Positions 1-64,000 of a DNA stretch of 64,000 bases are shown here, piece by piece. The stretch comes from Oculina patagonica (taxonomy: Eukaryota): positions 4,526,001 to 4,590,000 of the forward strand of contig NC_135768.1 in NCBI RefSeq assembly GCF_052425735.1, read 5' to 3'. Position numbers and translations under genes: made by a program. Numbering within the stretch: position 1 is the first letter of the stretch; every line of letters begins with the position of its first letter. Below the pieces are notes generated by a model. That model made no database searches. It was given only the letters and a program-made list of their open reading frames with translations, and had not been told where the DNA came from.

Positions 1-115
1 AAAAAATAAAAAAAAAAAAAAAAAAGGGAAAGGGGGGGGGGGGGGAAAATTAAGAAAATAAAAAGTTTTTTAAAAGCCTTTTTTTTTTTAATTTTAAATT
101 TTTTTTTTTTTTTCC

Positions 116-146
<31 letters not shown>

Positions 147-571
147 TAAAAAAAAAAGCCCCCCCCCCTTAACCATGCAAATAATTTTATTTAAATTTTA
201 AATTTCAACTGATTTGCCTTGAGCCAACTCATATTTATTTGGTAGTAAGTGAGTAAACTTAATTTAGCCAGGTTGGTCCATTCAGCGACATGGCTGGTAT
301 CCAGAGGGGGCCTGGTAATAAAAGCATAAGAATCGAAGAAAATACAAAAAATAAAAATTATCAATATATAAAAACTTAAGTTATTTTTAATGCTAAAATC
401 ATAGGTATTTATAAAATGCTTAAAGGAGGAAAGTGATTCTGCTTTTTGAATTTCTATAGGTAATGTAATAATAAAAAGAACTGAACCAAAAAAATTTAAA
501 ATCATGCTTACCATTTGGTTAAATTAAGGTTTAGGTAGGTCCTGTCAAAAATTCTTTTTGGCATCAGTAGT

Positions 572-724
572 CCTGGCCCCAGTTGTTCAAAGGGCGGATA
601 AAACTATCCACCGGATAAATCACTATCCGGTGGATAGCGTAGTTTGTTTTGCCAAAACTCATCCGCTGGATAGTGATTTATCCGACGGATAACGCTATCC
701 ACCCTTTGAACAACTGGGCCCAGG
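572..724. mobile_element. Palindromic MITE
   Basis: TIR cctggccccagttgttcaaagg / cctttgaacaactgggcccagg; a related element is at ~25453-25665. Confidence 0.8.
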
Positions 725-835
725 GTTTTCAAATCGTCTTGATTAACACCACAAAAAGTAGGAAGACAAGATGTCAGCATAACTCCAAACAGCTCAAGCA
801 TTCCTCCTAAGAAGTGAATGTATATGTTTTATTAG

Positions 836-993
836 GTCACCAGTTAACAGGAAAATCCTCAGTAGAAATGTACAGACAAGCACTACTGGTGGGCTGCCGC
901 TGTATAGAACTGGATTGTTGGGATGGAAAGACTGAAGATCAAGAGCCAGTCATCACGCATGGGATGACACTGTGTACAGAAATTTTATTTAAG
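836..993 (+). CDS. PLCB: PLC-beta exon, X box ([15 protein letters not shown]...[13 protein letters not shown])
   Basis: ttag| and |gtaaaa; includes the second catalytic His (THG). Confidence 0.95.
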
Positions 994-3900
994 GTAAAAT
1001 GTAAATTTTAACAGTGTGGGAGGAGGTGCGGTGGCCTAGTGGTTAGTGTGCCAGACTCCGGATCAAGCAGTGCCAGTTTGAGCCCTAGCCTGTTCCAGGC
1101 ATTCGGTTAGTTGGGAAGCGGTGCAAAGAACGGCGAGCGAAAAAATGGCAAGGAGACTAAGGCAACTTTTTTTCGCTTGCCATTCTTCGTGCCGCTTAAA
1201 AACTAACCAAACGCCTGGAACAGGCTATTTGAGCCCTGGCCAGGGGACTGCATTCTGTTCTTAGGCAAGACACTTTACTCTTACAGTGCCTCTCTTCACC
1301 TAGGTGTATAATTTACTGACATTGGGCAGTGACCCTGTGATGGACTAGCATCCCATCTAGAGGGGAGTCAATCAATCAATCAAAACCTTTATTTAGACAT
1401 GAGAGTTATACTTTAACCTTGGGAACATCCCTGGAGACTGGCAGCATATAAAAACTTATTATGCATGAAGTGAACCGATTTAACTCTGACCAAGGCAACA
1501 GAGAGTTGCAGAAAATAAATTATTGAGTTTTTATACGTTTTCAACATCTTTTACCATATTCGCACGTGTATAGGCCGCACTTTTTCCAAATAAATTTTCT
1601 GCAAAATGGGGGTGCGGCCTATACGCGGTATAACTTTGATCTTCATATGTTTAATTCGAAACCCATCTAAAATCTTCACGCAATTCTTTGCACAACACAC
1701 GTGTATAGACTTGGGCTGATGTGTGGCTTTGATATTCTAGTTAATAGCAGTTGAAACGAATGTTTGTAAGCTAGTTTGGAAGCCTGAATTGAAAAAAACA
1801 ACAAATCACTGATAAAAGATTAATTTATTAAATAGAACCTTACATACACAGGACAAAAAATTCACCTGAGTTCAGAATCCCATCTCAAACAATCACGTGT
1901 TCTTCCGAAGAATTAAGCGGTTATCGATCATCATGCCAAAGCTACTCGTTTTCAAACAACAAAACCTTCAAAGTGAAAGTTGTTGCTGAGGTAGAGACCG
2001 TTCAGAACAACTGCAAAATCGCCAGAGAATAGGGGATGATTCAGTGAATCCCCGGTAGTGAATCTTCAGTTCGTCCCAAAGTCGCTAGCGAACAGCTCAA
2101 GCAAGCCGCGTGAACTTTAAATGTCATCAAAACGAAACATGATGTGCTGTTATTTTCGGAGTATCCTGAATTCAATCAAACTTTTCTGAAGTGCTTTCTT
2201 TTGGCAGAGAAGTCGTGGTATTAGAAGTTTTTGGTTTAGAACAAAAATATTACGTACATCTAGCCAATTTCTTTCAGATCGTGTTACAATGTTTACCGAG
2301 CGCGTGCGAACGAGCGCTTCTGATTGGCCAGTTTCTGGTGTCGTGACAACAAGTCAAATGCAAAACAAAGATCGATTCCTTCCTCTCTTGAAGAGTCTCG
2401 TAACTTCAGTGGTGATTCTGCAATAAACTAAGCTTCAAAAGGCAAAGGAACTGAAACAGTTTCAGGCAGAAATTGTAGAAGAGATTGTGAGGAAATTGTT
2501 TAAGACATGCGTGTTTGCTTAATTTAAACCAAGTCGCGTTTAAGGAGCCACCACTTAAATTACCCAGCGTAGCTTGGCGTTCTAGTCAGTCGGGGAGAGC
2601 GAGAAATTTTCTGCCCCGCCGTCACTTTGCTCGCGCGCGCGACCAAGAATAAATTACAAAACACTTGATATTTTCGTTTGTTGATGAATGCTTGGCTTAT
2701 TTCGTTGAGTTTTGACCAGTTCTCAGTAAGATTTGGTGAAAATATCGGTCGGCTTATAGCTGAATAAATACGGTATTTACGTTTTCAATGTTTGTTCGAT
2801 CGATTACAAGCTAAGTTAGATTACCGTGATGAATTTTGTCGTATAAACAAATCACAATATCTTGGTGGTACTCAGCACTCTGAGAAAACTAAGCGAGTCC
2901 TTAAGCCCTTTTTAGAAAGCACAAAATTATTTTTTCCAATAAAATTTGGTGAAAAGTCGGGGTGCGGCCTATACACGTGCGAATACGGTAAATGGTTTTA
3001 AAAAATTTGAAGATCAGCTACAAACCGTTTTTATTATTATCATGTCAAATCACCCTAATAACAAAGCTCATTGTTATTGTATGTGTTTTGTAACAGGATG
3101 TCATAGAAGCCATTGCAGATTGTGCCTTCAAGACATCAGAATATCCGATAATCCTTTCATTTGAGAACCACTGCAGGTTAGAAGATGTGTAATTATTGAA
3201 GGATTCTTACAAGAAAGCAGTTCTTTTACCCTGGTTTTAGAGGTTTGCTCTTTTCTATCGGCCACATAATGTCATCAATTAAGACCTTTCTTATCTTGCT
3301 TGTTTTCAGTCCCAAGCAGCAGGCTAAGATGGCAGCATACTGCGTTAGTATTTTTGGTGATATGCTTCTTGACAAGCCATTGGATGAGTTCCCAGTAAGT
3401 CTCATTTTGATTTTTTTGGTTTTTCTTTTAGACACTTTAATGTTCACTTGTTGCCCCCCCCCCCCCAAAAAAAGGAACAAATGCAGAATTTGAATTTGTG
3501 TGTTACCAAGTTCTTCTCATACAGTTCACAGCCCATGGATCACTCACATGGTTTCAAAGTTGCACCACTCATAACACATTCTAATTTATTTACTTTTTCA
3601 TTAACAGCTAGAAGAAGGAAAAACTCTTCCACCACCAAAAGCACTTTTGAGAAAAATAGTGATCAAGAACAAGAAAAGGACAACAAAACGTGAAGAAGGT
3701 ACCCATGAAAAATAATAAGAGCATAGCACCTAAGTTAAGCAGAAAAGCTTGGGAGAAAAGGGTTGGGAGGTTGGAGAAAAGAGGGCGGGAAGCAGGATTC
3801 CCATGGTGGCCGGAACTGGGAGAAATTGAAAAAAAATTGCAACATTTCACTATATTTTGAAAAAGAAATGAGACGAAGAGGAGGGAACCACACAGGAAGG

Positions 3901-6900
3901 TTTGGAGGTCAGAGAAAAAGGTACGGGAAGCAAGAGTAAGAGGTACTGGAAGTGGGAGGTTCAGACCCCGTGTGCCCCTCCCCAGGGTGGAGTGGATGAA
4001 ACAAATACTACCGTAAAGACTTGTGTATAAGCCGCACTTGTAGATAAGCCGCACCCCCAACTTTGAAGCTTTATTTTGGAAACCTAAAAAAGCGTTGAGG
4101 TAAAAAAGTAGTTGTTTGTTGGTGATAAGCTTGGCCATTGAACGCCAATGCTGTGTATTTGCTGTGAGCTGAACACATTAATCAACTCTTAAAATACCTT
4201 TTACAAACTTCTCTTCAATTGAAATCCCAATATCTTGCAGTAAAGACGCTCTTTTGACGAGATATTGTCTTTATTGCTAAAGCCCATTGTGGAAAACGAT
4301 AAAATTTGAATGGAAATAGTATGAGAACGATACGAAACGATTGCTTAGTAACCACAGTGAATCAGCGTTTGATCGGTGATCTGGTAAACAACATGAAAAA
4401 GTTAACTGAATGTTCGATTTCTAATCATATCAGCTGTGTGTGGATAAAAACCTTTTGCTAAATGGAGGTTTAACAAATAGGCAGCTTTGTGGAGGAATGG
4501 GGATTCCTTTTCAGCTCGATTTAAGTTGCTCAAGTGAGGTGCAAATAAATAGTTTGAAAGAACTACTCACAAACAATTAGAGACCTGAGGCGTTAACGGC
4601 TGAAGTCTTTAGTGGCCAGACCTTTTACCAAAAGTAATGATCAACAAAAGCAGGTTTCAATATGATAAGTGTTTCTTTATATAAGGTTTTTAGTTCTTTT
4701 TCTTATCCCGGACTAGGCAATTTACACTTCTCAAAAGCAATGGCCTCGTAGATAAGCCACACCCACGATTTTGAGCCCAAAATTTCAGCAAAAAGGTGGG
4801 GTTTATACACGAGTTTTACGGTAATCTACCACCAACAGCATGTTGTTATTTAACTACCACATCCTCTCTTACCTCCTCATACTACCCATACATGGATTTC
4901 AATGATTTTTCCATTTTTTATTTAAGGGCGTGCCTATTCAAGGGCGGGGCTTATTCGAGTAAATATGGTAGCAGAACCCAAAAGAAATTGTTTTCAAGTG
5001 CCCTGTTAATAAAATTAACGTTTTAAAGTTTAATATGTTACGTTTTTGTCTAAACTGTTTGTTTTTTAGGTGTTGATACAGACAAGAATCCAACAGACAG
5101 CACAGCAGTGATCAGTCCCAATGGAAAGGTGGAAGCAGTAAATGGAGATGTCCCAGTGCCAACTGAAAATGGAAACAATAACCTGACAGATAGTGAAAAA
5201 GTGAGTTGGTTCATTAATGTTCCCTAACTTTAAGAGAAGCATTATACAGAAGTATTATGCAGTTTCTTGTTTCATCTGAAAGAAACAAGGCCAACTTGCC
5301 AGTAACCAACCACTAACCAATCCAACTGACAAGTGCCAATTGACCAGTAACAAACCAATCATTAATCAAACATTGAATTAACGTTGGTCAATCATTGATC
5401 AACTACTGGCCGGTCATTGATCAACCATTGCAAACTATTTACTAACCACTGATCAAACATTAAATTAACATTAATATTGGTCAATCATTGATCAAGTACT
5501 TGCCAATCATTGACCAACCAATGCAGCTACATCTATTTATAATAACAATACTGACCATTGGGCAATCATTGATCAAACATCGAATTAACATTGGTCTATC
5601 ACTGAATAGCCATTGCAAATTACATGAATTTACAATTGGTCAACCCATTGATCAACAATGGCCAACAGTTAACCATAAGTCATTGGGCAATCAATCATCA
5701 AACATTGAATTAACATTGGGCAATCATTGACCAACTCTTGCAAACTACATGAACTTACAATTGGCTAACCATTTGATCAACATTGGCCAACCTCTCTCCA
5801 AGCATTGCCCAACTGTTGACCATAAGTTAACTGACAGCTGTTTGTTTTTGTTGTTTTTGTTGTTTTTAAATTATCAGGTAGACCAAGATGAAGTTGCCCC
5901 TGAGATGGAACTTTCTGCCCTTGTTAACTACATCCAGCCAGTCCACTTTAAAAGCTTTGATATTTCGGGGGGTGAGTACAATTCCAAAGAAAATAGCTTT
6001 TTATCCTTTAGTTAGTAGAACTGGGGAGGCATGGTGGCCTAATGGTTAGTGCGCTGGACTCTGGATTGAGCGGTCCGGGCTTCATCCCTGGCCAGGTTCA
6101 TTGTGTTGTGTTCTAATCTTGGACAAGAGACTTAACTCTCACAGTGCCTCTACCCAGGTTTGTAAATGGGTACCAGCAAATTTACTGCTGGGGTTAACCC
6201 TGCAACGGACTAGCATCTCTTCTGGGGAGAGGAGAAATACTTCTAGTCACTTCATACTACTGGAACCAGGATAAGCTCTGGCCTGATGGGCCACTAGGCT
6301 TGAACCCAAACTTAGACTTGACTTATTTGAACTTTACCCGGTTTTCTTTTTTCTTACAGAGCTCAACAGAAGTTTTGAGATGTCTTCATTTGTGGAAACA
6401 GGGGCTACAGCCATACTTAAAGAAAGTCCTGTAGAATTTGTCAAGTATCCTTTTACTGAAGGGCTGGGTGCATAACCAGCCAGTGTCGAAGTTTATGCCA
6501 TTTTCTAATTTTGCACAGATTTGCCTAATTTTTTGCATGTGAGCTAGAAATTTATTGGAAAACATTTCTCTGTGTTTTCCTCTGTGCCTTCTTTGGAGAA
6601 ATAACATGTGCACAAAACATTGAGTTTCCTAGCGGCTTTCCTTGCAGTTGTGCAATTCTTTACAAAAATTAATAATGAAAATGGAAGAAAGCACTTAATT
6701 ACATGTACATGTAGATGTAATACTAATCTTAAGCTATTCAAATAAGCCTATGTTCTTGTATGGAGCAGTACTGCCATGTGCTGTTTGTTATGCTGCACAA
6801 TTAATATGCAAGTTGGCAGTAAAAAAAAACATACTCCCTTTGGGGAACTCGGAAAAAAAATTTTCTGAGTGTTTGACTTGCGACCACTCCTCCACTTATT

Positions 6901-9900
6901 TTCACTTTATCCAAGTCACCATTTCACTTATCATTCATTCACATTTATCATTTGGACATATTTGAGCCTTGCAGTTAGCAGGACATGTGTCACACATAAG
7001 AACCCAGTATATGACCTCGCTCACCGTGAGTCCCCTATAGCTCAATGGAGAGCATTCCAACCGGTATTCTGGAAGGTCATGGGTTCGACTACCATTAGGG
7101 AACTCGGAAAATCTTTTTTTTTCCCAAGTATTTGACTTGCGACCACTTCTCCACTTATTTTCACTTTATCCAAGTCACCATTTCACTTAAAGTTCGGTGG
7201 TCATTCAAATCAAATTAAGCAGCACTTTCCTCTAATCGCTAATTAATTTGCCAAATGAAATTTGTGTGTTTCTGTGTTTTACCAACAATTTTCAACTTGG
7301 GCATTCTTGAGAGTGAAATGACTGAGCTAGTTGCAGTTGCAGATTATTTTTAATTACATATAGCATTGCATTGTTTGCTTGTTAAGCTTCTGTTACATAA
7401 TAATTTATTATAGTGTCATTCTTAACATCAACTAGTTACAATAAGCGTCAACTGAGCAGAATTTATCCCAAGGGAACTAGAGTTGCATCTGATAATTACA
7501 TGCCCCAGGTAAGAATGCTGTGTCTTAATCTAAGACTATAGAGTGGTAATTTTTTCCGATTATTATATCAATGCATGGGTGGTGTAGTAACCTAATGGTT
7601 AGTGTGCTGGACTCTGGATCAAGCAGCCTTGGGTTCAAGCCCTGGCTGGGGTAATTTTGTTCTGTTCTTGGGCAAGACACTTAACTCTGACATTGCCTCT
7701 CTCCACCCAGATGTATAAATGGGTATCAGGGAATTTGATGCTGGGGGTGACCCTGCAATGGACTAGCATCCCATCCAGGGGGGAGCAGAAATACTGGTAC
7801 TCCTAGTTGCTTCATGCTACTGAAACCAGGATAAGCTCCGGCCTGCTGGGCCACTAGGAACACAGACTTTACCTACCTTTTTCAGTTGAATCCCGGGATT
7901 CAACTGTACCTATGGCTATGTGTTGAACAAAATTTTAAAAATTAGTGTTTTTATCTTGTTCCTTGTATAGATTTTTTGGAATGCAGGTTGTCAGTTAGTC
8001 GCTTTAAACTATCAAACGTCAGGTAAGTGATTAAATTTCATTTACTCTTTTCCTTCTACTTGAAATTTGCTTGAGAATTCTGCCTGTCAAAATGTTTCTG
8101 TCCAATAATTAAAAACCATTATTTCAATAGTTACAGGATTGAGAACATGTAAATAAAAAATATTTACAGTACTTTTATTGTTCTCTTTGGTAGACTTACC
8201 AATGATGTTAAATCTAGGAATTTTTGAATACAATGGCCGTTGCGGGTAAGTGGACATGAATTTGAAACAATATATGAACTTGCATTTAACTGGAGAAATT
8301 AAAATTATTAAGTGTTAAATGATAATTGGTGGTATAAAGAGCATCGATAATTATAATAATTTTTATTGGTTTAACTGTTTTTTATTGATTTTTTCATCCT
8401 GATGGGGGGGGGGGTAACCTTTGATAGACTAGCATCCCATCCAGGAGGAGTAGCAATACTCCTATTTGCTTCATAGAAACGAGGGGTGTGGCCCCAAGTG
8501 AAGACTTTACCTTTTTACCAAGTGTTTCAAAGAAGACAAAGGGCCGGGTAGATTCATCATCATTATCATAACTCATCACGCCAGTAGGCGCCTGGTAGAT
8601 TGCCTAGATGTAAACCGAATAGTCCATTTTACAGTTGCCTCCTCCGCCTTTGGTGGGGGCCTTTTTTTTATTAATTTAAAAAAAATAAAAAAAGAAAGCC
8701 CCCCCCCTCCTGCGGAGAAATTCTCCCCCATCTGATTTCTGAGCTGATTTCTGACTTTTTCGTTTGAAAAGAACTAATTGATTGACTATCAGTGTACCTG
8801 TCCTTTAAACACCTCTTGCTTTCCTGCTCAAAAGTTAATGAAACTCCCAGACTACTTATTTGGGCAAGCTGAACTTTGTGATTGAAGGATTGTTTTTCTG
8901 TCTTTATTGTGACACTTGTGCAGGTACATATTGAAGCCCAGTTTTATGTGCCGTGCTGATAAATCATTTGACCCATTTGCTGAGTCAACAGTTGATGGAA
9001 TCATTGCTGGTGCTGTCACAGTTAAGGTGTGTCAAAAAGAAACCCCGAAGGAAAGAGTTGTTAAGAGGTTCGCTGAGGTTCGAGAATGAGTGGAAATTGT
9101 TTTTGCGGCTTTTTTTTTTTAAGGTTGATTTTTTTGCCCCGAATTAAATTCTAAAGATAAAAAAAAAAAATAAAAAAAGCGGGGAGGGGGTTTAATACAG
9201 TAGAAACCCAATTTCACAAACTTCCAGGGGAAACACAAATTGCTTTGAGAAAATAAGAAGGTTTGAGAAATTTGGGTTAAGTAACAGAGAAGTACTATCT
9301 AAGGGAAACAAAAACTGCTTGAAGAAATCGGGACTTCTGAGAAACCAAGGGTTTGAGAAATCAGGATTCTATTTTATCCAGCGGTTTTAGGCGTGGCCAG
9401 TAGCCAGCCAGTGTTGTTGTGAAAGTTCTTGAGGCAACTCTTCACTCTCACAGTGTCTTAATTCACCCAAGAATACAGATTATGTGGTTAATGCCTGATT
9501 CCCTCTATGAAGCGAGCCTGCAGGGAATCATGGTCAAACCATGCGTGAGACTTAGTAACAATGTATACAACTATCGTGATTTCCTGCAACGATGTATACA
9601 ACTATCGTGATTCCCTGCAGGCACGTGCTATAGAGGGAATTGGGCATTGTTGGAGGAACTTAACAAATTAAGCTCTCCATGCAGTTGAATTGTCTACCTA
9701 GAGGATGTCTTATCTTGTATTACAAGAGGTGACAATAAAATTAATGCAGGTTCTTCTGACGTGATTGTCATTACATGATGTTGTGCATGTATGATTTCAA
9801 GTCCAGAGGCAGCGGAGCATTTTGGAATGTGGGGGACAAAGACTGTCCCAAAAATACTCTGCAGGTTTTCATATTTGGAGCAACGTTTTCCGAACTAGCA

Positions 9901-12900
9901 ACATTTTATTTTCTGGGGGGGGGGGGGCTCCACCGCCTATGAAGTCTAACTAAATGCTCTCTTCTCAGGTTATCTCTGGCCAGTGGCTTTCAGAAAAGAA
10001 GGTTGGGACATACGTTGAAGTGGATATGTACGGTTTACCAGCAGACACTGTTAGAAGAAAATACAAAACCAAAATAGTACCAAATAACACCATTAATCCA
10101 GTGTACGATGAAGAACCTTTTGTGTTTAAGAAGGTAAGTCATTCACAAAAGAGGGGAAAAAAGGGAAGAGTTGGCTTTAGGATTATCACGATATCACCCA
10201 AAAATTAGCAATGAAAAATTTGCCATTCTTGATTGCAGCTTAACAATTGCTACTGTTTTGGCCTCTTGAAATGCAGCAGCACTATCATATAGGTACAGGT
10301 TTTGTACATATTTTTGTAACTGATTTTGCAAGAAAAATAGGTGGTTCTGTAGCTTGCATCAAACTTTAACTTAACAGATGCGCTTGCGGTGCCCACTACG
10401 GTGGTGATGAAAACAGTTGTTAATACGTTTTGTTATTATTATTCTTTAAGGTTGTTCTTCCCAGTTTAGCAGTTCTAAGAATAGCCGTTTATGAAGAAAG
10501 TGGTAAACTCATTGGCCAGAGAATACTACCAGTAGTTGGTCTTAGTCCAGGTGAGTTTTGGGTAGAGATACATGTGCACTCTGCCAGTAAAGTGCCTTTC
10601 CCAAGAGTACAAACCATCATTGCATCTTTGCAATGATAGGAAGAGCCAACGTCAAAGAAAAACATGGACCTCTGGATCTCAAGTGAAATGCACTGATCAT
10701 TAGGCCATTGTCTCTGCTCGTACTCAAGTCCTCTCGTGTAAACAGAACAAGTGGTTTGCCACCATTACATATCGACTCATGTAGAAAAGAGGAAGTGATT
10801 TGTCCCTGCTTCTTGCTCCCATTGCACGTCACATTGCACGTCCCCAATGAAGACATTGTGACGAAATTGTTCCAGCTTAATGTCCTGGGACTTCACCCTT
10901 AATGTACACCAACTGTCAGTAATAGAAACATTTTATATTCTTGGCAGGTTATCGTCACATCAAGCTCCGCAATGAATCAAATCAACCTCTTTGTCTACCA
11001 ACGTTGTTTGTCCATATTGTGACAAAGGACTATGTCCCATCAGGCTTTGAAGGTTTGTTCAGCTTTGTTAGTTGCTTTCCAAGTTTGGAAAATAATGTTT
11101 ATAAAGTGCAGTTAATGGCACAATCAGGAACCGGTCAGGGAAAAATCAGGCAAGAAAAGTCTTGGGAAATTGAAATTATATCACCTAAATTAACACCACT
11201 GAAGGCTGGAAGAAACATTTCAGGTCATTGTGATCTCAGCAATGTTATTTTGGAAGTGGAGACTGGGGTCCCTACCATTTGTGACATTTTGATTTGGCCA
11301 GGGAAATGCTTTATTTTTGTCAGGGAAAAGTCAGCGAAATTTAAAACGGCTGTTGTCTGGTGCAACCATGCAAGAATTAACTGAGCCCACAATTTTCATC
11401 CCAATTTTTGCCAAGCAACATGGCATATTCTCTTTGCACCATATGTTGGCATGACTATTTTTGCAGGAGTCAATGCTTGCAAAAGTTTTCGATTAGATAG
11501 AACAATCAGAAACTCTTCAAGTGTTTGAGCAAAAATTTGGAAAAATGCACCTGTTCCTCAAAACCACTCTACTATTTTCTTCTCTCAGGGAGATTATTTA
11601 TCTTTGAAAAAAGTGCCAGGGTTCTCATTATGAGCTGATAACCTGTAAAATGAGGGTCTCAGATTTTACATTCTGAAGTCCTCCAAGTATGCTAATTTAT
11701 TATTGTTGTCTCAATTTGTGCACAGATTTTGCAAATGCATTGTGTGACCCCATTGCATATCACCAAGAAGAGAAAAGGCAAGAACAGTTAAAGTCTTTGC
11801 TAGATGACGAAGATGTGGAGGAGGTAGGATTTTCGTCTTTGGAATGTCTTTTAGCTGGGATTTGATAGGCATAATTATACCTGTTCAAGGGCATGACGGT
11901 CAGCCAACACAACAGTACTCCAAAAACCCAATGTGGTCCTGTTGCCTGGGAGGGGAGGAACTCCCATATAAAAGTGGCAGGGGTAGTTGTTAAAACTTGT
12001 GGCTTTGTAATGCTTAGTGTGGTTAAATCTACCACGACCACTCTCAGAGCTATTCATTAAAGTCCAAAAAATATACTTACAGTAAAGACTTGTCCGAAGG
12101 AATAATATGTACATTACCTCTTAGGGTGAAAATGAATTTAAACCATGCCACACAAAACAAGATTCTGGTACCTTTAAGGGTATATCAGTCATTATTGGGA
12201 CCCCCCCCCCCCCCTCCTCCTTGTGGAAGATCAGCCACCTGACCTGATGAAATTGATGAAGGCCACATTGGTAAATACCTTTATGTTTTAAAGGTAGAAC
12301 CTCAATGAGCAGTTATTCCTCATTAATGTTCCACCTTTCAAACATATCTGGAGCATGCTGAACATCCTTCTAAATTAAAGGTTGCCCGGTGATGTAAATT
12401 AAAATGGTAATGCACTTTTTCTTTTTACATTTGTAATCTTATTGTTATTGTTCAATTAGTCAAGCACCATTATTTAGTATTCTTTGAGTCAGGCAGGGGT
12501 TTGAGCAGTGACTGGAGTCTATGTAAGAGACCAAGAGTCTTTACCTCTAAGTGCGCTTCTTATATCTCTACTTGCTGGCAATGTTAATGGGTACCAAGGA
12601 ACTGACAGGGCAACCTGACAAAAAAGTGGTGGTTTACCTGCAATAGAGCTAGCATCCCATTCAGGCTTAAGGTCATTGCCCTGAAATAGAACTGAACACA
12701 ATTTTTTAACCAAACTTCGCCTACTGGTTTATTACTTTAAGGGAACTTAAATTTTGAAATAAAAAAGGGGGGTCACCAGATTCGTTTAGGAGCAGGAAGC
12801 CCTTGTATATTCCATATAATTCCTTTAAAATTCCTCTGCGAGTACTAGCAAAGTACACGTTTTTAGCGATAATTTATTTTTCAAACACAAGAATTGATCT

Positions 12901-15900
12901 GTTTTCATTTTACAGAGAGAATTTGATCGCTACACCCAAAATATGAGAAAAAATTGATAGGTCACCAGACTCGTTTACGAGAAAGCGACAATTTACTTCT
13001 CTCGCGGACTAAGCCACATAGAAAAAAGCCGCCATTTTGTTTAAGCGCGCGCTTATTGCGCGTAAAATTCTGCGCAGTAAAGATGCGCAATGCAATACAG
13101 GGCAATGGCCTTAAATAACAAAAGTTATAATTTCTTCATATTCTGAAAACTGGGTGGGAGGCATGGTGGCCTAATGGTTAGTGAGCTGGACTCATTGTTG
13201 AGTAGTCCAGGTTCAAGCCCTGGCCAGGGTCATTGTGATGTGTTTTGGGACAAGAAACGTTACTCTCACAGTGCCTCTCTCCACCCAGGTGTATAAATGG
13301 GTAGCAGTGAATTTAATGCTAGGGGAAACACTGCGATAGACTAGCATCCCATCCAGGAAGGAGTAGAAATCCTCCTAGTCACTTCATGCTACGGAAACTG
13401 GGCGACGTTTTGGCCTGATGGGCCACTGAGCTCAAATGCAAACTTAACCCATGTTAACTGGAGCTAAGGGTCAGTTTGGTAATGCCATCTAGGTTTGTGG
13501 ACAGACTGGGGGGGTTAAATAGGAAAAATATGATAATTTGTCACTTTCAGGATGCAGCTGCTGGATCCGAATCTGTGCAAGAAGATGGCGCAAAACCAAC
13601 AGACACAGCAAAACAAAAGGCTGCACCAGGAAAAGAGAGACAAAAGTCAATTAAGGCTGATAGAAAGTCTATAAAGAGAAATGGCACAACTGGTTAGTGT
13701 TTTAAGTACTACCTCAAACTTATTAATGATTCATCTCATTAAAACAAAGGACATCAGAGCCGTGACGGTGGTTTGGATATGTGATCTTAATTATCATAGA
13801 CTTTGATGATTAAAGTTCTCTGTAGTTTTAGTTTCAGTTAAGAATATATATAAAATACTTGAGAGTGTGTTTCATCAAACTTCCAAACACCTTGAAGTTC
13901 ATCAAAAATACTCCGCTTAACATCATCTCTTCAACTACCTTATTGTTACTTATTTTCGCGGGACTTAATCTTCGCGATTTTCGCGATCTTCAAAAAATCG
14001 CGAAATTAAAGACCCGCGAAAATTTATTTCAAACGTTTTCTATTGTATTTTTTATGCTAATTAGGGATTTTTGGCCAAATCGCGAAAATTAAGTGCCGCG
14101 AAATATGCCCGTTCCATTTTCGCGAAAATAAGTAACAATAAGGTATCTTCTTGGTGTTTGGAAAAGTGATGCGTCAAACTTCCGTGTAGAAAAGGAGTTG
14201 AAGAGAGAGAAAGGAATTGGCCAATTGACATTATTAACAGTGATGTTTCCTGTACTGCTACCACTCAATACATTTTTCATTGACATCATTCGCAGCATCT
14301 CTAATAATTATCAGCAAACTACATTGTGCGTCACCAGGGTCATAGGCAGGGGGTGCAATGGGTGCATCCACACCCACCCACAGGCCACAAAGGTCCGCTT
14401 AATCGAGGAGTGAGGGTTAAAATGACTCTCAAAATGCAGGAAATGTGGATTTCATTCATTTCCCGTGGGAGAATACCGCAGACCCCCCTAGACTGTCAGA
14501 CCTCAGGCGCTTGCACCCACCCATTCAAAATCCTGCCTACATCCCTGATCACTATTGATATAAAACACCACATTGAGATTAAAAGAACATGAATGGAAAA
14601 ACATTCTGTTTGGATAATTTTGGTGATTTATTTACAGATTCACTCACAGCTGACCTCCCTCCTATGAATCTGAATCAGAGACGTGGCTCAGAATTGATTC
14701 TAAGAGAAGCCTTAAGACGAGAGAGTTCCCGTGATGAAAATATTGCAGGGATAAGACCGCTTCAGCTGCAGAAGGGTGGCAGTCAGCATCCAGCTGTGAC
14801 TAGCCGTTCCCTCTCGCTTCAAGCAGCTCCTTCTCCTGTTACCGTGGAAAAAGGAGGACCTTTTGCCAAGAGATCTAGAAGCACCAAGAAGCGAGAAGGC
14901 AAGACGCAGTCTCTTATCTGTTTTAATAACCCAGAAGGTAAGTACCTGAAGGATCTCATGTGGGATTGGCCAGTTTTTGGGGCCTTTATGGACATGTCTG
15001 TATTCACTACGCCAAAAAGGAACCTTTACACCTTGCCAATTTTTGCTTGTTGAAATTTTCCATCTCATTTTGTTTACCAGCCAATGTATTTTTAAGGTTT
15101 TGAAAATGTTTTCAATGGCAAATTTGTTTGGTCCTCTTTAATTGGTTTTATTGATTTGGTTGTTTCATTTTAACACAAATTTCTGTGCAAACAAGCATTG
15201 ATTTATAATTTTCGGCAAATATTTTGGCTAAATGAAGTTGCAAAATAATGGTTATTTAATTTGATATCATCCCCAAATTTGGTATTAACTAATTAATGAG
15301 CAAACTGTGTGGCAATCCAGACATATCAGTTAATAAGCATATTCATCCAACAGTATACCACTGACGTGAAGTTGTCATAGAGGGGTAACTTCAATTTATT
15401 GACTAATCTGTATCAGAGTAAAAATACAATTCATTAGTATGGCACTGGTATATTTGTTATAACATACTCACTTGTGAAATGTACATGCAGCTAAAATGTG
15501 ATAAAAAACATTTGTGTGTCATAATGTCGCCGTTAATTTGTTTTAAAACATCAATATTGTTGGAGCTTAAGGGCTTAAGGAGTGAATGAAAGCCAAAGGT
15601 AAGATTATAGCTAAGTGCAAAAAAGATCAATTTAGTGAGGCATTAGTACAAGAACATTTGTGTGCATGTATATACTTGTACATCATGCTGAATTTGGGGA
15701 TGATATAAAATATATTGAATTACTAATTCTAATAATATCTAAATCAGTTTCGGAGTAAGATAATATGTATGTCATTTAATGTGTTATTGATGACAAAAAC
15801 TTGACATTAAAAAGAAATGAAAAATCAACATTTTCCTTGCAGTTAATGTTACATAAAACTTGAACACTTGTTGATTGGGAATTAGAAAATGAATAAAACT

Positions 15901-18900
15901 TTTTGAACAAAGTAAACATTACAATAAACCCATAAAGGCCTAAACCATAAAATCAAAGATAAAACAAATCAAATAAGTTTTTGAGTTAACGTGATGTTGT
16001 CTTGAATCAGAAGTACCAGTATACCTGTATTTCAATAAACTCGATAAATGCCAGGCCTCCGACCCACATGGGAACCATCGGGTATGTAGAATATATGTGT
16101 ATTCTTCTTTTTTCATAAACAATACTAATACAAACACTTGAGTGAATTAATATCTTAATCTTAACCCAATAACAACCATTGGTTTTAAACTAACCTTAAA
16201 AAAGTAATTACTGTATGTTAATAAAAAAAATAATTATTGATTAATCCATTAACAGTCATAGATACATATAATTAATTTTCTTTATAATAGCTTATCTTAG
16301 TATTTATGTTTAGTAAGGATTGTATGTAGCATTTTAAAGCTGATGTTTTAACCGTGTTGAAATAAAGATTACCAACTAATTGCACTAAAAGGTCATAGAA
16401 ACATTATTCGTTCAGTTTTTGTGGAATGGTTGTCTAGTTTCTGTAGGCAGTTCTGCCAAGAAGTGGATAGGATCTGTGTTGCTGTTGAGAACGGCCTTCA
16501 AAGTGCCTCCTGTTGATATCCAGCCTCATCAGAAACGACAACAACGTTGTTTGTCAAACTTTCTTTCTATTAATGATCTTACAAGTTTCCATGTCGTGTT
16601 GTTTGTCACAGTGTACCCTGACAGGGCCTCTTCTAATAATAATGTAACATCTCATAAATTTAAACATTTTTACCATAACATGATACTTTCGTGAGTAACA
16701 TTTAACTTTTCTAATCACTTGCACGCACTTAACGAAATTTTAAATTGTAATAAAATAATCTCAAAAATGTCATCTGAAAGTAAGAAAAATTTCTGTTTTC
16801 AGGAGGTAGTATAAGAGAAGAACACATGGCGTTCCGACATTTTTGTAGGTTCACTTTTATTTTGAAATATAAAAAAAACTTGTAAATCATTGACACCACG
16901 ATGGGCCCTAAGGCCTTTGATCATAATGATAAAATTTGGACAGTCAAGTGACATGTTCTCTTTGTATCAAGCATTACAGTGTTGTGCGCCGTACCATTCA
17001 GCAGAGATGCCAACCTAAAATAAGTGAGTCTGAGAGACCGGAAATTTTGCACCTTGATACCTCTTCTCAATATCCAAAACGGACTAAAAAACAGAGCTCC
17101 ACCAATTCATCCACAAAAAATGCCGCAAATAGTGTGAACTCCCCTCCCCAAATCGCCCAAATTAAGCATGAAACACGTATTGTAAGCTTTTTCTTCATAT
17201 CTGCGAGATTTGATAACCCATACGGACCCGCAGATTTATTCTGAAGGGAGAGACTCCCTGATAATCCAGGAAAGTTGGCATAGATGCCATTGCAACGTGA
17301 TGAAGTTCTTCCATTAACTTCTGACACATTTATGACATCTTTTTGACACCTTACTGGTGGCTTTTGTTTCAATTGACCAATCAAAATGCAAGAGGAGTTG
17401 GAGGCGGAGCAGACGTTTGAGATGAGCTAATGCAGAACTTGACAACTCTGCCTCTCACAGTTCTTGTATTTTAATTGGGCAGTGCAAACAAAAACCATCA
17501 GAAAGTTGTTGAAAATATGTAAAAAAAAATGAAAAACTTTGTTTTAGTCACAATAGTATGATACACAGCCCTGTAATTCAGAGGTACAGGTACATTTGAC
17601 CATTTTATGGGTCTTTTTGTAGGCATTGTGTTGTGGGACTATGTTTTCTGTAGAATATTTCCAAGTTTAAAAAAGTTCAGTTTCATTCCTCATTCAAAAT
17701 GTTCAAAATTTCCTAACAGGATATTTGGTTGAATGGTATATATAGTGTCCATGCATGATTCTTAGCGAAGTAGAGGGTATTTTATACTCTGGCGGTCTGG
17801 CGGATTAAGCCGATTTTGAGTGGTGGTCTGTGGACACACACTTTAATATCTGGTAGTTTACGGTCAAGAAATTTATGACGATCTTGGTCTTCAGGAGAAA
17901 AGAGAAAAAATTGTGGTCTAGGATAAACAAAGTATGGTGGTCTTTGGACTGTACAATCCCCCGATTATAGACCCTCGAAGTAGGTTAAAATGCTTTACCG
18001 ATGATTGCCTACCTACAGGCCTGTGGTCACATTTGTGGTGTCAATGGTTTACATCTATTTTAAACAGCACCAGCAAATATTAAACAATATTTAGAAATAT
18101 ATATTTGTAATTTGATTTGAATTATTGTTAAAGATAGCCATAATTTAATTTTGATAACATGACTTATGATCATAAATGTTTACGTGATAAATGATAAACC
18201 GAAGTGAAACTGTGAGTTTTTGGCTAATTAAGGAGATACTCTTTTGGAAGAGTATCTATTACAGTAGAGAATAGTTGTGTTTATAATGTTTTTTATTGTG
18301 TTCATTGTATTGCTGCCAATTAAGGAGTGAAATAAAGTGTCCAGAATAAACCACCAGTAATAGATTTTGTAGATATTAGAATAGATATCTTAGAATATTT
18401 TATCAAAGACTTTGCTATCTTGCGTGTTTTGTTTGGATGTTTAAAAACCACACGTTTAAGTAGCTTGTGTCTCTGAGAAAAAGCTCTGCAGTATACATTA
18501 CTGATGGAAGTTGCAAATACTGCAATAAATACAGTACTTGGTAGTTGACTTAGAATGCAGCATGTTATATATTTAAAAGTTTGTAAGTGTCCCGCTTACC
18601 AAAACTTTAAAAAAAGCACTCACTCTTGATTGATTAGTAAATGCTCAGAATTTAAACACTGTGTCTGAGTGCTTTTTCCAGAATGTACACATTGCACAAA
18701 GTCTTGTGTCATTTCAAAGCTACATTTTCTTTGTGAGCTATCCCTGCCATCTTTGCGGTGATGTTGTAATCTGTCATTAGGTGATACTTCTGCACACAGC
18801 TGAGAAAAGTTGCCTTTAATTTTCAGACACCAAAGTAGAACCTGCAACTGTCAGAGAACTCAAGGAACGTAAGGTCAGTGAAAAAATATTTAACGTGCGT

Positions 18901-21900
18901 TTCTGAAGCGTGTCTGGGGGGGCCCCCCCCCCCCAATTACTGAAGCCCGGGCCTCATTACTGGAATTTTACGGTGATAACTTTCAAGATTTTGCAACTCA
19001 AGAAGTACTTTTTTTGCCATAACTCCCCATTCCTGACTACCTCTCTTCCCATATGCCTTACTGGTTGTTCTTTTAGTCATTAATTTTTGTATTTAATTTC
19101 ATTAGGGGTTCATAAAAATTAACCAAAAACATCAGAAAGAGATGGACATGCTTGTAAGAAAACACGAAAAGGTAAAATCTGTTCTTGTAATATAAGTATG
19201 ATAGGCCTGCAATACGTGCAAACGGTTACAGGTACATAGCTCTCTGCACACATTGCATGCCTGTAATACTAGTATGATAGGCCTGCAATGTGTGCAAATT
19301 GTCTGGATACTAACCAATATTGTTTACCTCAGGATAAAGACAAACTTCAAAAGAGCCACTTGTTGGAACAAGAAAAGTTGCTCAAAGACCTGGACAAGGA
19401 GAAGCTTTCTGCAAAGAAAAAAAGTGATAAGGAGTTAAAGAAAGCAGAGAAGAAAGGGTATGCGTCTACTGAATTTTTTTTACGTAATACAAAAAAGAAT
19501 TTTGCATAGATAGGGGACCTTACTTTGTTTTTCCAATCTAACTGTTTTTGTAGAAATTATGAAGATAGTTACCGTAAAGGAGTGGAGGACATGAACAGCC
19601 TTACTCAAACGCATGAAGTGAAGGTATGTGTTGCTTTAATCTGATGGCACAATTTCTTTTCGAAGTGCTATCTTAAAGTCTATCACAGAAACCCATAAGG
19701 ATTAAAACGTGTAACTCCCTATGATTCGTATTATACAAAGCGTTTGCACATTCACTTCCACAAAGTACCATATTTGAAAAATTATGAGATCAAATTACCA
19801 CGAATTCAAGTAACTTTTCACAAAACTGAAAATGTTGCTGTGTGTGTCATTACATGTATAAAGCATTCGCATACAAACTCTTAGTTTTTCCAAATATGGT
19901 ACTTGGCAAAACTGAATTTATTCAAACCCTGTGGATGCGTGCTATAACTTTCAACCCCTAATGAGTTTCTGGTAATATCCATAACATATGAAAACCAGGC
20001 CTGCCATGAAAAAAATGAAGTTAAAACTGTTCTCTTTGTTTGGAAATGATGGGTAAGTATGACGATTTCTAGGCTTGAAACAATCTTAAACCTCCCCTTT
20101 GCTTTCTTTAAATAATTACTTGATGACAGATTTTTCTTGATATATTGAACATCTATGTAATTGTTTCTTTGGAACTCAGTGAAAACGTACCATGATACTT
20201 TAACTACTAACTTGTCACTCATTCGTGTTCACTGATCATATTGGCTAAATAACATGCATTATTTCAATAAATACATGATCTTATTGCACATTGTGGAGGT
20301 ACTTGTCCAAGTTGTATCTTTAACTGTCTTTTCTGTGGCATTTAACACAGTGTAATTTATAAAGTTACCTGGCATTAGTGTGTGAAAAAAAGAAATATAA
20401 TATAAAAATAAATTGCCGAGTTAAAATGCCATAACTCGCATTAACTGCAAAGTTACCTTTTAATAACTATTGTTAATTACACAATAAAATTACACTTATT
20501 AAAAACTGCCTTATCACTTGCATTAAAATATGGTATGGACGTAACCCAGATTGCATAAAAAACCTCACGTTCAAAGCTGCATGATTTAACTAATATGCTT
20601 ATTGCACAGCAAAGCAAAAGCTTTGGTAAAAAAAAGTAAGCGCGCGCACTTTGTGGCACAATTTAACCTGCATGGCCTGAGTTCAAGTGCATGACATGAG
20701 TATTCTTTACGTTTCTTATGCAAAACTCTTGTGGTTTCTTCTCTTGGAACTCGTAGGAGCAGCAAGCTGGTCTTGACAGAGAAACAAGTGTATGTACATG
20801 CATTTCACAGCTTAAAACTTTAATACATCAATAGTGCAACAGCACAACAGTGCACCTGTGATAAGAAATAACTGATTTGTTTCAAAATGTGGAAAAAACG
20901 AGTTGTTTGGTAGTTACTGTGCCGCCTGTTTCAGAAGGCAAGTCCATTATCCGTGTTCTCAGCAATAATGTTTGTTCAAGAATCTGCTTCACATTTGGCC
21001 AGTTGAAAGGCTGGTGATAATATAAAGATGTGATTTGGCAATATTTGGCGATTCTACAGTGATTGTTGCTTTCAAAAGGGGAAAGGATGCCACCCCCTCG
21101 AGTTTTTTTCGTAGTTTTTTAAAAGGGGATTTATTCTATGATGCTGAACCTTTCAGTAGCTGTTCATTCATCCCTTGCAGAAATTTTGATATGTCAACTG
21201 TGTCCATAATTTCTACTTTGCCATGTCAATGTCATAATTAGAAGCAGGTCATGTTTGACAACATTTTTCTTTGTCCAGTTTCTTACAACAAAATTGGCGT
21301 TTTGATTAATTTTACATGCCAATAGCATTCTGACTTGATTTTGTATCAAATGCTGTTATTTTCTGACCTTCTAAGAATGTAGTCAAATGCAAGATGACAG
21401 ATCCAAGATGGTGGTTGTAATAAAGCCATATGACGTCACAGCCAACAAATTTATGTCATTTTGTAGAGTAAGCTAACGGCTTTCTACTGAGTGCAAAATA
21501 TTTTTGCTTTGCATTTATAGGAAGTGATTGCATGAGATTCTGCACGCTGTAGATAAGTCAATTTCTTTCACACAAGCAGTCACTGCACCAAATTCTTGTC
21601 ATTCATTTCACACATATGTGCCACGCCCAAAATCTTTTTTCAAGAGTTTGAAATTCTCGCAGTGTTTTTTTTAATGTTGCGTAATAAACCAATGCATATA
21701 ATCATGGTGGACATTTTGGTAGTTCAGGATTTTTGCCTTCCTCTGACTTCGTTCAACATTGGATTTTACCCCACCCCCCACGCCCCCAATTGTTTACATA
21801 TGCATGCTTACACTGTCACTAGAGAAGCCTGAAATACTTGCATGACACCAGACCAAATTGAATACTTACGTGACATGTAATACATGACACAAAATATCAC

Positions 21901-24763
21901 TTGAATAATTGCATAACATAAAATGTTACCCGAACAGTTAAGACCGAAATCCTTGCAGAACACAAGATGCCACTTGAATATTTGCATGACACAAGATGTT
22001 ACTTAAATACTTGCATGACATGATACATGACTGAAATTCTTGCATTACACTACCTTCATGACTCAGATGAGAATGGAACAATTGCATGACAGAAAGCTTG
22101 CTCGTTCTTTCAATTCATTTCCGAATCTTTTTTTAATTGTAACCATCCATACACCTTCATGAATGAAGAGTATTTGTCTTGCATGTTTCTATGCTTCTGA
22201 GCTACCTAAGATCTGTAAAAAAAAAAAGTGTCGCTAAGTCATATGGCAGAGAATGTTTGTCGACGTATAATTTGGATTGTTTTGTTTTTATTTTTAGATC
22301 AATGCTCTTAAACGTGAGCACCGTGAGGCAATGATTGATCTCTTAAGAAGGCAGTTGAATGAACAGTTGGAAATGGCTGAGAAGCAACTTAATCCTGTAA
22401 GCTGTTTTTGTAATGCTCACTTTTTTCATTAATTATTTTAATTTTAAAGGCTCTTTCTACTCCAGTTTTCTTGTACCTTGTTTCTTATTTGTCATTCCAG
22501 CTTTAACTTTTAATTTGGTCACACTAGTTTAATTGTGACAATGAAGAACTATGAGATTATCACACATTCACTAGCCTCATTGTCAAGTGTCATATGCCTG
22601 CAGTGGTGCCAAAGTGCTGCAACTACATAGCTGTCTGCATGCAATGCAGTCTCTGAATCCATTGGCTGCCTTTGATGCTAATTATTTTGTTCTCCTTGAC
22701 TTTTGTTTAGAAACAAGAGGAGCTAGAGAGGGTGATGCAGCTGTCTCAGGAAGAAAAGATGAAATTGCTGGCAGATTTGCATGCTAAGTAAGTCTGTCAT
22801 TGGCTTACAGAACATTTTTGCATGGAACATTTTAAAAACGGTTTCCCTAAAACCAAAACAATAGTAAATGGTAAACCAATCAAAACTTGAAGCAGAGACA
22901 TGCAACTGGTGCTAAGCCCTAGAAAATGTGCAATTGGTGCAAAGTGAGGGAAAACGTGCAAGTGCTGCCAAGAGTGAGAAAATATGCAACCAGTGCCAAG
23001 TGTTGGAAAACACAACTGATGCCAAAAATCGGTGCCAAGTATGGGAAAACATGCAATTAGTGTCGGTTGTGGGAAAACATATAATTGGTGTAAAGTTAGG
23101 AAAAACGGGTAAGTGGTGCAAAAACCTGCAAGCAATGCCAAGTGTGCAAAAACATGCAACTGGTGGCAAACATGGAGAAACTCCTGCTTTTACCTTTTTT
23201 CCAGACAAATGAACGAAATGACTTGACTCTGACATTTACACTTAGAGATTTTGTTTCTCAATCAGACTTTGTCAGTTCGACAAGTTTTACTAATTCATTG
23301 ATGAAGGCTTAACCCTTTTACCTTTTTTTCCAGACAAATGAATGATTTAAGAAAGAGCCAGGACAACCAGAACAGAGAGGAGTTAAAAGTTTTAGCACGG
23401 TTCCATTCAAACAAAGATGAACTTCAAAGGTTTGCCATTGCCCCTTCATTACATTCGAGTAATACAAGTGCAAGCAAGTAGCCTAGGATGAAAACTAAAC
23501 TTTCTTGCCTTCTTCCGTCTGTTCTTTTCCATTCTGCCTTCCTTTGCTTGTTTATCCATTTCATGTTCTCTCTCCCTTTCCTCCCGTCGTGCCATCGTTT
23601 GGTTTTTCCTTTCTTTTGGTCTCCCCCACTCCCTCCCTTTTTGCCTCCTGCCTGCTGCATCCCTGTCTGCTTGTTTATCTGTTAGACCGTCTGTTCACCC
23701 ACCCACCAACCTGTTTTCCTTTCTTAATTTCTATTTTTTTCCTCTTCTTTCATTTTGTTTACCTTTTGTCCTTCATTTACTTTTCAGGAGAAAACGTGAG
23801 GAGAACAAAAAACACATAGAGCAATCTGTCAAAGAGAGGCAGAAGGTTTGTTAATGTTGCAGTGTACATTTTATTGATCTATTTTAAACTGTTACGAATC
23901 TCCTAAAGTTTTTTCCTAATGTTAAGACTTAACAATCATTTCATAGAGTTTAGAAAGTGGTTCTGTTGTTTCCCTTGCTTAAACCTTTATTCTGATTACG
24001 AGAATGGCCGTTTTACCTGTGACAAGTTCGTTTTATGCTATCTCGTTTGACCAACTGATCGACTTACTGTCTCTGTCTGTTGTCTTACCCAATGACTGAC
24101 TGACTGTCTTTCTGTCTTCCTAACTGACCCACTAACTGACTGACTTACTTACTTACTGTCTGCCCGTCTGTCTGACCGACTGACCCACCGACTGACAAAA
24201 ACACTATAACTGGGATCTTGTGCCAAAAACAAGCAAACTGTTATAAAAGGTGTAAGAATCTCTATATATTGAATATTTGTTGATTTTAGATGACCGAGTT
24301 CCACAAGAAAGAGAGTGAAGAGTTGGAAAGGGACCATGAAAAACTTTACGAGTTACTCGAAGAGGACAAAAAAAAGGTGCACTTGAATTTCATTATTTAA
24401 GGAGCTGATCTGTTGGCACTTGACAATTGACCTCAAACCAAATCCTGGGTACCTTGTGTTTGGTTTAGGGGCAATGAGAGGGCTGCATTTCAGTCTATCA
24501 GACCTATATTTGAAGTATGTTTTTATTATAGTATATTATTGTATTAAGTCAGAAGCAAAAAAAAATCTATTTTGTGGTCTATGTACAGCAGGTTTCAATG
24601 TATGCCTGAGCGTTAAAATAATCCAACACTGACTCTGTGGCTCCTATTCCAGAGTTTAAAAGATCTCCGAACCCTACACGAAACGAAACTGAAGCATTTG
24701 TCCGTGTGCGAACTGGAACTCACTTACGCCTCGCTGTTTGGAGACAAGGTTACCAAGCTGTAG
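836..24763 (+). CDS. PLCB: Phosphoinositide phospholipase C-beta (5'-incomplete; 28 coding exons in window)
   Basis: GT-AG exons join in frame. X box ([33 protein letters not shown]), Y box ([38 protein letters not shown]), C2 ([20 protein letters not shown]), ALCDPI Galpha-q contact helix and Lys/Glu-rich coiled-coil CTD are diagnostic of the beta class. Confidence 0.97.
1022..1368 (+). mobile_element. tRNA-derived SINE (CORE-like centre) interrupted by a palindromic MITE at ~1087-1227
   Basis: A box tggcctagtggttag; ttaggcaagacactt core; the insert agcctgttccagg..cctggaacaggct is flanked by duplicated tttgagccct. Confidence 0.8.
1369..1500 (-). mobile_element. 3' end of a 5'-truncated non-LTR retrotransposon (CR1/L2-like tail)
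   Basis: On the minus strand, AATAAA is followed by a (TTGA)n tail. Confidence 0.45.
1552..2990 (+). mobile_element. Non-autonomous pogo/Tigger-type DNA transposon with transposase N-terminal remnant
   Basis: TA-flanked TIRs cc(a/g)tattcgcacgtgtataggccgcac; decayed HTH-like [21 protein letters not shown] at ~1967-2035. Confidence 0.8.
3097..3176 (+). CDS. PLCB: PLC-beta exon, X box ([26 protein letters not shown])
   Basis: acag| and |gttaga; conserved LSFENHC. Confidence 0.95.
3310..3394 (+). CDS. PLCB: PLC-beta exon, X box ([29 protein letters not shown])
   Basis: tcag| and |gtaagt; phase-compatible. Confidence 0.95.
3608..3698 (+). CDS. PLCB: PLC-beta exon, end of X box ([23 protein letters not shown]...)
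   Basis: acag| and |gtaccc; conserved LP.P..L..KI.IKNKK. Confidence 0.93.
4009..4823. mobile_element. Non-autonomous pogo/Tigger-type DNA transposon
   Basis: TA+CCGTAAA termini; subterminal gataagcc(g/a)cac repeats. Confidence 0.75.
5070..5200 (+). CDS. PLCB: PLC-beta exon, X-Y linker
   Basis: tttag| and |gtgagt; open frame, phases fit both neighbours. Confidence 0.85.
5290..5835. repeat. Degenerate tandem repeat (ttgatcaaacattgaattaacattggtcaatca-like)
   Basis: Many diverged copies of the same motif. Confidence 0.75.
5878..5971 (+). CDS. PLCB: PLC-beta exon, start of Y box ([17 protein letters not shown])
   Basis: tcag| and |gtgagt. Confidence 0.93.
6024..6325 (+). mobile_element. tRNA-derived SINE
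   Basis: Same family as the copies at 1022, 7577, 13155 and 28128. Confidence 0.85.
6360..6444 (+). CDS. PLCB: PLC-beta exon, Y box ([28 protein letters not shown])
   Basis: acag| acceptor; followed by U12-type donor GTATCCTTT. Confidence 0.93.
6445..7435 (+). other. U12-type (minor spliceosome) GT-AG intron of PLC-beta
   Basis: 5' site GTATCCTTTT; branch site TTCTTAAC (7419-7426) ~10 nt before the AG; no polypyrimidine tract; splicing restores EFVNYNKRQ. Confidence 0.92.
6843..7189 (+). mobile_element. Short element with internal tRNA-like module and ~88-bp terminal direct repeat
   Basis: 6843-6930 is repeated at 7098-7189; A box tagctcaatgg and B box ggttcgact at ~7031-7102. Confidence 0.7.
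7436..7508 (+). CDS. PLCB: PLC-beta exon, Y box ([24 protein letters not shown])
   Basis: ctag| and |gtaaga; hallmark RIYPKG motif. Confidence 0.95.
7577..7878 (+). mobile_element. tRNA-derived SINE
   Basis: A/B boxes, CORE-like centre, ctttaccta tail. Confidence 0.85.
7971..8022 (+). CDS. PLCB: PLC-beta exon, Y box ([17 protein letters not shown])
   Basis: atag| and |gtaagt. Confidence 0.95.
8194..8245 (+). CDS. PLCB: PLC-beta exon, Y box ([18 protein letters not shown])
   Basis: gtag| and |gtaagt. Confidence 0.95.
8924..9026 (+). CDS. PLCB: PLC-beta exon, Y box end/C2 start ([34 protein letters not shown])
   Basis: gcag| and |gtgtgt. Confidence 0.95.
9491..9647. mobile_element. Palindromic MITE
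   Basis: atgcctgattccctctat / atagagggaattgggcat inverted arms. Confidence 0.7.
9969..10133 (+). CDS. PLCB: PLC-beta exon, C2 domain
   Basis: tcag| and |gtaagt; [27 protein letters not shown]...FVFKK. Confidence 0.96.
10451..10550 (+). CDS. PLCB: PLC-beta exon, C2 domain
   Basis: taag| and |gtgagt; [27 protein letters not shown]. Confidence 0.96.
10948..11052 (+). CDS. PLCB: PLC-beta exon, C2 end ([31 protein letters not shown])
   Basis: gcag| and |gtttgt. Confidence 0.95.
11726..11823 (+). CDS. PLCB: PLC-beta exon, proximal CTD ([22 protein letters not shown])
   Basis: acag| and |gtagga; ALxxPI Galpha-q-binding motif. Confidence 0.93.
12667..13114. mobile_element. TTAA-flanked non-autonomous DNA transposon (Kolobok-like)
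   Basis: ttaagg(t/c)cattgccctg TIRs; truncates a degenerate SINE. Confidence 0.7.
13155..13450 (+). mobile_element. tRNA-derived SINE
   Basis: Full-length family member. Confidence 0.85.
13551..13692 (+). CDS. PLCB: PLC-beta exon, CTD linker
   Basis: ttcag| and |gttagt; open frame. Confidence 0.85.
13936..14145. mobile_element. TA-flanked Tc1/mariner-type MITE nested in another repeat
   Basis: Perfect TIR taccttattgttacttattttcgcg. Confidence 0.85.
14336..14547. mobile_element. hAT-like MITE
   Basis: caggg..taggcagg / cctgccta..ccctg termini; a similar element is at 29127-29307. Confidence 0.55.
14638..14937 (+). CDS. PLCB: PLC-beta exon, CTD linker (300 nt, phase 1-1, possible cassette exon)
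   Basis: tacag| and |gtaagt; 100 open codons in the correct phase. Confidence 0.8.
18827..18873 (+). CDS. PLCB: PLC-beta exon, distal CTD start ([16 protein letters not shown])
   Basis: ttcag| and |gtcagt. Confidence 0.85.
19106..19171 (+). CDS. PLCB: PLC-beta exon, distal CTD ([22 protein letters not shown])
   Basis: ttag| and |gtaaaa; KHxKE..L.KKH-like motif. Confidence 0.9.
19333..19457 (+). CDS. PLCB: PLC-beta exon, distal CTD coiled coil
   Basis: tcag| and |gtatgc; Lys/Glu rich. Confidence 0.88.
19554..19623 (+). CDS. PLCB: PLC-beta exon, distal CTD
   Basis: gtag| and |gtatgt; phase-compatible. Confidence 0.85.
20757..20789 (+). CDS. PLCB: Possible 33-nt PLC-beta micro-exon ([11 protein letters not shown]), phase 0-0
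   Basis: pyrimidine tract + gtag| and |gtatgt; frame-preserving, so not required. Confidence 0.45.
21830..22090. repeat. Degenerate tandem repeat (acttgcatgacacaagat)
   Basis: Recurring ttgcatgaca motif. Confidence 0.65.
22298..22396 (+). CDS. PLCB: PLC-beta exon, distal CTD
   Basis: tttag| and |gtaagc; [20 protein letters not shown]. Confidence 0.87.
22711..22787 (+). CDS. PLCB: PLC-beta exon, distal CTD
   Basis: tttag| and |gtaagt; [20 protein letters not shown]. Confidence 0.87.
22895..23180. repeat. ~28-bp minisatellite (gggaaaacatgcaactggtgccaa-like)
   Basis: About 10 diverged tandem units. Confidence 0.8.
23334..23429 (+). CDS. PLCB: PLC-beta exon, distal CTD
   Basis: ccag| and |gtttgc; [16 protein letters not shown]...NKDELQR. 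Confidence 0.88.
23788..23845 (+). CDS. PLCB: PLC-beta exon, distal CTD ([20 protein letters not shown])
   Basis: ttcag| and |gtttgt. Confidence 0.9.
24290..24376 (+). CDS. PLCB: PLC-beta exon, distal CTD
   Basis: tttag| and |gtgcac; [19 protein letters not shown]. Confidence 0.86.
24653..24763 (+). CDS. PLCB: PLC-beta terminal coding exon ending ...GDKVTKL-stop (class I PDZ ligand)
   Basis: ttccag| acceptor, phase 0, 36 codons + TAG; C-terminal T-x-L as in other PLC-betas. Confidence 0.82.
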   Translation, partial: SLKDLRTLHETKLKHLSVCELELTYASLFGDKVTKL

Positions 24764-27700
24764 TTTTGGAGACAAGGTTACCGAGCGGTATTTCTGTAAG
24801 CGGGTTACCAAGCTTTAGGCAACGAGACAAGGTTATGAAACTGTCGAAGTCGAAGCTCAATGTTATGTAGTACTGGATCGTTCAAAGCTTAGTCAAAATG
24901 GTAGGGGGATTTTTCGGTGGAAATACCGTTAGGAAATCTATCAAGAATGTCTTCCATTTTGTGCCAAGATAAGTAATGATCACGGAGGGGGTGGGTGGGT
25001 AGTAGCTTAGTTAAGTTAAATATTAAACCACCGAGGGGTTTCTCAGTCATGTGAGAGACAAGTCTTAAGTACAATATCATCCAAGCAGCTTTCCGACATC
25101 ACAGTAGTTCATAATCCTATCGCAACTGATGTGATGTTGTTAAGAAGCGTTTATTTAAAATACAATTCTTTTCTAGGGGATATTAGCTCCAGGGGGGTAG
25201 GCTTGGTATTAAAATGAATGATTTTCTTTCAACCACTCCGTGAAAAATATATATTAACAATTCATAAGGTGGACATAAGCTGTGTGTAATTATACTAGTA
25301 CTCGGTGTAATTATTACAATTCCTTTTCGTTGGAGTCGTGATTTATTTATTCGTATTGATATTTATTGTCGAGTGCCTTTGCGGGCGATAAAATAATGTA
25401 AAAAATATATTATATAACAGTCAGTAACAAAGATTAATGTTTGTGTGCACATCAGGGCCCGATTGTTCAAAGTACAATTAGGCTAATGCAGGATTAGAGT
25501 GAATTTTGATTTCATTTTTCTTACTTTTTAATGCAGTTTACGTTTTCTAGCTCTTTAGTTTTCCTATGACTAAAAAAATTCCATTGAAAAAAAAAACATA
25601 TACAATGAGAAAACCGCTTTGATTGTGGGTAAGCGGTAATTGACTTTTGAACGAGTGGGCCCAGGGCATAGAAAAAAGCCCGTGAGTTGGTAAAGACATT
25701 GTGATAATCAGGCACTTTCACCTGTTTGTGTTATGTATAATTTATATGTTGGAGGGAAGTTGTTTCGCTTTATTGTCCTCGTTGTCATTTCGAAACTTGA
25801 ATAGCTGCATGATGTTTGTTTCGTTTTTCCACGCTTTGTGTGCAAAGGTGTTTTTCCGCGATAATGTGGCGTATCCGTCATTTTTTTTTTTTGCGCCATA
25901 ATAGGCTACATCGTTTATTTCTTTTACGCGCCATGCTGTCTCTTCTTTTTTCGCGCCACAAAGTGTTGCATCCGTCACTTTATTTTCGCGCCATAATATG
26001 CGCACGTCCGCATTCGTCAAAACTTTCCCTCCATGTGCCACGTTCGTCACAGTTTCTCTCACCACAACGTGTCGCTATAATAGTCTAAAATAGCTATGCA
26101 ATTCTTTCCCGTGGGGTTCGGAAATATCCAACGCACAATTTCTATTCAGATTCGTATTAAACCTTGCGTGAAAGATTGTTTATGCAGTGTGACATTAAGG
26201 CACTCGCGGAATATTTCATGATACTCCACTGGAACTTATTGCATAACAGTACATATGGTATTTATCTGCCCGGCCATGCTGTGTACATTATTTATTGTTA
26301 TCAATGTTAAATGTTAAGGGCACCTAAACAAACCTGTTGTGCTTCGGTGATATATGGGAAAAGGCACAGTTAATACGTTTTAGGAATTTCCATTGCCTTA
26401 ATGCAGTATTGTTCGCTTTCAAATTGAAATTTGCTTATACAGATACAGTAATGTCAACATTAACCATTATCAACAGACCATCCAAAGAGTGACTGCACTC
26501 TTGAACAGTTCGCTAAATTGTTTATTAGTAATAGCGGCCAATGTAGGCATGTTTACAATTGTGATAGTTTCAAAGATAGTTATCATTAGATAGAGTTCTC
26601 CGTTTCCAATCACAGGCAACCCAAGGTCAGTTGTATTATAGCTTGGGCTGCCTGTGTTTCCAATTTGGACGTAAGTGTCCACGGTCGTGCACAATATTAG
26701 CACAGGATCATTGTAAATAATTCGGGGTGACAATTGTCATTGTAAATTGTTGCTGTTACACACCCCCATGAATTGGGTGCAGATGTACCTTAGGTTCTAT
26801 TTTATATTCAGGTAGTTTTTGTTTCACAGCAAGTAACATGTTATAGTTCAGGTTTTTAATGAAGTGTTGTGCGTGCACAGGAATCCCATGCTGACTACTT
26901 GTGTAGGTGTCCTGTGGCTTAAGAAGGGCACTTAAAAGCCTGGTGCTGTTGTAGTCAGAAACTCATGACTGATCGTGCGATTTCGATCAGAAATTCTTTG
27001 TGGTCGCCTCGTGCCAGTAGTCTAAGAAACGTTTTTTAGTCTTAATTGGTAAAAACGTGCTTGCTTTCCCCTCTTAGCCACTCACTGAAGCGCTTATGGA
27101 AAGCCAGTTGAAAACGCACATTAGCGCACATTATATAGGAACATATCGCAGCTCTGACGTCCCACAGGTCAGCATTAGTTCTCGTTTTTTGTAGGCGTTA
27201 CATTGATCGTCACGCATGGAGATGCTGCGTGACGACAAAGAGAACGACTACAGAAGAGCTGACTCGTTTGTTCGAGAAAACCTTCAAACCTTTTTGAAGA
27301 CTTAACTTCAGCGGGTTAAGAGTATACAATATCAAACATTGCTACCATTAGAAACACAAGCGAAAAACATTTCAAAGTCTTCATTTTAGCTTCCAAATGC
27401 AGTTGGCGTCTGCAGCGTGAGTCCTTAATCTTCATTTTACTAGAATCCCTTGTTATCATTATCGTTTGTTTGCAAGAATATTATTTGAAGAAAACATTAG
27501 TGGAGAAAAGGAAACAATTTATTTACAGAGTCCCAAAGGCAGAGTGCGTTTGCCACTGTCGGGAATTCGCAATACGGTGCATGAGTTGTACTGTTTATTT
27601 ATTTCAATTCAAGGGCCCATTCCAATTTTGTACAAACTTGGAATAAAATAATTTATTCAGCTCATTTTGATCAGTGTGGTGATTTGTAATTGCGATAAAG

Positions 27701-28127
27701 CAAATGAGCTTTCAGTGGAGACCTCGCTCGCAGCTCGGGTGTTTGATTGAAACCGAGAGGGGTGGAGTGGGGACTTTATATGGCACTGCACTGTTGAAGT
27801 TATTGATTGTTGCTGTTTTGGTACGCTTAGGGACTGTTCCATTTCAACTTTCCACAGTTGCTTCTTATTATGGTACCAAGTGCAGTAAAGTTTCCAAGTA
27901 AGGCACAAGTAAACCGGAACCAGTTGTCTTTTTGTGTGGCTTACACAAAGTGTAATAAGTGTCCTATTCTCTAAAACCCGTTGTACTCCCATGTTTAAGT
28001 CTCACTGAAAGTCATTACAGCCTATTTATTAGCACGTTTTAAACTGAAATTCAAATTTTTCTTTATTTTATTTCGTTGATTTTTTTAACTTTTTTTTTTT
28101 CAATTTTATCCAATTACAAGTATAACT

Positions 28128-28390
28128 GGTGGCCTAATGGTTAGTGCGCTTAACTCCAGATAAAGCGGTCCGGATTCCAGCTCTGGCCTAGGTAATTGTG
28201 TGTTCTTGGGCAAGACACTATTTTTCATAGTGCCTCCCTCCACCCAGGTGTTTAAATGGGTACCGGCGGGGGTAACCCTGCGATGGACTAGCATCCCATC
28301 CAAGAGGGAGTAGAAATACTCTTGGTCGCTTCATTCTACTGAAACCAGGATAAATGCCGGTCTGATGGGCCATTAGCCTCGAACGCAGCC
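28128..28390 (+). mobile_element. tRNA-derived SINE with 14-bp target-site duplication
   Basis: TTACAAGTATAACT at 28114-28127 and 28391-28404. Confidence 0.9.
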
Positions 28391-31300
28391 TTACAAGTAT
28401 AACTTGTAAGTCATACATGTATTCATTGCGAACCTATTTTGTCTTGAATTGGGCGCACAGTCCAGTGTCGCCCGTCAATAAGAAACTCTACTAAGAGGGG
28501 TGGGGGGGGGGGACAAGACGAACCCTGTATAAGTAGGTTTTGGTCCCGTTTAGAGGTGTTCTTCAAATCTTTGGCGAGCATCACCGTCATTCTTATAAGG
28601 AAGTTCCGTTAGGGATTGAAGTCCCCCTTTCCTTCAAGCCCCTCTTTGAACTTTGAACTATAACCTTTCATTCTAATTGGAAAAATTGGTTAACCCTCTA
28701 AAATACCACTGCCAAGTTTAATAAATGTTAATAATATTTCGATGTTAGCCTGCGTAGCAGGCGCCGTAGTTTCGAGCGTGCGTATGGGAAACGCGAAAGG
28801 CGCGAGGGGGCCTTCTCGCGATTTCGATGTATGATATACCATTTGAAAGGCCATTGTGTATTTTATATATCACAGCAAAAAAGGATAAGTTTACAACGTG
28901 CGTTCCTATAAAAACACCTGAACATTTCAGGCGCAAAATCCCTTCTTATAATTCGCGCAATGTATACACAACCAGTTTTGACGTGAAATACCTTCTGATA
29001 GTAACATGAGAACTTTCTGATATTTTGATGGCAAATATTTGATTTTGCTTACAAAAACAGCCCCCCAAAAAATAATATTCAGGCAAATTAGCATTAAAAT
29101 AGAAATTTACCGGGTACTGACAGTTGCAGGGCCATACCTAGCGGGGGCAGGGGGGCGGGGGGTGGGGGGGGTAGTTGCCCCCGCCAGTAAAACAAAAAAA
29201 AACACTAAGAAAACTTCAGAAAAAAAAGAAAAACTAAACTAAAAAAGTAGTTGCCCCCGCCAGGAAAACTTGCCCCCGCAGACAAAAAAATCCTAGGTAC
29301 GGCCCTGAGTTGTAGCCGACCTTGAAGCCAAAAGAATTTCATTTGAATTGCTGATTTATAATTGAATTAATATTCAATTATTCATCTTTTGACATCACCT
29401 ACACACGAGGAACGAAGACCAGGCGAACGGTTCGAGAACGGTGCTGAAGGTGAACTTAACTTTAACTAATCGAGCGAAATACCCTGGTAAGTCAACGTTA
29501 GTTCCGAACATAGTTTTCAAAGTAGATGTCATTTGTTATGAAGCTTGAATAAAAGCATGGAGTTATTCCCTTACAGAAACATAACTTGGAACAGTGGTCA
29601 CCAGCGCGCAAGGGACGTCCAGTGTCGAAGAATTTCTGGATTTATTTCGTTTATGGTCTTCCTGAGAGGTAATCAATCTATGTTTTGTTTGTTCTTTAGC
29701 TGCTCTCGAAACAATTACTTAACTGAAATTTATTTCAAAGAAGTTCATGTCAAAAGCTGATATTCGAGGAACCGTAAATTACAGTAACAAATAGACTCCA
29801 AACTAATAACGGATGAACCATCATGTGTTGTAAGCGATGAATGAAGATGAACAAGCAATTGGAATTTCCTACGCTTTCCTACTCATTGGAGAAATATAGT
29901 TGATATCTTTGAGGAAACTTGCATTCCACGAAGTCCTGATGTAGCAAGCTCTAGTTATGTCAGTCAGATCTAACCGTCACACTTTTTTTGTATTAGGATT
30001 CTCATGATGTCACGGTTCTTGTGATTGACACGGACAGACAGACAGACAGTAGGATGATGGTATCCTTCAAATCACAGGTTAGTGTTATTGTTAATTTAAA
30101 ATAAAGAAATACAGAGCCTTTTCACTGAATTAAAAATGCTCTCGCCTTTTGTTGCTTCACAACCATGTGAAACAAGCTTAATTTATTTCTGTTATTCAAA
30201 AGCGCTTTCCACAACTGATTGTGAGGTTAATCGAAGAAAAACTAAGGACAAAAGAATTGGATACTCGATGTTGCTTTTTTTAACCAAAAAAAAATTCCGT
30301 AGGAAGGCAACCTTCGATTTTTTCCAAACTACACCTCAATTACAACAAATGACCATAGTTGTTTTCAGCTTGTTTCTAAGCAACTAAGGTTGCAATTTCT
30401 TTCTCAAAACGAGGAATATGGTGGCGGAAACCTACACAATTAGGTGTGATTTTGCAATGCAATCACCATGTAAAGTGCAACCATATCACTTTTCAGTTTT
30501 TAGCCGACCATTTATGGAGAGATCTGCTAGAACGTTTCAGAAACATCCACGGCCATTGACTGTACAATATTGTTTCAAGGTACCTCAGGAGCGCAGTCTT
30601 CAGAATAAAAGTCGTAGCCATCTACAGAGCTACTGGTACTTTTTTCTTGCCGAAAATATTTGCCATCATCAAAGATGTTTACATCTTTCAACTCATGAAA
30701 AGATAATGTGGAAAAACCCAAAAAAAACCTCCGCTGACCAAAACCAACTTAGAGTCTGAAATATATATTTCAAATGGATACAAAATTCAGTCTTACACAT
30801 TTCCAGAAAATCTGCCTCATTTAAAAACAAAAGGAAATCACTATTATTTGTAACTATGACAATCTCTGTTGCTTAGTAACCAATGCAAAAAACTGTGGCC
30901 ATTTGAGACCATAAAGGTGTAGTTTAGCAAAAATCAAAGGTTGTCTTCTAACCGAATTTTTTTTTATTTTTCATTCGCTTTTTAATAACTGAGCTCTAAA
31001 AAATTGTGTTGACAAAAGTTATACAGTCTGTAGCACGCAAAATAACGGCTTGGCAAGGTTGAAACATGCTTAGTTCCTTGCCCCCGGGTGGGGGATAGGG
31101 CCGGAGGTTGAAACATACCATGAGATTAAAAATTAAATGTACTTTTAATAGAGCACGGATAAAAATGAGGGCAAAAACACAATGTGATGCTTGGAGGAAT
31201 ATTTTGCATCTCCACAAAGCCAAAGAATACATGTTTTAATGTCCTCTCGCCTTGCATCGTCAGTGGAAAATTAATTTGCATTAACATCTGTGCGTTTATT

Positions 31301-34149
31301 GTGCCACCTTCTATCGACGTTCTCTGTTGTTAAAAATTGCGTTTGTAGAGGAATAAACTCTACTAAACAAGTTGTAGCTGTGATCGCTGGATTGCTTTCG
31401 TAATAGTAACAACACCATTAAACTGAAATTTTATTTTGAAACAGAAAAGAAAATTAATTTACTGTAATTAAATTTAAGCTATAATTTACAACAAAGTTGG
31501 TAGCCAGACATCCGAAATAACTACAAAGTACTATTTTTGTATGGTAACCATTAAATATTAGATTTTTGGTCTTAACTGTTCTAAAATAAGTGGAAGGCAA
31601 CTTTACCCACGAAAAACATTGTATTTATTGGGGATAGAAATGAAACTTTGGCTATGAATATCGATTTTTTTTTTTAAAGGCGCGCGGAAACAACTTGATA
31701 ACATTGGCTAACGTTTTCAAATTGCAACCATCCGAGCCATCTCCAACCTTGTTCCCAGGGCTGGAAAAGCCCTGGGAACGAGGTCGAGCCATCTGCAGCC
31801 AAACGCACTCTTAGCGCTCTTTTTTAGTTGCAGTTGTTTTCGTTGCTCTCTTTGATGGGGTAGCCAAAACCTTATATGTTTATTGTAAAGAGTTGTAGTA
31901 TAATTCCATTTATTGAGTTATCTTTACTATATTCTTTTGCAGGTTGCAGAACACATTTGATGCTCCATATCAGAAATAACCAAACAAGAGAGTCATTCAA
32001 GTTAAAGACAAGTTTAAATAAGAGGTAGAAAACAATCTTGACGAGATTTCATTTTAAAATTACTCAGCAAGAATCGCATTTAAGATTATTTTCTGTTGAA
32101 AATTATTTGATGAGTTTCGACTATCAGTTGGAATCAAAAAACAAGCTTAACCTATATTATGTCAAATTTTTCGTTACATTTGTATACTAGTTAACATCGG
32201 TTTGAAAATTTTAAATTTTCCCGCCAAAAGACTTAGAAAAAATACGGGCGCTTAAAATACGCATGCGCCATTTTTAAAAAAAATCCAGCCTTCGTCTACT
32301 CCGTTTAAAAATTTCTAATTTTCCCGCCAAAAAACTTAGAAAATACGGCGCCTAAAATACGCACGCACCAATTGTTTTTGTTTTTAAATATTTGGATGTT
32401 TTTGTAATCATTATTAATATTGTCAATAAAGTGAATTGTTTGACTGTCTGGTCTTATTATTATATTGTAAGTAATTTAAGTCAATAAAGTAAACAAATAT
32501 TCTTTGTGGTCTTTATTATCTTCACATGTAAAGTGTTTCAACCAACACGTGTTTCAAATAAAAATAAGTTCTATTCACCTTAATATATTTTATTATAACT
32601 TAATTAGTTAATTGAAGCTCAATTCAATTAATAAAAAGGGTGTGAAGGAAAATTCTGCCCTATATATACTAAGTCTTTTGGCGGGAAAATTTGAAGAAAT
32701 TTGCACAGCGTTTCCCCTGGCAAGATTTTCGACAACAAATTCAACATGGGTTCCCTTTAAAATTTCCCGCCAAAAGTATGTAAACAACACCTCGTGCAAA
32801 AACTTGAAAAGGTCAACGCCCAGTTTTTCTTGACATGTGTAAAGACGAGAAATTAAAACTGTTTTCAGCTAATTTTATGTTTAAATCAAATTTCCAATCG
32901 AATGTATCCCTCGACGAAACAGTATTCGAGTTGTTCCACCTTGGACGGTTTGCACGAGATGTTGTATACATGCTGTAAAAATAGGCAATATGGCAAGTTT
33001 AAAGTTATAGTTTCGTCAATTTCTAAATTTTTGAATATTGGTTTGTGAAAATTGTTTGCTAAGCTTACAGTTATAACTTTCTCGTTCTGCGATTTTTCAG
33101 TTATTGCTTTTTAAATTTCCGATCGATCTTTAACTTAAGAAACAAAAAAACTTGCCATGTTGCCTCTGATAAAAGATCTTTCCAGCTGATGATCAGTTTT
33201 TTCGTTTGTATAACAGGACAAGTTGAACGAAACAACTGCGAGAAATCCTTCTAAAACTTGAATAAAACGTGGCATAAGCAATTTATCACCAGTTGATTTT
33301 AAAATCTCGTTATTTCTTATCCTTCTAGCTGTTTGGCTTTAATTCTAAAATCTTTGATCAATTCATTTCCAATAATTCAAAATGAATTCAACGTACATGT
33401 AATTAAGTTGTGTTCTCCAGTTCCTACTAATGCTTTGTCCTGTGTTACTTCAAGTGACGGCAGAAGAAAGATCTTTTATCACTTAAATTGTAACAACTAC
33501 ATATTTTCTCAGTAATAAAACCCAATGTCTGGTCCAAGGAAAAAGAACGTTTCTCCCAAATCTGTTCCTCCCTTAAACGGGAAAGCCCGCATAAAAGTGG
33601 TTTACGGCTTTTGAGGCTAAATCTTCGCGAATTATTTTGTACAAATCCACTGTGAAGACGTAGTTAGTAAGCTGCGATAGAGATAATCTTTAACTATAAA
33701 CTTTGAGCGAGTTTGAATTTCGCGTGGTTTGTGTTAGCGCTCGTTTTGATAGTATTGTGTCAAATTCTAGTAGTTTTCTTTGGCACACCGAACTATTCCA
33801 AGAAACCTTTGATAAAAGTGTCATTCAATTGGGTTCGAATGAATGAATTTTTAGCTATTTTCTAGTTAGCTGTTGATTGACAAAAGAGACCTGATTTTTC
33901 CTTGAAAAAAAAAAAGCTTTCATAAAGCACCTTACTGTTTTACAAGTGTGCTTGTAATCAATTGACAAACGCAGAATTGTACAAGATAAATATAGGTTAA
34001 ACAGAGAGCAATAAGTATTACAAAATCACGATAAAACTCTTGGCTAGTTTTGAATTCCCTTTCGTAAAATATTCAGCCAGAAAAAAAAAAACAGTGAAAA
34101 AGATAATTTGTCGTTCCTTGTAACAATGCTAATCTTCACATGCTAATCA

Positions 34150-35960
34150 AAATGATTCAATAACAATATTTTTCAATTTTCTCTACGTCGACTTTTTGAT
34201 ATATATCACAAGAAATTCATACTTCTTTAAAAAAATTACTCAATAATCTAAATGATTCAATCTGAACTTTCTTCCATTTTAACCACTTCGACTCTTGATA
34301 TACCTGATCGAAGAATCGTTGATCTCGGAAAAGCATAAACCATGAACGACGCGACCCAAATGTTTCTGGGAATCAAAAGAAAGAAAAATCGTCGTCTGTG
34401 ACAGAATATACATGATAATAAGACAGGTTGCATAAATCGTGCTCTTAAGACTCTCAACGAAAGAAAATATCTTGATTATCAATAAAAGGAATATTACTTA
34501 GCTTACCAAGGCTGTCTACCCAGAATACTATTGGGTCATATCGTTCATGATTTATTCTTTTCACATGGTCAACGTTTCTTCAATTAGGTGTATACAGCAC
34601 AAGAAACGTATGTTTCTTTTCTTGATAATCAAAATCATTTAATTAGAATTTTTTAAATTTTCTCCACTTTGACTCTTTGACACAAATGTATGCTACTTTA
34701 AAAAAAGAAACTTGATAATCTAAATGATTCAATCAGAATTCTTTTTAATTTTCTCGACTTCGACTCTTGATGTAAGCCCAGGGGGGGTACTCGAAGTATA
34801 CATGACGGGGGGTCCGACGTATTTTTTTGGGTTGAAAATTTACACGCTGGGTATTTTTTTGGGTCAAGGGATCTGTCACGTATTTTTTTTTAGGTCTTAG
34901 AAAAATACACGTATATTTTTAGGTCTTATCTCCGAGCGAACTTTTTCGTTTCGGGTTTTCGTTGCGATCAGTGGATCATTCGAACTTTTTTCAGTGACGT
35001 GTGTTCCAGAAAAACTGTTAATATTAAGAAGACAATACAATGTATTTAAGTCTTGTATTTTTTTGGGTTGGAAATTTTGATGCCAAGTATTTTTTTGGGT
35101 CTAAATTTTCAAGCTTATGTATTTTTTTGGGTTTGTAATATGAAGCTCCGTCGGACCCCCCCTCCCCGTCATGTTTACTTGTCTACCCCCCCTGGGGATG
35201 TAAGGCACATGAAAATTCATGCTACTTTAAAAAAGTAACTTGATAATCGAAATAATTCAGTAAGATTTTTTTCAATTTTCTCCACTTCGACTCTTGATTT
35301 ATGGCACAAGAAATTCATGCTACTTCAAAAAAATAACTTGCTTATCGAAATGATTTAATAAGAATTTTTCCAATTCTCTCCACTTTGACCTTTGGAATAT
35401 AACACAAGAAGTTCATGCTACTTTTAAGCTTATCTCGATAATCGAATTGATTCAATCTGAATTTTTTCAATTTTCAGGACTTCGACTATTGATGTAAGGC
35501 ACAATATAATTCATGCTACTTTGAAAAAGTGATTTGATAATCTAAATGATTCATATAGCACAAGAAATTCATGTTACTTTGACAAAGCGATTTGTTAATC
35601 TAAATTATTCAATAAGAGTTTTTAAAGTTTTCTCCAGTTCGACTCTTGATATTTGGCACAAGAAATTCATGGTTCTCTGAAAAATAACTTGATAATTCAA
35701 TTAGAATGTTTTTCAAATTTCTCTGCTTTGACCTTGATATATAGCACAAGAAATTCACGGTACTTTAAAAAGGTAACTTGATAATCGAAATGATTCAATA
35801 AGAATTTTTTCAATTTTCTCCTCTTTCACTATTGGAATATAGCACAAGAAGTTCATGCTACTTTTTAAAACAACTTGGTAATCGAAATGATTCAATCAGA
35901 CTTGTTTTAAATTTTTTCCACTTCGACTCCAGATATAGGTACCAAGAAATGTCTGCTAAA
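34150..35960. repeat. ~98-bp AT-rich satellite array (gcacaagaaattcatgctact...ttgataatc.aaatgattcaat)
   Basis: Unit starts at ~35304, 35402, 35499, 35656, 35744, 35842. Confidence 0.85.
34777..35196. mobile_element. CCC...GGG-terminated MITE with 8-bp TSD inside the satellite
   Basis: TSD GATGTAAG (34769-34776, 35197-35204); inverted arms. Confidence 0.85.
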
Positions 35961-38928
35961 AATTTGGTGCAAACGCCGACGAAATCATTCCTGCTTTTGG
36001 AAGTTGGTAAAAAGTTTGCAAAAAACCTTTTAGCTCGTTCGAATTAATTTTTTTGTGTTTAATTACAAAACAGTGGTACGTTTAAAAATTCTGTTTGATT
36101 TTATGGCCGTATAAACTGGTCTATACAACTGCAAGTCACCCTGTCATAATCGATCTGCTTCTTCTCCCTGGAACCAGACTTTAGGGTTTCATCCCCAGAG
36201 AACACTTAACAGCTACATTTTCTGTACCGCGCGTTTTCAGCCCAAAACTTGTCAAATTTTAAGCAAAGGTTATTTTCTTTGCTGTTTAAAACCAATTTAC
36301 AAATCCAGTGTTCTCTTATCAACTGAAATCAGTTCAGTGATGAGGCAAAAACGTGCGAATCTTTTTAAGGTGCATGGCACTGTGATTATATTGACTTTTT
36401 TCTTGATTTGGCTTCATTGTTGATAAAAAATATCTTGTGTTTGCTAAAATATTGAATTGTATTAGAAAAAACAACAATTCAGTTTTGCATTAAAACTCGA
36501 CGATTTTTTAAAAATGTTCTTGCTTGTTTCTTGATTGCCCCTTAAAAAATATCACCTGTTTGCGACATCAACTGAAGTTGTAACTATAGCAGCGCACATA
36601 GCGATAGTAACTGGAGGTACTGATTGTTATGCATGCATGAAGTAGGAGTGCAAAAATGCTACAGAATCGAAAGCTCGTCTTTGCTATTGTAGCCTAGGTT
36701 CTAATTAAGACCAATTTAAATCTAGACGCGAACGAATTTGTTCTGAAGTAAACTGAACCAATTATTAAACAGACGGTATAATTTACATGATCGCTAAAAG
36801 GTTGAAAATTGGTCTGCACAAATATCAGTACCCTAGAAATAGTGGCTGATAGTAATAAATAATCTAATTTCACTTAAAAAGTATTTTGTCTCAATTTTCC
36901 AGTACTTGGCAAGTTTGTCTTTTCCACAGTGACTCATTTGCAATTCCAGACAATCAATAAATCTGATCGATAAAATCAACGCTTGAGTTCCTCTGCAAAT
37001 TCAAATATCTGGTCAGCCACCATTTTTACGAAAATTATTGATGATTTCAATATTCTTATCTTTGTAGTATTTAGTCCTCTGACTCAGCAATTTCTTGCAG
37101 CTTGTCCTTCAGTCCATTAGATTTCAGTTTTCCTGAAAATAAAAATGTTCAATTCAATAATTAGCAGATGATCAAGTATTTAGGATCTTTATTTGATAAA
37201 TTAATGACTTAATGCAAGTTTAGCTGCGCGCATACGCTATAAAAAACGTTTAAACCGGGCTTTTTAAGCTCCGAAAAAAGTGTTTTTACCGCTAACAGCA
37301 ATTTCCAAGAAACCCAAAATAATCTAAATCTCTGAGTAAGGGAAGCCAAAATATAACGTAGCTTTGCGAAAGCTTACCGCCAAAAGGACCTCAAGCATTT
37401 CAAGATTACAGGTAAAATATATCACATGCACATGATGTGACCACGTTGAAATTTTAACGTGCTTTCTTGTGGCAAAAAGTTTCTTACCAGCCAAACTCAA
37501 AGTTTTACCCATGCATTTTAAAAACCTATAATTTTAATTCACGGGTTTGTTTCAAATGCTAGACTACTACCCGGCAAAACTTTCAGTAAATTTCTCTTAC
37601 GATATTGCAAAGTATTGATTTGAGCCAAACTTTTTCTCTTCCCTCTTTGCCGTCATTACGAAAGAAAGAAAATATACTTGTCTAATTCTTTGCTTTCGAG
37701 TTGAAACGGCCCTCGAAGAAGGCAAAGCGAGAGGCAAGCGCACGTGTTATCATTCTTCACAACGTTTCGTTACTCTATAAGCTTTCTGAACAAAAATTAA
37801 ACATTACGTTTCAAAAGCAGTGCTTACCTTCGTTAAAAAAGGGTTAAGACTTCTTTCCAAGCTCCAAGCTCTTCATTACGGACGAGGTATCTTCCTTTGA
37901 AAGTACGAACCGGTCTTCAAAAAGCCGACACGTCCTCACACAACGATGAACGGTTTGGTTTGTGGAAAATTTTACAATTTCTAATGAATATGGATTAGAA
38001 ACTGAAGCCAATTGCTGACAAATACGTCACAGATTTTGCACGGGGTTTGTTTGCACGCTTTTCAGCCAACGAATCAGGAACCATGAAAAGAGAGACCCAT
38101 TCCTTGTGGCATGCGCTGTTTTTCCTTTTGTTCAGTTGTTTTCGCGTTTTCAAATGTCTAAAATATTGCATGCGAAATATGGAAAAAATTGTTTTCATGC
38201 GTCTGACAGCAGAAAGCAAAGCGGTTGTCTCTTTCCAGACAAGACAACGTTTACTTGTTTACATGTGCTTCAATCCATTTTTATCTGAACTAGGCCTTAA
38301 ACAATTGCGTACGCACACAGCTAAAGGAGAATTATTCTTTGGTCTCCTCGTAACTCCTTGCGGGAACGTAATCGCGCCAAAATACATTAATATAATTTAT
38401 GAATTTGGTTTGGTGCGGCAAAAACACGACGTTTGAACCGCTGCCGTGCCAGAGTCGTGTAGCACGGCATGGCGTGTCGAACTAAATTGCTTTGCCGAAC
38501 TCAATTCAAAAGTTTGATTCAGACGCCGTGCTTCTGCCGTGCTTTTGTCGAACTTAATTCCTGAATTTAGTTCGGCACGGCAGAGGCACGACGTCTGAAT
38601 CGAGATCTGAACTAGGCCTAAGTTTTATTATCGCTATACAACATGGCTATAATACGCAATCCCCAGGAAATTTTCCAGGATATCCAAAATTCCATAAGTC
38701 TCTAAGTGAGGGAAGGCAAAACGAAACTTCCTCCATGATACGTGTACTTGGCCAGCTGAAATTTTTAACGCGCTTTCTTCTGGTAAAAAGTTCTTACCGA
38801 ATGAACTCAAAGTTTTTGCTATTTATTTTCAAAACCTATAATTGTAATCTGCGAGTTTGTTTCATGTCAAGACTCAAAAGTACCCAACGGGTCCGTTCCA
38901 CAAAATATCCGCCCCATAGTCTTATCTT

Positions 38929-39097
38929 ATGGCGGATTTCCACTGACGCGTGATTTTTTACGTGCGTTTACGTGCGTGAAAATATTTAGAGACAATGTAT
39001 GAAGGGCTCGCGTACACGTTTACGCAAGTCGTTTATACATTGTCTCTAAATTTTTTCACGCACGTAAAAAATTACGCGTCAGTGGAAATCCACCTTT
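38929..39097. mobile_element. Palindromic MITE (Harbinger-like)
   Basis: ggatttccactgacgcgt / acgcgtcagtggaaatcc. Confidence 0.75.
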
Positions 39098-40731
39098 ACG
39101 CTGGCTGGGAAACTTTAAATTTTAAATTAAAATTTGCCTGCAGTGTATTCACTGAAACCTTGCTGGGAATTACTAACGCTTGGTGGCATTCTGTAACTTA
39201 ATTATGGCGATGGCTAGGGGTCATGAATGGACCTGAATGGCCCATCAAAATTTTGCAGTGCTCGCAAAATTAGGCTTCTGCTTGGAATGCTCGCAAAATT
39301 TGAGTGGGCGCTCGTTTGCTTGTGGTTGCATAATTTTATTAGTGCTTGCATGCTCGGTTTTTTGTGGAGATAGCTATTTGAAAAGTGCTCGTTGCTCGCA
39401 ATGCTAAATTTTGTCAATGCTCGTGCTCGCAAAGAAAAACGCTTTATTCGCATGCTCGCAAATGGTCGCAAAGATCATTCAATAGCCCTATGGCTGGCAG
39501 GTTAGCCTGTTCCAGGCTCTCGGTAGTTATGGGAGAGCAAATAACCCGCGCGGGTGAGCGAGGAAACAGGTCAACCCTTGACCCTAATGGCTAAATCAAT
39601 TCCGGGCTCTCTAGACAATGCTTATATTCTTCACTCAGTATTTACTTATTAAAAATATACAATAACCCCTTAACCGGCCCTTTTATGTTAACAAAGCTAA
39701 ACCTGTCAAAAAAGAGTGTTGGCAGACAAAACGCGTAATAAGAAACCACTTCTGGCATGGGGTGGACATACGGTCTACGAGTGCACGCTTGTCTTCGAGC
39801 GGTATCTGTTACTCTTTGGATTGTCTCGTTTCAAGGTAAGTCCTCAACAATCTTCTGTCAATGTGATGCGATTTCGCCAGCAGTCGAACTTCAAGCTATT
39901 CTAGAGTTAGAAAGCCTTATGTTCGATCATTCATTTGCCTTTCCAAAACTACAAAAGTAGCAATTGATAGGTCTACTATTCACTTCTAATTTTTGTAGCT
40001 TAGATAAATGCATGCTCAAAAGGCAAAAATTTGTTGTTGCAATTTTTGATGAAGACAAAGATACATGGATACCTGTAATAAATGGCTTAAATTTTGATTT
40101 TTTGGCCGATTCGTTTGCGTCCAGAAATTTTTGGTCACAAACAAGCTTTTGTCTCTTTTTCCACCTTTCCTGTTATTTCGACACGGATGTTGGACGTCAT
40201 TTCTACCTTTATATTTTACCTCAAATCTATTGGTTTTGGTATTACATTTTTTCCGGCCACTTATATTTTCGGATAATTTCCACTGTCTGACTTTGATCAG
40301 ACTTGTTTCTCTCAAACTTAAAGCCCGGCGGCTAGGCTACTTGAATCGCAGAGGGCGGCTTGTGTACACACTGAACGATCTCATCTTGATACGACAATAC
40401 GAAATTATGTTAATAACAATACTTTCTACAAATAGGGCTATTTTATCGGTATAAGCTGGATTGATAGTTTTCATTACATTTCATTTCAAAATAACTCGTT
40501 TGAAAATCTTCGTTGTACCTATTCGCTGTCTTATTGTTGTTTTCAAGGCGAATAATTTTCGGCAATTTTTTCATGATAGTTATAATTGTATTAGATATAC
40601 CGGCTTGTTTTTAAGTGCTTTTGATTATTTACGGTATCTTTAAACGTGCTTTTTTCACTGAGCGCGGTTGACTGATATTAAAATTATCGTCAACGAGTTC
40701 TTACTGCCCAGGCAGCCGAGCATGTCTTCGG

Positions 40732-41046
40732 CCCGGGGGGGGGGGGGGGGGTCTCACATATGAAAGTGACGGGGATGCTCGTCGTCTCGCTTAGGGGTGT
40801 AAGTTTCAGATTTTTGGTCTCGCTTAGGGTGCTCCGGGAAAAACGCCAATATTTTTAGCCATAATGGTTTCGTTTAGGGTAACACACGAAGAAATATACA
40901 AATATAAATTCTATTCTTAGTTTTTTGGTATCTTTTAGGGGTCAAGAAAAGCTTGAGCCACACGCAAATTGGTCTCTTTTAGGGGTTCTGTTTAAAATTT
41001 CCGACGAGCATCCCAGTCCGTTTCATATAGGAGTCCCCCCTCCGGG
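40732..41046. mobile_element. CCC...GGG-terminated MITE with 8-bp TSD
   Basis: TSD GTCTTCGG (40724-40731, 41047-41054). Confidence 0.85.
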
Positions 41047-41490
41047 GTCTTCGGTTGGCATTGCTTAAATTATTTCAACCGACAAGCGACCGAATCTCTG
41101 GTGGTTATGTATTTACACTCGAAAACAAACCCAATTGGGGAGCAGTATTTTGCTTACAAGACAATAATTTTTCACGTTAGTAAAAAAGAACTTTTTGTCT
41201 AAAGAAGCCGCCCTAATTGATTTCGGCTCGCTACGCTTGCCTATAGACAGGTAGAGGGCGTATTTTAGCCAGTTCAAGATACGAGATATCGGTAATTAAT
41301 AGATCGCCCATTGTTTTCAAAATGAACTCATTTTTTTTTGATAATTTAATAAGCAAAGAACCAAATTCGAGATCAAGCATGAGAATGTACGTTGTTTTGG
41401 CGAAACCCGTCAAATTGCAAATTTCCGTGATACACTGTGTTTTCTAAACAGAAAAATTGTCCAGCGAATGTCTTGCCTGTTGTTTGTCAA

Positions 41491-42447
41491 CACAGGTACC
41501 CCAAGCCCTATAGGAAATAATTAGACCGTGTGACCTTTGTTCAGCGTTGTGTAAAGGCCAGGCCAAACGCACGCAACATTTCAACGCAGCATATTCCAAC
41601 ATTGGTGGGTCGTGTTGTGAGATGTTGTGAAGCAGCTGGTTAAACGTACGCAACATTTAAGCGCAACATATCGCAACGTTGTTGTACACAACATGTCGCA
41701 CGCGTTTGGCTACCCTGTTGCAATTGCAATATGTTGCAGTATGTTGGATGGCGAAAAGCGAACTAGTGCGCATGCTCCCGTGCAAACGTGTTGCGCAAAT
41801 GTGGCCAAACAAGTACAACATCATGCAACAAAAATGTTGCGAGATGTTGGGAGAAAAATTTGACCATTTTCAAACTTGTACTAACATCGTCCAACATGTT
41901 GCAACAGGGTGGCCAAACGATTGCAACGCGTTGCGCGCAACAATGTTGGGATATGTTGCGTTGAAATGTTGCGTGCGTTTGGCCGGGCTTTAAGTGTTGT
42001 AATTTGAACGCCACGGCGGATAATTTTACAGCGAAATTGTAAGGATTTGTATGGGAAATAACGATTCCTACTTTAATTTAAAAATCGAACAAGTTTTTAA
42101 TAAAAAAAAAACATTCCTGAAGTCCTCTGCCTGTTGTTCTTTCTTCTATGTGGGTTTTGGAGCGATTTAGCGCGATTCCAGTGAACTAAAACTCACTGGA
42201 ATCGCGCTAAATTGCTCCAAAAACCACTCAGGAGACAAGCCAACAGGCAGAGGAGTTTAGGTAGGGATTTTTTTTATTGAAAACCCATTCACGTTTGTGA
42301 ACTGAATTAGGAATCGTTTTTTCCCATACAAATCCTTATATTTCGACTTCACGCAACGGTCGCCGTGACGCTCAAATTACAACACTTACACAACGCTGAA
42401 CAAAGGTCACACGGTCTATATCTCCCATAGAGCTTGGGGTACCTGTG
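41491..42447. mobile_element. Foldback element with CAC...GTG termini containing a Harbinger-type MITE (41555-41990, TAA TSD)
   Basis: cacaggtaccccaagc / gcttggggtacctgtg; arms complementary over ~250 bp once the inner MITE is removed. Confidence 0.85.
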
Positions 42448-42579
42448 ATGGATGTCAAGACCATGGTTTTCAACAGACCGCAAACAGGAAACGAAAAGGG
42501 TAGCGCGGTTGATTTGTCGTCACAATAAACGACAGATTTTTTCATTGAAATGAATACGTTTTGAAAAATGGCGTAGGGC

Positions 42580-43543
42580 TAGGGCTTTCCACAAGTTGCT
42601 CGAGATTTCCCAAGAAGTACCCCGTAATTTCTCAAAAAGTTGCTCAAAAGTTGCTGCAAAAATCCAAAAAAGTTGCTTCTGATAATAAAAGTTGCTCAAA
42701 AGTTGCTCCAAAAATCCAAAACGCTGCTTCTAATCAAGAGAATTTCTCTAAATATATGCTAATTTCCCTTTGAGGGTTAGATTTCTTTAAAGTTTTCTGC
42801 AATTTTGCTAAAGGGACTATGTCATAGATTTTACCAGATTTTCGAACAGCCAAAATTTCTATTTGTGTCGCATGAAACCTAGAAATAATAGTCCATTTTT
42901 ATTAAAAATTGCTATATAAGAGCACTGAAACTGTTAAATAGCATTACTGGCTGCGGATGGCGCGGATGGAAACAGATTGCAATTTGAAAACGTTAGGCAA
43001 ACGTTTTCAAATTGTTTCCGCGCGTCTTCAAAAAATCGATATTTAAAGCCATAGCTTGATTTTTATCCGCAAATTAAGGTTATATCTTCCTTAAGATGTT
43101 CAAAGATATTGTTCTTTATGGGTTAAGTTGCCGTTCACTAATTTCAGAACAGTTTAGACCAAAAATCTGCAAAATCTCCGTGATATAGTCCCTTTAAGGG
43201 GAAAATTTGTTAAATAACAAGGTTTTCTTTAACTGAGAAAAATTGTGAAGATATCGATGACGTCATGTTTCCTGGCGAGTTTTGTAATGTTTTAATGCAG
43301 AATGAGCCGAAAGTTGTAACGTCTTCAGATGTTCCTCAAAAATCTTCGGCAAACTTCGTAAATCTTCAAAAACGTTCGTATGGCCTTTGAACAACACTCG
43401 GATAATCTTCGGAGATCTTCGGTCTGGAAATTGCTCAAAATGCAACAAGTTGCTCGAGAGGAAAAAGTTGCTCGAAGGGGAAAAAGTTGCTCGAAATATG
43501 AAAAGTTGCCAAAAAGTTGCCGAGCAACTTGTGGAAAGCCCTA
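42580..43543. mobile_element. hAT-type MITE with 8-bp TSD, containing a Kolobok-like MITE (42808-43197)
   Basis: TIR tagggctttccacaagttgctcg; TSD CGTAGGGC; partial inverted copy at ~47000-47313. Confidence 0.88.
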
Positions 43544-44377
43544 CGTAGGGCTCAGAGCTAACCAATTTTGTTCTGTTAGGGAAAATTGAATCACAATCAG
43601 ACAAATTTCTCACTGACAAGACATCACTTTCAACTAAAGGATAATGACACATTTGGCTGCCACAAACCTGCAACCAATTACATGCTGGGATTAATGGCAG
43701 ATTCTTACTTCTACCATTTTCCAGGCATATTGGAAGAGCGACTCACCATATTAAAATTTGAATTTTTCAGCTGTGCACAAATACAGTTGAATCTCGATAA
43801 CTCGAACCCTCAATAACTGTATGCCACACTTACTAAATATCGCACATTTGATGTACCAATTTCCTTGTTTTATTAATTTATATAATATATTAATGTTATT
43901 GTCGCTGAAGTCTCGCTGCCCAAGCAGCCCAGCTTGTCTTTCAGTTTGATTTGCTTTACTCAATTAAGTTCAAGCCGAAGCGGTCAGGACGAATCTCTTC
44001 ACGGTTATAATTTACGCTCGGAAATCAAAACTCTTGGGGTATAGTATTTCAGTGCTTGTGAGACGAGAATTTTTTACATGTCATTATTTGAAAAAGGATT
44101 TGTAAAATGTTGTGTCTAAGCTGCGAAGCCGCGTAATAACTAGACTATTATAAACTAGCCTGTTCCAGTATGCTTGTCAAACAGGAACAAAATGTTGAAG
44201 AGTGATATTTATGTACCGAGTTGCCATATTTATGTCCAAATTGCGTTTTAAATGGTTTAAATATCCGGCGACCTGTTTTCGTTTTATATATAACAGTCAA
44301 ATGATTTCACATATTTCAATACAGTTTCGATAAAATATTTCGCGGACTTTTCTCGACATACCCCCCCCCCCACCCCC

Positions 44378-44877
44378 CCTTAAGGTTACTATTGTTAGCG
44401 GCTACTAATTTTAGCGATTTTAGCGAGTTGGGCCAAAATCGCTAAATTTAGTACTCGCTAAAATTTGTCTCGGTCAAATTTAATACGCGTTAATTTAATA
44501 CCCCTGCCCGCCAGAGGAACACAAAATTAACTACAGTGGCCCTTTTCAACTATATGACAACGTCAGAAGGTAGGGCAACAATTACGAAGGGTTGGGAGAG
44601 AGCTGGGATCGCCGGCATCGTGGAAAATACGTCTGATTTCTCCGACGAGGACGACTTTCTAACATTTCCATTTCTTTTTGTTCTTTCTGACAATGGTAAT
44701 GTTCGTTCAATTTTAAGTGACTTTGTTCTATTACTGAACATTTATTTCCATCTTGACTATATATTAAAATTGTTTTTTTTTTAATTTTCAGGAAATCGCT
44801 AATTTTAATAGTCGCTAAATCTTGCTCATAAAAAATCGCTAAAATTAGTAGTCGCTAAAAATAGTAACCTTAAGGTA
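44378..44877 (+). mobile_element. Pogo-type deletion derivative with transposase C-terminal remnant
   Basis: TIR ccttaaggttactat; ALFNYMTTSEGRATITKGWERAGI resembles the end of a pogo DDE domain. Confidence 0.7.
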
Positions 44878-45402
44878 TATTTCATTCGGTCAGTATTGCA
44901 TGTAAGTCTACGTGACCTGTCCCGCTCCCACAGCATAACAATAGTGCTATTGTTTGTTTTCAAATCCGTATAAAATCTCGTATGCATTGGTTGTAAATTA
45001 GTTTTCGTTTATCCGGAGTTGCCGTACAGATCTTTTAAGTAATCGTTTTTTCTTGTATTTACTCGATTCTTGTTCAATTTTGTATTCCGTTTTATAGTTA
45101 AGTTTCAAGTTCTAGTTTATTTATTCTACGTTTTCTTTGTTTTACATGTATCCAAGTGAATCGCAAAGTTTTACGCAAAGTGTAATTAAAGGCGTATTCA
45201 AAACTGCACAAAGGAGTTTTTGGTACAATGTCCAAAACTGCGATATTTATTTCCAAATTGCGTTTTTAATGGTTCAAAAATCCGGCGACCTGTTTTCGTT
45301 TTTGCCGTCGGATTCCCATACAAACACTGTAATTTCCACCCGCATTGCCTACTTGACAAAATGGGGACGAAAACAGTGATAAGGCCTATTTACGTTACGT
45401 TA

Positions 45403-45861
45403 TTAGAGACCTTTAGCTTCAGGTTTTTTTTGGGAAACTGCAAACCGCAAACTGCAGTTTGCGGTTAGACGTTTGCAGTTTCAGGTTGCCAGGGTTTCGA
45501 ATTTTAGCAAGGCGTTCGACTTCGAAGTACGTGTTTCGTTCTGCCTTGTTGTTTTTTGTCAAGTCGAAGTGCTTCACTTTCATCGCCTATAAAATCGAAT
45601 AATTCTTTGATTCAAGTTCAACAATTTAACTAGCACATTGCACACAGGTAAAGAGAATTATTTGTTGCCTTTAAACGTGAGGCTGTACAATTTTTAATGG
45701 CAAAAAACCTTGCCGTAAATCGCTTACCGCTAGAAGCCCTTCCTGCCGTTCAAACGTGAACTGCAAACTGCAAACGCGACCGCGAGACCGTGGTCACGTG
45801 ACATCCTCAGGTTTGCGGTTTGCGGTTTCTCATAAAAAAACCTGATGCTTAATGTCTCTAT
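45403..45861. mobile_element. MITE with long TIRs
   Basis: tagagac.tt.agc.tcaggttttttt..gaaac.gcaaaccgcaaac at both ends. Confidence 0.75.
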
Positions 45862-48101
45862 TATTCATACAGTAATTTAAAAATGTATTGTTCCATTTTC
45901 TCTCGGCTTCTCTATACTCTAAATTTGTTTAAAATGTACATTGTATGAACAAAAAACCGTAAACACCGTTTTTTCCTTATTTTCGATCATTTGTTCTCAA
46001 CTTCCGATAACTCGAACTCCCGATAACTCGAACCTTTTTCAATTTCCCTTGAAGGTTCGAGTTATCGTGAGTCGTAGTCTATCGAGTGTATCGCACATTT
46101 AAGGTCTCCGCATATGTGCCGACACACTGTACAATAGCGAAGCGCGCGAAGTTTAGAATGCAAATGATTATACCCCACGAGGCTCAGAAAACATCAGTGT
46201 GTTCCGAGAGAAATAGAGGAAATGTAGGCGAAGTTTTCGTTTCAATTAAGTGTTTTAGGGACACCGGCTGTTTTAGAAATTGTTTTAGGAAAATCGTCCG
46301 CCATTCTGCTTTGTTTGTCTGCGTCTTGTCTGAGTCATGACGCCGTCACTCGCGCGCTTTGCTATTACTTCTCCGTACTTCTCTGTGGAAATATTATGGG
46401 TTGCTTCTGTACACCGTCACGTGGCTAGGCGTTTGTCGATTGTGCTCGGAAAAATGGCATAGCAGTGCTCAGAATTTTTGGAAATTATGCTAGTTTCTCT
46501 AAATTATGCTACTTGTTTTTACAGAACAGGGCAAATAAAGACAACACAAGGAGCAAACCCTCATTTACTGATTGCAGGTTAGTTTTAAATGAATATCCAA
46601 CAATGTATCGTTACATGTCATACATATCATCTGCAGTTGTAACTTTATTCTTCAAAATCAGCAAAACGCTCATCTTTTTATTAAAAACTTCAACCAAGAT
46701 TCGTCAAATAGTCAAGCTGAGGATGACCTTAATACTCTTATAATCGTATATTATATTATAGACTTGCCCCAAGTCGCTCGTTTTTTCTTTGTATCTATAG
46801 TTACTTGAATAAAATCACTTTGAAATCGAACGCGAAAGACCACAGTGTACTTGAGTAAAATCGCCTTTGATATCGCGCACGAGAGATCGCGCGGGATTTA
46901 TTTGTATGAACGCGCGCGCGATGGAAAACAAATTACACTTAACGAGGAAAAGCTCGTTCCGCCACGATCCTCCGAACAAAACTCGTCGGCAAACATGACG
47001 TCATAGATATCTTCACGATTTTTCTAAATCTTTGTTATTTAAACAAATTTTCCCCTTAATATGTTATTTAGATACTTCTTTTGCTGTAAGTTGCATAAAA
47101 CAGCTTGAAAATGTTACCCTCAAAGGGAAATTAGCATATATTTAGAGAAATTCTCTTGATTAGAAGCAGCGTTTTGGATTTTTTGGAGCAACTTTCGAGC
47201 AACTTTTATTATCAGAAGCAACTTTTTTGGATTTTTGGAGCAACTTTTGAGCAACTTTTTGAGAAATTACGGGCAACTTTTTGGGAAATCTCGAGCAACT
47301 TGTGGAAAGCCCTAAGCGCGCGAGGCCTAGAAATAGAATGCAAATGAATATAACACCAACGAGGCTCAGAAAACATCAGCGTGTTCTGAGAGAAATAGAA
47401 GGAATCTAGGCGAAGTTTTCGTTTTATGAAAGTGTTTTAGGTACACCGGCTGTTTTGGAAAGTGTTTTAGGAATTTCGGTTTGTTTGTCTGAGTCTTGTC
47501 TGAGTCGTGACGTCACTCGTACGGTTTGCTATAGTTAACAAAAGTTTTAGAAACAGAATAATAAAAAAGCATATTCAAAACGAAACTACGTTTCATTTCT
47601 TTTCAATTCATGACTTGAAAGTCAAAAAAGCCAGATTATGCTTGCAGGGCTAATTTTGGATAAAAGCTAAAAATTATGCTCGGTCTGCTTAATCAAATTA
47701 TGCTAGCATAATCGACAAATGCCTTCGTGAAACACTCTTCCCCATGGTAAACACCCCTGGTTTATCTTGTGACCTAAGTACCGCAACACCTAAGCTATTG
47801 CCTAAAAGAAATTGATAAAATTGGCAAAAAATGTAGAGCCCGTTTCTAATTCAACTTGCGCAGGAATAAAACGAGCTTTCTCTTAGCTGCCGCCACAGAG
47901 CAATTACTCCGGTCAGTGAAGATTTTAATGGGTTGCTTTCGTATACCGTCACGTAGCAAAGAGTGCAACGATTGCGTGACAGCACAAGTTGAAATTTACA
48001 TCTTGTCGACAAAATTATTTAAAAGGTCAATAAAACCTGTGGCAGCAGACTGAAAATCATTCTATACGCTTTCACAGATTAGACTAAATAAGCCAAGGAA
48101 A

Positions 48102-49349
48102 ATGGTTTTTAAATCAAAACAGCCTCTGAAATTTTCCAAGTTTCTGAAGTCAAAATGGCTGACAGACGTTAAGGATCACGAGTTGAAGAAACGAACAATA
48201 GTGGTCAACATCTCCAACACGGATGCCATGATTTCTGGCCCGGAGCCTCGCAAAGTTTTGCCACCGCGAAAGTCGACCATTTTGCAAGGTAAGAACACGG
48301 CCGTTTTACACTAGTTATGGCCAACACTCCATACAAACGGCATTTTAATTCATTTATTCAATAAAGGCACTGTACAGGCAATATGAGTTTCAAGTACATG
48401 TTTTCGTGCACGAAAATTGAGGCTTGATATTTAATAGCATTTTTCTGCCAAAGACGCTCCGCTGAAGGAAAGCAAGAGGAGAAGCGCTTTGTGTCCTTTG
48501 TGAATTGATTAAGATAAATTTAATGCTTTAATGCACTTGTAAAGTACATTTTAAAAATTTATTGGAACAATGGAACACTAATTCTGTTTCGCACGTTTAC
48601 ATTGTTATAAGCGAGTCTCGTTTGACCTCTGGCTAAACACCGTCCATTGCACGTTTTGCTCAATTTGCAGGCGTATAGGAGTAACAAACGGCGTTTTCTG
48701 TTTTCCACGATTTAAATCTTTAACAAACTAATATTTCCAATGTTAAGTATCTAATAAACAAAATTTTCAAGATGAAAAATTTCCACCTTTTTAAAAATTA
48801 TTTTTATGCCACGTCGTAGGTGTAAGCATCATTAGCGCCCAGTCCCTTGTGCTGATCAACGTCCCGACGGAAACCAACATCGGTGGCATGGTACTAGAAG
48901 ATGGCTGGTGTCAGCTGACAGAACAGGACCCGACTTACCCGAGGGATGTCCCGTTGTACAAATCCCCGCAGTTTGATGTTGGCTCGGTTGAATTTGACCC
49001 TTACATAGTGAGCGGATCAGAAAAGCTGAGCTCGGGGGGCGCTGCTAAGAAGTACAACATCAAGGTGAACGTGTGGTTTTGTCCGGCAAAAACCAACTGT
49101 GGAATCCATAACCACCACACTGATCCAGAAATGCTTGAGGTCCATACGCAGATTTATGGCACGGGAAGAATGCAAAAGTTTCGCGAGAACGACTTCAAGA
49201 GCATCTATGAAGATGTGATGATGAGTCCTGGCTTCACCCATGATCCCTTCGCTGGCGTCAAGGAAAATGGCGACATCTTCTATGGCTGGCATCAGTACTA
49301 CTCTGATACCGATTGCATCTGGATGGCAATCGAACACCACCCGGCTTAA
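48102..49349 (+). CDS. Two-exon cupin-fold metalloprotein, copy A (exons 48102-48288, 48820-49349; 238 aa); AUDH-cupin-like
   Basis: CAAG|gtaaga ... cgtag|GTGTA joins in frame. Motif CGIHNHH..EVHTQIYGTG..THDPF..YGWHQY..DCIWMAIEH. Exon lengths (187/530 nt) are identical in the paralogue. Confidence 0.88.
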
Positions 49350-51328
49350 CTCGGTAAAAAATCGGAAAAGTTCGGAGAAAACTCTGCCGATCTTAAACAG
49401 CAAATATGGACGTAGCTGGGGAACAAAAATTCGTGATTATTTACTGAACATTGCTACACCAGAACTTTAGTTTAGTTTGTTCACAGTTCTTTGAACATGG
49501 ACAGTAGAATATTTTTCAGTTGGTTAATTAAACAACAGAACTCTTATATGTACTCTTGTCATTACAAAGATTATTAACAGAAATTATTTGAAGTTAAGTT
49601 AGAGTACTGGCTGCCAGGAATAACCATACAGGCTAGTGGAGGCAGGCAGCCAGTTGGCATTAGCATTAAATGGAAATAAATTACAGGTCGGCAAGATAGC
49701 ACAATAAGATAGCATTAATAGTTAAAAATAGTATAGAAACCAGAAGAATGGAAATTAACAAAATTTCATGTATTTCAAAATTCTGTCAAGTGTTATATCA
49801 ATTGTGTGGGTTAAGCTACGAAATATCTTGTATCTCATATACCTGGAATGAAATAAAAATTTACCCTTTTTGTTCGAAATATTGTAACTGGCGCTGTCTG
49901 AGGACATTATGATAGGAAAATTTAGGTACCAAAATAATGAAAAGACCACTCGTACAAACGGCAGCGAAGTGAAGCCGTATCTTGGCGTAGATCAGGATCA
50001 GCAATACAGAGTAAAACGATAAACCAAATGCAAGGCTGATCGGACAGCTAAAAACGCTAAATAAATTATTGGGCAATAAAATTTATTTAGCCTTTTTAGC
50101 TGTCCGATCAGCCTTGCATTTAGGAAGAATCAGGCCTTCTTCTTTGACTAATCACGCAGTCTTTGTTGGAGGGCAAAGAATGTGTGACGTGCAAAAAGGC
50201 CCCCTACGCGCAAGGCGAATGAGAAACGCGCGTCACGCGTAACAAAATGTGCTGCATGTTTTGTACTGCCTTACAAACCGATCAGGTGGTACAAAATCCG
50301 CTATGGCGTTCTCGGCTCGTTAATGCCTGGACTCTATGCTTTTCAGTGAGGTCACTGACTTCGCACGAAATCGCGCGTGAACGACCGCTTGAACAACGAG
50401 ATCCCAGTTCGAGGCTTTGCGCAGTTAACGAAACAAGAGAGAACGACTAGGTTCTAGGCTGGGACTTAAAGGTCCCAAAAACAAAAAGTCTTCAACTGCT
50501 TCAACTTGACAAGCTTCATGAAGAAAGCTCATTGTTATGTAGAGATCTTGTTTAGACATTGTTAGGGTGGGGTGGGGTGGGAACGCTTTACGGTTCTGAG
50601 TATACAAAAAGAGAAAAAACTGCCTGTGTAAACCGATCCTACTCCGAACACCAAAGTTAAGTCAAATGAAAATTGCTTTGCTCATTTCCCCATCCTGAGA
50701 GGGGGTGGGGTTGGGGTAGGGGGGGGGGGATGGACTCCTATACAAGGGAAGCGATCATAACGACTGACTCGAGGAGGATCCGCCTAGTTTAGGAGTAGGG
50801 GGTATTCAAATCATCGCCTATCTGGTAAACCCCATGAACAAAACTTAACCGTCTGAAAGTTTGAGACGATACATTAAGATCTTGCTTGTATAAAACTTTC
50901 ATTGCTCTGAAAACAATAAAGAGGATTTTGAATTTAAAATTTGTTTCTCAGTCTTCTCTCCTTGTAAAGAAGGGGCTATGCAAGCAAGATGCAATGTTGA
51001 GCACAGTGTCGAAAACGACCATCATCTTTCTGTGATAAAATGGGCCCTGTCCTACTTCTGTTCCGAACACAATAGCTGTGACCACTTCTCTTAACAAGAG
51101 TGATCGTTCGAAATCAGTTGAAAACGACCCCGGATAGGTATCAGAATGTCTATTGAACAACTGAAATGGTTTTAGTAATTCATTCATATGCGGTTCATAT
51201 GTCTTTTTTTATAATAATCAACTCGGGAACAGTTTCTCAGCCGCATTTATATTTATTCTGTTCAACTCGAAGCTTACAAGACACAAGCCATTATTGTTTA
51301 TTACATCTATCGAGTGGTATTAGTATTC

Positions 51329-51572
51329 TAAGGCCCCGTCCACACTGACCCGGGTAAATTTGAAAACGGAGAAATTTAAAAACACCGCGTAAAATGTTTT
51401 ACGTCTACATTAACCCGGGTAAATTTGAAACGATACGCTTCTTTGGTGAGCGTTTTTGAAAAGCTCCGTTTTCGGTGACCGAAAACCCCGGTTCAGTATG
51501 GACGGTTGGCCTAACCGGGGGAAAAAAAGATGCGTTTTCAAATTTACCCGGGTCAGTGTGGACGGGGCCTAA
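51329..51572. mobile_element. Harbinger-type MITE
   Basis: ~38-bp perfect TIR aggccccgtccacactgacccgggtaaatttgaaaacg. Confidence 0.85.
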
Positions 51573-51834
51573 AACAGGGCGTACTATTTTTCTTATCCTT
51601 CCTAGATGAAACTTCCAAACGATGGTAACCGAGCCTTATTACGTTGTAATACAAGTGTATATACTAAATAATGAAATGAAAGGATGGGAAAGATAAAGTA
51701 ATTCTGAAACTTTCTATGTCCCCAAAAGATACTTAAAAAGCTAAATAAAATTCTGAAAAATCCCGATTTTTAACTATGAGTTACTTGGTTTCCATTTTAC
51801 GAATGAATCCCGAACATTGCCGACTTTTACCGAA

Positions 51835-54800
51835 TTAAGCCGGGTGGTGTTCGATTGCCATCCAGATGCAATCGGTATCAGAGTAGTACTGATGCCAGCC
51901 ATAGAAGATGTCGCCATTTTCCTTGACACCAGCAAAGGGATCATGGGTAAAGCCAGGACTCATCATAACATCTTCATAGATGCTCTTGAAGTGGTTCTCG
52001 CGAAACTTTTGCATTCTTCCCGTGCCATAAATCTGCGTATGGACCTCAAGCATTTCTGGATCAGTGTGGTGGTTATGGATACCACAGTTGGTTTTCGCCG
52101 GACAAAACCACACGTTCACTTTGATGTTGTACTTCTTAACAGCGCCCCCCGAGCCTGGCTTTTTTGATCCGCTCACTATGTAAGGGTCAAATTCAACCGA
52201 GCCAACATCAAACTGTGGGGATTTGTACAACGGGGCATCCCTCGGGTAAGTCGGGTCCTGTTCTGTCAGCTGACACCAGCCATCTTCTAGCACCATTCCA
52301 CCGATGTTGGTTTCCATCGGGACGTTGATCAGTACAAGGGACTCGGCGCTAGTGATGCTTACACCTAAGGAAACAAAGTACGCCATTTTGTCAGTTTGGT
52401 GTACTTTACCCTGCATGCACCGCGTAATACTTACAAGAGAAAATTCATCAATTTTATTTTACAAGTCAATGTATCAAGTGAACTAAAACATAATCAAGGA
52501 ACACTGTTACCAATAGTGATCTTGACCTGTTCGCTTACAGGCAGAATTTTAAAGCTGTTACCAAAAGGACAATTGTCATAAACGAGTTGATGGACCCCCC
52601 ACGGTTTACGTTTTAAGAAGGCAAATCAAAGATATTTTGCATTAAGTTGATAGCCCTGCACTGCTTGATTTGCAAGATTGCATAATTTTTGTTGTGTGAC
52701 GTCGTAAGACGTCATTAATTCCGTCATCTTGGATTTTACTTTTTTCAGGAAGTCAAAAAATGACACAAATTGATACAAGATGAAGTCAAGATACTAATTG
52801 AATATAAAACTGTACCAATTCTCCATTTTTTCTTAAGAGAACAAAAAAAATTAAGAACTATTATTATTCGAAATTTGGCTAAACCTGCATATCAAAATGT
52901 GGTTGCCATGGCAATGTAACACACAGCTGACACATCAAAATGCTGGCAAGGGATAAAAGAACAGTTACTGAGAGTTTAAGAATCAAAGAGTAAATTCCCT
53001 TTTCAAAATTTTGAAAAAATCTTGGGGGGGGGGGGGTGGCATCTAATTATCCGATCTACATTTTTGTACCGAAAAATGTTCCGTAACGATATTGCTGTAA
53101 CTTTGTTTTTTTGTTATATCTTGTTGGCGTTGCTTAGGACAAAAATCGCATATCTTAAGTTTGTCTCAGTAAGTGTAAGATATTTGCTATGCATTTTATT
53201 GTACGACTAATCGAATTTAATCACTTAAGACAGCCAATCAGAATACTCTATTGCCGGTCTTATATTTTTTAAGTGTCGGACCGGAAAGAGCTATTGTGTA
53301 ACTTTCAAGAGATCAAACAAGATTAAACCGCAAGGTCGTTAGAGGTTTGTCACGAAACCATGCTGGCCTTTTGCTGGCCTTTACTTTCTTTATCGTCGAG
53401 ATTCGCTCCAGGCAGACGTGCACTTGTAACTCGACAAAACGTCAGAGGTCGACTTGAGGCAAGTCAGAGTCAAGTAAATACAATAAAAACCCGCAAACCT
53501 AGTTTTTTTCCAGGTTAGCCTAAACAGATTTTTACATAAAGGGTAGTTAACACAAATTTAGGCTGTTTAGGTTCTTAATAGGTTCTTATTTTCGAGGAAA
53601 AATTTACATTGTTGCTAATAGAACTTTAAGTGACATTCAGCCTATTATTTGTATAAAATTTGCATACAACACAAGTGTTTATGTAAAAATGAAGCACTAA
53701 TCATTCAGAACACGACATTGTATACATATACAATAAAGCGTTGTCCAAACGTATTTTCCCAAAAGTGAACATTTATCATTTTTGGTCATACATTTAACTG
53801 CGACAATTTGTACTTCAAAACGTCAAAGTCACTTCAAAACACGGCCTATTACATAAAATGGCCTCGAGCGGATTTCCCAGCGCATTTCAATGTATGCCTT
53901 AATTTTTTCAATGCTTGGAGTATTGCTTCAAAAACATGAACTCTTCTAGCACTGCAATTAAACAACTTTTCAAAGCTTTTTCACAAGGGCAATAATTGGC
54001 CAATTAAGTTTCAAGTTTGTCGCTTGTAACCGTCTTAATGTTCCCTCGTTTAAACCATCCTTAATTATTTTCGGTTCATTATTAGTTCTTTGGTGTTTTT
54101 TCTACCGTAGAAACTCTCTCCTCCGCAGAGGCCTCTTTCGTGGGGGAAGGCGAAAAAACACGGGGGGAGGAAGGCGAAAAACACGAAAAATGAAAAATAG
54201 GGGGAGCGCGGGGACCGACGGGAAGGGCGAAGGAGCGGAGGCCTGAGATCTCGCTCCTTTCCTTTCCCCTTCCCAGTGTGCCCCGCGCGCTTTCGTTTCG
54301 ATTCTCTCCAGGCTCCGCGCGCTTACTTTTCACCTCTCCCCGTTCCTCTCCCTACTATTTCCCAGCCCGAAACACGAAAGAGACCTCTGCGGAGGAGAGA
54401 GCCGTAGAAATCAATTTTTTAGGTTCTGTTCAATTTGAAAGTGATTTTGTACATCAGAAAAATAACTTACAATATCGTCACAGACCTCCTTTAAAAACTT
54501 ATATAACATAAGATAATATTTATTTATACTATTTTTATAGTTAAAATACATATACAAAAATGCAATAACGTTGTCATTGAGAAAAGAATCAAAGGCCCTT
54601 CGAGCAACCTCATGGTAATTCGGTGAAGTGCCGTCCTTCACTTTTTTTTCAAATAAGCGTTCAATAATGTAACGGTCTCACTTTATTTACCTTTAAATAC
54701 TTATTTTTTATGTGTGAGTGGCATCAATGGGACACTGATGCTTTGTGCTCTCCGGCTCCGTAGCGCAGATTCTATTTTTTTCACCACCAAAATAAAGTGT

Positions 54801-56798
54801 AACCTTTGAATATGTTTTTTACAGTCTTGGATGCGCTGAAGTGCGTTTTCAATTACTTTTCTGTCAGTACATATATTGTATACGTACCGGGCAGCGACAA
54901 GCGTTATTTTTGAGCAGCCGATGAAATTTGAGAGAAAGATGCACCTGAGCACGTCGTGTTTCTGCTCGCCTCAAAAAGATGAAAAACGGATGACGTGACA
55001 CGAGATGACGTTACGCGAAACAGAAACGTGCTATGGAACTCGTGTTTTTCCAGTGAGCTGAAACGTTTATTAAATCATGTCACATGCGAAACTGGATGTA
55101 TTTTGTACCTGCTTTCAGTATTAAAGTCACAATCTCACTTTATTTCCATTTTTGGATGTTTTCTTTTCATCACGGGAGTTGCGTGAATGGGTCATTGATT
55201 GTTTGTGCGCTCAGGCTTCGTAGAGCGATTTTTTTTACCACTGAAAACGGATGACGTGACGCAAAACAAAAACGTGCCGCGATAGCTGAAACGTTTATTA
55301 AATCACGTCACCTGGCAAGCGAATTTGCATGTATCTCATACCTGCCATCAGTAAGTCACAATCTCACTTCATTTGCCTCTTTGAATGTTTTTTTCTTTCT
55401 CATGGGAGTTGCGAGAATGGGTCATTGATGGCTTGTGCTCTCAGGCTTCGTAGAGCGAATTTTTTCACTACTAGAATAAAGTGTAATAACCCTTGATCCC
55501 CTTTCGCATTTAGAAAAATTTCTTTTGTAAATATTGATCAACCTCGTTTCCGAAGAGAGCGATCTTGGGAATGAGGTTGGAGAATAATTTGTTTTTGATT
55601 GACATGTGCTTGATGTGTTTAAAGGACCTTTCTGTCAGCACGTTTACCGCTTAACGCATAAATTAATTGCGGTTTGATATCAGAATGGAGTGAGTGAGTG
55701 AAATTAAAGTCTCAAAAGTCATTTTAATACCTTCATTACCATTCGGTAAAAATGAAGACAGGCAAATAAGAATAAATTAAGCGCACGTTTAAAATTCACC
55801 CGAAAAAATGGCCTTAAAACATCTCAAATGCACATAAATCAATTTATCTTATTACCTGATTAATAAGTGTACAGGATTAACTTGTGAGTTTCCTGTAAAT
55901 GCTACCAGTTATGATGATTAATTTACCTTTTTTCATGTTTCTCTTTGATGCAAAAGTTATTGCAATTAGGTGCAACTTGATTTTTTAGTTTAAATTTGGT
56001 GGGGTTGAGGTGACATACACCGAGCTAGTGTTTTTTTTATTTTAGTTTTCTGAAGCTGACTGGCTTTCGAGCAAAATGAAATACCTCACGGAAAGAAGTG
56101 AAAACAGTTTTTTCATTCCCTTCTTCGCGGTTTGGGAATAATCAAGAAATGAAAATTTAAAATTGATATTTATTCATTTATATCAGCGCGCCTTGCGTTA
56201 TATTGAACACAGCTTTGTAAGGATGGCGACTAGGGAAAACTACACTCTTTTTTATAACAACCTTTTTTTATAAGAACGTCGAGGCCGAAACAAGGCGAAA
56301 ATTTAAGGACATCCTAAAAACGTACCCAAGGCTCAAAGACATGTACTAAATGAATCAATTTTTATTCAAATCCAAACTTTAACCAACATAGTCATCAACC
56401 ATTGCGAACATGAACATGCACATATCGGTTAGGAATGAATTTACTGCAATACCACTTTGTTTTTAAACGTTAATAAATAAAAACATTAAAAACCTTTTTG
56501 GGCTCAAATCCTCGAAATAATTAAGAACGTTGAGTCTCGGCAAAAAAATTAGACGTTCTTATGTACAGCAAAAAGAGTGTACAGTGTTATATTAATTATC
56601 TGCGGTATTACCTTCAAGTATAGTTGATTTTCTTGGGTACAAAACTTTGCGAGGCTCCGGGCCAGAAATAATGGCATCGGTGTTGGAGATATTGACAACT
56701 ATTGTCGGTTTCTTCAACTCGTGGTCTTTCACGTCTGTCAGCCATTTTGACTTCAGAAACTTGGAAAATTTCAGGGGTTGTTTTGATTTAAAAACCAT
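51835..56798 (-). CDS. Two-exon cupin-fold metalloprotein, copy B (exons 56798-56612, 52364-51835; 238 aa); AUDH-cupin-like
   Basis: GAAG|gtaata ... ccttag|GTGTA; same intron position and phase as copy A; 13 of 238 aa differ from A; in-frame stop upstream of the ATG. Confidence 0.88.
54114..54401. mobile_element. Palindromic MITE with 9-bp TSD in the intron of cupin copy B
   Basis: TIR ctctctcctccgcagagg; TSD CCGTAGAAA. Confidence 0.88.
56241..56581. mobile_element. TA-flanked MITE next to the exon-1B donor; contains the duplication breakpoint
   Basis: TIR tacactcttttt / aaaaagagtgta; only its last ~20 bp recur at 59661. Confidence 0.7.
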
Positions 56799-59700
56799 AT
56801 TTCTCGACGCGTTCAGTGCAACTTGTCGAAGTGTAAAGATGACGTGGAAGGCTGTGGAGGCTTCTAAGATTAAAGCGTTTTCGTGGCTTGATGCACGATT
56901 CCGGATGCAAATATGTCAGTGTTGCTCAAGAAAAGGCGTGTCTTTGATGGACACGTAGGTAGGTAGGGTGGACAGTGTCACGGACAATGTAGGGCTTGGG
57001 GGAGGGAGGCAGAATTTGCCCATGTCGCCGACATTTATCAGCGAGTAAGAAAGAGTAGCAGTTGAAAAACGTCTTCCTAAGTTAATAAGAGAACGATTGC
57101 ATTTAGACGTTCAAGCCAAAGATTTATTTACATTTCTTCTTCGTTCCGTTAACTGATAAGAATTTTAATTAACGTCAAAGGTTTGTTCTTAACGGATGAT
57201 AGTTAATGAAGAAAACTTAAGTTATCAAAGCTAGTCCATGTTTTCCACTGGCATTCGGGATAAGCACACAGGTGAAGTTTAAGAAATTTTGTGTTTCGTT
57301 TCTTAATATCAAGCCAGACAAGGTATAGCGAAGAATTAATCGTATAGATTTTGTGTGAAAAATGTATCTGCTATGCTGCATGGTTGTTAAAAACATCACC
57401 CTCCCCCCGGCTAATCTTCGTGTTATATTGAACCCAATGTCCTTATTTGGCAAATTTGACTGACAGCAGCGTTGACCCCTTTTTGAAATTTATATTTGAA
57501 GAGCAGAATACAGTCTAGGCTCACTGGTGAACGCCTGGTGAGGTTTTATAAGCTCGCTCGTGAATCTCCTGCAATAAACATTTCATTCGATTGAATTTCA
57601 TTTTGAAAATAACTTTACTTATCAGCGTGCAAGGCGCACTATAAACCCACTGAATACAAGCTTTGTAGCTTTTTTCATCATCTTGTTTATTGTTTAGAGG
57701 TGTAATGTTGAAGCACTACATTATATGTTCGTGTGCGCTCGGTTTTTACTGCTGCACTCCGGCAAATCTTGCTCGTCACCAACCATTTTTCCATTCTTTG
57801 GTTATTTCAAAATGGTTTCTTTTGTAAGTTCAGAACGCTTTCTTCTATTAGAAAGATGCCTGCAAACTTCACGTACGATTACTTTTTCCGCCCTATCGCT
57901 TTCCAATTAATATATTGGTATCCACGTAATGGTCTTTAAGGTGGCTCCGCAATTGTTCCAGACGAGTGCTCTCGCCCCGCCGGGATGAGGCTTAAAATCA
58001 AGGCGGGTTTCGGGATATGAAAAATTTTAGTGGCGGCCGCGGGATACGGGATGAAATTGTTTTGGCGGGACCGGGATGTGTAACTTTTTGTAGGCAAGAT
58101 GTGGGATGTTCTGAAATTTATGGCGAGATGAAGTATCAAACACGATCTTTGTTGATAGATAAACTTTGTTCCCGCGACTATTGTGTTTTTACCAAAATTA
58201 ATAGTTTTAATTTCTCGGCCACTTATAAACAACGTGACTAACTTAGGTATACAGGGCAGGAGTTTCCCAGGCACTTTAATATGGTAGTTAAAACGGTTTT
58301 AATTTTTCTACCGATTAAAAACAACGTGACTCTAAACTAAGTACACAGAGCAGGAGTTTCTCGTGCATTTTGAAAGAGCCGATAAAACTAGTTTAATTTG
58401 TTGACAGATAATGTCAACAAATGTCACTAACTTAGTAACTCTACTGAACTAAGTACACAGAGCAGGAGTTTTCCGTGCATTTCTAGTCGACAGATTCAAA
58501 AGCGATGTGACTAACTTCAGTACACATGTCAAGTACATGTGGCCAAACTAAGTACACAAGAGCAGGAATTTCTCGGGCATCAACAAATTTGATATTTTCA
58601 TTTTTGAAATAAACCGTTCTCCCTAAACAAACCCTTAATGTTTCGAGGGTTGTGTAATAACATACAACAGATACCTCGGTGTGCTGGCATTCATCTTCTG
58701 CGGTTTTTCAAAGGTGGGTTTGCATCTCGCTCGGCTAGAATGACATCTGAGCTAATTTGTCTTATATGCTTATACTTTGCTATCAGAATGTAATATGTTA
58801 GTTGATTGCCATTGTGTTTATCCATTTTTTTAACTTGGAAGCTTTTGCCTGTTAAATCTGCTGGAAAAAAACCCTGCATCAGGGATACTTTAGAGAGATC
58901 GCTATATTTACGAAACATTTTAATGGCCAATTCTTGTTGATGGTGCAGGGGAGTTGTGACTACATAAGTTCGCCGTCGAACATTTAAGAAACCGAGAGAT
59001 TCGCCGAAGTTGTCATAATTCGCTCCTTTGCTGTCGCCATAGTCGCTATTTCAACACAAGTCTTGTCGTTCGTCAGTTTTATTTCTTCTATGTCGCTGTA
59101 AAAATGCTGCGTCGCTTCTCGGAATTTATCCAAGCAGGGCCTCTGAAAAGAGTCTATAACCAGCTTGCATTTCAAGGTCTTTTAAAGTTGTTCAACAATT
59201 TTAACTCTTTTAAAGCCTCAAACAAACTGTTTTCACTGCGCATGCAGCCGGTATTTTTTCCAGGTAGAGATAAATCAACCGTTCCCCGACTAGTGTAACA
59301 AGAACAGCAGAATCCCACCCTAGAAGGAAAAGCTACCGAGTGCGACTCGGGCAGTGAAACTTGTGAGCTCGAGAGTGAAGGTTTTGTAGAAGAGGACAGT
59401 GGTTTGGGCATCAGTAAGCTACTTAAGCTGTCGACTTTCTAGTCGGGATAACAGGCTGTTTCAGGTTGTTTTCGAAACGACTACAAATGGCTAATAAGTG
59501 GCTCCTCCAAAAATGTTCTGCAATTGGTATAGGATTTAATGGAGCCGAAACCGATTGTGAAATTGCACGCATTTTAGGCATCCTACTGATGAACGGTTAC
59601 GGCAATTAGATATTTTCAGGAGCGCTATTGCGTTAACGTTAATTTTCTGTCCTTTGAGAATTATGTACAACAAAAAGAGTGAACAGTGCTATATTAATTA

Positions 59701-62700
59701 TCTGCGGTATTACCTTCAAGTATAGTTGATTTTCTTGGGTGCAAAACTTTGCGAGGCTCCGGGCCAGAAATAATGGCATCCGTGTTGGAGATATTAACCA
59801 CTATTGTCGCTTTCTTCAACTCATGATCTTTTACGTCAGTCAACCATTTTGACTTGAGAAATTTGGAAAATTTCAGAGGCTGTTTTGATTTAAAAACCAT
59901 TTTTCTTGGCGCGTTCAGTGCAACTTGTCGAAGTTTTAAGCTGACGTGGAAAGCTGTGGGGGCCTCTAAGATTAAAGCGTTTTCGTGGCTTGATGCACGA
60001 TTCCGGATGCAAATTTGTCAGTGTTGCTTAAGAAAAGGCGTGTCTTTGATGGACACGAAGGTAGGTAGGGTGGACAGTGTCACGGACAATGTACAACTTG
60101 GGGGAGGGAGGCAGAATTTGCCCATGTCGCCGACATTTATCAGCGAGTAAGAAAGAGTAGCAGTTGAAAAACTTCTTCCTAGTTAATAAGAGAACGATTG
60201 CAAGTAGACGTTCAAGCCAAAGATTTTTTTACATTTCTTTTTCGTTTCGATAACAGATAAGAATTTTAATTAACGTCAAAGGTTTGTCCTAAACGGATGA
60301 TAGTTAATGAAGAAAAATTAAGTTATCAAAGCTAGTCCATGTTATCTACTGGCATTCGGGATAGGTACACAGCTGGTGTTTAAGAAATTTTGTGTTTCGT
60401 ATCTTAATATCAAGCCAGACAAGGTATAGCGAAGAATTAATCGTATAGATTTTGTGTGAAAAATGTATCTGCTATATGCTGCATGGTTGTTAAAAACATC
60501 ACCCTCCCCCCGGCTAATCTTCGTGTTATATTGAACCCAATGTCCTTATTTGACAAATTTGACTGACAGCGGCGTTGACCCCTTTTTAAAATTTATATTT
60601 GAAGAGCAGAATACAGTCTAGGCTCACTGGTGAACGCCCTGCTCTCGCTGTACTTGCTGAAAGCTGTGTTCTGTACAAAGCAAGACGGTACGTAGGGTAT
60701 GTGTTCTATCGAATATAATGCCTTATTTTTACTGTATAGAAATTAAGGTAAACGGTTAATCGAAATTCCCTTCTTTTAGCACATGCTAATTTTAATCATA
60801 TTTTACCAAAGACACGAAAGATTTCATCGTCTAGCTAGAAGTTGAAATCTTATTCAAAAAGCAAAGGTTTTATTTTTATTTTTGGATAGTATGGGTTACG
60901 TTTTTATAAAAAATTGCTTTCTTCCGTTTGGGTTCTTATGTGCATGTTTCCTAAGTGAAGAAGATCGCTTGTGTGTTAGTTCGGCTATTCATTTCATACA
61001 TCATGTTAATTCAGCTACATTTATCAGTTTCAAATTGAGACCAATACTTTTTTCTTTTTCGGTTTAGAAGCTATAGAATACTTTCCACTTCTCGCCCTGC
61101 GTGGACTGTAGTTTTGTTTTTTTCACAGTATACTCGGACAATTCTCAATTGAGTCCCCGAAAAAATTATTGCATTCACATACAACGTTACGCCGGCTTAA
61201 CGCATAGCTCGAATAATTAATCGAAAATTTAGCTGGTTATATAGTGAACACTCCGTGCCATCATCAATATCTTAGTTATATTCGAGGTGTTTTCAAACCA
61301 ATGTAGCTATTTTCACACATGCAAATATTCTAGTAGTGTAACTGATCTCTGCTTTGTATATTACAAACGAGGTTTTATAAGCTCGCTCGTGAATCTCCTG
61401 CAATAAACATTTCATTCGATTGAATTTCATTTTGAAAATAACTTTACTTATCAGCGTGCAAGGCGCACTATAAACCCACTGAATACAAGCTTTGTAGCTT
61501 TTTTCATCACCTTGTTTATTGTTTAGAGGTGTAATGTTGAAGCACTACATTATATGTTCGTGTGCGCTCGGTTTTTACTGCTGCACTCCGGCAAATCTTG
61601 CTCGTCACCAACCATTTTTCCATTCTTTGGTTATTTCAAAATGGTTTCTTTTGTAAGTTCAGAACGCTTTCTTCTATTAGAAAGATGCCTGCAAACTTCA
61701 CGTACGATTACTTTTTCCGCCCTATGGCTTTCCAATTAATATATTGGTATCCACGTAATGGTCTTTAAGGTGGCTCCGCAATTGTTCCAGACGAGTGCTC
61801 TCGCCCCGCCGGGATGAGGCTTAAAATCAAGGCGGGTTTCGGGATATGAAAAATTTTAGTGGCGGCCGCGGGATACGGGATGAAATTGTTTTGGCGGGAC
61901 CGGGATGTGTAACTTTTTGTAGGCAAGATGTGGGATGTTCTAAAATTTATGGCGAGATGAAGTATCAAACACGATCTTTGTTGATAGATAAACTTTGTTC
62001 CGGCGACTATTGTGTTTTTACCAAAATTAATAGTTTTAATTTCTCGGCCACTTATAAACAACGTGACTAACTTAGGTATACAGGGCAGGAGTTTCCCAGG
62101 CACTTTAATATGGTAGTTAAAACGGTTTTAATTTTTCTACCGATTAAAAACAACGTGACTCTAAACTAAGTACACAGAGCAGGAGTTTCTCGTGCATTTT
62201 GAAAGAGCCGATAAAACTAGTTTAATTTGTTGACAGATAATGTCAACAAATGTCACTAACTTAGTAACTCTACTGAACTAAGTACACAGAGCAGGAGTTT
62301 TCCGTGCATTTCTAGTCGACAGATTCAAAAGCGATGTGACTAACTTCAGTACACATGTCAAGTACATGTGGCCAAACTAAGTACACAAGAGCAGGAATTT
62401 CTCGGGCATCAACAAATTTGATATTTTCATTTTTGAAATAAACCGTTCTCCCTAAACAAACCCTTAATGTTTCGAGGGTTGTGTAATAACATACAACAGA
62501 TACCTCGGTGTGCTGGCATTCATCTTCTGCGGTTTTTCAAAGGTGGGTTTGCATCTCGCTCGGCTAGAATGACATCTGAGCTGATTTGTCTTATATGCTT
62601 ATACTTTGCTATCAGAATGTAATATGTTAGTTGATTGCCATTGTGTTTATCCATTTTTTTAACTTGGAAGCTTTTGCCTGTTAAATCTGCTGGAAAAAAA

Positions 62701-64000
62701 CCCTGCATCAGGGATACTTTAGAGAGATCGCTATATTTACGAAACATTTTAATGGCCAATTCTTGTTGATGGTGCAGGGGAGTTGTGACTACATAAGTTC
62801 GCCGTCGAACATTTAAGAAACCGAGAGATTCGCCGAAGTTGTCATAATTCGCTCCTTTGCTGTCGCCATAGTCGCTATTTCAACACAAGTCTTGTCGTTC
62901 GTCAGTTTTATTTCTTCTATGTCGCTGTAAAAATGCTGCGTCGCTTCTCGGAATTTATCCAAGCAGGGCCTCTGAAAAGAGTCTATAACCAGCTTGCATT
63001 TCAAGGTCTTTTAAAGTTGTTCAACAATTTTAACTCTTTTAAAGCCTCAAACAAACTGTTTTCACTGCGCATGCAGCCGGTATTTTTTCCAGGTAGAGAT
63101 AAATCAACCGTTCCCCGACTAGTGTAACAAGAACAGCAGAATCCCACCCTAGAAGGAAAAGCTACCGAGTGCGACTCGGGCAGTAAAACTTGTGAGCTCG
63201 AGAGTGAAGGTTTTGTAGAAGAGGACAGTGGTTTGGGCATCAGTAAGCTACTTAAGCTGTCGACTTTCTAGTCGGGATAACATCTCTATTTAGCTGTTAT
63301 GTACGATTTAACAGTCGATTTGTTTTACAAAACCTATGCCTAAAGTACTAAGGTGAAAAAGTATCAAAATCGCATTCGTGACATAAGTGGCGTTCACAGC
63401 CGTAGCTCAGTAACACGATTTCCATGTTATGAAGCAACTTGGAGCCCTTCACACAGTTGGTCTAGCCTAAGCTTAGGAAAGTAATTTAGATTTCAATTGC
63501 TACTAAGCTAATCAATTAACGTAAACTTCCCTTTTGCGTATAACGGACGGAGGAAACTTATACTTATGGGTTTCATGGGAAAAAGTCGATGAATTGAGAC
63601 GTTATAGCAGGCGGGATTGGGATGAGAGGAGGGCATTGGGGGTTGCTGAACACCGTATTACCGCAAAAAATCGGCAAATATCGCAATACCCAAAAAAAAT
63701 CTGGAAAATACTGCAATTTCATAGTAAGCCTGTATGGTTGGTTGGCGGATTCGTTGACGCGAGGGGAAAAGAGGCAAAAACGAGCGGTGGGACCGTGAAA
63801 CAAAGACACGGCTTTAAACCGGCTGTTAAAACATTAAACTTGTAAATTAGAAAGTGTGAAAAAATTAGGCTGTTTCAGGTTGCTTTCGAAACGACTACAA
63901 ATGGCTAATAAGTGGCTCCTCCAAAAATGTTCTGCAATTGGTATAGGATTTAATGGAGCCGAAACCGATTGTGAAATTGCACGCATTTTAGGCATCCTAC
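56558..64000. repeat. Tandem segmental duplication of cupin exon 1 + upstream DNA (unit 1 ~56558-59660, unit 2 ~59661 to beyond window end)
   Basis: 56580-57535 matches 59682-60638; 57540-59453 matches 61369-63282; 59454-59586 matches 63868-64000. Confidence 0.95.
59714..59900 (-). CDS. Additional exon 1 of the cupin gene (orphan or alternative first exon, copy C)
   Basis: Intact ATG, 187-nt frame and |gtaata donor; no exon 2 between it and exon 1B. Confidence 0.75.

Follow-up and report, generated by a model that had tools for sequence, protein, structure and literature searches.

The 64,000-nucleotide window analysed here, from Oculina patagonica, contains a first coding exon that faces no second exon of its own. 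This orphan, exon 1C, closely resembles the first exon of the neighbouring gene B, and the initial annotation of the locus proposed that it had evolved as functional coding sequence for a long time, being either in use now or captured from another functional paralogue or allele by unequal crossover or gene conversion. We asked where exon 1C came from, whether selection has acted on the exon itself, and what it could be used for.

A two-exon gene and its surplus first exons

The locus carries a gene family with two coding exons, represented by gene A on the plus strand and gene B on the minus strand in convergent orientation (Table 1). The encoded protein has approximately 238 residues, with full-length homologues at 55-60% identity in cyanobacteria and other bacteria; the best named protein matches were from Desmophyllum pertusum, Actinia and Nematostella. 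The gene was apparently taken up by anthozoans from bacteria. The Pfam family AUDH_Cupin (PF18637) scored 14.6 and 13.8 bits, below the gathering threshold of 25, and a structure model with a mean pLDDT of 73.6 returned weak Foldseek matches to cupins and bicupins (best E 5.6e-4), small cupins being matched with a probability of 1.0 over 85-90 residues. Five residues (H155, E165, H167, H216 and H232) were invariant among 40 homologues. We regard gene B of this stony coral as a cupin-like gene of bacterial type with two exons. According to the structure model and the homologues, exon 1 encodes conserved, confidently modelled beta-strands that are present in the bacterial proteins too, indicating that this exon belongs to the body of the enzyme rather than being a leader.

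Searching the entire 529-Mb genome revealed four copies of exon 1 and two of exon 2, and no complete paralogue carrying the 1C haplotype. The intron of gene B, between exons 1B and 2B, is about 4.2 kb long. Beyond the array, the next gene encodes a GH31 protein and starts about 5 kb past unit D. A permissive tblastn search from 52.5 to 71.3 kb returned noise only, and the interval separating exon 2B from the GH31 gene yielded no trace of another exon 2. Since there are only two copies of exon 2 and no remnant was detected, exon 2B is the sole possible partner of exons 1C and 1D. Exons 2A and 2B were closer to each other within a species than between species, a pattern of concerted evolution. 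Nine long open reading frames elsewhere in the window gave no Pfam match. The protein collection held no transcript-derived proteins from Oculina patagonica or from the species of a second coral array described below (L032), and no match closer than 91%. No paper dealing with this gene family, or with such arrays in corals, turned up in a literature search.

Table 1. Coordinates of the features discussed in the text. Positions refer to the window, except for the last four rows, which refer to the L032 locus.
Feature	Coordinates	Strand	Remarks
Exon 1A	48102..48288	+	Paralogue A; outgroup in the analysis
Exon 2A	48820..49349	+	Paralogue A
Exon 2B	51835..52364	-	Sole downstream acceptor exon on the minus strand
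MITE	56243..56579	.	337 bp, TA target-site duplication; 32 nt past the 1B donor
Exon 1B	56612..56798	-	Proximal first exon of gene B
Unit B, 5'UTR and promoter region (block X)	56799..57535	-	
Unit B, block Y	57540..59453	.	Unique Y1 (57540-57980) and truncated dispersed transposon (57981-59453)
Junction piece Z	59453..59660	.	Between unit B transposon and unit C; young 137-bp high-copy repeat at 59498-59634
Intron start copied with exon 1C	59661..59713	-	32 nt of native intron, then terminal 21 nt of MITE inverted repeat (59661-59681)
Exon 1C, coding part	59714..59900	-	ATG at 59900; 62 codons + 1 nt; donor GT 59713-59712
Unit C, 5'UTR and promoter region (block X)	59901..60638	-	99.6% identical to unit D
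730-bp segment	60639..61368	.	Units C and D only, absent from B
Unit C, block Y	61369..63282	.	99.69% identical to unit B block Y
Unit D, start (piece Z)	63867..64000	.	
Exon 1D	64128-64314		Just outside the window (would-be numbering); identical to 1C
L032, exon 1 copy	4654-4847		
L032, exon 1 copy	7555-7737		
L032, exon 1 copy	10001-10183		
L032, exon 2	13745-14269		

Anatomy and origin of the cassettes

Exon 1C belongs to an array of three tandem cassettes (units B, C and D), each with at least 0.74 kb of upstream sequence including conserved motifs. The full unit C extends from 59453 to 63866 (4414 bp) and is made of piece Z (208 bp), block X (978 bp, corresponding to 53 nt of intron, exon 1 and 737 nt upstream), the 730-bp segment, Y1 (441 bp), a transposon of about 1.8 kb that runs on to approximately 63625, and a 241-bp dispersed repeat that completes the unit. 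Unit B is without the 730-bp segment and the last 584 bp, and unit D ends after Y1. The transposon of block Y is dispersed, with many copies at 80-91% identity elsewhere in the genome. Three promoter motifs conserved across three corals, TTAATCTTAGA at -75, the octamer ATTTGCAT at -114 and GTGACAC at -183, were intact in units B, C and D. No repeats flanking the edges of the array and able to mediate its duplication by homologous recombination were found.

The breakpoint of the cassette is informative about its source. Homology between units C and B stops at 59661, 53 nt into intron 1. In gene B this part of the intron is interrupted by a MITE, and units C and D both contain the 32 nt of 1B intron followed by the first 21 nt of the MITE terminal repeat, where they break off. 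We compared this region with L031, a locus from assembly GCA_044670265.1 whose intron is collinear with that of gene B, and with L032, from assembly ERZ25067872; in both, the orthologous site was empty. Because units C and D break inside the MITE of the 1B intron, the cassettes were copied from gene B after the MITE had inserted, and because the MITE is missing in L031 and L032, the copying took place in the lineage of Oculina patagonica, once it had separated from the closest of the relatives sampled. Judged from this breakpoint, the C/D cassette is a young, lineage-specific copy of 1B and not the relic of an old paralogue; the proposed capture of the unit from another paralogue was therefore abandoned.

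Other comparisons pointed the same way. Exons 1B and 1C were sisters in the exon tree (support 98/98, or 84/81 once a closer relative had been added), flank divergence was lower between B and C (4-9%) than between B and L031 (about 16%, derived from an 88% alignment), and nothing was found between the orthologous exon 1 and GH31 in D. pertusum and at locus L019. The event resembles a partial tandem duplication with an intronic breakpoint, in that its boundary lies within intron 1, the remaining exon (exon 2) was left uncopied and the junctions are filled with transposons. The mirror case is found in D. pertusum, where a 6.2-kb tandem duplication at 97% identity has left behind an orphan exon 2.

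Divergence along the array was patchy rather than uniform. Units C and D differed by 0.4% from 59453 to 60814, the 730-bp segment being identical up to that position, and then by 5.6% and 9.4%. Units B and C diverged by 4-14% in block X and by 0.3-0.45% in block Y, and units B and D by 9.2% in Y1. This bears out the earlier view of the array as a mosaic: some of its homology is recent (0.3-0.5% divergence) and some is older (4-9%). Unit C resembles a hybrid whose left part is D-like and whose right part is B-like. The jump in C/D divergence after 60814 is probably where the crossover took place; an unequal exchange near 60815, with two later deletions in B, would produce the present mosaic.

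Signs of selection on exon 1C and a cluster of silent changes

The start codon, reading frame and splice donor of exon 1C are all intact, and the donor (GAAG/GTAATA, the slash marking the exon end) is identical in 1B, 1C and 1D. The annotated count of differences between 1B and 1C proved exact: 14 substitutions in 187 nt, without any indel, 12 of them synonymous and two non-synonymous (P31A and Y54H). Nei-Gojobori estimates were dN 0.014 and dS 0.37, giving an omega of 0.038. The excess of synonymous changes was significant (binomial p 8e-7), and 12 synonymous changes were reached in none of 5000 neutral simulations. Both replacements map to variable loops of the protein, as seen from the homologues and the structure model. 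None of the signs of a pseudo-exon (loss of the start, frame or donor, or a dN/dS close to 1) was found in 1C.

The initial annotation had contrasted the exon with nearly identical non-coding DNA, and here only part of the argument stood. The two copies of block Y indeed showed 6 mismatches in 1914 nt without gaps, but this block lies elsewhere in the unit, and the dispersed transposon accounts for 1473 of its 1914 nt. Closer to the exon, B and C diverged by 5.7% in the 53 nt of intron, by 14% in the 64 nt of 5'UTR upstream of the ATG and by 4.2% in the next 672 nt upstream (95.8% identity), compared with 7.5% for the exon overall and 1.4% at its non-synonymous sites. Exon 1C as a whole is no better conserved than its own flanks; only its non-synonymous sites are. 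The evidence thus upholds a protein-coding filter on the differences between 1B and 1C, but not one that operated for a long time, the cassette being a young copy of 1B.

To locate this filter on the tree, the differences were polarised using L031 (the closest relative) and the L032 copies. Six derived changes were assigned to the 1C/1D lineage (nt 39, 45, 58, 63, 69 and 78), all synonymous, and five to the 1B lineage, four synonymous together with Y54. Another 3-4 derived changes were common to B and C, and 1-2 belonged to the L031 lineage. Three sites were ambiguous, the P31A codon among them. With a neutral expectation of about one synonymous to three non-synonymous changes, the probability of 5/5 or 6/7 synonymous changes was 0.0002-0.003. 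The synonymous-only bias on the 1C/1D branch indicates that the signature lies on the branch of the orphan exon itself and was not merely inherited from 1B. Were the 1C lineage neutral and evolving at the rate of its flanks, no more than about 3-7 non-synonymous changes would be predicted; 0-1 were seen, a difference that is only moderately significant because the duplication is young (flanks at 4-9%) and the power to detect decay is correspondingly limited.

The silent changes themselves were unexpectedly dense. Third positions differed between 1B and 1C at 11 of 62 sites, compared with 28 of 672 sites upstream (p 1.7e-4); against Y1 the excess was weaker (p 0.045). Silent sites of the exon were 3-6 times more diverged than the adjoining non-coding DNA, making the exon the least homogenised part of the unit. 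All 12 silent differences fell within nt 21-120 of the coding sequence (p 0.003) and the six changes of the 1C lineage within 40 nt (p 0.0008), the whole forming a high-divergence tract of about 185 nt (-64 to +120) with about 12% divergence inside flanks at 3-4%. The Oculina patagonica lineage accumulated 8.5-9.5 changes in the exon and L031 1.5, whereas the 5' flank had 5-6 and 9, respectively. An excess in the exon without an excess in the flank is specific to the exon, and the flank counts ruled out a generally faster clock in Oculina patagonica. CpG decay was also discarded as the source, only 1-2 of the 14 sites being in a CpG context, as was conversion from exon 1A, whose states never match the derived ones on either lineage and whose specific sites are interspersed. 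No donor of the 1C states at nt 39, 45 and 58 was found among the four genomic copies or the relatives fetched. The cluster hints at one of two origins: templated conversion from unsampled functional copies or alleles, or a mutation hotspot close to the transcription start site (TSS) whose products were filtered by selection on the protein. If conversion was the cause, the functional donor and not 1C would have been subject to the filter, and the silent bias would then say little about 1C in its present place.

Exons 1C and 1D as candidate alternative first exons

The explanation that we favour, with somewhat more confidence than doubt, is that 1C and 1D work as alternative first exons and provide two extra promoters for gene B; their transcription and splicing are predicted from the sequence. 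The promoter and first-exon cassettes C and D arose when the 5' end of gene B was duplicated in tandem within this lineage, and each retains about 0.7-1.9 kb of upstream sequence, the promoter motifs, the ATG, the 62-codon frame and the donor. A transcript starting at 1C or 1D would skip 1B and splice to exon 2B, across introns of 7.3 kb or 11.8 kb, respectively. Such transcripts would yield the same 238-residue protein with the two loop substitutions, and as the products of 1B and of 1C/1D would be nearly the same, any benefit would be limited to dosage or regulation. The cassettes appear to have been under purifying selection at the protein level since they were copied, and a role as alternative first exons would account for this best.

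The syntenic locus L032 offers a parallel. It has, in order, the GH31 gene, three tandem copies of exon 1, one exon 2 and a convergent A-like gene. The units break about 55 nt into the native intron, with no MITE there, a difference which indicates that the L032 array arose separately; a common ancestral origin with the Oculina patagonica array was rejected on the same grounds. Two of its first exons are intact and differ by 5.5% (6 synonymous and 3 non-synonymous changes, omega 0.14), while divergence between the units has reached 19% in the upstream flank and 13% in the intron. In the tree, the branch of the middle, non-proximal copy has zero length, and this copy is the best conserved; the distal copy, r32_1, has lost its start codon and acquired an 8-bp insertion. 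L032 is the classical pattern of two kept exons and one abandoned, and by analogy it makes the use of non-proximal first exons in gene B plausible.

The most serious competitor, possible but clearly less probable than use as first exons, would leave 1C and 1D without any use: recent segmental duplication and unequal crossover would have produced them as by-products, they would not yet have had time to decay, and their silent differences would have been imported by one or a few short gene-conversion tracts from a functional exon 1 absent from the assembly (another allele or a lost unit). The tight clustering of the 1C-lineage changes, and the 185-nt tract inside flanks at about 4%, are what such an import would leave behind. 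The locus does exchange sequence, as shown by block Y (99.7% between B and C), by Z and X (99.6% between C and D) and by the concerted evolution of exons 2A and 2B, and the very recent duplication of C to D, together with the young flanks, limits any argument from the lack of decay. Against this, the four exon 1 copies in the genome and the relatives fetched are all without the 1C states at nt 39, 45 and 58 apart from the C and D copies themselves, and the interleaving of B- and C-derived changes means that the import would take no fewer than two tracts, each from a different unseen donor. Moreover, an unused copy did decay in L032, whereas the two others remained intact.

We consider it improbable that the three units are an assembly artefact, in which haplotypes or mis-joined repeats of one cassette were strung together and 1C is an allele of 1B. 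Although parts of the units are nearly identical (99.6-99.7%) and the junctions are made of transposons, the region is free of gaps and the alternation of low and high divergence (C/D from 0.4% to 5.6-9.4%, B/C from 4-14% to 0.3%) is unlike that of stacked alleles. The left flank of unit C is the unit B transposon and not the B intron, the synonymous divergence of 29% is far beyond allelic levels, and the independent assembly of another coral contains an array of the same kind. Still less credible is a descent of 1C from an old third paralogue, once complete, of which only this exon outlived the deletion of exon 2. In its favour, the gene is present in three to four copies at this locus in D. 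pertusum, an orphan exon 2 among them, and an exon dS of 0.37 looks old, but the recent copying of gene B recorded by the MITE, the sister position of 1B and 1C, the lack of an exon 2 remnant on the way to GH31 and the empty interval in D. pertusum and L019 all contradict it.

Use of 1C and 1D as first exons would place this locus beside the vertebrate UGT1A and clustered protocadherin genes, which are variable first-exon clusters with shared constant exons. As in these, every tandem cassette has its own promoter region and a first exon equipped with a splice donor but lacking an acceptor, and the cassettes all point towards a common downstream exon on their strand. Inner first exons would be passed over by cap-proximal splicing, and unequal crossover together with gene conversion shapes the evolution of the array. 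The coral array differs in having just three cassettes and in being young and lineage-specific, with the use of its distal exons only predicted. Its first exons also encode nearly the same 62 residues (two differences, with C and D identical), so the gain would lie in promoters and not in protein diversity.

Orphan exons normally decay. Unlike these, 1C and 1D have kept their frame, start, donor and promoter motifs at an omega of 0.04, and L032 has kept two intact copies despite the 19% divergence of its flanks. The juxtaposition of tracts at 99.6-99.7% identity with tracts at 4-14% divergence, the left-D/right-B hybrid structure of unit C and the behaviour of exons 2A and 2B are all features of concerted evolution by non-allelic gene conversion; unlike in concerted evolution, it is the coding exon that has been homogenised least.

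If 1C and 1D are used, the locus would be a young, datable example of the birth of an alternative-first-exon architecture, in which a duplication with an intronic breakpoint came first and unequal crossover next, the new exons being already under selection. The second, independent birth at the same locus in the L032 coral adds weight to this. With an apparently bacterial-derived gene lying next to GH31, the multiplication of promoters may be part of the tuning of an acquired pathway. If the exons are unused, the locus would instead be a caution that a low dN/dS in a young orphan exon may come from its donor and not from present function. The local excess of silent substitutions is in itself a small, clean puzzle on mutation or conversion.

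A broader proposal can be made only speculatively, and as a whole we hold it to be unlikely: that two or more coral lineages, each on its own, multiplied the 5' end of this horizontally acquired gene into working promoter and first-exon arrays, pointing to selection for more or differently timed transcription, and that in Oculina patagonica the burst of substitutions at the transcribed start of each cassette (-64 to +120), kept silent by selection on the protein, reflects a TSS-proximal hotspot of mutation or repair, which the adjacency of the copies would bring to light.

Exon 2 copies and exon variants

Comparison of the inverted exon 2 copies of the convergent cupin-like paralogues A and B gave a dS of 0.11-0.12 within a species, in the O. 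patagonica window and in L032, the syntenic locus of a related coral, alike. Between these two species, exon 2 dS was 0.25-0.31, exceeding the within-species A/B values, and the limits of the A/B homology around exon 2 coincided almost exactly with the exon. Unlike the exon 2 pair, exons 1A and 1B were still widely diverged (dS 0.57). Because exon 2 of A and B is closer within than between species and the homology is limited to the exon, the sequences point to repeated gene conversion linking the two inverted copies of exon 2.

Exon 2 from another coral (L020 10022-10600, L030 10022-10708) contained one or three additional tandem copies of an 18-residue segment reading …GTVE(L/F)DPYAVTGSEKPSL…, which maps to the protein's poorly modelled loop. 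The sole exon 1 of a more distant coral (L019 7726-7913) carried one additional base, leading to a frameshift (…CCTAACATATAGTCGTC…) that reflects either an assembly error or gene inactivation.

Coordinates of the features compared (window numbering unless a locus is named)
Feature	Positions	Strand or placement	Remark
Exon 2 pairs compared	48817-49375 vs 52367-51810; L032:13741-14372 vs 18943-18312		
Perfect octamer ATTTGCAT	56905-56912 (unit B); 60007-60014 (unit C); also unit D	-114 from ATG	
L032 first-exon array (ENA ERZ25067872)	L032: 4654-4847, 7555-7737, 10001-10183	between GH31 and exon 2	own three copies
GH31 gene	71380-72850 (would-be positions, just past window)	+	Gal_mutarotas_2 / Glyco_hydro_31
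137-bp element	59498-59634; 63912-64000		high-copy repeat

Candidate promoter octamer and first-exon arrays

The octamer was kept in every promoter and first-exon cassette of the O. patagonica array, in L031 (from a relative's assembly, GCA_044670265.1) and in both intact L032 units; we consider it a candidate promoter element. The remaining L032 first exon is decayed, its ATG being changed to TTG and an 8-bp insertion being present. Within the intron of the L032 B-type gene, ORFs at 11582-12186 matched DUF3504 and, weakly, phage integrase, and probably represent a Crypton- or DIRS-like mobile element.

The D. pertusum locus (L028, MU826832.1) displayed a tandem duplication of 6.2 kb (3378-8076 vs 9555-14192, 97% identity) with its breakpoint within the intron of the minus-strand gene, which left over an orphan exon 2 at 7791-7267. 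Exon 1 was found in three copies and exon 2 in four, adjoining a GH31 gene.

Neighbouring gene and repeats

The GH31 gene starts ~5 kb past unit D and its transcription is directed away from gene B, as is also the case in D. pertusum and L032. Beyond the window, part of this gene (73212-73965) is repeated in inverted orientation ~20 kb on (93763-93008); the 96% identity between these segments suggests a second GH31 copy.

The 137-bp element represents a MITE- or SINE-like family that is young and high in copy number, with very many copies (90-97% identity) on all chromosomes. Self-comparison of the window also showed that diverged tandem repeats are densely clustered at 34100-35960, their units of ~100 bp sharing 68-81% identity.
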